A DNA stretch of 64,000 nt. It comes from Ascoidea asiatica JCM 7603 (Eukaryota > Fungi > Ascomycota). The DNA is taken from positions 1,432,526-1,496,525 of the forward strand of contig BCKQ01000003.1 of NCBI GenBank assembly GCA_001600695.1. Reading direction: 5' to 3'. Positions 1-64,000 of this stretch are shown here, piece by piece (the stretch's first letter is position 1; every line of letters begins with the position of its first letter). Under the pieces are notes generated by a model. That model saw nothing but the letters and a program-made list of their open reading frames with translations. It was not told where the DNA came from and did not search any database. Made by a program: the position numbers and the translations under genes.

Positions 1-3000
1 GGAACTGTTACACATGAAACGTAGTTACATTCCATATGACCAAAAATAAATTGGTTTAGGAACATCCGCTGTGAACCTACTAAAAAATTAGCGGTATTGT
101 TTAAGACTATGATAGAGGTTGTGGTAGGATGGATAAATGCTTTAGTTCACGTAAATTTTAAATGGTCTCACAGGTTCTTTGAAACAAAATGCAACAACGT
201 TTATTACTTTAGATAATGTTCCAACATTAGGGGAATTAATAAAGAGTTTGGGGACTATTGGCGCAGTTAGTGGTAATTCCAGTATGCATTCTATTTCTTG
301 CAATACGTTCGGAACTGATAAGAAGAAAGACAAAGGTGATAAAACAAAGTCTGAAATGAATATTTCCAGTTTATATTCCAAGAATAAAAATCATGTTAAA
401 TATCACTGCTTTAAATTAAAGAAAGACAAATCTGTAGGTGATCAGAGTAATGATGATTCTGGTAGGGTAAATTCATTATTGGGTAATGCGGGCCTAGACA
501 CATTGAACACTCTTACTATTAGTTTAGTTAATTTTAATAACACTCATTTCTCTAACAAAGTAAAGTTAGATTCTGGTACAAATGTTTGTCTTACAGCTTA
601 CTTGGAAGTTTTTCATAACAATGAAGTCTTTAAACATTCCAGCCTTAAATGCGAAGGTCTTGGTGGTGAGCAATTTAAACCACGAGGAAATGGAAAATTC
701 ATTCTAAGACTAAAAAATCAAATAAACAAACTTGCAGTTTTATATGTGCCTGATATTTCCAAAACAATTTTATCAGTCACTGTTATGAAAAAGGGAAATA
801 TTCCTCCAAATTTCAATTCAGAAATAATGGAATATAAATATAATACAAATAATTTTCTTGTTATTGACAAAATTCCATAGTTAGAAAAAATGTATGGGAT
901 TAAAAATTATAAAAGTACTAATAGAATAAAAGTTATAGGAGCTAGATTACATGAAAAACTCGGCAATACATCCACGGTAAGATTAAAATCTAGCTACAAA
1001 ATATGGTGCAATAACAATTCAAAGTGACAATGAAACAGCTGATGATGCTACCTCTGATACTTGTAAAATAGGAAAATTAACAAACTTGCTTAAAGAGTAA
1101 GTAATTACTGTATTCAAAATTTAAATATGTAGGAAGTAGTAGAAATGGATTTTATTAGCCCTTTTTTTCAAATAGTAGAGATCTAAATAGGGTAGAAAAC
1201 AAAGTGGTACTCACACCTTAGGTGCTGAACGGCTAAAAGACACTTAAATATAGTATAGTTAACACAGTCATGTAAATACAATAATATTTATACAATATCC
1301 ACAATTAAGAATAAAGATGCACATATAATCACAAATATTCATAGCCTTGCCTAAGTTGCATCAGGCAGCATTCATAATACATATATTTACAAGCGGACGC
1401 ATGCGGATCTCTACATGTAGACAGCTAGCAGAACCTCAAGTTATATTCTACTGACATAGCATAGCAGCTCCGCATTTCGGTCAGGTAGAGCGTACAAATT
1501 AGAAAAGACCTTGAGATTGGTACCAGTAATAGTCGAAAAGCCCTTAGGACCATATTAAAGGGAATCCACTCCGTAAGGATAGCATAAATGATCAGTCCGG
1601 ATTTAGCCTATCTCCTGATAGATGTTAAACCCGAAATGCCCACCGGATCCAAACGGGACTCTGTCTAGATGGTTGAATTGCTCAACCCTGGTTTGATGTA
1701 AGATAATAATTATTACTGTATAGGCCGACTTGTGTCGGAACCAAGAGGAGTTTCGTGGGGATAGTCTCCTAAGAGTGTATCGCTTAATCCGGTTTCCGGA
1801 GTTAATATTATTCCCATAAATAGCTCCCGTCTGTACGTCACTGGCAGGTTGGCTAATTGCTGAACCGTGGTAAAACTTAATAAGAATTTCAATTGATAAT
1901 TAATCAAATTTTGAAACCTTTTTATATGGTAAGCTTAATTCCGAGCCAGATTCTACCAGTAATTGTAGCATTTTCGGCAATTGCTGAAAAATTCCGATGG
2001 GTGTTCCGGAAGCATATAGGAATGCGGAACTAATATAATAACAATAGATTTGATCTTATTTTTTTAAATTATTTGATTTAATTTTCTGTTTAGATCATCT
2101 ATTGCGACGAGTTTAATGACTAATACATATAAAGTAGAATTTTTATAGTGGATTTTGTAAAATGAATGCAAATGCACCGGAGTAGTAGCTTTCAACCAAA
2201 ATTTGCTAAGGTAGTTACGGATAAAAAAACTAGTTTTACAAGTACGCATTTTCTCATATCAAAAAGTGAGGTATTAAATAAAATTATTGAATTTAAAGAG
2301 TTTGTTGAAAGACAATTTCACTCAAAAACTAAACAACTATTTTTATATAATAGTCGTGAATTCAAAAATAACGAATTTTTACAGTTCTTTGAGAAGTTTG
2401 CTGTTAAACTTATGTATAGTTTCCCTTATTCAACACCTGCAAATGGTAGTGCTGAGACATCTAATAGATTTTTAATAAAAATTGCTAGGACTTTAATGGA
2501 AATTCTTCATTACCTAAAATTTAGGCTTATTCTGTTTAGGAATTGCGACACGAATTGGTTACTAATATGTACAATACCTTAATCACAAGTGGCGGATATC
2601 ATCGTGTTACCCGGAAGGTACTTGATGCTAATAAGGTTATTCCTTTATGTTCTAATGTTTATATTAAATTACTACCAGTTGAGTGGAAAGTTGCAGAAAA
2701 AAAGATTGATGGAGTTTACTTAATGACGTTTACCAATTAATATGGTCACATTGTTTAGATCCAACCAATGGATAAAAGTATTGGCACAACACTATGTATC
2801 CTACAAAAGAAAGATAGTATAGTGACAGAAATTATAATTCAGATATGATTTATGATACTTTTTCAAATAATGATGAAACCTATACATATCAAGAAGACTC
2901 AGAAGTAATGCTTGAGAATAAAGGAATTAATGATACAGATCAAGGATTGGCATCCACCAATGGAAACAGAGATACTACTGTAGCTCTAGAAAGAAGTGGA

Positions 3001-3600
3001 TATATTACCAAAGTTGCAGTTACTGAACTGGTTAAAGAACCTAATACAACAGTTGGTTCGGATATTGTTGAATTAACGTGAGATATTCTTGAGCAAAATG
3101 AAAATTCTGCCGAAAGAATAATCACAGATGATGTGGAGCGTCCTACCGTGGATGGTGAGAATTATACAAATAAGGACAGGGAGATAAAGGAGAGAATGAA
3201 ACTTAAAAGACGATTTCATACAATTCCAGAAGAAAGTTTTCATTCGGAAAAAAAATCAAAAGCTTTCTTCTTTGAAGCTACTCTTAGGGTTATTAAGTAC
3301 TTGGCAATTAATGTAAATCAAGTCAATGATAATAAGTTAACCACAAATATCATTTATGTTCTTAAATTAAGATGTAGAAATCTAATAAATAAAAAATAAC
3401 AAAATAAGAAATCTAATTCTAAATTTAGTAGTTGAAAACTTCAATATGTTACAACACCTACTAAAAAGAATCCAATTCCACTTTTATGGATATTCACTTA
3501 TGAACAATCTCCTGATAATAATTCAAAAAGAAAAACATGAGTGGTTCTTTCTGGTGATAAAGGAACTGAGAATGATACATATTGTAGTAGTTGTTACAAA
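1..3600 (+). mobile_element. Degenerate Ty1/copia LTR retrotransposon (gag-PR-IN-start of RT), 5' end outside window, interrupted by a ~1 kb insertion
   Basis: ORF 179..880 has a decayed zinc knuckle (HVKYHCFK) and protease motif KLDSGT plus LYVPDISKTILSV. Past the TAG at 878-880 the frame continues LHEKLGN and later DTCKIGK (integrase Zn finger), then EMDFISPF (~1142-1165). ORF 2166..2582 has the integrase core VVTDKKTSF...SKSEV...YNSREF...PYSTPANGSAE. Around 3473-3580 the sequence reads PIPLLWIFTYE...KT*VVLSGDK (copia RT start). Order PR-IN-RT is copia. Many stops and frameshifts. Confidence 0.88.
1196..2209. mobile_element. ~1.0 kb non-coding insertion inside the copia integrase (possible solo LTR of another family)
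   Basis: Separates integrase motifs MDFISP (left) and VVTDKKTSF (right) that are normally ~15 codons apart. Flanked by GGTAG at 1191-1195 and 2210-2214. Visibly GC-richer than its flanks, with no credible ORF. Confidence 0.65.
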
Positions 3601-4828
3601 TCCAGAGATCCCTGAGGTTTTTCGATTTTTTCTACCTCGCTTAGTCTCACAGTTCAGGATTTAACCTAAACATCCTAATCAGATTATTCAACAGTTCAGC
3701 TAGAAGAGACAGACGTTAGCACTTGTTTCTCAAGTTATTTATGGATAGAATCAATAGTACTTAAAAGAATTGAAAATTCTTCTCAATAAACTTAGTGTAT
3801 CTTCAACCAATAATAAATGAGTAGACAAAAAAAATATTAATAATAAAAGAAAATAAAATTAATTAATAAAACACATCTATAATAACAAATAGAAAAAATA
3901 AGTACTATACTTAGTTTGGAACTGAATTATCTTATCTTGCCGTATTAGTTTCATTAATTTCAATTTACGTTAACTTGTTTTGTTTAATAAAATCTTTCTA
4001 ATATTTGTTGGAGTTAAAGCTATAAAAGGATTAGTTTGTATTGGCACATACTATTAAAAGCGAAGATAATTTGAGCTGTATAATATTTTTATGAGAAACT
4101 TAAATAAAAAAGCTTAGTAATCTTTTTAATTTTTTATTAGAGATAATTTGATGAAATTGTTAGTATAATAATTGATACTTAAGAACGGAGAACTATAGCT
4201 AACGATAGTTGACAAAATTAGTATCTGTAAAAACAAAAATATAAAATTTGAAAAAACATAGAGCAACGGAAAATGGGGAATGGCAAACACATAATTTGTA
4301 TAGTAATATTGATGCAGCGCAAAATGCGAAACAGAAAACTGAAGTTCTGAAAAGATGAAAAATCAAAATATGAACAAACAATAAATATAAATTTGTAGTT
4401 GCTTAAAATTGAATTCATTAAATTTGTAGCAAAAAGTTGAAAATAACAAGTGGAATAAAAAGAATAAGAACGGAATGATCTTGAGCTTTAAGTTACAGCG
4501 CTGATCTGTTTAATTTCAAAAAATTGTTAGTCTAATTATTTTTATGGAAACACGCATCTAACTTACATCTGACATTGAAATTTCGTTTAAATGTTTGTAA
4601 TTATCTACTAAAATGCTTTAACCAGAAAGGAATGATTTGGTTTATTATAACAATCAGATAAAGGGATTTAGAATTGTTGTATTGGTTTTATAAAATGTGT
4701 TGGATAATGTAAAAATATTTTATGTTGAAAAAATTGTGTTTTTTTATTTTGGTTTGTTCGGTTCTCTGTAGGTGTAAATAATGGTTGAAATTCTGAATGC
4801 TCAAATAAATTTTTAAATGATATTATAA

Positions 4829-5350
4829 TTTCCTTCCTCCCTCTGCTGAAAATGGATGTAATTGTTTAAAACTATTCAAAAATCTTTTTTCTAATTTAAC
4901 TGGAATAGATTTGGATATTTCTTCTGTGATAATAATTGTAGTTTTTTGGGTTACAATATTTATGACTGATTTCATAGCCTTTGCCTTATTATTATATGTT
5001 GGAATTTCTCAAATTTGACTAATTTGATTTGCTCCTGACATTAGTGGGATGAAATTTTATTATTATTATTTTGTGAATATTGTGAAAACGAATATTCATT
5101 AAAGTAGATTAAATTGAACGCTAAATCAATTTTTTGTAATCCAATTGGTATTTCTAATTTATATGAATTGTCACTATAATTTTTGAGAACCTTTAAAAAT
5201 TGATTGATCTTTATTAGTATAATTAGTGATGGCTTTTTTATATACTAATACAAATTCTCCCATTTTAAATGTTTTCTCTAATAATTTTTTCCTTAAAATT
5301 TCTCTTCAGTTAATTGAAGCTTTCTGACTTACTTTTCTTCCGGGTGATAT
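4829..5350 (-). mobile_element. Ty3/gypsy relic: integrase C-terminal (GPY/F) region and polypurine tract
   Basis: Manual minus-strand translation with frameshifts gives KTFKMGEFVLVYKK...KDQSIFKGSQK and SDNSYKLEIP...AFNL, matching the F.VGD.VLV...K..P.F.GP...N.Y.L.LP pattern. It ends in purine tract AGAGGGAGGAAGGAAA (4844-4829) followed by TTATAATA (possible decayed TG start of a 3' LTR). Confidence 0.7.
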
Positions 5351-5724
5351 ATAATAATTGCCTACAACTTTGTAATAAAGACACCGCTGTTAGAAAATAT
5401 CTCATCTGCGTTCCGCATTATTGTAAAAAAGCAAAATGTCTTGAAAAATATAAAAATATTTTAAGAGATTTACAACATTGACAAAGTTCCTGAGAAGCGT
5501 AAACGGTATTGCGCATCTTTCCATTAAAGTAAAATATGTTAAAAGAGTATTAAAATATTATAGAAACTTTGTTATTATTAAAAAGTGCTTACCAGCTCCG
5601 AAATTTACCTGCGCTGCTTAAATGAAAAGGTGTTTGTGTAGTATCACTACCTTAAATATATTAACACTGCTTACATTTTCAGGAATGTGTTTGTGTAGCA
5701 AAACTACAATTAGTTACAGTTCTT

Positions 5725-6102
5725 TGTTACTCAAATTACATTTAATTTTCATAATTAAAAACTCAAGTATTAATTATCTGAATTAATATGAAAGGATCTA
5801 ACAAAAAATGATATAAATTAAATAGAGCAAGATACAATATATAGAATAGACGATTATGGCAAACAAAAGAAAATATTAAAAAGAAGAGCAATACAGCTAT
5901 TATTACTAATATTAATATTAAGGAAAGAATTAATAACATATTGAATATATAGCATCATAAATGGACCAATAATTTAACATTTAATCTCATTTAAATGTTA
6001 TTTTTAAAAAAAAATCAATAAAGAGTTTCAACAATCCATACTCATCTTACACCGAAATCACCAGTATTTGGTATGTCAGATATAAATCAACATCTTCCCC
6101 TA
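5725..6102 (-). mobile_element. Probable 3' LTR with polypurine tract
   Basis: Minus strand reads AGGGGAAGA then TGTTGA (LTR start at 6092). A possible end ...GTAACA at 5725 gives ~370 bp. No second copy was seen, so the end is uncertain. Confidence 0.45.
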
Positions 6103-7621
6103 CGGCAGATAGCACTGCCAAATGTCAGATAATTGTCAATTAGTGAAAATTCAATTTTCATTTGGAACTACTGCTTGTTGGGTAGTCTTCCACATTTATT
6201 GTTAAACCTGTGGTGTGACTTAAGTAAGAAGGCGGAGCTGGGTAAGGTTATCTGCAAAATAGATATACTATTTAACTTATAGTTCTGAGCTTCTCATATA
6301 CACAATTACTCTGCTTTTTCTTGAAAAACTCCGAATTCTCGAATAGTCCTGAGTTTGTGGGTTAATGTTCAGTTTTACTTGTGGTTCAATAATCTGTTTT
6401 GAAATTTCGATCATTCTACAAAATTGAATATATACATTTTGCGTACTTACAAACTATGTACTAATGAATTAACACTTGCTAATCGATGATCTAAAAAGAA
6501 AACTAAATAACTTATATGTAAAAAAAATAAATTGAGATCGATTCCTTTTATATTAATTCTGGATTTCTACGGGCTCCGCAGAACTATCGAGAATTCTCGG
6601 GAATTCCCAAAACCGCCAGGCTTCCTTCGGAGAATCAGGGTGGGAAGCAAGTATACCTTTTAGAAACGGCTGAAAAATAGATTAAAAATCAATTGAAACT
6701 CACATTTCAACTTTACAATAGTATACCAAACGGTCCACTTTCTTGTGGGGTAGACAATGAAACTAATTGTCCGGAATGATCTCTAATCCCGAACCTCGCA
6801 CACGAAATTGCTTCTTTCGGGACTAGATCTACTAGTATCCTGTTTACTCCAAGACAATTCGCTCTACGCTGTAAGGAATCGATTCAAATTAAATTAAAAT
6901 CACTTACTCCCATTTGTCATTTATTCGTCCACGGTTTCAATTTCCGAATATATTCCGTCCCAGCCTATCCTTTAACATTTGTCTAATTTCTTTAGCAAGT
7001 TAACGTCATTTTATGGATCTCCTCCGAGTAAACCTTTTTTCAAATTCATATACTATTTTTACATAATATCCCCCCCAATCAACAATTTCCCCTCCTTGGT
7101 CAAGTTTTGAGTCTCACGATCCAACTATTAAGTCTCTCATAAAAACTACCATTATTATTTATGTTCAACACTTTAGTTTCATAGGTCATTGTTTCAGCAT
7201 CAGCATCCCCAGTTGAATCTCTTACAACAATATCCATCATTTGCATGTGAAATCAATTAGTGGTATCTTCCACATTTTCAGCCTCAAAATCAAACAATTT
7301 TTCTTTTACAGTTTCGCCACCAACGCTGACGCTTACAATTTCAACAACTATTTGTCATTTTTACTACTTACAATCTTACAATTTCAACAATTATTTTTAA
7401 ATATTCATGCCTTCAAAATCTGTATAAATACTGTTATATTTCTTTTTTTATTATTTTAAATTATCTGAATATTAGGCAATAACTTAGCAACAATTAAGCA
7501 ACAATCAAGCAATTTTAAGAGTTAAAAGTTAATCAACAATAAAAGATTTTAAATCAATATATTAAAGAGTAAAATTAAATTAAGAAATCTAATTTTTTTT
7601 GGATCACCCCCCCCTCCTTGT

Positions 7622-8188
7622 TACACTTCGTTGGTCGTACCTTTGGTTGTTAATAGTAAGCATTTTGAGCTACTATTTAAAACTCGTCGGCACCTGGTGA
7701 TATTAATTATCGTATTGGGTGAGTAGGATTGTTAATAATCTTACAACGGTACACATATTCGAATATTCACAACTTGCGGTAAAGCGACTGTTGCTACTAA
7801 CGAGTTTAAGGTGTTCTCCCAATTGATCGCTGGAGATATGGTATACAGAGCTACGATTATTAAGCCTATGGAGTTCAAAGAAGATATGTAAAAATACAGG
7901 GTCAGCGCAGGTGAAGAATCAATCATGGCCGAGGCTAAAAGACTGTTGAATAAAACAGATAATCCTGAAATGGCTATGCTCAATCTAGCACAAATTAAAT
8001 AGCACTACACAATTGCAACCCAAGACAGTAACCGCCAAGATATTGGCATTGACAGTAAAGATATTTATGTTCCAAAAAATGATGATATTCCAAAAATGAA
8101 AAAAAGTAAAAGACGACAGTACTTTGTATCTCAAAAAATTAAAGCCAAGCAGATTTATTTTAAGGACAGTATTTTAACCGTACATTAG
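7622..8188 (+). pseudogene. Stop-interrupted reading frame of unknown origin (~189 codons)
   Basis: One frame without frameshifts: YTSLVVPLVVNSKHFELLFK...YNGTHIRIFTTCGKATVATNEFKVFSQLIAGDMVYRATIIKPMEFKEDM*KYRVSAGEESIMAEAKRLLNKTDNPEMAMLNLAQIK*HY...SILTVH*. Five internal TAA/TAG stops, more G/C-ending codons than host genes, followed by (AATA)4 at 8189-8204. Confidence 0.5.
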
Positions 8189-8339
8189 AATAAATAAATA
8201 AATAAATTAATGCATACCTTTCAGCGGCATTGATTTACCGCAGACCACTAGCGTGGCACAGCAAAGGGGATTAGACTTATGAATATGTCACATTGCCTAT
8301 CATGTCTTATTACATCTTTTAAGGTAAAATGTGTTTCCC

Positions 8340-9529
8340 TTTTCACTGGTTAATAATATGCCAAGTACAGGTAAGTATCCAATAACGGACCAGTTGATCA
8401 GAGTTGACTGATTCATTTGATCTGATGCATTCCGGCGATCTAATATCATCTAAGTCAGGATGCAGTCTCTCACAGAAAGAACATAATTCAAAAATTGGAT
8501 CATTTAAAAAAGAAAAATATTTCTTGGGTGGATTTGGGGTATATATGGCATAAGTGATAGGAGATCTATGAGCATAAAATCCAAGATAATTTATATTTTC
8601 TAAATTCTTAGGAATTTCATCTTTGAAATGAACATTTTTCTTTTTCAGCTAGGCATTATATAAATATTAAATGCTCTCTGATTTGTTATCATAAAAAGCA
8701 ACGAAAAAGAGAAGTATTAGAAGTAAATGATGGTGAAGATTTATTTTTTTCTACAATTTTCGATAAGTTAATGCTTAAATTTTGGAAATCATTGGTAAAT
8801 TCTTCTGGTAGGTTTGAAGGAATCTTGGAAGCAGAGCCTAAAGTTGGAGTTGATAGAGTTGATGAAGAAGTAGGTTCTTCATAGTTTTTGTTAAATCTAT
8901 TTTGATAATTCGGGGAAGAATATTCAAATGATGATTCAAGTTCCTTAGATTTTTGGTGTGCCTTTTCATAAGAGAAGGTACTATCTGTTGGATCATGTTT
9001 AGCAAATGAAGAATAATGATTTAAATCCCTAATGAAATCTTTCCAATTTTTGTCAGGATTAGTAACTCTTTGGTTTGACAATAATTTTTGATGTAGTTGA
9101 AGGATACGAGGGAATGGTGAGAGTAAATAAGAATGGATATTTGTTTTCAAAGGAATGATAAATACTTCTCCAAGGAATTTTATTTTCTAAACTTTTTTGA
9201 TCTTTTATCATTTAATCAATAATAGAAATTAGTGTTCCAATTTCATTTTCAGATTCCTCATTAGAATTTGCTTTGATTTCTTTGTAGTTTTTTTTTAATA
9301 TATTCTTGAAATCATTGTGTCTTCTAATATGTTTTGGTATTCTATGAAGAGCGTCAGTATAATAATTCCTGTTTATTTTATAATAACGTTCATAATCTAA
9401 GAATAAAACTGTGAAGAAAATATGAAGCTTTTTAGATACCTTTGTTGTAAGATGATTGATAACAGAATATTCAGGGATAAAATATAATGTTACATGATCA
9501 TTAAAATTGTGAAAATAACTATTAATCAT
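8340..9529 (-). pseudogene. Decayed gag-like reading frame of a second retroelement (possibly gypsy type)
   Basis: ORFs 9212..9529 and 8689..9150 are not RT/RNaseH-like. The second ends in a broken zinc-knuckle-like string RCFL**QIREHLIFI*C, and a further open stretch (~8640-8340) contains CSFCERLH. Confidence 0.5.
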
Positions 9530-12500
9530 AGATGGCTATTAGTAAACCAGTTGATGATTTAAAACAGCAGTGGTCTGATAGTAGTTGAGTACATTCTAGC
9601 AGAAGTAGAATGTTTTTAAAATGAAGGAAAAATGATAAAGGATATTGTCTTACACCATAAAGAGCTTTCTTCAATTTAACATGTTTTTTGATAAATTGGG
9701 CATTAAATCCTTTTGGCGTTCTAACAAAATAATTGTCTTCAAGAATTGTACCATGAAGAATAGCTCTTGAAATATCAAGTGTTTTAATCTTAAGCCTGTA
9801 ATGTGCAGCGTATGAAAGGAGAATTCTAAAATGATGCTTATTCAAAATAGGACTACTGAATTGAAATTTTGATAGTGTTGCATCATCAAACTTTTCGAGT
9901 TGGCCATATACAACAAGTCTTGCTTTATGCATAAGATTTAAACTGATATTATCAAGTTTCATATTAAATATCCATCCTGCAGCAAATACCTTTGCACTCT
10001 TTGGTAAAAAATCAGTGCCTTCAAACACTTCAAATTGTGTAATTTGATTCTTTTGAATGTTGATAGCATCTTCCCAAGCATGATATTGGATTGCATGTGG
10101 ATAAGATTTAGGAATAAACTGATCATCAGATAAATTAATTTCCAAATCTAAATTTGTTGGTGGAAGAAATTTATCGTCTAAATGACTGTTCTTGGAGTCA
10201 ACTTTTGTTTCAATAGTCGTTGGTTGAGAAACAAGTGTTTGATATATTGGATTTGCCGAGCCAGGATTTGTAGCTTTGGCAATAATTGACAAAACTTTGT
10301 TAAAAACATTACAAGAATCAAGTACTCTAATCTCTGTAACTCTTGCAATTGAATCTAACAAAAAAGTTGTAGTTGCGTTACCACCCTTATAAGTACATGA
10401 GTACTCATTATATCCAAGAAATATTCCATATTCCCAGCTATTTGTGTTATGTCTATACAATACATCAAATCCAAATAGAGGAAAGGTAAGCTTATTTGGC
10501 TGTCTCTCATAAAATACAAATAAAGGAATCTCATTAGTTGAGGAGTGAATTTGCCTGTTTATTAAATCACAAGCAAATTCTGTAGCTTTATTAAATAGAT
10601 GTTCATAATAAACAGAGGGAGGGGTGATGAAATAAAATTCTTGATGTCATATATTTAACTTTTCTAATACCAGATTCCAATCTACCATTATGGAAAAATG
10701 CATATCCGTCTGGTAGTCCAATCATTGTATTATATTTAGATTTTTTGTACTCTGTTCCGATATCAATTTTTAATTCAGGTTCATTTAAATTTAATCTACT
10801 CCTCCATTTTGAAAGAATTTTATCTATTTCAGGGCTAACAGAAGCTTTGTCATTCACAGTAAATGCAGTTGTGAATCTACTGTAATCATCCATTATAATA
10901 ACTCGGTATTTGTCATTGTTTGTCCTGTGATGTCTGAATGTACAATTTGGAGCTTTCTGACTGTTAGTTTAGCTAGCAAAGTTGTATTGTGAGAATTATT
11001 TTTCACATTAATTAATTTGCAAATTTGACACAGTTCAATTTTGAATTTTTCATCTTTGGTTATTTTGTATTGTAGCTTAAGCATTGCTGAAGCAGATAGA
11101 TGACCTAATGAATAGTGTAATTTAACTATTTTATCTTCGGGAATACCTAAATATTTTTCATTAAGACTAGGAAGTTTCACTGAATTTATGTCAATAATTG
11201 AATCCTCATTATCCTGTAGAGAATATGAATTATCAACATCTTTTGATCCAGGTGACTAGGTATTTAATTTTTGAATGACTAAACCTGGTTGAGAATTGTT
11301 AAGATGTTATGCAAAGTTAATTGATGCATTTTGTTTGACAATTTCTATATATTTTCTTACAAGAAGTCCATTTTCCTTATGACCTATGATGAAGTTATTG
11401 CAGGAAAGTTTACCATCAAGTAATTGAAAATGTCTGTCATCAAAAGCAGCAAAACTGATTAGGGTTCTGCCATTTTCAATGAGCATAGCTGAACATCTTG
11501 TGAAGAGTAACCAGGAAACATGATAGTCATAGTACCAGTTCCTTTAGTGTACTCTGTGGTATCACCAGTTCCTTTAATTAATACCTGCCTTGTTCTAAAC
11601 TTTTTAAGTAAAGTTCTATCACTGACAACAGAGATGCTAGCCCTTGTATCCCATAAGATAGGATGAGAAGTAGTATTAACATTTCAAAGAAAGAAACAGC
11701 TGTTTCCTTCAGCAAATGAAGTAGTTGATGATGGAGTTTCAGCAGTGTTTGCATTATGTTTGTATGCATTGCTGTTAGTACCATTATACTGTTTTCAATT
11801 ATGATTTTGTGAACCAGAAGATCCTTGATCATTATTATTTAATCAATTTGAGTAGTTATTATTGTTTTTAGACGAATCTTCACTTCTACAACCCATAATT
11901 TTATTTGAATTATTAGATGATATATTACTCTTGTTTATGTGCTCACCAAAAGTATGTTTGGCTTGACAGCCACGAGAATCAGGTTTAGAATCTTTGAAAG
12001 ATTTTTTGTAGTGACCATTACTTTTATTTGAACTAGGAGAATCATTATTATTTGAGGATCGTTTTTGATTAACAGTATTAGAAACATGAGTTTGAGGTGT
12101 TTCTTTACCAAATATAACAACATTAGCATTAGCATTATTATTATGTTGTGGTAAGTTAACATGTTTATGGTTAATCATTTTAATAATTGATTCAAATTTA
12201 ATACCTTTTTCATTGTCAAGTAATTGAAGCAAATACCTTTCAAGATGTTTTGCCAATCCAGCGAATCTTGAACATTCATGTTTGATTCTGATTATTACAT
12301 ACATGGTTTCCCATTCTGTACCAAGTTTTGAAAAGGTTTCTGAAATTCTTTGGATCCATTATTAGGACTATGAAGTATTTGAGGAAAGTTGGTAACTTTT
12401 TCAAAATCCATTCCATTAAGTCTTTGTAGGCAATTTGCGAAGATATTACCATCTGCAACCATGGAATTTAATTCATTCCAGAGTTCGATAGATGATTTGT

Positions 12501-14533
12501 TTCTCCAAAGCTATGCTTGTGCCCTGGGAACAATATCACGAAATGTTGATGATAATGCTTTGTCAGGCTGCTTACATTAATAAACTGTTGTTGGAATATC
12601 ATCACCAAATAAGAAGTGAAAGAAATTTGTCATAAATAAGGTCATGTCAATAGGTAAAGGAAATTGTACCAATTTCGATAGATCGTCATCCCCTTGAATT
12701 TCATGTTCAACTTCTTTTTTTTGAATCGAAAATTCATCACTTCTTGGATCAAGGGTATATTTTTTTGAAATATTTTTAAGTTGAATACGCTCAGAAGCAA
12801 GGACATGAATTGCACCTTCAATTCCAGAAGACATTATTGAAAAGTTTGTAGCAGTTGTAGACGCTATATGATCAAAAGAATTAGTATGATCAGTTGTTGT
12901 TCTGCTAGCAAGACTTGAAAAATCAGATAGATTATTAGAATTAAAAGTTTCTGAATCGGATTCTGAATGAGATGAGGCAGATGAATTTGGCTCTAAAGGG
13001 AAACCAAATTTTTCCAAGTAGGTATTGCCTTGAAATGCAATAATGAAAAGTAATTAACTTAAAATATCGGTAGTTAAAGCTTTGGTACATTAAATAAAAA
13101 ACAATTGAAAGATCAGGGAAATAGAAATAAGAAAACATATTTCTAAATTTTTAATGTTTACTCTGATTGATTTCCAATCAAATTTTTGATTAAGGTGAAA
13201 TTAAAAATGTTGATACAAATATGAAATCAATTTAGAAAAATCTGCCTAAAATTGATATTAAATTAATAACAATTTAAAATGAATATGTTTTTTTTTAGAA
13301 TTGGAATTGTATTATTTTGCTTTGAATACAGTTTTAAAAAATATTCTACATTTGAGTGTTGAATTGCAATTAAATTTAATTTTAGATATAAGTTTAAAAA
13401 CTAAATTTTAATCGTTCTAGAAATAATAATAGTTATTTGGATTTGATTTTTATTTTTGCAATGATTTAAAAAAATAAAATTCTAAATTTGAAAAGTTAAT
13501 GAATTAGTAAACTAGTTTTATTTTAGGTTAGTTTATTAAAAGAAAAATTAATATTGAAGAAGCAGTTTAATTGATTATACAACTATTTCTAATTATATTG
13601 TTGTTTTTGTTATTCGATTTAGATTTTGATAAGAATTTATAACAATTGCTTGAAAACTTATCAAAATACTTAGTTTTTTTTAAAAGCTATTATCTGTATT
13701 CTTAATATAGTTTAATTATTACTAAATGGCTTTCAAAACTCCCCATAGAGGCGAAAGAAGTAAGTTGCAGAAAACGTATTTCAATATGAGCAAAATTTTG
13801 ATTCCAGAAGGAATCTAATAGTATAACTATATGGTTTGTACAGATCATTATCCCCGTGACCAAAATAAACCTATAAGTGGCGCAAGGTTAGCCTATGTGG
13901 CTCTTTGGAAGAGTGTGTAGTTAAACCTGTACTCAACGTAAGAGACTTTATGAGGTCTCTTTACTAAAAAAAAGTAGGGTAACTAAATAACTTTTGAGGT
14001 GTATTTGGCAAAAATGGGCTGTGAATATCAGACTTTTGGTAGTGTATTTAGCAAAAAGTGGGCTGCCCTTGAAATATGAAATTTTTGAAATGTTTTGGAA
14101 TTTAAGAATTTTCTAAATTTTTGAAATAGTTGAAATTTTCCAAATTGTTTTTTTTTTTTTTTTTTTATTTCAATTTTAAAATATTAATTCAAATTTTGTT
14201 TATTTATATAAAGTTATATATAAAATCTATCGTAAAAAAATTGGCAGAGTTTGTATTGATTTTCTTTATATCAGAACAAAATGTTTAATATAAAAATCTG
14301 TTCCACCAGCTAATCTATTAGCACTACCAGCCAGCTCCACCAGCTTTTTCTTATGGAATTTCACTCATTAGTTTTGATTGAAATGTTGTAAACAGTTGGG
14401 AATTAGACAAATAAAAAAAAAAAAAATAAATGGCAATTGAAAGTTAAAGAAAACTGAGAGTAGCTTTTGATTTGAAGAACCGTTCCTCCACAGTATTTTA
14501 TGATATGGCTGTTTTAATCTTAAATCAGCTTCA

Positions 14534-14543
14534 GCTCATAACC
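14534..14543 (-). promoter_or_regulatory. Primer-binding site complementary to the tRNA-iMet anticodon arm (Ty5/half-tRNA type)
   Basis: Minus strand GGTTATGAGC directly after the presumed LTR end, matching the GGTTATGAGCC-type PBS of Ty5-like elements. Confidence 0.8.
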
Positions 14544-14859
14544 TATAAGCTGATATTCAAGAAGTCCTTGATTTCTTTTCCGCGAGGTAAAGAAAAACAA
14601 GGTATTTTCTTGTATTTATAGATCAAGAATCAAGGGACAGTTTAGGACTCAACCTTGGTGAAATTGCAAATAAGATGTGGCGCTCAAAGAGGGTAACGTG
14701 GTTCATTGTGTGACACGATGGGTGACATGGCCCTTAAAGCCTAATATCTTGCAAGCAACTCACTATGACGGCGGTTATTTGCATCTAATAATATAGACTT
14801 GTCTAACCTGCTTTTGGCCTGAAACACATCTCATTTAGTGGTTTTAAAAACGTTTTACA
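14544..14859 (-). repeat. 5' LTR of the Ty5-type element
   Basis: Lies just upstream of the PBS and contains CTATAAATA (14621-14613). Likely start TGTAAAAC at 14859, though this boundary is uncertain. Ends TTATA rather than CA. Confidence 0.6.
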
Positions 14860-16114
14860 TACGTAAAAGAAACCTGCATAATTTCAGTTGTTGCCAAGCT
14901 TGTTGCTCTTTGGAAAACGTTTTTCCAGCCTTGTAACGTGGATGCCCTCTCTAAGTCGAATCAGAAATTTTTAGTTTTACAAACAAATTTCAGTTAATTT
15001 GTTTCTAATTTTTAATGTTTGGTATGCTTGATTGTATTCTTTTATTACTATATTTTTGTACACTTATTTAAACTTTAGTAACTTATGTTTTTTGTTTGTA
15101 TGGTAGAAACGTCCCCCATTTTTGATATAATTTCGTTGTCTAAGGTTGATTTATTATCTCACGTTCAATTAACTATTCACTTCATTGTTACAGTTATTAA
15201 ATTCTATGGGGACATTTTTTTTAATTTATTAAAGAAAAGAAACTTTATTATGGTCTAAAAATAATAATTTTTTACTGTCATTTTATTTATTTTTTTAATT
15301 TTTTATCATTAATTTACTAATGCTTTCTGACTATAATACTATAGGTATATTTCTATACTCATACTAAACTCCAGAACTTCTGTCCTATAATCCCAAAATA
15401 TATCAATATTCTTGGTCGTTCATTAATTTTATTTCTTGACATTTTGATTGCTATACGACTAGTAATATGGTCCTTTAAAACCTTTTTGGTTAACCATATT
15501 AACAAGGTAATAAAAGTCTGCCTAATTTATTCTTTCTTTAAAACTGATTTCTGCTCGCATATTGTACTTTTTCTTTGCCATTGAGTCTATTTATTGCAAG
15601 GTTTTTGTTTTTACTTGATTTTTGGTGTATTTTTCTTTTAATTACAGTATATCTCAATTCTGTGAATTTACCTTTTGCATACTTTTGTAGAATGATTAGT
15701 TGGGTGTACTCTTTGTCATCTACTCTCTCATCGCGTACTTTTTAAGTCAAAACTAAATGATTATCTAATGTGTCTCAAAAACGCCACCAAAACAATTGAT
15801 AAAAATATCACCAGGCACGCCAGATACGCAGGTTGAACTAATGGAAAAGTTTAAATTGGTAGAATAGCAATAACCTCATAAACAAAAACAAATTGATGAA
15901 GTAAATTAAAATACTAAATTTGGCATACTTCGTGGGTAACGACATTAGTAGACATCTGCGAACTATTGACAGAAATGCGTCTTCGACCATTTGCGACCTC
16001 AGTAACCACAATGCTCAATTAGGGTAGCCTTTAAGCATTTTCTTTCTCATTTTCCCAACATGTCCGGTGCTTGTTCTATTATTTTTTATATTTTTGTTTT
16101 AATTATTTATTATT

Positions 16115-16490
16115 GTGTTGATGCATATCTGTATCATTTGTTTATTTGTTAATGATTTCGGGTTTCCTTTTTATTTATGATACTTCTGTGTTTCATTTTT
16201 AATTCTTTATACAGTTTTGTATCAAGTTTATATTTTCATACATTTCGGTATCATCTCTATTTTTGTGATAAACATTTGTGTCATTCTTATATCGGATATT
16301 AATTTGGTGTTTCAGTTTGTATTTCTTGATACATATTCGTATCCGTATGCAATCGGTTTACATTTCTAATTTTTTATTTTAAACTTTTGATACACTTTTG
16401 TAAGATTTTTATTTTTTCAGATACACTCCTGTGTCCTTGTGAACATTTATGATATGCATCAAGGTTCGGATTTAATTTGTGTTGTTTATA
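16115..16490. repeat. Degenerate ~29-31 bp tandem repeat, ~12 units, core TGATAC-N5/6-GTATCA
   Basis: Cores recur at about 16119, 16151, 16178, 16207, 16236, 16266, 16295, 16327, 16357, 16388, 16419 and 16450. Confidence 0.75.
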
Positions 16491-18180
16491 TCATTTTTAT
16501 TGTTTTAAATTTTAATGTTATTATCAAATCAATTTGAAAATATCAATCAGTCGAACCATTACCTAATGAAGTTCAGCTGTCAATATTTAAGCATGGAACG
16601 AAGTTCCCAGTTTAGTTAAATATTAATCAGAAAAATCAGATTTACATTTCATCTAGAAAATACTTCGATTAACAGCCTATTTTCTTTAATGTCCACAGTA
16701 TTTGCTAACTTAGTTAAACCGAGCGGCAATCATTGTCCTATAAGATTATATTTTCTTAACCCATTATTAGTTTTATTTAAAAATAGGGCCATTCATATAT
16801 AGGGGACGCTCGTAATTAAACAACATATGTAAATTTTGCACTGAGTTTTTTGTTTTTCACTCCCTCTATAATTAAGATTATTAAGGGTAAAAATTAAAAC
16901 TTAATTTTAAACTGACTTTCAATTCTGACATTCACCCAACCAAGTTATCTCTTCCTTTAGATTGAGCTTTAATTCAAACAAATTCAAATAATTGAGTTTA
17001 TAAAAAGACCATTCCATAAATATTTGTGAAATCATCCTACAACCGCCTCTATATAACTTGTACAGGGCATTCATTAATCGAATTTTTTATTGCGCATTAT
17101 CTCAAATTACATAACGTGTAATTTGAACTGTGAGATTCCAGCCTAATTAACCAAAACATATTCTACCATTAATCTAATATTGTGTCACTCATGAAGTTGC
17201 GAAACAAATCACAACCCTTACCCAACTTTTCTGTTGTTAATTGAATACGAGGGCGGTTAAAAAAAACAATCCAGGGGCACGTCACAGCCCAACCTGCAAA
17301 TTTAGTTATGGATTCCCAATAACTTTACTGTTAATGTGTTACAATTTTCCCTCATCGCAGTGATAAATGCTGCCTCATCCTGAATTCGTGAACTACAGCA
17401 CACGCACCTACTATAGTTTCGGAGGCTGCTAGGTTTAAACAAATATGTTCATGGTTTAAATTAATTATAGCAATGGCGGCGGCATCTAAAAACCATTTTT
17501 GTTTGATTCTACAATTATGGACGTTGTGTAGTCAGTATTATTTTCAAGTTTTGTACTATACTGCTGACCTTTGTCTATTGCCGTTGATTACTATAGGGAA
17601 CTATATTTACTCATATAAGGTAAAAATGTTTTTTTTTGGAATACAGCTGTAGACTGGTTTTTCAATAATTTTCAAATATACTTTAAATGATCATTTATTC
17701 TTGTTTTAGTCAAGTATCAGTATATGTTTTCCTTTGTGTACACTACCGGTAGCTCGGTTCCTGCGCCAAAATCCTAATTATATTTGTGTTTTGGAATCCA
17801 GTTAGCTTGTTAATCTGCCAAGAAGAATTTCAACGATTTTGTGTTTTGACTCAATTAATAGAAAACCAAAGGAATTAACGTTTATTAGACGCATATGTGT
17901 TTTGTGTTGCAAAGGTAGTTTAGAGCCGGAAGTCTCACGTTAGTAGGGCAATTTTGCACAAGTGTTTTTTTAGCTTGAGTCCTAAGGGTCTGTCAGTTAG
18001 GCTCCGCATAAATAACGCCCTAATTTTCTAAAAAAAAACAGGACAAATTTCATGTGTGGTCCTTTAAATTTGGAACAGAGGAAAAATTAGTAAATTTTAG
18101 TTTTCTGTATACCTGAACTTAAGTAGAAAAAGTAACGCTAATTAATAAATAAGTGGAGCTCTAAGTGTCTTCCTTTTATC

Positions 18181-18471
18181 AGTGGAATTCACGTGACTTC
18201 CACTTATAGCGCCACTTATCAAAAAAAAAACTTGTTCAAAATTGCTCTAGTATTTATCGGAAAAGGTAAATAATATTCATCTATAAAAGCTAAACTGGTC
18301 TTGGTTTTTTAATACATGTGTGCGCTCGTAGAACCCAAAAACAGCTTTACGACAAGAAGCAATAATGCTTATATTAATTAAATTAGGCTAAACAAGCCTT
18401 TGCGTGGGTAATGAGGTTTACTTAACCATGTGATCTTTATAACATGTGACATCTGCTAGAAGAGTCACATG
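18181..18471. promoter_or_regulatory. Cluster of bHLH E-box (Cbf1/CDEI- or Pho4-like) sites
   Basis: TCACGTGAC inside the 24-bp near-palindrome AGTGGAATTCACGTGACTTCCACT (18181-18204). RTCACATG at 18427-18434, 18443-18450 and 18464-18471. CACGTT at 17936-17941. Confidence 0.55.
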
Positions 18472-19275
18472 ATCTCTTAAAACATGGTCGGTTTATGTTT
18501 TGGGTAAATATTTAAGTTGTCTATGTGCAAAGATGAAACTTAGTCATCTTCTTACCACTTTTATAGTTAGTAAGACAAAATATACTTATATTTCTTATTA
18601 TATTAAAGGGATAACTATTTTGATTGTTAGTGTGGCTGCAGCTTTTGAGCTACGTAAGCGTGTCAGGGTTGTTTTGTATTCTTCCGTCTGTTTCACTCGT
18701 ATTTTTATTTTTCTCTTCTTCTTCTGTTTTTTCTTCGTCTAAATTATGTTCTTCATCTTCATCAGTTTTAGCTGTTAAAGACGAGTGGTGTATGCCATTT
18801 TGATCATCTTTTGTTCATATTTACTGGTTCTTCTTCTGTTGAATCTAATCTGTTCAATTTATTGGTAGGATTTCTGTGAGGTAGAATAGACATTTTTATT
18901 TCGAATTCCCCATTCATTTCTTCTAACCTGCTCTTAGTTTCATTAAGTTTCTAGTCAATTTCATTTAGTTTGATTTCATAGCAATTCTTTCTAAATCTAA
19001 ATTAAAATCAGGGTCAAATTTATGAATTTTTTAACTTATCATAATTTTCATTACATCTATTCTTTCTTTACAAAATACTCTAAAGTATTAAAATCATTTT
19101 CTATTCAAATTCTTTAATTTATATCATCTCAAATATCGTTGATATTTTAGATTATTTATATCTTTTGTATCATTTGTTTTTTTTGGCTATTTTCATTCAA
19201 TCATTTCTTCTTCTGTTTTCGCTGATTATTAAAATCATTAAATAGATAATCAAGCAGGTAAGGAACTAAAAAAAA

Positions 19276-22182
19276 ATGACAGATTCAACTGATACAAAAA
19301 ATACAACTACATCTTCTGTTATTTCTTCTGTTATATTCAATAGTGTAATATTAGGTTCTTTTACTCTAGCTTTTCTATTATTGAGATTAAAATTTAAAAG
19401 AATTTATCAACCAAAATCTGCCTTTAATCTAGTACCAAATGAGAAAAAACCTGAACCATTACCTCCTGGAGTATTTAGATGGTTGATAATTTTATTGAAA
19501 AAAAAAAATAATTTTATAATCAAACAAGCTGGCATCGACGGTTACTTCTTTTTAAGATATCTATTTTTAATCTCTTCAATTTCTTTAGTTTCGTTAATTT
19601 TTATTTATCCAGTTTTATTACCAATCAATATAACTGGTGGTAATAATAATTCAGGTTTAGATAAATTATCAATATCGAATATCAAAAATTCAAAAAGATT
19701 ATATGCTCATGCACTTTATTCAATGTTTTTTTATTTCTTAATATTATTTATAATTTATAGAGAACTAATTTACTATATAAATTTAAGAGCAGCGATTTTA
19801 TCTAGTCCCAAATATGCAACAAATTTATCATCCAGAGTTGTACTTTTTCAATCCGTACCAACTCAATATCTTAATGAATATGAATTTTCCAAATTATTCA
19901 ATGGTATTAAAAAAGTTTGGATAACAAGAGCTCATAAAGATTTATCAAAAAAACTAAACAAAAGAGATAAATTAGCTTTTATTTTAGAAAGTGCTGAGAA
20001 TAAAATTTTAAAAAATGCAATGAAAATTAAAATAAACTCAGATAAAAAAAATAAAATATTAGAACCAATTGATGAAATTTCAACATATATTAAAACTAAT
20101 AAAAGACCAAGTCATAGATTAAAGTTTCCAATTTTTGGTAAAAAAGTTGATACGATTAATTATTGTAAAACTAATTTACCAAAATTAAATAATGAGATTT
20201 TAATTTTACAAAAAAATCATTCAATTTCCAAACCAATGAATTCTGTTTTCGTTGAATTTGAAAATCAATATTTAGCTCAACTAGCTTTTCAATCAACTCC
20301 ACATCATACTCCATTGAATTTAGGACCAAAATTTATTGGAATTTCTCCTGAAGATATTTTTTGGCCAAATATGAGAATTTATTGGTATGAAAGATTAATT
20401 CGTTCTTTTGTTTCGGCTGTAACTATTTTTTCTCTTGTAATTTTATGGGCTTTTCCTGTAGCTTTTGTTGGTTTGATTTCAAATGTAAATTATTTAACAA
20501 AGCAATTATCTTGGTTACGTTGGATTAATGATATTCCAAGTTCTTTGTTAGGTATTATTACTTCCTTATTACCAACTATTTTATTAGCATTATTAATGAT
20601 GTTATTACCTGTAATTATAAGATCAATGGCAAAATTATCTGGATGTGTTTCAACTCAATATATTGAATACTATACTCAACAAGCCTATTTCGCTTTTCAA
20701 GTTATTCAAGTTTTTTTAGTTACAACTATTTCATCCTCTGCAACTTCAACTGTAACTCAAATTATAGAAGATCCAACAAGTATCATGAGCCTATTATCTG
20801 AAAATTTACCAAAATCTTCAAATTTTTATGTTTGCTATATTGCCCTTCAAGGTTTTTCAATTTCAGGAGCTCTTTTATTAAACTATAAAACTTTACTAAT
20901 GTTTTATGCTTTAGGTTTTTTATTTGATAAGACTGTTAGGAAAAAATGGAGTAGATTTAATATTCTTGATAATACTTCTTGGGGTACAACTTTTCCAATT
21001 TATACAAATCTAGCGGTTATAACTTTTTCATATGGAATAATTTCTCCAATTGTTTTACTATTTGCATTTGTTGGATTTTCATTATTATACATTGCATATT
21101 TACATTCTTTAACTTATGTTCAAGGGGAAAGTGCAGATTCAAGAGGAATTCATTACCCGAGAGCTCTATTTCAAACCATAGTTGGTATTTACCTTGGTGA
21201 GATCTGTTTATTAGGTTTATTCATTGTTGGTAAAGGTTGGGGACCAATTATTCTAGAAGCTATTTGTTTAGGTGTTACTATTTTCGTTCATACTAATTTA
21301 AATAAAGCTTTTGATAAATTAATGACAATTGTACCTGTTGATACAATGAGACCGTTAGATGGTAATTCTGATACTCCTTCTTTTTCATTTTCGAATAATA
21401 ATGGTAATATTAACAGTACTAGCAGTAATAATCCTAACCAAAATTCTCCTTCAACTAATCCTCTTTCATTTGGTAATAATATATCAGTTATTAATGATCT
21501 ACCTGAATTCAATTCAAACTCAAACTCAAATTATAATTCTACTTCAAAAGGCTTAAATCGTAATTCAAATTCAAATTATTCGGAAACTACAAATGTTTAT
21601 GAGAATATTGAATTAGAAATTAAAAATGAAGAAATTCCCTCATCTTTATTAACTCCTTCAAAAACAAGAAATACAATCCTTACTGAAATTTCTGTTGCTA
21701 AAACTCAAAATGAGCTTGATACTCTTGCAAATGTTCCATTACTTGCGGATGGTGATAATAATCCAATTCCAAAAGCTAATGCGATTATAAGATTTTTCAA
21801 ACCACATATTTATTGTTCTTATAAATTTCAAAAAAACTCAATTCCAGATTTATATAAAATGATTGATAAAGATGAAATTAATAAAAATTATGAACATGCT
21901 TATGATTATCCTGCTGTTAGTGCAAAACCACCGTATCTTTGGATACCTGAAGATCCAATGGGCTTATCTAAAATCGAAATTAATAATTTTGAGGGTATAA
22001 TCAAAATGTCTGATAACGGAGCTTATTTTGATCAAAATGGTGAAATTTTTTGGACTTCAGATCCTCCTGAATATGACAAAGAGGAATATGATATTAATTT
22101 TGATGATATTAAACTTGAAGATAATGAATCAGATAATGATATTGATATTAAAAATGCGAAAAGTAGCACAGATAAATATTAA
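19276..22182 (+). CDS. OSCA/TMEM63 (DUF221) family membrane channel, PHM7/RSN1-like
   Basis: 968 aa. RIYQPKS, AGIDGYFFLRYL, SVFVEF, FQVIQVFLVTT, LPKSSNFY, YPRALFQ, LWIPEDPMGLS and many TM segments. Confidence 0.95.
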   Translation: MTDSTDTKNTTTSSVISSVIFNSVILGSFTLAFLLLRLKFKRIYQPKSAFNLVPNEKKPEPLPPGVFRWLIILLKKKNNFIIKQAGIDGYFFLRYLFLISSISLVSLIFIYPVLLPINITGGNNNSGLDKLSISNIKNSKRLYAHALYSMFFYFLILFIIYRELIYYINLRAAILSSPKYATNLSSRVVLFQSVPTQYLNEYEFSKLFNGIKKVWITRAHKDLSKKLNKRDKLAFILESAENKILKNAMKIKINSDKKNKILEPIDEISTYIKTNKRPSHRLKFPIFGKKVDTINYCKTNLPKLNNEILILQKNHSISKPMNSVFVEFENQYLAQLAFQSTPHHTPLNLGPKFIGISPEDIFWPNMRIYWYERLIRSFVSAVTIFSLVILWAFPVAFVGLISNVNYLTKQLSWLRWINDIPSSLLGIITSLLPTILLALLMMLLPVIIRSMAKLSGCVSTQYIEYYTQQAYFAFQVIQVFLVTTISSSATSTVTQIIEDPTSIMSLLSENLPKSSNFYVCYIALQGFSISGALLLNYKTLLMFYALGFLFDKTVRKKWSRFNILDNTSWGTTFPIYTNLAVITFSYGIISPIVLLFAFVGFSLLYIAYLHSLTYVQGESADSRGIHYPRALFQTIVGIYLGEICLLGLFIVGKGWGPIILEAICLGVTIFVHTNLNKAFDKLMTIVPVDTMRPLDGNSDTPSFSFSNNNGNINSTSSNNPNQNSPSTNPLSFGNNISVINDLPEFNSNSNSNYNSTSKGLNRNSNSNYSETTNVYENIELEIKNEEIPSSLLTPSKTRNTILTEISVAKTQNELDTLANVPLLADGDNNPIPKANAIIRFFKPHIYCSYKFQKNSIPDLYKMIDKDEINKNYEHAYDYPAVSAKPPYLWIPEDPMGLSKIEINNFEGIIKMSDNGAYFDQNGEIFWTSDPPEYDKEEYDINFDDIKLEDNESDNDIDIKNAKSSTDKY

Positions 22183-22444
22183 TGCAATTCTTTTAAAATG
22201 TTGTTGTTTTTTAAATTTTTTTTCCTATTTGTTTCTTCTGTTAAATTCTAATTGTAATTCTTATTTTAATATTTTTTAATTTCTTTGTTTTATTTTTTCA
22301 ATCTTTATTGACGAAATCTTTTAAATCTTGCTCATCATTGTACTTTTTTTTTTTTTTCTATACTTATTTGTCTTTTCCATTTATAACATATTTGCGCTTG
22401 ATAAAGTATCATATTAATCAATAATTATTAATTTATTAAAATTT

Positions 22445-22573
22445 ACGCGTTTGTTTATACTATTGAATAAGGTAGCACAAAAGTAATTTTTTTTATTCAA
22501 TTGTTAGTATTTGTCAGGAGGGTAACCCTGTCACACTCAATACGGCAAAAGATATTTTTATTTTTTTACGCGT
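22445..22573. promoter_or_regulatory. Two MCB (MBF-binding) elements upstream of DUT1
   Basis: ACGCGT at 22445-22450 and 22568-22573 in very AT-rich DNA, 180-310 bp upstream of a DNA-precursor gene. Confidence 0.7.
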
Positions 22574-22752
22574 TATTGGATTTTTTAAACTTTGCTCTGT
22601 AATGGAAATTAAACTTTTTCGAAGAATTAATAATATTTAAAGGAATAATCGAATATCATTGAAAAAAATGAGAAATTTAATTTAATATTCAATTATAAAC
22701 AATATATATTTGACCAAATAAACAATAGATAACTATCAGACAAATAATCAAA

Positions 22753-23205
22753 ATGACAATCAATACAAATAAAGAATATTTAAAAATATTTAAAAGATCT
22801 GAAAATGCAACGTTACCAACAAAAGGATCTGAATTATCAGCAGGTTATGATTTATATTCGTCAGAGGATGGATTAATACCTGCCAAAGGACAAGGAATGA
22901 TATCAACAGATTTAACAATTATTGTACCAATTGGTACATATGGTAGAGTTGCACCAAGATCGGGTTTAGCAGTTAAAAATGGAATTACCACTGGTGCTGG
23001 AGTTATTGATGCAGATTATAGAGGAGAAGTTAAAATTGTTTTATTCAATCTTTCAGATAAAGAATTTAAAATTAAAAAAGGTGATAGAATTGCACAATTA
23101 GTTTTAGAAAAAATAGTTATGGCAGATATTTTAGAAGTTGATAATATTAAAATTGAAGAAACTTTAAGAGGTGAAGGAGGATTTGGTAGTACAGGTAAAA
23201 ATTAA
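22753..23205 (+). CDS. DUT1: dUTP pyrophosphatase
   Basis: All five dUTPase motifs: [40 protein letters not shown]. Confidence 0.98.
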
Positions 23206-23295
23206 ATTTGTATGAATTAAAATTATGAAAGAGTTATATAGAAATTATATATATATTAGAAATATATGAAAAATATATTATATAAGGAATGAGAA

Positions 23296-24207
23296 TTACA
23301 TAAAATCATCATCATCTAAATTATCATTATCATAAGTATAATCATCTATATCAACTTTATCTTTTTTAAAACCACCACCAAGATTAGTTTTACCTTTTAA
23401 TTTCTTTTTACCGGCACCACCAAGACTTGTACCGCCAGTTTTTGATAACCTTGCTTTTCTTTCAGCTCTTTCTTTTTCTTTAACTAATAAATTTAAAGTT
23501 GAAATTGCTTTTCTAATGTTTTCAATTGATAATTCATTACTTAAATCTCTAATTAAATCAATTGATAAAGAAGTTGAGAAATTTAGTAAAGATTTTTTTG
23601 ATAATGGAATTAAAGATGAAGATAATTCTTTTCTTAAATTTTCATAATCTTGTTTTGTAATTGGATTAAAAATTGGTAATTGATCTAATTTTATATTTTC
23701 TATCTGTATTGAAAAATTATTTGAATTATCTAAATTATTTGTTAAAGATTTTTGTTTTGGATGATCATTAATTCCTAAAGAAGAGAATAAATCAGTTGCA
23801 TTATTAAAATCACTTTCAATTTCTTTTTGTCTTAATAATTGTTTACGAGTCTTTTCATCGAGAGAATCAAATTCAGATACTGTAGATTTATTATTATTTG
23901 ATAATTTTTTATTCTTTTTTTGTTGAGCTTGTTGTTGTTTTTGAAGTTTTTTCTTTAATTCTTCTTGTTCTTTTTCTTTCTTTTTTTTAAGTTTTTCTTC
24001 TTCATCTTCATCCCATGAATCATCTAATAAAGGTTCATCTAGTTCATCTTCCCAAGAATCTACAATTATATTATCTTTTTTAGTTGTAGGAGCACTAAAA
24101 TCTTCATCATCTACAGTTATTAAAAAAAAAAAGTTAGTAAACTTAGGTTATTAAGGAAAAAGTTTTTCTAACAATAAAGAAGTAAATAGATACATACCCC
24201 AACTCAT
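23296..24207 (-). CDS. HCR1: Translation initiation factor eIF3j, two exons (24207-24198, 24110-23296), 274 aa
   Basis: Not in the ORF track. Exon 1 ATGAGTTGGG, then an 87-nt intron GTATGT...TACTAAC (24139-24133)...TAG. Spliced protein MSWDDEDFSAPTTKK...DSWEDE...LIRDLS...DDDDFM* has typical eIF3j termini. Confidence 0.95.
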
Positions 24208-24439
24208 TTTGATTATATTTGACTAAAACTGAGTAAATTTGATTAAAAAGGATTAAACGTGAATGAAACAAAAAATGTCTTTTGGAATCGAAACAGATAA
24301 AGTATTATTTATACGAGTACTTATAGAATATATTGATTTAATGAATATAAAATATAAAATAGAGACACCCCTTTATTTAATATAATTTTGAAAAAAAAAA
24401 TTTAAAATTTGTACCAAGAAAGTAACTTTACAGTAGTAA

Positions 24440-24446
24440 CGGGTAA
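24440..24446. promoter_or_regulatory. Reb1-like site
   Basis: CGGGTAA (TTACCCG) ~230 bp upstream of HCR1. The same motif occurs at 57850-57856 upstream of MRPL32. Confidence 0.45.
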
Positions 24447-25678
24447 AGTATTTATTGTGTGTTAAAAGTGTAATTACTGAAAATTGCCAGTTCAATAAAA
24501 TAGAATCAGCATTCAGAAATGTCACGTTCTAAAACAGGTGATCACCCATCCATTGTCAATCATTTCAAAGTCAGGGCTACAGCATAGGGCTCTATCAAAA
24601 AAATAGACAATCACGTTATTATACGAGGCCACAGTTGAGGGAGAACAGCCGCTATAATAGTTTCCTGTTCTGGAGTCCAAACAGGAAGGCACCGAGCCAA
24701 ACAGGCGCCTGACACATTCAGACAGCCCGGCGTCGTGCGTCACGGGCTACCATAAAGAAAAGCAGCACGCAGGCATGTGAGCAAACAACAAGCCACGGAT
24801 CCATCATGCACTCGCCACAATACTGCCAGGGTGGTCAGGTGTGCTCTGAGACTAGCTCTGGCGGTGCGACGCGTGAATTTCCAGAGCTACAGCTCTTCAG
24901 TTCAGTTCTTCAGTTCTTCAGCTCTTCTAGCCAGAGCTCCAGAGCTCCATGCAATACAATAAATAGTACGAGTGCTATTAGCAGCTTAGAAGCAGTGCTG
25001 GTGCTGGTGTTGGTGGTGGTGCTGAGTGGTGATATTGAAACTGCTATTTATTTATTCTCTGGAGTATTTAATTTTATTTATTTACCTATTTGCCTATTTA
25101 TTATCTTTTTTCTCAGTACGCAGTGCATATTGGATTATCACCATTTTACTCACATAATACCACTTTGCTTTTATTAAATATTCATCATCTTCATCATCTT
25201 AATCATTTTAATCATTTTATTTATCCTAATCATCTTGATTATCATAATTATCTTAAATTGCACTTCAAGATATCAATTTTATTCAACTTTATTCATTTTT
25301 CAATATCTTAGACATCTGATTTAAATTAATGTTTATTCAATTTTCAGTATATTCCTCCCTGATTTCAATAAAAATATAACGCTGAAAACTTCATTATTAT
25401 TTTTTTAATTTTTTTTTTGCTTTTCACTTTCACTTTCCATTTATAAAATTTCAGTTCTATATTACAAAAAAAAATTATTTTATAATATTTTATAAAGTTT
25501 CCAGAATTGATTAAAAAATAATAATTTTACAATTTTTCAATAATTTAATTTATCTTGCTTAATTTATTTGCTAATTTTAAATTTTAATGTTAATATTTTA
25601 TTGATAAGATCAATAAAAAAAAAAAAAAAATAAAACAAAAATAAATTTATAAAATAACAATTGAATATTTCATTTAAT

Positions 25679-28600
25679 ATGTCTTCAAAAAATACCCAAA
25701 GTTATTGGATTACTCATCAAACTCAATTCTCTCCTCAATTCAATAATCAACTAAATAATCAATCTGTTGATGATTTATTACAATCAACTCAAAAATATTT
25801 ACCTTCTTCTCATTCTTCAAATAATTTGAAATCTACTAATACAACTAATTCAAATAATACATCAAATAATACAACAAATGATACTTTAGATTCAACATTT
25901 ACACTAAAAGAAAATACAATTGATAATAGAGATAATAATATTGATAATATGGATAATATTGCTAATATTGATGACAATAATAATGATAATAATGATAATA
26001 ATGATAATAACCTAAGCGCTGATAATAATACTAATAATAATGCTGACATAAATTCACGCTCAAGTGCTAACAATAACCATAACACTGATGCTAACGCTAA
26101 TAATAATGTCAATGAAATTAATCAAATCGATGAAATTAATCAAATTAGTCAGAATAATCAAGACAATCAAGAAAATGAGAATAATAATTCTTTAAATCGA
26201 TCAGAATCTCCAAATTCAAATTTAAATTCAAATTCAAAAATTTCTTCAATTTCTCCAGATCCAATATTAAATAGAATTCAATCACAATCACAATATAAAA
26301 ATCCATTTAAAAATCTAAATCAAACTTCAATACAAAATCAATTCAAATCAAAAAATAAGTCTAAGATTAAAGATAAGATCAAAGAAAAACCTAAAGATAA
26401 AGATAAGGAAAAAGATAAAGATAAAAATAATGATAAAGAGAGAAGTAAAGTTATAGATCATGACAAAAATAATAATGATAATGATAAAATTTTAGATAAA
26501 AATATCATTGAAAAACATATTCAATCCAAAAAAAAATTAAGTAGTTTTTCAATTCAAATTGAAAATCTAAATCGTGAATTTAATAATGATAAAATTAAAG
26601 ATAAAAATATTGATAATAATAAAAATAATATTAAATCAATTTCAGCTCATACTCCAATAATTTCAACCACATCTAATAATAATAATAACTCTCATTTAAT
26701 GAGTATGAATAATATGAATATGGACATTTCCATGAATTCAAATGATAATTCAATTGATAAAAATATCTATTTTAATCATTTATCTAGTTTAAATGCAATA
26801 CCAAATATGAATAATTTATCAAATATTAATAATCTAAATAATTTAAATAATTTGAATAGTATGAATAATATAAATAATATGAATAGTTTGAATAATTTAA
26901 ATAACTTTAATAATATAAATGGTATAAATAATATGAATAGTCTAAATAATTTTAATAATTTAAATGGCATAAATAATATGAATAATTTAAATGGTTTTAA
27001 TAATATTAATGCTTTAAATAATTTATCAAATATTAATAATTTAAATGGTTTAAATTCTTTAAGTTCTTTAAATAATTATAATAATTATAATAATAATTTA
27101 AATACTTCTATGAATAACTCTATGAATAATTCAATAAATAATTCAATGAATAATTCAATTAGTAATTCTCTAAATTTATCTTCAAATTTATCAGCAAATT
27201 TAAATAATTCAAACTCTAACTCTCATTCAAATTCAAACTCGAATTCAAAATCTAATTCAAAATCTAACTCTACCTCAAATTCACAAACAAATTCGAATTT
27301 AAATTCAAATTCGAATACAAAATCAAATCCAAATACCATTACAAATATAAATATAAGTTCAAATTCAAATACAAATTCAAATTTAAGTTCAAATACAAAC
27401 TCAAACTCAAATGGAAATTATTTACCAAAAATTGGTGAAAAAGCTAGATTCATTTGGTCAAAAGAAAGAAGAAATTTATTTGCTAAAAAATTTTTATCAA
27501 TAATTGAAAAAATTCCAGATTATGATATAAATAATTTATATCTAAAAAAATCTGAATATGATGAACTAGGTGAATATGTTAATTCAAATACTCCTGATCA
27601 ATTACCTGTAACAAATTCTCAATTAAAAAATTTTAAAGATGAGATTAAAAGAAAAATTCTTAAATATATTTTAATCAAAAATATAAATAAACTATCTCAA
27701 TATAAGAATATTGAATGGGATGAAGATTTAAAAGTACCAAAATTAGTAAGTAATCAATGGTATGAAATTGCAAAAGGTGATAAAAATATTTTAAGATTGA
27801 AAGGTAAAGATTTGAATTATCTTTATATTTTATCCGATTTTTTTGAAAAAAAATTAGTTGAAGAAAATAATGGTGAAGATTTAATAACAACAGATTTTTT
27901 TAATAAAAAAAAAAGGCAAGGTTCTTCCAATATTTCAAAAAAACCAAGAAAATTTAGAAGAAGTTCAGTATCTTCCAAACCTTCAAATTCTTTAACAAGT
28001 ATTTCAAATATTTCTACAAATTCCACTATAAGTCCAACAAATAGTCAAAATAATAAATCAAATACATCAAATGGTGAAAATAATTCATTTTTAATTATGG
28101 ATATGTCATCAGATTCAAAAATTAATCATTCTCAAAGTCGTTCTCAATCTCATTCACAATCAAATTCTCAATCAAACTCAAATTTAGGTTCAAATGGGTT
28201 TTTAAGTATAGCCCCAGCATTTCCGGATTCATCCTCCACTCCTAAATCGATTATGAAGCATAAATCTTTGATACATAACTCATCATCATTAAATTCAAAT
28301 CCTATAAATGCTTCTAATACATTGAATGAAATAAATAATACAAATTTAGATGAAAAAAATATGATTAATAATTCAATAAACTCTATATTAAAAGATGATA
28401 ATTTAAATAATTTAAGTAATTTAAGTATGAACTCAACTATGAACCCGGTACAAATTGATGAACTATTTAATATAATTCAAGCAAAACATACTAAAAACAC
28501 AATTGAGAAAATATATGAAAAATTTAATGAGCTTTTTGAAAATAATTTAATTTCAGAAGATGTTTTTCTTTATTTATTGGAAAATGTTAATGAAGAAACT

Positions 28601-29410
28601 TTAATTGAAGTTTTTGCAAATAAATTAGTTTTGAATAAACAAATTTTTTCAAAAATGTTAATTAGTTATTATGACAAGCATAAAGATAAAATTATGGATG
28701 ATAGAATTATGAAAGATAATACCATTGAAGATAATCTTGGGAATAGTCTTGAAGATATATCTGGTATAAATAGTCCCCGTTCACTTGAAGTGTCGAATGA
28801 AGCTGAAAATAAAATTAATGATAGTTCAAAGGATGAAAGTCGGAAAATTATAATGGAACATGAAGAAACGGTACATGAAGATAAAAATAAAGATCTAGAT
28901 AATAAGAATAGTAGTAATAATAGTGACACCAATAATAATAATAATAATAATGACAATGATAATAATGGCATTGATGATACAAATCGTGAAAAATCAAACA
29001 TAGAAGGTGATAATACTGCCAAAATTATTGAAGATAATATGGACAATAATATGGACAATAATATGGATAATAACATGGACAATAATATCGATAATAATAT
29101 TGAAGATAATATTGATAATAATTTGGATAATAATATGGATGAAAATATGGATGAAAATATGGATAATGATATGGATAACAATGATATTAATAATAATAAT
29201 GATCATAATAATAATGACAATGTCAAAGAAATTGTTGATGAACATATTGTAGGCACTTTTGACAGGGGCAATAAAGAAGATATAAAAAACCTTGAAGATG
29301 AAGAGTTATCCTTGAAACCAAATGATAATGTGAATGCTTATGATAGTACTGCTATTTTATTTTCTGAGGGAAATATAAATAATTTAGAAAGACAAACCTC
29401 AAGTCTCTAA
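25679..29410 (+). CDS. Asn-rich protein with central Myb/SANT-like DNA-binding domain
   Basis: Intact ~1243-aa ORF from ATG 25679. Mostly low complexity, with a globular segment at ~27443-27845 (RFIWSKERRNLF...TNSQLKNFKDEIKRK...IEWDED...NQWYE...LNYLYILSDFF) followed by a basic NLS-like stretch. Confidence 0.8.
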   Translation: MSSKNTQSYWITHQTQFSPQFNNQLNNQSVDDLLQSTQKYLPSSHSSNNLKSTNTTNSNNTSNNTTNDTLDSTFTLKENTIDNRDNNIDNMDNIANIDDNNNDNNDNNDNNLSADNNTNNNADINSRSSANNNHNTDANANNNVNEINQIDEINQISQNNQDNQENENNNSLNRSESPNSNLNSNSKISSISPDPILNRIQSQSQYKNPFKNLNQTSIQNQFKSKNKSKIKDKIKEKPKDKDKEKDKDKNNDKERSKVIDHDKNNNDNDKILDKNIIEKHIQSKKKLSSFSIQIENLNREFNNDKIKDKNIDNNKNNIKSISAHTPIISTTSNNNNNSHLMSMNNMNMDISMNSNDNSIDKNIYFNHLSSLNAIPNMNNLSNINNLNNLNNLNSMNNINNMNSLNNLNNFNNINGINNMNSLNNFNNLNGINNMNNLNGFNNINALNNLSNINNLNGLNSLSSLNNYNNYNNNLNTSMNNSMNNSINNSMNNSISNSLNLSSNLSANLNNSNSNSHSNSNSNSKSNSKSNSTSNSQTNSNLNSNSNTKSNPNTITNINISSNSNTNSNLSSNTNSNSNGNYLPKIGEKARFIWSKERRNLFAKKFLSIIEKIPDYDINNLYLKKSEYDELGEYVNSNTPDQLPVTNSQLKNFKDEIKRKILKYILIKNINKLSQYKNIEWDEDLKVPKLVSNQWYEIAKGDKNILRLKGKDLNYLYILSDFFEKKLVEENNGEDLITTDFFNKKKRQGSSNISKKPRKFRRSSVSSKPSNSLTSISNISTNSTISPTNSQNNKSNTSNGENNSFLIMDMSSDSKINHSQSRSQSHSQSNSQSNSNLGSNGFLSIAPAFPDSSSTPKSIMKHKSLIHNSSSLNSNPINASNTLNEINNTNLDEKNMINNSINSILKDDNLNNLSNLSMNSTMNPVQIDELFNIIQAKHTKNTIEKIYEKFNELFENNLISEDVFLYLLENVNEETLIEVFANKLVLNKQIFSKMLISYYDKHKDKIMDDRIMKDNTIEDNLGNSLEDISGINSPRSLEVSNEAENKINDSSKDESRKIIMEHEETVHEDKNKDLDNKNSSNNSDTNNNNNNNDNDNNGIDDTNREKSNIEGDNTAKIIEDNMDNNMDNNMDNNMDNNIDNNIEDNIDNNLDNNMDENMDENMDNDMDNNDINNNNDHNNNDNVKEIVDEHIVGTFDRGNKEDIKNLEDEELSLKPNDNVNAYDSTAILFSEGNINNLERQTSSL
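26800..27160 (+). repeat. Coding 9-bp repeat (NNL/NNM/NNI/NNSM units)
   Basis: Repeated AATAATTTA/AATAATATG-type units within the CDS. Confidence 0.85.
29033..29180 (+). repeat. Coding 12-bp tandem repeat (DNNM/DENM)
   Basis: GAYAATAATATG-like units, about 12 copies. Confidence 0.85.
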
Positions 29411-30291
29411 TATGCAAAATTCAAACAGGGATTTATAAAATTGTAATTTTACGTGTAGATTTTAAATATTTCGTTTTCAATTCATTAATTATTTTAATTT
29501 TTTTTCAATCAATTTTAATTTTAGTTTCAATTACTTTTATGTTTTATGTTTTAATGCTCTTATATTCTCGATGCAATTTTTTTTTTCAGATTGTAATATT
29601 TATTGAAACTTTCTTCAAAGCCAGCTTCTATCAAAGACTTTTTACACTGATCTGATTAGTTATCTTACTTGTGCTTCTTCTGCTGCTTCTAATTCAGATT
29701 CTGAATCTTTTAAAGTTTAGCTATTTAGATTGCAGATTGCAAACCCCTCGACTCCAGACCCCCCCCCCCCCATTTACAGACCCTTGAAAAGTTAAATCAA
29801 CCTCTGGCACTGTAATGCAACACTTGCATTTCATACATTTGGTGTCATGTGACTGTCCTGATTGTTTCTCAATTTGAATCCGTGCATCCGCGGTGTGGAT
29901 GTCCTCTGCCGCTGCCTACAACCTCCAAAACTCCTTTGTCAAAGGGCTTTCGCTCGCTGCCTTTGATTGATGGCGGTGAATTCAGACTAAATTGAACGAT
30001 TTCCCTGCAACAGCTTTATTGCAAACGAGACAGATATTTCAAAATTTTACAATATGCCATTTTACAAACTTATTCTATTTATTACAATAAAATCAAGCTG
30101 AAATTAAATTAAGACACTCTATTGCTAAGTGAAAAATTTCTTTTTATCTACAGTGTTTCTCAAGCCTAATTATAATAGTGATCAAAGAGTTTCCTGATTT
30201 TTTATAACTATTAAAATAAGTTAAATTCAGACTCCTTTCACTGAAATATCTGTAAAAGGATTATTCTATCAAAAAGTTATTATTATTCAAA

Positions 30292-32016
30292 ATGAGTAGT
30301 TGTATGTTTTAATTTTTCTTTTTTTTATTATCGAGTATCTTTTTCATTTTATTGTTCTAAGCTTCTAACAATCTTTTTCTGAAATTTTTATTTCTATTTT
30401 TCTTCTCTACTATAGTTCGTCTACTTGATTTAGCAAAACCATTTTTGCCAATTCTTCCAGAAATCGAGCAACCAATTCAAAAAATTTCTTTGGATGATAA
30501 AATATTATATTCTATAGGTATAGGTATATATTACTTATTTGCAAAGCTACCTATATATGGAGTTGATTCAACTTTACCAGATCCTTTTTTTCAATATAGA
30601 TCTGTATTTGGTTCAGATTTTGGTACATTATTAGAGTTTGGTGTATTACCAATCTTAACTTCTGCTTTTATATTTCAATTAGCTGCAGGTTTAAAATTTT
30701 TAAAAGTAAATTTTTCAATAAGAAAAGATCGTGAGTATTTTCAATCTTTACAAAAAATTTTTGCTTTGATTATTGCTTTTTTTTATTCTTTTGCTTTAGT
30801 ATTTATTTGTAATTATTACAATCCAATAGATTTTAGTCAAGATTCTGCAAAGATTAATTTTAATTCTGGTACAACTTCAAATTTATCAACAAATGTTTTA
30901 ATTTTCTTACAAGTATTTACTTGTAATATTTTTATAATCTTAATTTCAGAATTATTAGATAAAGATTATGGTTTTATTTCTGGTGCTTTATTTCTTATAA
31001 CTATTAATTATGGTCAAACTTTAATGGAAGGTATAATTGGTTTTAATTCTGCAGGTACTTCAAGAGGTTGGGAATCTTTTGGTGTAGTATTTCAATTAAT
31101 TAAAGTTACTAAAAATTTCTTAAGTAATATATTTAGTTCAAATTCAAGTGAAAAATTAAATTATTGTTCTGAATTATTATATTTATTTACAAGAACTGGT
31201 TTCATGAATCTTTTACAATTTTATCTTGTATTAATCACTTTTGCAACTTTGTTTTACCTTTATTCAATTAAATTCGATATTCCAATAAAATCAACAAAAG
31301 TTAGATCAAATACTCAAAATTATCCAATTAAATTATTATTTTGTGGTTCATTACCAGTTTTATTTACTTGGACAATTTATTATAATTTATCATTAATAAA
31401 TTTTATCTTATACAAATTTTTCAATGAAAATTTATTTGGTAAATCTTTAATTATTTCAATTTCTCCAGTTTTCAAAAAATTATTATTTGGTGAATATTCA
31501 AGAGATACTTTAATTTATGGTACTTCTGGTATTTATAATAGTTTTGGTAAATTATATTTGAATTCTGGTATTATTACTCTATTTCAACCACCAGTTTCTT
31601 TATCAAATTTTACTTCAAATCCTTTACAATATATTTCTTTCATAATTTTCTCACTTTTAACTTCTTCTTTTTTTTCATTAACTTGGTTTAAAATTTCAGG
31701 TTCTTCTCCAAGAGATCTTGCTTCTTCTTTTTCAAAACAAGGTATCTCAATCTTAGGTAAAAGAGAAGTTAATATTGTTAAATATTTAGAAAAAATTATT
31801 CCAATTGCAAGTTTTTCAGGTGGTTTAATTTTATCTTTAATCTCAATCACTGGTGAAATTCTTGGTTCAAAAGGATTAGTAACAGGTTTAATAGTAGCTC
31901 TTTGTTCAACTTTTGTATTTTTAGAAGAATTTATGGGTGAACAAGCTGCTAGTGGTGGAATGTCAAGTTTAATGAGTGGTGCTACTGGTGGTATGCCAAC
32001 TATTCCAGGTTTATAG
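30292..32016 (+). CDS. SSH1: Sec61 paralogue Ssh1, two exons (30292-30301, 30416-32016)
   Basis: Exon 1 ATGAGTAGTT, then a 114-nt intron GTATGT...TTCTAAC (30363-30369)...TAG. Spliced N-terminus MSSFRLLDLAKPFLPILPEIE. SecY motifs GTLLEFGVLPI, ELLDKDYGF, YPIKLLFCGSLP, SGSSPRDLA. Too divergent to be SEC61 itself. Confidence 0.92.
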
Positions 32017-32524
32017 AGAAATAATCAAATAATCAATTATTCAAGAAATTGTTAAAATTCAAAAAAATACAATCAATCTTTAGGACCTTTCATCAAATAA
32101 AAAAAAAAAAAATAATAAAAATAAAAATAAATAAAAAAGAGAAAATCATAATGTATAAAAATATAGTAATTGTCATTATTCCATTCTTGCAATTTCTTTT
32201 GATAATTTCTCTTTTTTCTATATTAATCTTACGTATTCTGTGTTAATCTTCATTCTTTCTTGCATTGTTGTTTAATAATTATCTACTTTTTTTTAACCCA
32301 ACGTTATGTTTTTTATTTGCTTTTAATGTTTTCTACCAGATATATTCGATTAAGTTAAAGTTTTTTCAAAAATTGGTTTAATTTACAATATCTATATTTT
32401 TATTCTAAACAAATTATAATTTATATACGCATTTGTGATCTCAATAATACACTTTTTTACACTTCTCTCAATTTCTTTGGAAAATTGATATTTTTCATAT
32501 TTCCTTTTTTTTTCGTATTCTATT

Positions 32525-33847
32525 TTATAAATTATATTCACCTCTGGAAAATGAGTAACCTATTTTTGTTTCATCATTAAGTTTAGAAAAAACAAATTGG
32601 GTTTTATTATTATTAAATTTAAACCCAAAAATAAAAGATTCTGTACAATGACAATATATTATTTTATTCCATAAAATTTTTGCACTTGAGAATGTTTTTT
32701 GATCTTTACTATCCATTGAGATATAATCAATTTTTCTTAAATATGCTACTATACCCAAATATAAAATATTTTCATTACTATCTTCATTACTATTTTGATT
32801 TTTATTGGCATAATTTTTAGAATTTAAATTAATTCTTTTTGATTGTTTAGTTATAGAATTTTGTAATAGTAAAGATATATCAAGATCTAAATCCGAGTTA
32901 TAATCTTGTGAGTTATTATTTAGCCAATTAAATAATAAATATTCTAAAATATAATAAGAAGAAAATCTTGCTAAATCCAATTGAATTATATCTTCGCCAT
33001 TTCCTGAGCACATTATTGAAATTTCAAATATTGGAATTTTATTAAGATTATGATCTTTGATTACATCATATAAAGGTAAATCAATTGTAGATAAGTTATA
33101 AATTGAAGAACCAAATACTGAAGCAGAACCGATTCTTTGATTAGATTTGAAAAAATTTCCACCGGAAGAAACTCCATGAACTAAATTATTTGAAGAATCA
33201 TTTAATATTATACCAATTGTATCATTCGAAGTAATGACATTATTCTGTAAATCATTTTTGAACTTTGAGTAAAATTTAAAACAATTTGAACTTATTAAAT
33301 CGATATTATTACAAAATCCATCATTTAAAAGATTATTATTGGAATTCAAATTTTTGTAATAATCTTTATGATTATCTGATAAAATAATTGGTTTTGTTAT
33401 AGATAATTGATTTTGGTTTTTATCAATCTCTTTCAATCTAAGAAAATTTAGACTTCTAGTTATTGGATACTTAAAATTTTGAATATCATTTAAACTTAAA
33501 ACTGAAAATTTATTTTCACTGAAATTTTTCAAAAGAATTGTTGATTCATTGATAACTTTACCGGAATAAGAAATAGAAGATCCATAAGAAACGTTAGTTA
33601 ACTCAGACAATTCAATTAACTTGGATACTTCTGAAAGAACCACAATTGAATTATCAATGGAGTTTGAACGAGAAATATCTGCTAGAGATAATTGAATAAT
33701 CCCCTTTGAGCAAGCTTTATTCAAAAGCGATTTGTAGGCAGAAGAATTACTAGAACTATGGCTGCCTGCCCCTAGATGGATAAGTACCAAATTGTTCAGA
33801 CTGTGTTCCATTCTCCATATTCCATACCAAGCTCTTTCTTCTTTCAT
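32525..33847 (-). CDS. Taspase1-like N-terminal nucleophile hydrolase (asparaginase 2 family)
   Basis: LIHLGAG, ELTNVSYGS, autocleavage site D/TIG, GVSSGG, RIGSASVFGS, SGNGEDII. The start could be ATG 33811. Confidence 0.85.
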   Translation of the reverse strand: MKEERAWYGIWRMEHSLNNLVLIHLGAGSHSSSNSSAYKSLLNKACSKGIIQLSLADISRSNSIDNSIVVLSEVSKLIELSELTNVSYGSSISYSGKVINESTILLKNFSENKFSVLSLNDIQNFKYPITRSLNFLRLKEIDKNQNQLSITKPIILSDNHKDYYKNLNSNNNLLNDGFCNNIDLISSNCFKFYSKFKNDLQNNVITSNDTIGIILNDSSNNLVHGVSSGGNFFKSNQRIGSASVFGSSIYNLSTIDLPLYDVIKDHNLNKIPIFEISIMCSGNGEDIIQLDLARFSSYYILEYLLFNWLNNNSQDYNSDLDLDISLLLQNSITKQSKRINLNSKNYANKNQNSNEDSNENILYLGIVAYLRKIDYISMDSKDQKTFSSAKILWNKIIYCHCTESFIFGFKFNNNKTQFVFSKLNDETKIGYSFSRGEYNL

Positions 33848-34263
33848 AAAATCTTTTTTTGTTCTTCTGAAACTCTGAAGGTCTAAATAATTGTTTTTGA
33901 TTCTTCTGCGTCTTTCTCAGCTTTTTGATGGTGTTTTAGGTTCTCTCTTTCCAGTTCCGTGTCCTCAGCAAGCACTACCTCATCCGGAAATGGTATTCAA
34001 AACTATCAGTGTTTTCCGTGCTCCGGATGGACAGACCCCTATCACAGGCTATTTCCTTAGTGGGTTAATTACTTTCCTTTACTTAGGCGAAATAAAGAAG
34101 CGAAGAGAAAAGAATAATAAATATTTATTGATTTTTGTCTATTGATCCTTTTCTTTTTATTGACTGTCTATTTAACTTTTCATATCTTTCTCATCTATTA
34201 AGATAAACAATCAATTCTGTTTTATTTATAATTTCTGATCAACTGCTCTTGTTTTCTGTTGTT

Positions 34264-37020
34264 ATGGCAAGACCTTCAATGCTTACTGTTCCTTTAAAGG
34301 AATCTGAACCTCTAGATTGGTCATCTCCTTTAAAAAAATACATTAAATCTGTTTATAGTTCATATAATGATTTTAGTGATCAATTACATTTAATAAATAG
34401 ATATAGAGTAGATGCAGTATGTTCAAATGAACCTAATGAAACTACTTTAAATTGTTATTTGAAATATTATACTCAATTAGAATTCATGGATTTAAGATTT
34501 CCTGTTTCTAGTTTTAATTTATCTTTAAATTGGCATGATTCTTTTGATAAATCAAAAAAAATCACTCAGCATTCAATGGCTTTTGAGAAAGCTTCAATTT
34601 TATTCAATATTGCTTCAATTTATTCTAATATTGCAAATAATTATTATTCTGATTATGCAAATGACAATAACAATGATAATAGTGATAGTGAAGATGAATA
34701 TTCTAGTAATCAATTGAATACTTCAAATTTAAAATCAGCTCTTGTTAATTTTCAAAATGCTGCAACTATTTTTCAGTTTATATCTAAAAATTTCCTTCAT
34801 GCTCCAAGTAATGATTTAAGTCAATCAACAGTTAAATTTTTAATGAAATTAATGTTATCTCAAGCTCAAGAAACTTTTTTAATTAATACTTTGAGTAATG
34901 AAAAAACAAACACAAAATTCTCATTATTAGCAAAATTAGCTTCTTCAACTTCAAATTTTTATAAAACTTCTTATGATCTTTTAATTTCATTATCAAATGA
35001 AAATACTTGGTATACTTCTTATAAAAATTGGGAATTTATATTGAATATGAAATTCAATTACTATAATTCCTTATCTAATTTTTATCAATCAAGTTTTTAT
35101 GAATCAAAAACTAAAATTGGACTTTCAATAGCTCATTTAAAATTATCAATTGAATTCCTAAATATTTCTTTAAAATCAGTTTTATGGCCTTCTTCAAATT
35201 CTATTAAATATAATGAAGAGTTTAAAGATTTTAAAGATATTTTCATTAAACCAAAAATTAAAATATATAATGAAAAATTATTAAATTTACAAAAAGATAA
35301 TGAGTTTGTTTATAATGATAGAATTCCTTCAAAAGAATCATTATCTGATATTAAACCAATGGATGCAATTTCTGTTGGTAAAGTTGAAACAATTATAAAT
35401 AATTTTTCAGAATCTTCTTCAAATTTTAATAATAATTCAATAGATTTATTTGAAAAAATAATTCCATTAAAAATTCATGAATTTAATAGTTTATATTCTG
35501 AGGAAAAAGCTAAAAAATTAAGATTAATTGATGAAGAAATTTCAATATCTACTGAAGAAGTTAACTCTTTATTAGAATATTTAAAATTACCAAAATCTTT
35601 AAGTGATTTAAAATCTTCAATAATCAAATCAAATAAAAAAAATTTTAACTTCAATTTTAATAATAATACTCATAATAAGACTCAAGATAATGATGAATTT
35701 TTTCAATCTAAAATTATTCCATTATCTATAGAAATTTCTACTAATTATCCTTTGAATCAAATATCTTTTGAAAACTTGAAAAAAAATCGTTCAAAAATTT
35801 TAAATTCTATTAAAAAGTGTGAATATTTGTTACAAAATGAAGAAAATGAATATAATTCAAATAGATTAAAGTTTAATGAATGGGAAAATTATCAACAAAG
35901 TTCTTCACTTATAAACTCTCAATTTAAAAATGAGCTTATTAAAATTAAAAAATCTTTACTAGATTCGAATCAATCAGATTCTGAATTATTTAAAATTTTT
36001 TATCAAATTGAGTCAACTTATAAAATTTTTGAAAAAGGTCCAATTAGAAATTCTGAACTTGAAAATTGGTATAGTTCTTTGAAAAATAATAATAATAATA
36101 ATGATTTAAATCTTATTGATCAAACTACATCTTCTATGTCTTTATTAGATATTGATGATTCTGGTAAAGAAAAATCATTTCAACTTATAAAGCTATTGGA
36201 AGATAATTTATTGCTTCTTAATAACTTAAAAAAAGAGAAAAATTCAATATATGAAGATTTAAGAAAGCATATTCATGAAGATGATATTTCTAATATATTA
36301 ATTTTGAATAAAAATCTCTCTGAAGATGTGCTAAAAAAAACTATATTTGTACAAGAATTAGAAAAATTTAATCTGTATGAAGTCAGAATTGCTAAAATTT
36401 TTCAAAAACAAAATGAAACTTTGCCTTTAATCAAAGAATATTGGAAACAACTAAATCAAAATCCTTATATAAAAGAAATTTTAGAAAAATCAATACTTTC
36501 TCAAACAAAAAACATTGAAGCAGAAAATTCTTTCAAAGATTTCGAAAGAAAATTTCAAACCTTTCAAAGTAATTTTAGAAAAGGTAATCAATTTTATATA
36601 GATTTGGGATCATTTCTGGAAACTTTAGAAAGAAATATAGAGACATTTATCAAATCTAGACATGAAGAAGGTGTACGATTGCTTTCTACATTAAGCAGTA
36701 AAAGACAACCAGATTATTTGACTCAAAAATTTCAAGGAATGAGCTTTGGAGGCCCCTCTCAACCAACAACTAATATCTCTCCAATGTTGCCAAATAAGCC
36801 TTCAAATATGACCACAAATTATTCTAACCCACCATCAATACCTCCAAAAAATAGATCAAGGCCTGGTTATTATATGCCTCCCGCTGGGTTTTCTTCTCTT
36901 CCAAATTCTGACGAAAGATCAAATTCTCCAAATGTTCAAACATCAAGTGTTGATGGTGTTGGAATATACAGTCAGCCTCCAAAGTATGATCCTTCGATGT
37001 ATGATCGGTTTGGCAGTTAG
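34264..37020 (+). CDS. BRO1: ESCRT-associated Bro1
   Basis: Bro1 domain (PLKESEPLDW, KYYTQLEFMDLRF, WHDSF, AFEKASILFN, KDNEFVY, YSEEKAK), V domain (EDDIS, ELEKF, FY) and Pro-rich tail ending YDPSMY. Confidence 0.93.
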   Translation: MARPSMLTVPLKESEPLDWSSPLKKYIKSVYSSYNDFSDQLHLINRYRVDAVCSNEPNETTLNCYLKYYTQLEFMDLRFPVSSFNLSLNWHDSFDKSKKITQHSMAFEKASILFNIASIYSNIANNYYSDYANDNNNDNSDSEDEYSSNQLNTSNLKSALVNFQNAATIFQFISKNFLHAPSNDLSQSTVKFLMKLMLSQAQETFLINTLSNEKTNTKFSLLAKLASSTSNFYKTSYDLLISLSNENTWYTSYKNWEFILNMKFNYYNSLSNFYQSSFYESKTKIGLSIAHLKLSIEFLNISLKSVLWPSSNSIKYNEEFKDFKDIFIKPKIKIYNEKLLNLQKDNEFVYNDRIPSKESLSDIKPMDAISVGKVETIINNFSESSSNFNNNSIDLFEKIIPLKIHEFNSLYSEEKAKKLRLIDEEISISTEEVNSLLEYLKLPKSLSDLKSSIIKSNKKNFNFNFNNNTHNKTQDNDEFFQSKIIPLSIEISTNYPLNQISFENLKKNRSKILNSIKKCEYLLQNEENEYNSNRLKFNEWENYQQSSSLINSQFKNELIKIKKSLLDSNQSDSELFKIFYQIESTYKIFEKGPIRNSELENWYSSLKNNNNNNDLNLIDQTTSSMSLLDIDDSGKEKSFQLIKLLEDNLLLLNNLKKEKNSIYEDLRKHIHEDDISNILILNKNLSEDVLKKTIFVQELEKFNLYEVRIAKIFQKQNETLPLIKEYWKQLNQNPYIKEILEKSILSQTKNIEAENSFKDFERKFQTFQSNFRKGNQFYIDLGSFLETLERNIETFIKSRHEEGVRLLSTLSSKRQPDYLTQKFQGMSFGGPSQPTTNISPMLPNKPSNMTTNYSNPPSIPPKNRSRPGYYMPPAGFSSLPNSDERSNSPNVQTSSVDGVGIYSQPPKYDPSMYDRFGS

Positions 37021-37615
37021 TTTTTGATTAAAACTTCGTTTAATCTGAAATGGAGAAAATTAATTTGCATTTAATAAATTGGGGATGTTTTATATTGCCA
37101 GTTAGTTATAGTTGTACTGAGCAAGCTTTTAACCATAAAAACTGCATGATATTTTATGATCTATGGAATTTTTTTTTTTTTTTATATATGTCAGAGAATG
37201 ATCTTGAATAAAAGTTTTTTTTTTCGGAAAACAAGATTTCAATAATGGTTTTCTTTAGAAAATGAAAAGCTTTACTTTTTTTGATCTATTGTAGTTTCGT
37301 TTCGTTTCTTCTTTTCTTCCAAATCCCCCAAAATTAATTCTCAAAAAACACCTTTTTTAGCTGAACTTGAAAAGAGACACGGATATTTCTTTTGACGGAC
37401 TGCTTTCCGTGCTTTGAATAAACCCTTCGATGGCGGTAAAAGCGCGGAGTTTTTGTCTGGAAGTGTTGTGGTAAAAGGCTAAACGCCATAAACAGAAATT
37501 TACTCACAAAAAAAAATTTAATTTCAATAATTTAATCTTGTATTAATATTTGATAGGATATAAAAAAAAGCCAACATATTTTCAATTCTACCCATTAGAG
37601 AAACAATCACTTTTT

Positions 37616-38176
37616 ATGTTCCCAATGAACAGGGCTGCCGTTTCTTTTTTTCCATGCAGATTTTTTTCATTGCTGAGTGTTGTTTTTCAAGAAACTTCAA
37701 AGGTTCCTTTTAACCAAATTGAAAAATGTCAAAGTTGGTTGGATTCCTTTGAGAAAACTCAATCAATACCAAAATCATCAGTGAAAGTAAAATTTGATAG
37801 ATCTTCAGGTGCGGGAGGTCAGAAAGTGAATAAAACAAGCTCAAAGGCTACATTGATGCTAATGAATCCAGGAAATTTTATTCCTAAACCAATTTTAGAA
37901 CAAATGAAAATTAAAGGATATAGATTTCTTAACACAGATAATAGTATGATTATAATTCAAAGTGACTTAACAAGATCACGAACAGATAATTTAGCAAATT
38001 GCTATGAGAAATTTATACAGGAGTTGAGGAAAATTATAGTTTTTGAAAAAGAATTATCTGAAGAAGAAAAATTGAAGTGGGAAAAAATTCATAAGAAATC
38101 AAATGAGTTTAGATTATTAGAAAAAAAAAAATTGAAATCTAAGAAGCAGTCAAGAAGGAAAGTTGATTTTGATTAG
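37616..38176 (+). CDS. PTH4: Mitochondrial peptidyl-tRNA hydrolase, ICT1/Pth4 family
   Basis: FDRSSGAGGQKVNKTSSKA GGQ motif, QSDLTRSR..N, basic tail. First ATG at 37616. Confidence 0.9.
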   Translation: MFPMNRAAVSFFPCRFFSLLSVVFQETSKVPFNQIEKCQSWLDSFEKTQSIPKSSVKVKFDRSSGAGGQKVNKTSSKATLMLMNPGNFIPKPILEQMKIKGYRFLNTDNSMIIIQSDLTRSRTDNLANCYEKFIQELRKIIVFEKELSEEEKLKWEKIHKKSNEFRLLEKKKLKSKKQSRRKVDFD

Positions 38177-41100
38177 ATTTACTAAAATTTATCTTATAGA
38201 TATATGGAATAATTTTTGACTTCTCTTGCTCTTCAAAAATTTTTCTATTTACTACTGGTTCAAAACTTATCTACTATCATCAGTCTTTTTATTTTAGAAG
38301 ATTAATTGATGGCTTAGAAAATTGTTTCCATAGGTTACATCATTTTAGTTCATTTTCTCAAATACTTTGAATATTGGGTTTTGATAGCTTTTCTTTCCCA
38401 AGATATATTCAAGAATTCCTATATATGTATATGTTATAAAATATTTCGTGGATAAGAGCAGCCTCAATTCGAACAAGGAGAACTTCAAATCTTAAAAAAT
38501 GATTAATATGACAGTCTATACTACTTTACAGACTCGGAATTTTTGAATAACAAATTTTTTTGTATTGAAGGATATATAAAAATATCTTATTTGGTTAGGT
38601 AAAATTTAACGATTAAACAGAAAATAAGTGGAAATATCATTCACCGATTAAAAGCCAAAGAATGAAACTGTTTCAAAGTTACTATTCTTAAATATTTAGA
38701 AATTTTTTGTAATAAAATCCAAAAGGTAAGTTAATTTTAGTATTCAAATCTTTATTCAGTGATTATATTCTGGAATTATTAATGACCTGGGTTGGCAAAT
38801 AAGAAAAACGCAAACTTTATAATTTTTTAGTTTTTAGTAATTGGCCTCAAAAAAACTTAAATGTTTAAGTATTCTAATTATGTTTTAGCTTTTCGGATCT
38901 TGGTTCAATTCTTTTTTAGTTTATGATATAATTACTGTGATCGTAAAGTATTTAAAAATATGAAAAAGCTAGAAAAGATTGAAATCTTGTAATGAATTTC
39001 CCCACTATTGAAATTAACGACCTCTTGAAAATTATAGTTAATCTTATATTTATAAGTAAATGCTGCATTTTTTTTTTGATTTAAAATTTATTTGAAATAT
39101 GGTGAATTCTACAGGTAATGGATTGGCTCACATTTTTTAATTAGAACTAAATTTTCATGCAAATTCCGAGTTAATCCACTATCTTGGAAAAATACCTGAT
39201 ATCACCTAGTGAGTCTATTACAATAAAGATGATTTACGACCTCATTGAATAAGGGATGTTTTTTTTTACCTGAAGTGTATATTCCAATCATATAAGATAC
39301 GATGAAATATTATTCATTTATTTTTCGAAATGCATGCGCTGTTAAAAGACCTTTTTGAAGTGATAAATAAATTTTCTTTCAAAATGATTATTTGAGATTC
39401 TTGATATTACTTTCTGTCTTTCAAAAATTGAAATTAAGTCTAGCAGTTACATAGTCTCATTCAATCTTAAAGGTTGGAAAAGGATGAGCATTTTCAATTA
39501 TTTTGTGAATGAAGATACTATATGGTCTACTGTATAGTATCATATTTTCATGTAAGAATTTTTGAATTTGGGAATTGACTTTTTTAATTAAAAGTGATGT
39601 CCAATAATATTTGACTTGGAAGATTGTGCACTTTGAACAAAAAGTTATCTGTCTAAATATATTTGAGGCATGAGAGTCTAAGACAAGAACTACATATTGT
39701 ATTAAAAATGCAAATTTTATTATTTAAATAAGAGGTAATTTTAAAAATGAATCAATAAATTAATGAATTTAAAGTGTATAAGTCCTTGAAATTGTTTTTA
39801 TTCAACTTAGTTAAAAATATTGAAAATATTTTATCTGGAGTCAAAGTGTAGTTTTATGGCTTTAATGAAAGCTAAAACAAAACTTATCATTTAAACCAAA
39901 GCATTATTAGCCGATTTATTTCAACATATTTCTATATTAATGCTGATTGTAATTATCAAATTGATATTACCTTTTTTTCAAATTATTTTTATTATGAAAG
40001 AGTCTCTTATAACTTTGTAATCTAATTACGAGTAAAAGGTAAAGGTATATAATAGAGTCATTTCAACTTTAAGATATCCCGTATTAAAAATGTGATTAAA
40101 TCAAATTTGCTAGAAAAAGAAACTTTTTTTTTTTGAGTTTCTGAGTTACTCAAAATAGGCTTTAAAGTGCCTCTTTGCGCCTGTGTACAATTTATGTTTG
40201 GAATTTGTAAATTGAAAAGAATTGCCAGAGTTAACCTTTAATGATACGTTTGGATTAAATACAAAGCTTTTGATGAAATTTAAAATAGTTTATGAACTTA
40301 ATATTGCACGTATTCAGCTATGAAGATAATTATTATATTATGGTTTTTAATACAAAAGTTTTCAACAAGCTTATACGGTGTGTAACCCTTTTGGCGATTT
40401 AGCGTATCACTGTGTTTTACAGTATTAATATTAACTATTGCAATTATCTTGGTTTAATCTTTGTTTTCTGAAATTAGCTGACAGACTGAGTCAAATTTTC
40501 CAAACTAAAGCGTAAAAAATTATGAAACTAGATTTAAGGCAGCTCAATCAAATTAAATATTATACCAATTAAATCAAAATTATTAAAAGAACAAGCATAA
40601 TTTGAAATATTTACCAATAGTAAGTGTTTTCCCTAAAAACCTTCAATATGTTCCGCTAATTTCGATTAAAAGCAAAATGGACTTATTTAAGTACTTATGC
40701 TTATAAATTCGAGTTTGATTTATTAATTATAGTTGAACTTGTTAAAGGAATATTACAAGTAAAAAACTAATTTTCAATTTTTAAAATTAGGTTAATTTGG
40801 TTGATAGTAGAAAAATTGGTTTATTCAGAATATCTTTGCTTTTTAAAACTTGAAGAAGTGACCTTTTTTTTTATATTATCATATGATATCAAATAATATT
40901 CCTATCAATTCCTATTAGCCAAATTTTCATTAAATTTTTGGTCGGTACGAAGAATTACTTAATTGTATTATATTAGAAAATTTATCAGGTATTTGGCAGA
41001 AACTCAGCAGTATTCATAAAAATACCAGGTTATTTGCCACAATGACTCTATATTAATAACATGGTGGAAATTATTTATATTCACTACAGTTGTCTTCCAA

Positions 41101-42783
41101 TTAATTTATTTGGAAATACTTATTGAAGGATAATCATGATTAACATATATCATATTTACAGTGAGAAAATATTAACCCAACATCTGGTCCTTTAAAATGA
41201 ATAATTTCACTCAATTCCTCAATAATAGCTTAATATTTTTTTGTAAGGGTAAAGAAAATATATATGAGCATATTTTAAATCTTGGAGCTAATAATAATTT
41301 TTTTGAGAATTGATAATTGTTAATAAATTCCATATATTTTTACTCTACAGTAGCAAGAAAAGTTAAAATCTTATTTTGAAGATAGTTAGCTACACTCATT
41401 TCTAAATTTAAATCCATTAACAGCAAACAATTTATTATTATCAAAGAGAAAGCTAAAGATTGAAAATTAAAACTTGAAATGAAATAACAAAATAATTTTA
41501 AGCAAGCCATATTGTCATCACAATGTGAGCTTAATCGGGAACTGCAAATTTTTTTTTTTCAAATATTGTTGGAATCTTATTTGGAGATTTCAAACATGCA
41601 TATTACTCAACTTAACACTTTTTCAATATTTACAATAATACAAAGTTAAATTCGTTCACCTTGGATATTGCTAGAAAATGGAACATTTTAACCCTCAATT
41701 TTTGTTAAAAGAGCAACCTTGATTAATGTTATAAAAAAGTAGTTTTTATGGCTTCGTTTTTCTTACATTTCAAACTCTAAGCTTTTGCTCATCGCCTTTC
41801 ATGAAAAACTAAAATTTTAATAAATGGGTTTTACAATTGTTTTCATTTTCGCTGGACACACAATGTGGATTCAGACTATCACTAAATAAATCTCATTCAA
41901 AAATTTATAAAAGTAATGTGAATTGAAAATACATTTTTTATTCAAAGTTTCTCTTTATTTGATGATTGATCAATTGATAAAGATATTTTGAAACAATTTT
42001 TCACTTATGTAATTCTGTAACTGCATTTTAGCAGAATGCCTAGGGGATTAATATGTATTAAGAATAGAAATATGTACACTGTTCAATAATGGTTGCTTAT
42101 TCATGTTGTTCTAAATAAAGGATATAATTGGATATTATTTTGTTTCACTATAAAAGTACTTACTATATTATTTTTTTTTATCTTTGGACATATCCACTTT
42201 CTTAACTGTTATTGGAGGATAAACTATTAAAAAAATGTCTATTCAAACTTTCTAGGTGGGCAAGTCAAATATGTTTTTCTTTTCAAAATTTTGCTTTCGA
42301 TAATGTGAATTCAGATTATATTCTTGTTTACCTCTTTTATTTTCCTTTAAAGTCCGAGAAAACTATAAAACCCATATGAACGTAAATGAAATACACATTT
42401 CTCTTTGCTTATCTGAAGGAGCGTGATTATGAAGTCTAATAATATTTTTAAACTTCATCTATGATTCTTCATGCTAAAATCGCAAATGGGAATATCAATG
42501 TAAATATATATTGTCATAATTATTGCATTAGTAAGTATATAATGATATGACTGAGATTGAAATTCAAGGTGTTTTTAGAGATTATATCTATTCACAGAAA
42601 TCAAATAATCCTGTCAACTTTTGATAACAGGAGATTTTAATTGAAATATCCTTAATAACTTTCAATAGTATTTACTTGAAATTTCAGTAATATCTTTTTT
42701 GTGAGAGCTTGGGAATGGACTTAATTCAAACCCCAAAGAACGCTTTCCGGCTAAAATACTGTACTTTCAAACTAACTTTTGTG

Positions 42784-42821
42784 ATAATAATAATAATAAC
42801 AATAATAATAATATTAGTAAT
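42784..42821 (+). repeat. (AAT)n microsatellite, imperfect
   Basis: ataataataataataacaataataataatattagtaat. Confidence 0.7.
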
Positions 42822-44205
42822 AAGGTGATCAAACCTAGCCAATACTAACATATTGGTCGTCATGGGTAAAAAATATTTTTTCATTAACTTCGTTTTTTAC
42901 TCGTTTTCCTTAATTTCTGATGTACTGAAATATATTATTAATTGCACATTTTAGAACTAAATAAATTTTATAGATTATCTTTATCACACTTTATATAACA
43001 TAGCAATCATTGACATTGGCCGGCGATAATTGAAAAAGACTTATAGTTAATTCTAGTGATTCTTGATTTCTGTCTGAGGTCTGATTGGTTTTCTGAAAAA
43101 TCACAGCTTGAGAAATAACTCATTGTATAAAATCTCTTTTCATCTTGAAGAAAATTTATAAGCTGTTTTTTTCTGAAAGTAGGATAATAATTTCTGCTAT
43201 TGAACAATTTATGGACTGAAGGTTATACCTAAAGCAAAACTTTCATGTCATTGGATAAAAAAGTTTCTTAGGTTATCTCTATTTAATTTTTATCTTAAGT
43301 AAAATTAAGTTGCAATGAGATATAATATATATTCTATATCAAAAAGTCTAAAGATAAATTCGACTCTTGAAAAAAAAAAACAAAGAAAATTTTAAAATGA
43401 AAGCTAAATTTAATTAAAAAAAATTTTCTTTTACTATCAAAGATATGATTCATATTTGTTTTTACCTAGATTTACTGTAATTAACCACATTATGTATTGG
43501 TTAACGTAAGTTTCCTTATTCATCTCCTTTTATGTTAATCTCAAAACTCAAGAAATTATTTTTAATATAAATTTTATGAAAACTTGATATTTATATTAAC
43601 AATAATTTTACTATACCGAAACCTAAGAAGTTACTATTTAATATATTTTTCAAAATAATAATTATTATTTATTACAGATATATTTGAATATAGGCTACTT
43701 CTTGTATACTAAATTTTATATTTTTATTTCTGTCTACATTTCAGACATCCAAGCATATTATAATATTTATTTGCTTGGCTATGCTTAAAATATGTTATAA
43801 AACAAGAAACTAAAGTTATAAGAAAAAACTATTTTGACTGTATCAAATTTGAAAATGATAGGCTCATATCCTCTCTTTTAGGTTTACCTTTATCAATTTT
43901 TAATGAGTTAACTCATTATTACAAAAAATAATATTATCTACCGATATAAGTAAATATATTTATGTTATATAAATCGCTCAAATTCTCTTCCAATTTTTGA
44001 TATTTTTTTGAACATTTTATTTTTTCTCTCTTTGTTTGATTGTTTACTATGCAAAAATTTTTAAATTTTTCTTTTAAACTAAAATAATAGAAATAAAGTA
44101 GTTTCATGTTAAGTTTTATATGTTTGGTTTTTTGAAATATATTATAAAATAATAAGTTATTATCATTAAAGGGAGATATAGTGTAAAAGACTATCAAATA
44201 TAACA

Positions 44206-44571
44206 ATGGGTAAAATGGCAACCACTCAAACAGCAATTATCAGAGTAATTGAGAATAATATTAGAGAAATGGAAAGAAATGCTGAAGAAATGATAGGAGT
44301 TTTAGATAATCTTAAAGGATGTATTGATGAAGACCCAGAAATGGCAGATTTAATAATTCTACAAATGCAAGAAAAGTTTTCTTATGCCACAGATATTTAC
44401 CAGCGATTTAATGGAGTAACAAGAACAATATTTCAAACCACACTTTCAATTGAAGTTAAACAACATGTTTGGGTTCTCAATAGTAGGGGAGAACAGATTC
44501 AGCAGAAGGTTGATGATATTTGGGATGAATTTGGATCCATAACAGGAATACCAGTAGGTGATAAAATGTGA
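44206..44571 (+). CDS. Hypothetical 121-aa helical protein (orphan)
   Basis: ATG in A-rich context (AACAATG, second AAAATGG), protein-like composition, GC clearly above the flanks, T-rich 3' region. No family recognised. Confidence 0.65.
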   Translation: MGKMATTQTAIIRVIENNIREMERNAEEMIGVLDNLKGCIDEDPEMADLIILQMQEKFSYATDIYQRFNGVTRTIFQTTLSIEVKQHVWVLNSRGEQIQQKVDDIWDEFGSITGIPVGDKM

Positions 44572-46209
44572 CATTCCTTAAATCTACTTGAATATTCATG
44601 GTTTTTTTTTTTTTAATTATTCTTCACATAACTCATTTGTTTAAGATCTGGTTTTGTTTTCGAATTTATATTACTTCTGAATATCCTTTCAATTGGGTAT
44701 TTATAATAATTGTTTTCATTAAATAACCATTTTCTTAACATTGCTGCTTTTATTCATTTATTATTCTTTCATTTATTAATTTTTTTTTAAAATAATATTG
44801 TTTTGGAATTGATTTTCTTTTTCTCATTATATAGTTAGGTTTTTTTTTTGGTTAAGTATGTAAATTACTTTTTAGATAGCATTTTATTTTATGATTTTAA
44901 TTTTTTTGGTTTTTATTACATTTTATACATTATTATTTCACATATAATTTCAATTATCATTCTATACAATATTTTATAATTGTTTTAATTTTTAAACAAC
45001 CATCCTTTGAAAATCTCAAAAAAGTACAATTTAGTAAAATGGCCTCTTATTATTTATAAATTTAAATTAAGTTGGGTTTAAGAAACTATTATTGACAAAT
45101 TTTGCAAAAGTGAAAAGCATTTGTTTCATTATAATTATTTTGAGGCTATCGAGAAATATCACCAAGATGAAATTTGATTCAAAATATTATTGGTGTAACT
45201 GGGAATTGTAATTACACTTATTAAAGCTGTTGCAGACAGTTTGAAAAGTATACCAGAAATTGTCTTTACCCTATAAATTATTCATCAAAAAAAGCACCGG
45301 CGTTATAGTTATTAATGTAACGCTAATTAAAGTCATATTCCATATCTAGGCTACTTAAAATTGCGGAATATTAATTGGCAAAGAATTACCAAAAACCAAC
45401 AAAATATCACAAAAACTAACAAAAAATCAGAGAAATTGGTTAGCTGCTTTTAGATTTGAGTAATCACTCAAATCTTAACTCCGGGTGGTCCTACCGATAC
45501 CCACAGTGAGCTACAGTAATCAGGTGATCTGGTTATAGTCTGGCCAAAAACAATGGAGCAGTCTTAGGCGAACAGTTGCGGTGTGATAGTATGCAGGATA
45601 AAATCTTAAGCATATTTATGCATTAAAATTATGTCTTACAATGTACATATACTATTAAAAAATTAGGTAAGAAAAACTTTTGTAAAAAGAGATGTGAGAA
45701 CAAGCAAAATATCTTCCTTGAAGCGTTTTAATATGTACTGGATTTGCAGAGATAGGCTCTTTAAAAGTTGGTTAATAATTTTTCTACAGAATGGAAGTGA
45801 GGTTATGTAGAAAAATATTGCTCACAAAGTTTGATCAACTACTTTGTACATCTTCGTGCTTGTTATTATGGCCACCCCATTTATGTTAAACAAAGTACTC
45901 CTTAAAACATTTTAGCCGCAAATTCCATGTTGCGGAGTTAATAAATCCGGTAAGGATAAGGTGTTTTAAAAAATAATTCTTTCCATGAACTGGAAAATTA
46001 CATGGATTTGAGTTCCGGTAAAATATATCTCGTGACTGGAGTTTTCACCGACTTTTAAATATTATTTTTTTAATAATGCAATTGTAGTTTGAATTGAATA
46101 AAATGAAATAAAAATAAATAGAGAATAAATTTAAGACTTTTGGTGCCTTCATTAATGATAATTAATACTTCTCAGTGCACTCATTTTATGTTTTGTTAAT
46201 ATTGCAAAC

Positions 46210-46566
46210 ATGTTCGCTTCTTTAATCCGAAACCGTCTTCCCCAAGTTTCAAGATCTTTTGGTGTTGGCTTAAGTAATAATCCATTAATCTCTTCTTCAT
46301 TCAAATCAAATAATTTCATTCAATCTGCTTTGATAAGGGGATTTAAAGTCAGAACATCTGTAAAAAAGTTTTGTAATGATTGCTATGTAAGTATTTTGGT
46401 GTTTTTTTTCTTGTTTGTTAAGGTGCAAACTTGGGTATTTTTATGAAGAGCAAATTGTCTTACTAACTTATATTTTTTTCTATATAATGATTAGATCGTG
46501 AGAAGAAAAGGAAGGGTATATATTTTTTGCAAATCAAATAAAAAACATAAACAAAGACAAGGCTAA
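46210..46566 (+). CDS. RTC6: Mitochondrial ribosomal protein bL36m, two exons (46210-46386, 46495-46566)
   Basis: Presequence then GFKVRTSVKKFCNDCY, a 108-nt intron GTAAGT...TACTAAC (46461-46467)...TAG, and exon 2 IVRRKGRVYIFCKSNKKHKQRQG*. Confidence 0.96.
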
Positions 46567-46673
46567 GAGTGCATTCAATTTTCTGAAATCAATCATCATG
46601 TAATTTTCCAATAATATCTATTTTCACTTGTATATAATGAAATACTGTTATTCTACTTTCAATTCATAAGTAT

Positions 46674-49600
46674 CTAATTTTTAATTTTCCATATAGACAA
46701 ACCTGTTCCTCCAATTACACAAAAATTCTCGTCATTCAAATTAAAACTGGCTAAACATCCTGTATCGGCAACCGTAGTATACTTAGCGTAATTTGAATAC
46801 AAAATTTCAGTTTCCTTTTTTTCAAAATTAATATCCCAAAGTTTTACTGTTTGATCAACACTGGCTACAAGATATTTCAATTCATTTGACAAGTGAACTT
46901 TAGATATTGAGGTTATTGTAGAAGAAGCTGCATTTTTTATAAACGCTTTAACTTCAAACTTCTCTTTATCATGTTCCTCTGAGTCATCGATTGAAAATGT
47001 AGAAAACCCTAATCCATTGTCATCACCTCCAGTTATAATTGCAAAACAAGTTTTATCTGAATCATTTTTCTTATCAATTAAATTAACTTCAAAAGCTTTT
47101 ATACTATTTTGGTGAATCATTTGTCTAATTAATATTTTTGATAACTTCTTGGCTTCATAGTTCACTTTATCTTTCTTTTGAATAAGATTCGACTTTTCTA
47201 TACAAGATTCATATTCATTTACTAAAATCTCAGTGCTAATATCATAAATCACTAAATGACCATCTGTCGATACTATTATCAAGTAAATATTTTTTACACT
47301 TAAAATTAATTTAGTATCTAAGATACAACATGTTTTATAAATACCTTCAAGTAAAAGCAGAAAATTTCTTTTTTCAATATTATAATGAAAAACTTTGAGT
47401 GATGAATCCGAGTATACAATAGAAAATAGAAAACCTATTAATTTTCTTTCCACTGAAAATATTTTAACCGAATCAAAACTCATTATACGAAGATCCGGGT
47501 TATTTGAAAATGGTTTTAGCTGATCATATAAACTAATAAAAGGAGTTAATTCATTTGCATCATTTTGTATCCTCCAAATGAAAAATTCCTCTCTTGCAGC
47601 TGAGGAACATGCAAATTCTTCACTTATGAATTTGATTTTTTGCAAGCCAGAAACATGAAATCTTTCAAACCAACAATTTATTATACATCCATTTTCAAAA
47701 ACTTTCGATAAGCAAACTGTAGTATCTTCAGATGCCGAAAGCATTAATTTATAGTTTAGGTTTTTTCCTTCAATAGATTTTGTAGAATAATTCTTTGGCG
47801 AAATTGTTACATCTCTTATTTCTCTTCCATGAGTACCATTCAACAAAGTATAGGAGTCAAAGTTTAAACTATCTTCATATCCAAAAGAAGTAACAAATAA
47901 AGAATTACTCTTAATATAAATAAATTTTCCTTTTGGTATTTCATTTCTTTTTTTATGATTATTCTCAAGTACTAACTTCCATATTCTATGAGCTCCTCCA
48001 CATAAAACATTCCATATCTCTGAATTTTTGGTTTCATTATACAAGAAAAAGTGATTAGATTTAAAGCCACAAAAAACTAAATCATTATTCGAAACTGTAC
48101 CAGTTTCACAACCTTTGAGATTATCAAGTTGTGAAACAATGGGAATATCAAATGAACCTTCAAGAAAGCCACCTTTTGTAGTTCTATTTTCGTGCATAAT
48201 CTCAATAGAATATAAAGATCTTTTATTATCATTGAAAATAGTTTTAAAGCCACTAATTATATATGAAATTTCCATGGAACTTATAAATTCATTTCGAGAA
48301 ATCTTTAAAGAAATATAAGTACCATCACGAATAAGGAGTTGTAATATTAAAGATTTATTACTGATTATTCTTATTATATTAATTTTGGAAATGGTATCAC
48401 CTTGACATATTTTCTTCCAAGTCTGTGGTATTTCTTTTGGATTAGAGATATCATATATTGAAAATGTTGTGTATCTTGAGCCTAAAATTAACCAATTATT
48501 TTCACTGATGTATTTGAGAGAAGTTATTATAAACTGTTTCTCTGTCTTTGGTTTCAGAAGAATAATATCTTCATTCTCAACATAGTTGAGAGTCTCTAGA
48601 TTCAAATTTCGGATTAAATATGGGTCTTTAGGATTAGGAGATTCGAATAAAATAGATAAAATATTAGATTTAATGTCCAAGCAAAAAGAATTGGTTATGT
48701 TAGCCTTCAATGACTTTTTTTGTTCTTCATTAAGTACATTGATTTTTTTTTTTGTTAAAATTTTTAGATCATCTCCAAATACAAAGATAAACTCTTCACC
48801 CTTATTATTTGTTATTAAAACATAATATTTTTGACTGTGGTAAGCATGGGTTATTGAATAGTTTCCGTTGGAAAAACTTCCTTCTTTATGTATAAACTCA
48901 AAAGATTCAGAGTTATTTTTTATTAAAAATAAGTTTCCCAAAGATGATATAACCAAAATCCCGGAAGTTTTGAGAGCAATAAAATTCTTTATGGATTCTC
49001 CTTTGACTATAATTGTCTTTGTTGTTTGACCGATTTTCTCTAGAGAATATTCAATTGAATGTAAAGTTGAGTTGGTTGAGGAAGAATCAGCTAAGTTGAA
49101 TAAAGATACTTTTCCATCATTTCCTCCAGTGACAGATAATAACTCACCTTCTTCAATATCACAACTCCATACATGTCTTCCTGTATGAGTTTCAATTGAG
49201 CGAATACAGCGAAGATCAAAACTTTCATTTTTATTTTCAGTGATTTTCCAAGTTTTCAAAGTTAAATCTTCCGAACAGCTTAAAATTTGAGAATCATTAT
49301 CGAAAAAAGACAAATACCAAATTCTTGCACCATGTCCCCATCCAGTCGCAAGATTTTTTCCGGTCTTGAAATCCCATATTTTGATAGATCTATCATCAGA
49401 GCACGAAACTAATCTATCACCAGAATTATTGAATTTGATTCCAAAAATTGATCCTTCATGACCAATTAAATTGTGCAATATTTTAGTAGAGAATAGATCC
49501 CAAATGACTATACCATCAAGAACAGTTCCTGCACAAATAGTGACAGACTCTTTTTGAACTTTTATAGACCCGGAATAGAGAATTGATTTCTTAGAGCATG

Positions 49601-50039
49601 ATTTTGAATAATTTAAAATTAATGAATTTTCTGAATATTTTATAGATATCAAAATATTGTGAGCTGTTAATAGATATATTTCATTATCAGTTTCATGAGT
49701 AAAACTAAACTCAACTGACATTATCCAATCACTGCATGCTTTTTCATTTTTTGACAAATCAAACCATTTTTTCTCAGCTAATAGCTGGTCCAAAACATAG
49801 AGACAAAAACTCCTTCCTCCATAGAAAATAACTTTACCAAATCTTATTGTTATTCCATGAATTTTGTTTTTCGAAAATATCCTTACTGAGTTAATTAAAG
49901 TGTTTGTTTTATAATTGATTATTCTTAGATATGGGCCTGCCCCAACAAACAAAAACGGCGTTCTAGGTACAAATTTCAAAGCAGTTATAGGACCTTCATG
50001 ATTGATATCTTCAAAGTAATTTCGATTTTTTTCTACCAT
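46674..50039 (-). CDS. RTT10: WD40 protein Rtt10/Trm734 (WDR6)
   Basis: GHEGSIF, SCSDDRSIKIWD, GWGHGARIW, CGGAHR, GTHGREIRD, SASEDTT, GGDDN. Adjacent to RTC6 as in S. cerevisiae. Confidence 0.92.
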   Translation of the reverse strand: MVEKNRNYFEDINHEGPITALKFVPRTPFLFVGAGPYLRIINYKTNTLINSVRIFSKNKIHGITIRFGKVIFYGGRSFCLYVLDQLLAEKKWFDLSKNEKACSDWIMSVEFSFTHETDNEIYLLTAHNILISIKYSENSLILNYSKSCSKKSILYSGSIKVQKESVTICAGTVLDGIVIWDLFSTKILHNLIGHEGSIFGIKFNNSGDRLVSCSDDRSIKIWDFKTGKNLATGWGHGARIWYLSFFDNDSQILSCSEDLTLKTWKITENKNESFDLRCIRSIETHTGRHVWSCDIEEGELLSVTGGNDGKVSLFNLADSSSTNSTLHSIEYSLEKIGQTTKTIIVKGESIKNFIALKTSGILVISSLGNLFLIKNNSESFEFIHKEGSFSNGNYSITHAYHSQKYYVLITNNKGEEFIFVFGDDLKILTKKKINVLNEEQKKSLKANITNSFCLDIKSNILSILFESPNPKDPYLIRNLNLETLNYVENEDIILLKPKTEKQFIITSLKYISENNWLILGSRYTTFSIYDISNPKEIPQTWKKICQGDTISKINIIRIISNKSLILQLLIRDGTYISLKISRNEFISSMEISYIISGFKTIFNDNKRSLYSIEIMHENRTTKGGFLEGSFDIPIVSQLDNLKGCETGTVSNNDLVFCGFKSNHFFLYNETKNSEIWNVLCGGAHRIWKLVLENNHKKRNEIPKGKFIYIKSNSLFVTSFGYEDSLNFDSYTLLNGTHGREIRDVTISPKNYSTKSIEGKNLNYKLMLSASEDTTVCLSKVFENGCIINCWFERFHVSGLQKIKFISEEFACSSAAREEFFIWRIQNDANELTPFISLYDQLKPFSNNPDLRIMSFDSVKIFSVERKLIGFLFSIVYSDSSLKVFHYNIEKRNFLLLLEGIYKTCCILDTKLILSVKNIYLIIVSTDGHLVIYDISTEILVNEYESCIEKSNLIQKKDKVNYEAKKLSKILIRQMIHQNSIKAFEVNLIDKKNDSDKTCFAIITGGDDNGLGFSTFSIDDSEEHDKEKFEVKAFIKNAASSTITSISKVHLSNELKYLVASVDQTVKLWDINFEKKETEILYSNYAKYTTVADTGCLASFNLNDENFCVIGGTGLSIWKIKN

Positions 50040-50436
50040 CTCTGTTCAATTTTCAAAAAGAATTTATTTTGATATTTTTCAAGTGTGATAATACAGATTC
50101 TAAGTATAAATTTTATCTACAAGATGCCCAAAATAAAAAATTTCACATTATTTCATCAATAATCTGGTTTAAATTTCAAAAACTTTTTATTTTTCAGTTG
50201 TTACCCTGCTTTTTATTTTAGATTTTCCATCTTTAATAACCTTAATCTTTATTCCTTCTTTGTTTTGTTACTTGGCATTGTTGATATTTTATTTCAAAAG
50301 CAATTCATTCAAAAAGGAATAAAATAGAAATAAAGACAAATTAAATTATAATCCATTAAAAAAGCCTCTCTTAAGAGTTTTATATCATTAAAAAATCTCA
50401 TAAGGTTAAATATCATAGTTCTTTTTTGTTTCGGCG

Positions 50437-51252
50437 ATGGAAAGGCATATAAACGCCAGTGGCTTTAGTATCGAAGATTCAGAAGATGATACCCCATTTT
50501 CAAGAATTATTCCGAGTAGCTCAATTATTCAACCTGAAAATCAAACAGGAGCAATTGATCAAGATTCAGAAATGAACATTGGTCAAGAGGCAATTCTGAA
50601 TGACAATGAACAGGAAGGGGAATCTGGAGGGAATGAGGACGATGAAGAAATGGAAGCTCCACCTGCCGAAGGATTTCTATCAGGTATTAGAAAAGTGGAA
50701 GCCAAAGGGCTTATTGACATTGGAAATCTTGCATCCTGGAAATTATCATCTCATAAATCAGGATGTGGAATAAAACAATTGCGTGATGATAATCAAAATA
50801 CATATTGGCAGTCAGATGGGGTTCAGCCTCATTTTATAAATATACATTTTGCCAAAAGAGTTTCAATAAAACAGCTATCTTTATATTGTAATTATAATGC
50901 TGATGAAAGTTATACTCCTTCAAAAATAAAAGTATTAGCTGGCCATGGCCTTCATGATTTAATTGAAGTGTCATCTGTAAACTTGGAAGAACCTAGAGGC
51001 TGGATACATATGCTGTTTGAAAATATTAGTAAAGATGGTCTACTTAAGTGCTTTTTTTTAAAAGTTTTGATAGTAGCAAATCATCAAAATGGTAAAGATA
51101 CTCATCTTAGAGCTGTGAAAATTTTCAGCCCAGTAAGTAAAAGTAGTATGGAAATAGAGCATCAAGCTTCTAAAGTGAAAGTAAGCCAGCCAAATATTCT
51201 TACAATTCCTTTTTCTTCAATCAAATTTATCAGTGAATCTACAGTTAGATAA
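50437..51252 (+). CDS. DOC1: APC/C subunit Apc10
   Basis: LASWKLSSHK, TYWQSDGVQPH, DESYTPS, NHQNGKDTHLR. Confidence 0.96.
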   Translation: MERHINASGFSIEDSEDDTPFSRIIPSSSIIQPENQTGAIDQDSEMNIGQEAILNDNEQEGESGGNEDDEEMEAPPAEGFLSGIRKVEAKGLIDIGNLASWKLSSHKSGCGIKQLRDDNQNTYWQSDGVQPHFINIHFAKRVSIKQLSLYCNYNADESYTPSKIKVLAGHGLHDLIEVSSVNLEEPRGWIHMLFENISKDGLLKCFFLKVLIVANHQNGKDTHLRAVKIFSPVSKSSMEIEHQASKVKVSQPNILTIPFSSIKFISESTVR

Positions 51253-52037
51253 ATCTGATAAACTGTTTTAACTCATTTACTTCAAAATTGAATAACTATT
51301 TGTTAATTTGGGTTGAGTGCAACACGGCTAATTGTAAAAAAAAATTTAATTTTGCAAGATTAATATTGAGGCGTCTAGTTGAATAAAAATTGCTATAAAG
51401 GAAAATCTTGACATAAAAGAATAGATAATGTATTATTGTGTGCATATTATATAGATACTGTCTACCACTAGAAATTTGTTTCAGAGAAAGAGATAATATG
51501 AACAAAAAACTCTTGCTATAAAATATATAAAAGAGAGTAAGTTCAATATTGTTTGATCTCAAGTGTCTCTATTGTTCAAAATTATTATAATATTAAATGA
51601 TTCTTAGTTGATATTATTGTAGCTTACTTGTACTGGTTCATTCATATTACAGTATGTTCAATATTATGGTTTGTGTCTTGAAATACACTAAGAATATCTC
51701 TCGGTAAATTAATTGCTTTTAGGGTTCAAATTTCAAATTTCAAATTTTATTTTAACTTTTTGTAAACCTCTTCAAAAAAAAATTTTGAAAATCGGAAAAT
51801 TATCGATATGTAAAGTATTTTCTGAAATAATGGTCTGATTTAGACTTCATGAATGAAGATCTTGTTGAGATTATTCATTAATCATAAACTTCCAAAACTT
51901 TCAAATTGAAAGAAATTAGAAATTTTTGATCATTTCTCAAAAAAATTCAAATCAGATTATTTGAATAATGAGAAAATAAAACTCCAAAATTACTTTTTAT
52001 CTACTTTTCGTATTAGACTTATAATATAAATACCATA

Positions 52038-53816
52038 ATGCTTTCATCATCTTCCTATACCAAAAAAGATCTTATAAATTTGATTTCTGCAATTCCACCT
52101 CATCCATTAAACATTCGTCCTTTGGGAAATGCAATGTTTACTGAGCCAGCTGTTGTAAATAAAAGGATAAAACAATTGGGTGATTTTAGTAAATTTCCAG
52201 AAGACATAATTTTTAAATTTATTGGATATATATTCAATGAAAAAGACCTTTTACAGCTTTCCCATACTTCAAAAGTGTTTTATTTATATTTATCAAATGA
52301 TGATTTATGGAAAAATGTTTACTTAAGATCTGAAACATCAGAAAATGTACCAAGTTCGTGGAACGGCTCATGGAAGAGAACAATACTATTTCCAAAAACT
52401 TCACCCTTATTACTTCAACATTCCTCAAAACAATTTAAATGTGAAAATAACTTGGTTTGTTCTGATACTTTATTTCGTCCATATCAATGCTCCAAAGTGA
52501 ATTATTCATTAATATTCAGCACAATTTTGAATTTCGAAAAAAACTTTTTCAATCAAGTGACTTACAATAATGACTTAAAACTTCCGTATTTGAATATTCC
52601 AAGAATTTCAGAGGAAAAAATGAGTAAACTGAATTTTGATGATAGATGGTCTAATATTCCTTTCATTTTAGTGAACTCCACCGAAAAAGTAGTAGAAAGA
52701 TGGCCAAAGTGGAACTTAGAATATCTAGTTGAACAATTTCCAAAGGAGAGATTCAGATCAGAATGTGTTAAATGGCCATTGAAAGTATTTTATGATTATT
52801 CTAAGAACAATGAAGATGAAAGTCCGTTGTATCTTTTCGATGTCTTCGAAGGTCATCTAAATGATTTTGAAAAACAATATAAAATACCGGATTGTTTTGA
52901 AAATGACTTATTTAAATTATTTAATAAGGGTTCTATTAAATGCAGGCCCGATTATAGATGGATCATAGCTGGCTCAGGTAGAACAGGATCAACCTTTCAT
53001 AAAGATCCAAATTCAACTTCTGCTTGGAATGCAGTTTTATCTGGTTCTAAAGTATGGATTATGCTTCCTCCAGATGTTACACCTCCAGGTGTCTCTGTAA
53101 GTGAAGATCAATTTGAGGTTACTTCTCCAATTTCATTGGCAGAATGGGTGCTTTCTGGTTTTATCAAGGATGCAATGAAAATCAAAGAATGTTGTATTGG
53201 TATAACTTCTTCAGGGGAATGTTTACATGTTCCAGCTGGTTGGTGGCATTTAGTTATAAATTTAGAGGATACAGTTGCTTTGACGCAAAATTTTCTCCCA
53301 GAAAAAAATTTAGTATACGCTCTTGACTTCTTCAAAAATAAGAGAAAACAAATTAGTGGATTTCATCCAAAGAACATAAATGAACTAATAAAGCTAATGA
53401 TACAGCAAATGAAATCTAAAGAATATTCTTTGCTTTCTAAAAATTCAATAAGTCACTTACAGCTTTTTGAAAACTATTTAACAAAATATAATAAATTTAA
53501 AGAAGAAGCTCTGTTAGACGAAAATGAAGATTGTGGTGAGCTTTATGGGAAAAATTTAATAGATGGCAGAGGTAATGAAGAGTTCATTAATATTCCAATT
53601 TATGAGTTATTTGAAGAATTATTGATAGATAATGGAAAACAAAGACTTTTAGAAAAAGCAACAGAAGAACTTAAGATTCTAGAATTAAATAATCAAAAAA
53701 TTAATACCAGAAAGGTTAAAAGTAGTGAAATTTGGAAATCATTGTTAAAAGAAGATAATTGCCAATTATCTAGAAATGGTTTTAGTTTCGGGTTTGAAGA
53801 AAGTGACGAAGAATAG
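52038..53816 (+). CDS. F-box-like plus JmjC-domain protein (JMJD6-related)
   Basis: PLGN start and F-box-like LGDFSKFPEDII...LWK. DESPLYLFD, RPDYRW, FHKDPNSTSAWNA and VPAGWWHLVINL give an intact HxD...H Fe(II) triad. Confidence 0.92.
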   Translation: MLSSSSYTKKDLINLISAIPPHPLNIRPLGNAMFTEPAVVNKRIKQLGDFSKFPEDIIFKFIGYIFNEKDLLQLSHTSKVFYLYLSNDDLWKNVYLRSETSENVPSSWNGSWKRTILFPKTSPLLLQHSSKQFKCENNLVCSDTLFRPYQCSKVNYSLIFSTILNFEKNFFNQVTYNNDLKLPYLNIPRISEEKMSKLNFDDRWSNIPFILVNSTEKVVERWPKWNLEYLVEQFPKERFRSECVKWPLKVFYDYSKNNEDESPLYLFDVFEGHLNDFEKQYKIPDCFENDLFKLFNKGSIKCRPDYRWIIAGSGRTGSTFHKDPNSTSAWNAVLSGSKVWIMLPPDVTPPGVSVSEDQFEVTSPISLAEWVLSGFIKDAMKIKECCIGITSSGECLHVPAGWWHLVINLEDTVALTQNFLPEKNLVYALDFFKNKRKQISGFHPKNINELIKLMIQQMKSKEYSLLSKNSISHLQLFENYLTKYNKFKEEALLDENEDCGELYGKNLIDGRGNEEFINIPIYELFEELLIDNGKQRLLEKATEELKILELNNQKINTRKVKSSEIWKSLLKEDNCQLSRNGFSFGFEESDEE

Positions 53817-54333
53817 GCCATTTAACATGGTTTATTTTGTATGTTATGATTGAGTGTGCTTTATATTAAAAGTGCCACGCTCAGATAAATTTTTTTTTTC
53901 TTTTTTGAACCGGACATGCGTAAATAAAAGTCTCGCTCAAGAACAACAACATAAATAAATTCTATTTCCTAGAATTTGTTTTTTTAGATTCATATACTAA
54001 AACGAATATGATAGAAAATAAATAGAAAACTAGACACTTGAAATGGTCGCCAGAGTATTAAACAAAACAAAACATTATATAGAGCATGACAATCAAAAGA
54101 GAGTAACAGTATTAATTAAGGAAATTATAAATAAGAATAAAGAAATTAGATAATAAGAGAGGATATCTCTTTATTATATATAAAAAAAAATGGACCTTGT
54201 GAATTTGCAATATAAAAATGAGCAAGAACGTTCTAATTAATTAGTAAAAAAAAAAATGAGATCAGATGAATTGAAATTAAAAGGGATTTTTCTTGAAAAT
54301 AATTAACGAATAGCGAATGCTTTACTAAATTTC

Positions 54334-55287
54334 TCATTTTTTATCATCATCTTTCTTTCTTGAACCTTCTTTAAGAGCAATTAATTGTTTGGCTCTAAAG
54401 GTTTCGTAATGGACTAAAGCTGTTGTTTCAATTAAATCTTGAAGATGAGTACGAGTAAGGAAATCTCTTAAATAGATAAATTCACATTGAGTAACATCCT
54501 CAACATTAATAGCACCCCATCTTGTTCTTCTTCCTCTAACAATTTGATCACCTAAAGTAATTTCTTTTTCAGAACCAACAATTGCAAATGGAATTATAGA
54601 TTTAATATTATCATTCAATCTCTTTTCATCATCGTAAAGATCATCCGTATTATAAGGATAAAAATTGAAATTATGATATTTGAATTCATCTTGTAAAACT
54701 TTTTTAAATTTGTCTCTTTCATCAAGAGTTAAAGAATCTGATTTTGCAATAACAGGAACAACATTTGAAATTTCAGTTAATCTCTTTAATACAGCAATAT
54801 CTAAAGGTTTTAAGCCAATACCATTTGGAGCGATAAAATATAAAACACAATGAACCCTAGTATCTTTGATATATTTTTCTCTTTGAGCGGTTAATTCTTT
54901 TCTAAGATATTGTGAATGTTGTTCTTTAATATATTTGACTATTGGTTCCCAACATCTATCATTATTAACTTGATCACCAAAACCAGGAGTATCAATAACA
55001 TTAATATTCAATCTAACTTTTTCTTCAATTAAAGTGTGAGAAGTGACTTTTATTTCAGCGGTCTTTTCAATTGGTTCACTTGATGATTTTCTACCAGAGG
55101 ATTCTGTCAAATGAGAAGCAAATAGAGTATTAATTAGAGTAGTTTTACCTAAACCAGAATGACCAACAACCATCACATTGAATTGAAACCCACGCTTAAG
55201 AAGACGATGCTCAATTTGAGAAGTGATTGTATCAAAACCAACATATGATTTTGGAGCAACTGATTCATCATGGACTTCTGTACTCAT
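54334..55287 (-). CDS. CDC10: Septin Cdc10
   Basis: PKSYVGFDTITSQIEHRLLKRGFQFN, GHSGLGKT, DTPGFGD, AKSD, no C-terminal coiled coil. ATG at 55287. Confidence 0.97.
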   Translation of the reverse strand: MSTEVHDESVAPKSYVGFDTITSQIEHRLLKRGFQFNVMVVGHSGLGKTTLINTLFASHLTESSGRKSSSEPIEKTAEIKVTSHTLIEEKVRLNINVIDTPGFGDQVNNDRCWEPIVKYIKEQHSQYLRKELTAQREKYIKDTRVHCVLYFIAPNGIGLKPLDIAVLKRLTEISNVVPVIAKSDSLTLDERDKFKKVLQDEFKYHNFNFYPYNTDDLYDDEKRLNDNIKSIIPFAIVGSEKEITLGDQIVRGRRTRWGAINVEDVTQCEFIYLRDFLTRTHLQDLIETTALVHYETFRAKQLIALKEGSRKKDDDKK

Positions 55288-55816
55288 TTTTGAAATAGTT
55301 CTCAATTATTTTAAAAGAATAGTTTTTAGGATCTAAAAATCTAAGTATAAAATTCAAATGAATAATAAAATTAAATAATAAGAATATAATAGAATTTGAA
55401 TGGTTTAATGATTAAACTGAATTGATTTGATTTGAACTTTAGTTATCAATTCTTCTTCTTTCCTGTAGTCTTATTTTGTCCTTTTTTTCAGAATCAAATT
55501 GACTTTTGTGATCCTTTAATTCAAAGGAATGTTCATTTCCAACAACACTTGTCATAAAAAGCAAGAACCTCATACATTAAGCAGAGGATAAAAGTAACTC
55601 TGCAAAAGCCCGTGATCTAAGCGCCTTATGGAGGATGATGCTTACATTTTCAGCAATTTCTGATTAAGAATAACGTGGCGCATAATTTTAGGGAAAATAC
55701 ATATTTAATAATCAGCCTTGAGTAAATCAATGAGAGCACAAGATAAAGAATAAATGATAAAAAATAAAAAAAATTTTAAAACAGAGTAGCAAAAATTGAA
55801 ATCCCATTTGAAGAGA

Positions 55817-56935
55817 ATGCATGGAATTAAAAGGGAAAAATTAACTGAAGAGGCCAAGAAGTTAAGAGAGCTAAAGGACAGAATTAGAATAAAAAATTAC
55901 AGACGATTAAATGCTGCTGTTCTAGACAAAAGATCTAAAGAGAATTATTCCCAGGATGCATTTAAATTAACAACATCACTATTAGATTTGAATCCAGAAT
56001 ATTACACCATATGGAATTATCGAAGAGAAATAATAATCAATGGATTAATAAAGGATCAAGATGACTATATTCAATCCATCCTTTTTGAGAATGAATTGTT
56101 ATTTTTAATGGCTTTATTAAAAAGATTTCCAAAATGTTATTGGATTTGGAATCATAGACTTTGGTGTCTAGATAATAATCCATTATCGAATTGGCCAAAA
56201 GAATTGAAAATTGTAACACAATTGTTATCATTTGACCCTAGAAATTTTCACGGCTGGCATTATAGAAGATATGTAGTAAGTTCAATGGAAAAGAAAACCA
56301 AACAATCAATGTCATTATCTGAATTTAATTATACAACAATTTTGATTAATTCTAATTTCAGTAATTTTTCTGCTTTACATAATCGTACAAAATTAATCGT
56401 AAAATTGTTTGATTTTTTCAGTGAAAATTATGATACTAATGATAATAATGATTATGATAATGAATCGGAAAGGAAAAAAATACTTGAAGCAAATCCAGAG
56501 TTCAAATCTAAATTAATATTTTTAAAGAAAGAACTAAATTATTTCAAGAATGCAATTTATACAGATCCAGATGATCAATCAGTTTGGCTATATTTAAGAT
56601 GGCTTTTATGTTCTGATGAATTTTTAAAAATTAATAATAGTGATATTATTGATAATAGAGAAATTGTAAATATTTTATTAAATGAATTTAATGATATTGA
56701 GGAATTGAATCAATTAGAAAAAGAAGATACGCCTGAAAATTTAGATAATAAATGGTGTCTTAAAATAATGATTGAAATTGACATGGTATTAATAGATAAA
56801 TATTATAAGAATTTGAACCCCGAGGAAATAACAGAAATAAAAAATAACTTTAAATCAAACTTAAATGTTTTGCATATTATTGATCCACTAAGAGCAAATA
56901 GATATTTAGAATTAACATCCACTTATAATTTATAA
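55817..56935 (+). CDS. BET4: Rab geranylgeranyltransferase alpha subunit
   Basis: MHGIKR start, NPEYYTIWNYRR, PKCYWIWNHR, DPRNFHGWHYRR, YTDPDDQSVW, IDPLRANRY. Confidence 0.96.
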   Translation: MHGIKREKLTEEAKKLRELKDRIRIKNYRRLNAAVLDKRSKENYSQDAFKLTTSLLDLNPEYYTIWNYRREIIINGLIKDQDDYIQSILFENELLFLMALLKRFPKCYWIWNHRLWCLDNNPLSNWPKELKIVTQLLSFDPRNFHGWHYRRYVVSSMEKKTKQSMSLSEFNYTTILINSNFSNFSALHNRTKLIVKLFDFFSENYDTNDNNDYDNESERKKILEANPEFKSKLIFLKKELNYFKNAIYTDPDDQSVWLYLRWLLCSDEFLKINNSDIIDNREIVNILLNEFNDIEELNQLEKEDTPENLDNKWCLKIMIEIDMVLIDKYYKNLNPEEITEIKNNFKSNLNVLHIIDPLRANRYLELTSTYNL

Positions 56936-57017
56936 TTTATAATTTAATTTAATTTATTTAGTTATATTATATACATGATTTAGTTTTATACAATTTTTAA
57001 TGTGATAATTTCAAAAA

Positions 57018-57680
57018 TCATTTTTTATCTTCACCTTTGTTAGTTAATTTTTTTGAATTTGAACATGCAAGACCTTTTTCATAGAACAAAGTTTTTGGAC
57101 GACGCGTAAGATAATCATCTTTTTGCATTAATTTTTTATGATACTCAGTTTCTTTTTTACCTGGGTATAAAATTCTTTTATCTACTTCACTTAATTCTTC
57201 CTCACCAACTGCTAATTTATTATTTAATCTTGAATCTTTATATTTTTCAGAATCCATTTTTTTCCAAAGATGTTTAATTTCACCTACACAGTGCATACAA
57301 AGATGATGACTTCTTTTAAACCTACCACAAGATGGACATCTTATTAAATTTTCCAAAAGATTTAATTTCTTTCTTGTTCCAGCTAATTGTCTTTGTCTCT
57401 TTTTTTGATGTGAAGTTTTCTTTTTTGGAACAGCTCTTAAAATTCCAATATCAAATGGGTTGATTATTGGTTGTGACTGCTGGTCTTTTAACTTTTCAAT
57501 TAATTCTTCTATTTTAGTTCTTATTCCTTCTTTGATTTCAGAAGGCCTATTTACTGGAAATGGTATAGAAACCTTTATTTCTGGAATTCGAGGTAATAAT
57601 GAACCAGCAAGTCTTCCTAGAATTCCAGAAATAGATCCTGCGCTAGAAATTCCAATATTGTTAATTAAAACCGAAGCCAT
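57018..57680 (-). CDS. MRPL32: Mitochondrial ribosomal protein bL32m
   Basis: Long presequence then AVPKKKTSHQKKRQR...CPSCGRFKRSHHLCMHC. Confidence 0.95.
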   Translation of the reverse strand: MASVLINNIGISSAGSISGILGRLAGSLLPRIPEIKVSIPFPVNRPSEIKEGIRTKIEELIEKLKDQQSQPIINPFDIGILRAVPKKKTSHQKKRQRQLAGTRKKLNLLENLIRCPSCGRFKRSHHLCMHCVGEIKHLWKKMDSEKYKDSRLNNKLAVGEEELSEVDKRILYPGKKETEYHKKLMQKDDYLTRRPKTLFYEKGLACSNSKKLTNKGEDKK

Positions 57681-58258
57681 TTTGAATCCACTTTCGTTAA
57701 TGGTTTAATTGCTTGACTTCTTGTTTGGAACAACTCAAGATAATTTATGTTGGTTTTTTCATCAGTCAAATTCAGAAATTTATCAGTATTTGAATTATCT
57801 TCTTGTATTCTCATGAAAATTTCAAAACTTTGTGAGAAGCAAAAAACAGTTACCCGCTTCGAGCTATTTCTACAATAAATCTGAACAATAAACGTGACAT
57901 TAATTTGTGCAAGAAAAAAATAATACAGGACATGAATTTTTTATTTATGCCCCGAGATCACTTATATTCAAAAAAACCTAATTTTTCAAACGGTTTACTT
58001 CTGATATTGTTTTAACACTCAAGATAAGTGATCTCAAATATATAAATAAAGGATGCTTAAAATGTTATAGAAGCATCAAGTCAATATAAAAAAAAATTAT
58101 AGTGCTCAACCAATTCTCGACTCAATTTTGTTGAAAACAAAAGAACTAGAAAAGGAATAAATACGAAAACTAGATAAGTTTTTTTTAGGCTACACTTTCT
58201 TGAAATATTTCATTTTGAATAATTTGTCATTGACCAAAAACTATAGAAATATTTCAAT

Positions 58259-61200
58259 CTATTCATGTCTGTATAAAGTTAAAGAAACCAAAGTAACTAT
58301 CACATCAGTTAGCTGCTGGAACCTTAAAGCAACAAATTCTTCACTTATTTTGCCTTTTCCAATACTTTTCGATCTTTTATTACCGAGAGTAAACTTTACT
58401 GCCTCATTTTTTCTTAATACTGAAGCTATTAATCCATCATATCTCGCTAGAAATTTTCTGGCAGAATCAATTACCAGCTTATTATTTGGCCCCACAGTTA
58501 CAACAATTGTTGACACTAATTGAAAAATAGGAATAACTATTTCAAATAAAGGCATTAATTCATTACCATTACCTTCAACATTACTTCCTATTATAGCATA
58601 TTCTAATAGATTAAGATTTCCATAGGATCTTCCGAAGTTATCTAGTTTATAATCAATTTCAATTCCAAGTTCAAAATCGAATTGAATAATACTTATAGAT
58701 TGTAATAATTTGAATATATGATATTTTAATAGCATTTGAGTACCAATATTACTTTTTGCAATATTATACAAAAAATATATTGCAGCTTTGAAGAAAGATA
58801 ATTCGGCTAAAACAAACGTTATTGCCAAACTATTGATTTCTCCTAATCGATTAAGATCTCCTAATAAAATTTTATTTATCTCCTTCAAAGATTCTAATAA
58901 TTCAGGTATGAAATTATTTTTCATTAAAGCGTTTAAAAATAGATTAAATTTACTTGTTTCACCTAATTGATATAAAGACTGTAATAAAACAATGGATGTA
59001 ACTTTAATTTGATCATCACCGTTTATAATATCATCACATACAACTTCACTCAAATTATCAACAGAAAATTTGATGGTTTTTAAAATATTTTGACTAATTT
59101 CTTTGTCTTGTAAAACACATAAAAGATAATGATTACACAAAATATATAAATTAGATCTTAACCTTATAGACTGATTTGCGTTATGAATATTATCAAGACA
59201 TGATTTGAATAAAGGATACAATCTTTCGCAAAACAATGAAACATTTTTTCCCAATTTTTTATTCAATAACTCCAATTCACTAATTTCTTCAATATCAAAT
59301 TTTTTATCGCCTAGTTTAATACTATCCTTATAATATAAGTCAAATAATAAGATGCATAAAGATGCAAGCTCTTCTGAGAAAACAGACTCATTTGAAATAA
59401 AATAATTGATTTTTGGGATGATAAGCAGAAACAAACCAAGAATAAAATCAGATCTCTCTAAAGGATTCAACTTTGTCTTTAATAATATTAATATAACAAA
59501 TTTTATCCAAGCCCTTAAGTATTTTAACTGTATTTTTTGAACTTTAATTATAGAGTTTACATTTAAAATAAACTTTTTTGCAAGATTTTTCTCTTCAATA
59601 ATATCACAATTATCAGTCTGAGCTAAAATATCTTCATTATCAACTGGGAAAAAGGTTATTGATTTTTGATTACCTAGAACTTTTTCTGCAACGGAACTTT
59701 TATATCTTAAGTCTAAAATATAATCAAGGGACTCCAAATTGAAGCATTCTTGTTTATCTCCATGATTGATATCATCCGTTGAATTTTTTATCCATTCAAT
59801 TATAGAAGTCATTTCCAATTTTTGAAAGTATTTCATACCATTAAGAAACTTGGATTCAGGAGTGGATATTATATTGAAATCTAATATATCCAAATAGGAA
59901 TTAATTTTCAACGGGTCTTTTGATAATTGATTCTTAGAGATCAAAATTTTAACAAGGTTACTAAGATCATCTGAAAGACCATTAGTTTCAAGATCATTGA
60001 TTTCCATAATAATATACTCCATTATAAAATCTTTAAATTTGAAATATAAATAAAAACAATCAGAAGCACACTCATGATTTGAAAATTCATTTTCAATATT
60101 TTTAAAATCTCCATTGAATGCAGAACCTCCCCATTTTGTAGTTTTCAAACTAGTCTTGATATTAATTTTAGTGAGCTTTTCAACAAAATTTCTTTCACGT
60201 AAAAGTTGAAGAGTCAATCTAGATGTTAGATTATTCTTAACTAATTTTAAAAGTATCTCCATAATGAGTGAGAGACATCTCACAGCAGAATAATTTATTT
60301 GACTTATGAGAACATTTTCATTCTCCAAAATCTGAATAAAACAATCAAACATTAGTAATATTGAATCCCACAAGGACATTTCCTGAGAAATTTTAGGAAC
60401 TCCCTCAATTGTCAATAATAATGGGCTATTGGAAGTATTTTGGAAGTCGAATCCAAGTAAAAAATGAGCTATTGTAGTTTCTTTTGAAAAGGAAGATAGA
60501 TTTATATCAATGAACCTTAACAATTGCATTTTCAAAGCTAACAACTCTTCCAAATGGGTAGTATCTCTGTTGAATGAATTTGCATCATTGGATTTAGACA
60601 TCAAAGCTACATCAAAAAGCTCATATATAGATGATTCCATTTGATTTATAAAAGAGTAAATAACTTTAACTGGATCATCCAAGCTTTCAATTATTGTTAA
60701 TAGCCTATTTTTTGGGAAAGAGCTTGAACTCCTTATTTTACTATTAGCCTTTGATGAAGAAATAGAACATTGTCTTGATTTTGAAAGTTTGTTCAAAAAT
60801 ATGGCAACATTAGAACTTATCGATAGATGATCAGACCCGATAAAAAGTGAAGAATTGGTAATTATAGATAAATTTGATACAATATGATCCACTATAGGTA
60901 TAAATCCATGTAAACCAAAGTCTCTGGGAATATAGGAAAAGAAATATATGGGAGATTCAGATTTAATAGAAGGAACAACAATATCCACAAAAGTTGTTTC
61001 AAAATCTAAAAATTTGTTCATGATTTTAAAAGCCAAACCGATTGATATTATTTCAGGGTCATCGCTATCCTTGGTATTAATATCATCGAAGCTTGAGGAA
61101 ATTATCGAAAACAAAACCCTCTGAACGTCTTCTTTATAAAGAAAATTCATTATAGCCGAAGATGGATTTTCCTTCAAATATTCTGTAAATGAAATATCAG

Positions 61201-64000
61201 TTCCCTCTAAAAACCTATCAATACTATCTTCTCCAGAAAACTGACTTAGTTTTATAAAATTAGGATCGAAATTATTGAAACAGCTCAAAATAAAATTGAG
61301 AATTGTAGCCTTTAATAACCCTTTATTTTCTACTGATAAAGAAATTGAGTTTAAGTTTGCAAACACTTCAACAAGAATATATTCCACGTAAGGCCAAAAC
61401 CCAGATTTACGATAGTTACCACCTAATTTTTTTGGAAAAGGTAAAAATAGAGTCGAAGTGGAAAAATAATCTGTGCCAACCATAGTATTAAGTAAGTCTA
61501 CAAAACTTAAAAGATCATTAAAATTTCTGAAAGACTTTTCAATTGCATCTTTAAATCTATTATCTCTTGCAAGGCCTCGGTTCGTATTGAAATTGAAAAT
61601 CCATGAATCGATTGAGTCAAAAACTTTATAGGACACTGTTAAATCCGATGATATGAGTGATTTTAAAACACGGAAAATACTTGCATTGAAATTACAATCC
61701 CTCGAGTTTAAAAAGGCCATTAAAATTTCAAGTAAATTGAATTTGGAACTTGTACAAAAAAATTGTTTGATATCATTAGATAATGAGCACAATGTAGCTA
61801 ATAATCTCAAATTTGAAGATATTTCATAAAGTGAACTATCTGATAAAATGAATGTGGAAGGAGAATCATTTGATAAACTAATATATGGATTAGAATTGTT
61901 TGCAATCAATTGATCTTTATATGATTTTAATGATTCAAAAATAGATGAAATACTCAATTTATCAGAATTATTTTGTTTGACGGCTAAAGAAGTAATATCA
62001 TTTGAAGCAGATTGAAAAAGTAAAAAACCAGCAGAATTTTGATTAGAACCATTGTTAAATTTAGATTTGGAATCTTTTGATGATTGAGTTAATAAAGTTT
62101 TTAAAGATACCCCATCATTCAATATTTGAAAGAAATTTAAAGAAGATTTTGAATCGGTAATAAATGAACTCAACATTAAAGTAAAAGCGGATTTCATTAA
62201 AGGTGTATTTGTTTTGATTAAACCCCAGTAAATGAAATCAAAAGTTGTATTATCTTCATCATTGATAAACCATTGATCAGCAGCAGGATCAATAATATTT
62301 ATATAATATATTAAGAGGTAAAGTCTTTCAAGATCTGCAATTTCAGTTACTTCATCTAAAATAGAATAGTTTATAATTTTATTATTTACATTTGAACCAT
62401 TATTACTATTTGGACTATTATTTATCATTCCATTATTATTATTTATATTGCTATTCAAGTTGTTGTTAATACCATTATCATTATTATTATTATTTTGATT
62501 ATTGTCATTATTACCATTAATATTATTGTTATTAGACAAAAGAAAATCTTCTTCAAAATCAGAAATTTTGTTTAATAAATTTAAACAATTTTTAATGAAC
62601 TGCTTTACAACTAATATTAACTGAGAAGAGATTAAAGATTTAAAATTTTCATTTAATTTATATGTATTTTGTATTTCAGCCAATTGATTACTTTTTGAAT
62701 TTATTGAACTATTAGAACCATCAGTATATGAATTATTATTAATATCATTGAGATTATTATTACTATTAATACTGTTACTATTATTATAATTTGAATTAAA
62801 ATTATTATTAGTATTAAATTTTGAATCAAAAGCATTTGAAGCTAAAGAATTATTGATTAAATCTGAAGAAGAATCAAGTAATTGTGAAGGTGATAAAGGT
62901 GGTAAATGTTTTTGTAAAATATATCTAAAATCAATAAAAGATTTTTTTGATAATTTAAAATCTAAAAAATTTTCACAATTTGAATTTGTACTTGAATAAT
63001 TTGAAATATCTGCAGTTATGGACATTAAAGCTTCAATTGAAGATAATTTTATAGTATCTAAAATTAAATTTTGTAAAGAATGAATTTTATATTTATCAAT
63101 TTTGGAAAAAATAGTATAATTTAATAAATTTGTTAAAAATATAAAAGCTAATGAAGAAAAAATTGGATTTGTATTTAATAAAGAATCACTTATTTTTAAT
63201 TGATTAATGAAATAATTGTATAAAGTATCAATTTTTTTTAAATTATCATTTTTTTGATTATTTTCAATTTTGAATAAATTATTAAAATAATTAAGAATTG
63301 GAGGTAAATAAAATATAATAAATAAATCATTTTTATTATCATTTAAATAAATATTTTCTTTTAAAAAAAATTTTATAAATAAATTTATATCAATATTGAT
63401 ATTTATATTTGTATAAGAATATAAAATTTCAGATAAAATTTGAAAATTATTAATTAATTGAGATTTTTTAAAATTTATTTTCAATAAAAATTGTTGATTG
63501 AAATTATTTAAATTATTATCATTATTTAATAATTTATTTTGAATTAATTGATCATTTATGAAATTGAATTGAGAATTAATATTATTAATTGAATTAAATA
63601 AAGAAATTGATAAAAATTGATCATCATTAATAATAAAATCAGGTAAATAATTTGAATTTAATAAAAAAGATAATATTAGAAGTAAAATTTCATTTCTTTT
63701 ATAATAATGTATAATTGCTTGATCTAATTGATCTATACCTTGAATTGAAATATTTTTATTATTAATAAAAGATTGATTTGAGTTTGAATTTGAATTTGAA
63801 TTTGAATTAATGTCAGAAGAAATTAATAATTCACAAGCTATCAATTCATCAATATTTAAGAATTGTGATAATTGAATAGTCAATAATTTAAAAGGTTGAT
63901 TTAAATTATAAATAAATGGAGAATTATTTGAATAAATTTTAATATTTGAACCTTTTTCAATCAAATCTCTTGAAATTTGATTTGGTTTTTTGATATTTAA
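58259..64000 (-). CDS. NUP192: Nucleoporin Nup192/Nup205, 5' end beyond the window
   Basis: >1900-aa helical ORF apparently open to the window edge. ADLERLYL, FIYWG, PKKLGGNYRKSGFWPYVEY, TIAHFLLGFD. Poly-Asn insertions. Confidence 0.88.
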   Translation of the reverse strand, partial: LNIKKPNQISRDLIEKGSNIKIYSNNSPFIYNLNQPFKLLTIQLSQFLNIDELIACELLISSDINSNSNSNSNSNQSFINNKNISIQGIDQLDQAIIHYYKRNEILLLILSFLLNSNYLPDFIINDDQFLSISLFNSINNINSQFNFINDQLIQNKLLNNDNNLNNFNQQFLLKINFKKSQLINNFQILSEILYSYTNININIDINLFIKFFLKENIYLNDNKNDLFIIFYLPPILNYFNNLFKIENNQKNDNLKKIDTLYNYFINQLKISDSLLNTNPIFSSLAFIFLTNLLNYTIFSKIDKYKIHSLQNLILDTIKLSSIEALMSITADISNYSSTNSNCENFLDFKLSKKSFIDFRYILQKHLPPLSPSQLLDSSSDLINNSLASNAFDSKFNTNNNFNSNYNNSNSINSNNNLNDINNNSYTDGSNSSINSKSNQLAEIQNTYKLNENFKSLISSQLILVVKQFIKNCLNLLNKISDFEEDFLLSNNNNINGNNDNNQNNNNNDNGINNNLNSNINNNNGMINNSPNSNNGSNVNNKIINYSILDEVTEIADLERLYLLIYYINIIDPAADQWFINDEDNTTFDFIYWGLIKTNTPLMKSAFTLMLSSFITDSKSSLNFFQILNDGVSLKTLLTQSSKDSKSKFNNGSNQNSAGFLLFQSASNDITSLAVKQNNSDKLSISSIFESLKSYKDQLIANNSNPYISLSNDSPSTFILSDSSLYEISSNLRLLATLCSLSNDIKQFFCTSSKFNLLEILMAFLNSRDCNFNASIFRVLKSLISSDLTVSYKVFDSIDSWIFNFNTNRGLARDNRFKDAIEKSFRNFNDLLSFVDLLNTMVGTDYFSTSTLFLPFPKKLGGNYRKSGFWPYVEYILVEVFANLNSISLSVENKGLLKATILNFILSCFNNFDPNFIKLSQFSGEDSIDRFLEGTDISFTEYLKENPSSAIMNFLYKEDVQRVLFSIISSSFDDINTKDSDDPEIISIGLAFKIMNKFLDFETTFVDIVVPSIKSESPIYFFSYIPRDFGLHGFIPIVDHIVSNLSIITNSSLFIGSDHLSISSNVAIFLNKLSKSRQCSISSSKANSKIRSSSSFPKNRLLTIIESLDDPVKVIYSFINQMESSIYELFDVALMSKSNDANSFNRDTTHLEELLALKMQLLRFIDINLSSFSKETTIAHFLLGFDFQNTSNSPLLLTIEGVPKISQEMSLWDSILLMFDCFIQILENENVLISQINYSAVRCLSLIMEILLKLVKNNLTSRLTLQLLRERNFVEKLTKINIKTSLKTTKWGGSAFNGDFKNIENEFSNHECASDCFYLYFKFKDFIMEYIIMEINDLETNGLSDDLSNLVKILISKNQLSKDPLKINSYLDILDFNIISTPESKFLNGMKYFQKLEMTSIIEWIKNSTDDINHGDKQECFNLESLDYILDLRYKSSVAEKVLGNQKSITFFPVDNEDILAQTDNCDIIEEKNLAKKFILNVNSIIKVQKIQLKYLRAWIKFVILILLKTKLNPLERSDFILGLFLLIIPKINYFISNESVFSEELASLCILLFDLYYKDSIKLGDKKFDIEEISELELLNKKLGKNVSLFCERLYPLFKSCLDNIHNANQSIRLRSNLYILCNHYLLCVLQDKEISQNILKTIKFSVDNLSEVVCDDIINGDDQIKVTSIVLLQSLYQLGETSKFNLFLNALMKNNFIPELLESLKEINKILLGDLNRLGEINSLAITFVLAELSFFKAAIYFLYNIAKSNIGTQMLLKYHIFKLLQSISIIQFDFELGIEIDYKLDNFGRSYGNLNLLEYAIIGSNVEGNGNELMPLFEIVIPIFQLVSTIVVTVGPNNKLVIDSARKFLARYDGLIASVLRKNEAVKFTLGNKRSKSIGKGKISEEFVALRFQQLTDVIVTLVSLTLYRHE

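Follow-up and report, generated by a model that had tools for sequence, protein, structure and literature searches.

A 29-kb gene-free retrotransposon nest in Ascoidea asiatica: a probable transposon sink among many and a candidate centromere

A gene-free block of about 29 kb on contig BCKQ01000003.1 (C3) of Ascoidea asiatica JCM 7603 (hereafter, the island) is best read as an old nest in which LTR retrotransposons have landed repeatedly. In this view it is a chromosome-arm "sink" devoid of genes, of which the genome has many others. We give this reading a probability of roughly 50%. The island deserves consideration as a centromere, yet the odds are slightly against its being the one that serves its chromosome.

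Results

We analyzed a 64,000-nt window whose position 1 is C3:1,432,526; positions given without a contig refer to this window, and L036 denotes the sequence to its left. We treated DNA as gene-free when it contained no open reading frame (ORF) of at least 150 aa except transposon fragments. By this definition, the island spans C3:1,422,937–1,451,800 and is bordered by a PI3K/PI4K-family kinase gene on the left (start codon at C3:1,422,936) and by RSN1 on the right. A preliminary description of the window had reported a gene-free stretch of at least 19 kb; because no host ORF of this size lies between the kinase gene and RSN1, the stretch is in fact 28.9 kb, reaching 9.6 kb beyond the left end of the window. 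As had also been described, it abuts gene-dense DNA, which continues leftward for 70 kb or more and rightward for 55 kb or more. The island is interstitial rather than subtelomeric, being 1.42 Mb and 0.61 Mb from the ends of the contig (2,066,014 bp).

The earlier view of this region as a graveyard of nested and truncated LTR elements proved to be correct. DNA searches against the same genome showed further copies of most of the island, with at least ten repeat families represented as pieces (Table 1). Identities to other copies ranged from about 66% to 93% (93% for family H, 86–91% for B, 77–79% for A, 66–83% for C and 67–71% for I), from which the families appear to be of very different ages. 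The only Pfam domains in the island were those of copia elements, with RVT_2 and gag_pre-integrase lying within 9522–11180, and Pfam together with tblastn revealed two copia pol relics.

Two nested insertions were documented. The first is a family C repeat within the family A element: about ten dispersed copies of family A match 1–1165 and 2190–3589, and the family A LTR and 5' end lie outside the window at L036:8704–10000. The inserted repeat shares 66–72% identity with more than ten copies elsewhere and 69% with a sister copy at L036:7549–8580; reading its junction sequences showed no TG..CA ends. The second is a 4.5-kb LTR element to the left of the window that sits in another repeat and has 282-bp LTRs, the pair being just 83.7% identical. 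This element splits an inverted copy of family J near the kinase gene; copies of this repeat in opposite orientation thus occupy both island edges. Family G likewise has an inverted sister copy (L036:5563–7136; internal match, 66%). The family H solo LTR, about 0.7 kb upstream of RSN1, carries three RTCACRTG motifs (at 18427, 18443 and 18464), and some of its copies flank copia elements on C27 and C7.

Table 1. Features of the window, with positions in nt and strand
Feature	Position	Strand	Evidence
Family A, decayed copia element, internal region	1–3589, interrupted at 1166–2189	+	Pol_BBD 179–880; tblastn to copia pol 987–3702
Family C, ~1-kb repeat nested inside family A element	1166–2189	+	Splits family A alignment
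Family I, ~1-kb repeat	4357–5336		67–71% identity to C1, C29, C15, C32, C12, C8, C26, C3:535,850, C3:62,622
Family C, partial inverted copy	6386–6875	-	75–83% identity, opposite strand, to loci also matched by 1162–2177
Family D, ~0.9-kb LTR-like repeat	6863–7748		74–84% identity to copies on C6, C9, C10, C12
Family E, repeat	7747–8694		89% identity to C10:22,260–23,199
Family B, Ty5-type copia, internal region, gag to part of RT	9527–14543	-	RVT_2 (E 1e-20) and gag_pre-integrase
Family B, primer-binding site core GGTTATGAGC	14534–14543	-	Directly inside 207-bp LTR
Family B, 5' LTR, 207 bp	14544–14750	-	~20 separate matches to query 5018–5224, some standing alone
Family G, repeat	15954–17101		68–71% identity to copies on C15, C11, C18, C32, C29, C12
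Family J, ~310-bp repeat	17941–18252	+	Inverted matches C3:1,423,225–1,423,327 (90%), C3:1,427,872–1,428,091 (78%)
Family H, young solo LTR, 225 bp	18375–18599	+	75–93% identity to >25 copies
RSN1 orthologue, first host gene on the right, island boundary	19276–22182	+	Four RSN1/PHM7 Pfam domains; 62% identity to A. rubescens Rsn1p
DUT1 (dUTPase), start of block collinear with A. rubescens	22753–23205	+	Pfam dUTPase; A. rubescens orthologue KV454477.1 at 1,127.7 kb
CDC10, septin	54334–55305	-	Pfam Septin E 5e-110; 90% identity to A. rubescens "septin CDC10" (54337–55287)
MRPL32, mitochondrial ribosomal protein L32	57018–57680	-	Pfam Ribosomal_L32p (57021–57680)

Neither tRNA genes nor Rfam families nor strong tandem arrays occur in the island; TRF returned short arrays only (2–9 copies, scores of 51–159) and no satellite arrays. 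Its GC content is 29.2%, versus 25.8% and 25.0% in the flanks. In a profile covering about 70 kb to the left and about 55 kb to the right, we detected no trough in GC or GC3 and no AT peak at the island relative to these flanks. The mean GC3 of flanking genes was 0.15 within 20 kb, 0.18 at 20–45 kb and 0.10 beyond 45 kb, and thus lacks the drop toward the island that had been anticipated for a centromere. No MAT genes were seen.

Family B is the Ty5-type component that had been reported. Its arrangement of LTR, primer site and gag, pre-integrase and RT domains, established from Pfam and the LTR copies, places it in the Ty1/copia superfamily. The copy is truncated within RT at 9527 and shares 86% identity over 5.2 kb with copies of about 6.5 kb at C4:1,539,396 and C11:607,961. 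The half-tRNA primer-binding site described earlier is present: the 10-mer GGTTATGAGC would pair with the anticodon arm (loop and stem) of initiator tRNA-Met, as judged against the canonical yeast tRNA-iMet. The same 10-mer is found at the corresponding position of the C11 copy (612,935) and twice in the C34 copy, with 18 matches genome-wide versus 4 for the reversed control. A half-tRNA-iMet primer site is diagnostic of Ty5 (PMC12711049).

On C3, family B occurs at one site only, this island, as a single truncated copy alongside nine or more other repeat families. Genome-wide, it occupies about 13 zones; C1 has two of them and a solo LTR besides, and C2, C5–C9, C12 and C13 lack the family. 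These counts are per contig, the assembly consisting of 71 contigs with chromosomes undefined. Allowing for split contigs, about 13 is near what would be a plausible chromosome number.

Transposon zones of any kind are more widespread. C3 carries at least two others, at 57–94 kb and 474–540 kb, both of which look larger than the island in own-genome DNA searches, giving at least three clusters on this contig. Counting by eye the zones with at least three repeat matches, we found about 20 on contigs C1–C19, several contigs having two or three. Gene-free retrotransposon islands are too numerous in this genome to be used alone as centromere markers. The preliminary description had proposed a retrotransposon-cluster centromere, a reading that it took not to allow many such clusters per chromosome. 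The nest of relics, its Ty5-type member and the gene pair close by all stand; the expectation of one cluster per chromosome, taken for transposon clusters in general, is largely contradicted by these further zones.

That gene pair is CDC10 and MRPL32, which lie 35.1 and 37.7 kb, respectively, from the island edge, with about 12 genes between pair and island. The order NUP192-MRPL32-PPTA-CDC10 is identical in A. rubescens, where the right-flank block from DUT1 to NUP192 is collinear over about 41–43 kb. The left flank (RNR1-HORMA-PI3K) is kept in that species as well, on the same scaffold but about 575 kb from the right flank, and we found no island or gene-free block within 10 kb of either flank border. 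In gene order, the island falls on a synteny breakpoint relative to A. rubescens. That species has an HLH gene between RSN1 and PI3K, whereas in A. asiatica the gene lies 45 kb off. Neither arrangement is present in the outgroup S. crataegensis, so the change cannot be polarized.

Komagataella phaffii and S. stipitis have the pair too: in the former it lies 100 kb or more from CEN4, and in the latter there is no gap within 10 kb of it. RER1 maps to C16 and the two citrate synthase genes to C5 and C11, all off C3; RER1 and NTH1 are adjacent on a contig other than C3. One ancient gene pair makes too weak an anchor for synteny. The suggestion that the island occupies a position conserved with a point-centromere locus is correspondingly weak: it involves two genes only, about 12 genes off, and the pair is non-centromeric in K. 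phaffii.

Discussion

Several lines of evidence favor a transposon sink: at least ten families of differing age with two nested insertions, the recurrence of the island's families in many other zones, a synteny breakpoint, inverted repeat copies at both edges, and the lack of a centromere-like base-composition signature. Such a sink could arise from a first insertion into an intergenic gap, with later elements landing preferentially in dead copies, where insertion would be cost-free; the Ty5-type family, relatives of which integrate into silent chromatin, would contribute. Truncation and LTR–LTR recombination would then leave fragments and solo LTRs, and ectopic recombination between repeats may turn the island into a rearrangement breakpoint.

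Several observations speak against a sink: family B occurs only once on the 2.07-Mb contig with about 13 zones genome-wide, the size and content of the island (29 kb; decayed copia and non-coding derivatives of LTRs) match those of S. schoenii and S. stipitis centromeres, and a gene pair once adjoining an ancestral centromere lies 35–38 kb away. These same features, together with the half-tRNA primer site and the interstitial, gene-free setting within gene-dense DNA, could indicate a functional regional centromere (or core plus pericentromere) of the Ty5-cluster type, a reading that we consider a serious possibility, if short of an even chance. It would take the form of CENP-A chromatin, specified epigenetically, in a gap between genes into which Ty5-type elements are drawn. 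Chromosomes often rearrange at centromeres, and the break in synteny would fit this reading. Against it stand the two larger-looking zones on C3, the uneven distribution of family B (two zones on C1, none on several contigs), the lack of a GC or GC3 trough, AT peak or satellite array at the island, and a position that A. rubescens does not share, as seen over the 10 kb next to each border.

To our knowledge, centromeres of Ascoidea species have yet to be described. In other yeasts, the literature on which the proposal drew is sound: Ty5-like clusters mark centromeres in several orders (PMC2997560, PMC13017519), including putative centromeres of Saccharomycopsis fibuligera in the Ascoideales (PMC13017519), and Ty5-family distribution marks them in S. 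stipitis, D. hansenii and C. sargentensis (PMC2997560, PMC12711049). The Tps5 clusters of S. stipitis measure 20–40 kb (PMC8546629), and the Hi-C-mapped regional centromeres of Saccharomycopsis schoenii, from the sister genus, have AT-rich cores of 26–34 kb (PMC13148404). Both Ty5-cluster centromeres and conserved centromere positions have already been published (Nature 2026; PLoS Genet 2025). If the island were a centromere, it would add a data point for the Ty5-cluster stage and for a location kept while structure changes.

It is unlikely that the island is a working centromere descended in place from Anc_CEN1 (DOM34 | CEN | MRPL32-CDC10), the ancestral arrangement in which MRPL32 adjoined the centromere (PMC12711049). 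If it were, conserved centromere location and the Ty5-cluster stage would extend from Saccharomycetales, Saccharomycodales and Phaffomycetales to Ascoidea (Ascoideales). We hold it equally improbable that the island is a relic, either a former centromere left after repositioning or an inversion or translocation scar between transposon copies joining two distant regions: the flanks lying apart and the HLH gene lying elsewhere in A. rubescens, the inverted pair at the edges and the age of most elements (as in the diverged LTR pair on the left) would suit a relic, but the direction of change cannot be set and the 93%-identical solo LTR suggests that the island was still being struck fairly recently. 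As it stands, the finding of a probable sink is mainly a caution on calling centromeres from islands and gene pairs. The Ty5-type family distribution and the RER1-NTH1 adjacency are useful leads.

Among known systems, Saccharomyces Ty5 targets silent chromatin bound by Sir4, both at telomeres and at HM loci. Like it, the island has a Ty5-type element in a transcriptionally inert, gene-free place, although the island is interstitial and not subtelomeric. As the Saccharomyces case shows, a cluster of Ty5-type elements is not necessarily centromeric.

At Anc_CEN1 loci, one to five shared genes directly adjoin the centromere (PMC12711049). Here, MRPL32 and its neighbor CDC10 are likewise together in the same chromosome region as the island; however, they are about 12 genes off, RER1 and the citrate synthase genes map outside C3, DOM34 was not located, and the pair is also kept where it is non-centromeric.

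The Ty5-cluster centromeres of Scheffersomyces stipitis (Tps5), Debaryomyces hansenii (Tdh5), Ogataea polymorpha, Cyberlindnera sargentensis and putatively S. fibuligera are gene-free regions of tens of kilobases with intact, truncated and solo-LTR Ty5-type copies and non-coding derivatives. The island resembles them as a large gene-free region holding a Ty5-type element with its LTR, in a primer site presumed to pair with the tRNA-iMet anticodon arm and in being the one such locus on its contig. Those species keep all their Ty5-like copies in exactly one cluster per chromosome, supported by Hi-C, ChIP or GC3 troughs, whereas the island, known here from sequence, has one truncated copy in a genome where C1 has two zones and several large contigs have none. 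The cores of S. schoenii centromeres are the AT-richest peaks of their chromosomes, with small satellite arrays and MAT cassettes nearby, whereas the island is GC-richer than its flanks and lacks a real array and visible MAT genes. Like those centromeres, the island belongs to the order Ascoideales, falls in the same size class at 28.9 kb, is non-tandem and combines decayed copia remnants with housekeeping neighbors.

Extent and composition of the island

The gene-free, retrotransposon-rich block at C3:1,422,937-1,451,800 (the island) lies on contig C3 (2,066,014 bp) of an assembly of 20.3 Mb in 71 contigs. In our main reading it is a non-centromeric transposon sink, to which we give a probability of about 50%; that it is a centromere is a possibility we hold only tentatively. 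ORFs were listed over the window together with 80 kb of sequence on its left and 10 kb on its right, and the window itself is strongly AT-rich, at 17-34% GC per 2-kb step. By the ORF listing, the island measures 28.9 kb: its left limit is the start codon (C3:1,422,936) of a minus-strand PI3K/PI4K-family kinase gene, and its right limit is the RSN1 ATG (19276). The stretch of at least 19 kb without a host gene in the preliminary description was thus borne out and enlarged. The flanks are gene-dense over at least 70 kb (left) and at least 55 kb (right). Because the contig ends are 1.42 Mb and 0.61 Mb away, the island is not subtelomeric on the present assembly, a setting that would have spoken against a centromere.

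Pfam identified only copia domains in the island (Pol_BBD at 179-880; RVT_2 and gag_pre-integrase within 9522-11180), and 20 further ORF pieces yielded nothing beyond these two copia relics. No tRNA gene, Rfam family or real satellite was found in the island. DNA searches showed that the bulk of it is repeated elsewhere in its own genome, and self-comparison gave its internal structure.

The GC content was 29.2% in the island and 25.8% and 25.0% in its flanks. GC3 of 38 flanking genes ranged from 3 to 24% without declining toward the island, with means of 0.15, 0.18 and 0.10 at <20 kb, 20-45 kb and >45 kb from it. Over ~70 kb of left flank and ~55 kb of right flank, the GC3 trough suggested as a check was thus not seen; with published troughs 100-300 kb wide, this is a local test only. 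The interstitial, gene-free setting, size and content of the island favor a centromere, whereas the absence of a signal in GC and local GC3 argues against one. At C3:1,358,000-1,377,000 (loci L040, L039 and L038), 45-65 kb left of the island, GC3 was 3-8%, lower than in the island-adjacent genes.

Repeat families and the Ty5-type element

Island repeats are 66-93% identical to their other copies, a spread suggesting that the island was struck over a long period. None of the tested ORF pieces of family F carried a Pfam domain, so this family looks like a non-autonomous LTR derivative.

Repeats of the island, from left to right, and zones of family B elsewhere. Families and repeats are lettered A-J; bare coordinates are window positions, C1-C41 are contigs of the same assembly, and L036 is the locus left of the window.
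Feature	Coordinates	Size	Orientation	Remarks
Repeat J, split copy	C3:1,423,225-1,428,091 (L036:700-5566)	~310 bp		Left edge; interrupted by family F element
Family F element		4.5 kb		Inside split J; 282-bp LTRs 83.7% alike (self-comparison)
Repeat G				Left part of island, right of J and F
Repeat C		~1 kb		Left of family A LTR
Copia family A	LTR L036:8704-9559; internal part ends at 3589			77-79% to ~10 dispersed copies
Repeat C, second copy	1166-2189			Interrupts family A
Repeat I	4357-5336
Repeat C, partial copy	6386-6875		Inverted
Repeat D	6863-7748
Repeat E	7747-8694
Copia family B	9527-14750		Minus	Ty5-type
Family B, terminal LTR	14544-14750	207 bp
Repeat G copy	15954-17101		Inverted
Repeat J, intact copy	17941-18252		Inverted relative to split left-edge copy
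Solo LTR H	18375-18599	225 bp		75-93% identity to >25 copies
Family B, internal zones	C1:1935 kb, C10:424 kb, C11:606 kb, C15:353 kb, C18:153-165 kb
Family B, zone	C20:68-70 kb
Family B, near contig end	C1:25 kb, C4:1504-1546 kb, C19:4-8 kb
Family B, seemingly small contigs	C32/C41, C34, C38

Family B is 86% identical over 5.2 kb to ~6.5-kb copies on C4 and C11, and its island copy is broken off within RT at 9527. The terminal 207 bp also occur alone ~20 times, which identifies them as an LTR. Directly inside this LTR sits GGTTATGAGC, which we take, from the canonical yeast sequence, to be the complement of the tRNA-iMet anticodon loop plus stem. This 10-mer had 18 matches in the genome, compared with 4 for a reversed control, including one at the predicted position in the C11 copy and two in the C34 copy. 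The 13-nt canonical Ty5 primer-site pattern, allowing up to two mismatches, gave no match; the 10-nt core alone is retained. The Ty5-type half-tRNA primer site proposed earlier is present, as a 10-nt core inside the 207-bp LTR, and such a site has been called diagnostic of the Ty5 family (PMC12711049, PMC13017519). Sorting the copia lineages by RT similarity was set aside, the families being only 22-33% identical.

The 64-kb window has five RTCACRTG (CDEI-consensus) sites, four of them within 282 bp (18190-18471). As a locus-specific feature this cluster was rejected: three of the four motifs sit in the multi-copy 225-bp LTR H and are thus mainly a trait of the LTR family, not of the locus.

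Transposon zones across the genome

On C3, family B was found in the island only; genome-wide it forms ~13 zones, two of them on C1 and none on C2, C5-C9, C12 or C13, and it also occurs as a few lone LTR matches. For all families together, we counted by eye ~20 zones with at least three matches on C1-C19. Elsewhere on C3, three RVT_2 matches and repeat I lie at 57-94 kb, and repeats C, H and I with a family A solo LTR at 474-540 kb. Many clusters per chromosome, which according to the preliminary description would speak against a centromere, are therefore largely what we found for transposons generally, but not for the Ty5-type family on C3. As the sole Ty5-type site on this contig, the island could be a centromere; the two further, apparently larger zones on C3 and the many such zones genome-wide argue against this. 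H2A-H2B gene pairs, which have been reported as linked to Ty5 clusters, were located on C10 and C11; their distance from transposon zones, 60-240 kb, is uninformative here.

The best-preserved copia copies are 92-97% alike mutually (loci L001, L002, L009, L019 and L024; for example, at C6:902 kb, C2:1434 kb and C18:40 kb). They carry N runs of 514-1512 bases, so the very long open frames in some of them are masking artefacts. Matches to several repeat families at C41:26-30 kb and C32:63-67 kb are mirror images with equal identities; they probably represent either two haplotypes or one contig duplicated in the assembly. At C3:1,802,938-1,803,327, on the same contig as the island, a histone H3-like match (E 4e-41) falls in an open frame of 191 aa, compared with 140-154 aa in the three canonical H3 genes; this gene may encode Cse4/CENP-A.

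Synteny of the flanking genes

To the right, the island is followed by RSN1, DUT1, an Asn-rich ORF and SecY-family, asparaginase-2-like, BRO1 and RF-1-domain genes, then, across a 6-kb ORF-free gap, by a WD40 gene, DOC1/APC10, a JmjC/F-box gene and CDC10, and lastly by a prenyltransferase alpha-subunit gene, MRPL32 and NUP192. The left flank holds genes for a PI3K-family kinase, an AAA ATPase, HORMA, RNR1, Gti1/Pac2, DRE2, STD1/MTH1 and aminotransferases. The ORF-free gap (38180-44200), between the RF-1-domain and WD40 genes and 10 kb from CDC10, had background GC (20-28%), no notable repeats and no composition signal.

Identity to Ascoidea rubescens, the closest named relative, was 90% for CDC10, 71% for DUT1 and 62% for RSN1; an identical RSN1 protein was looked for in the database and not found. 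There, the DUT1-NUP192 block is collinear at 1,127.7-1,170.4 kb of scaffold KV454477.1, RSN1, HLH, PI3K, HORMA and RNR1 lie together at 529-552 kb of that scaffold, and no gene-free block was found within 10 kb of either border counterpart. With its flanks apart on one scaffold and no adjoining gene-free block, the island lies at a synteny breakpoint. This lack of positional conservation argues against a centromere. We think it improbable that a rearrangement or a former centromere left the island behind as a relic. Neither arrangement was present in the DUT1 and RSN1 neighbourhoods of the outgroup Saccharomycopsis crataegensis. The ~310-bp J copies at the two island edges are inverted and 78-90% identical, and the break in synteny relative to A. 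rubescens could stem from an inversion between such copies. A split of an ancient VPS34-CSC1 pair by the island was ruled out, the right-hand gene being the RSN1 orthologue.

CDC10 and MRPL32, whose presence had suggested a centromere, lie 35.1 kb and 37.7 kb from the island. DOM34 and MRPL32 flanked the ancestral centromere Anc_CEN1 (PMC12711049), and to this extent the proposed link stands: the pair adjoined an ancestral centromere. In K. phaffii, however, it persists without one: the pair maps to 1.59 Mb on chromosome 4 and the centromere of that chromosome to 79-85 kb (PMC5010909), which puts them at least 100 kb apart under either record orientation. In S. stipitis, no gap was found within 10 kb of the pair. 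CDC10-MRPL32 is an old microsynteny kept without a centromere, and such thin synteny weighs against a centromere in the island.

RER1 and citrate synthase, which in S. cerevisiae also border CEN3, are found here on C16 (RER1) and on C5 and C11 (two citrate synthase genes). On C16, RER1 (87,429-87,971, plus strand) adjoins the sole trehalase gene, NTH1 (88,989-90,659, minus strand), and copia matches lie at C16:26-36 kb, ~51 kb from the two genes. In S. cerevisiae, RER1 and the trehalase genes are each the nearest gene to a point centromere (RER1 | CEN3; CEN4 | NTH1; CEN2 | NTH2). The RER1-NTH1 adjacency may record an exchange of arms between ancestral centromeres and offers a stronger synteny lead than the CDC10-MRPL32 pair of the window.

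Comparison with known yeast centromeres

Our literature search turned up nothing on centromeres of Ascoidea. In S. stipitis and D. hansenii (PMC2997560), as in O. polymorpha and C. sargentensis (PMC12711049), each chromosome has a single Ty5-like cluster that marks its centromere, and such clusters mark putative centromeres of S. fibuligera (Ascoideales; PMC13017519). In S. schoenii, of the sister genus, Hi-C-mapped centromere cores of 26-34 kb contain decayed copia remnants (PMC13148404). Conserved centromere location across three orders and a Ty5-LTR origin of point centromeres have been reported (PMC12711049, PMC13017519). The RTCACRTG sites in LTR H of the island echo the enrichment of Cbf1 sites in Ty5 LTRs (PMC13017519).
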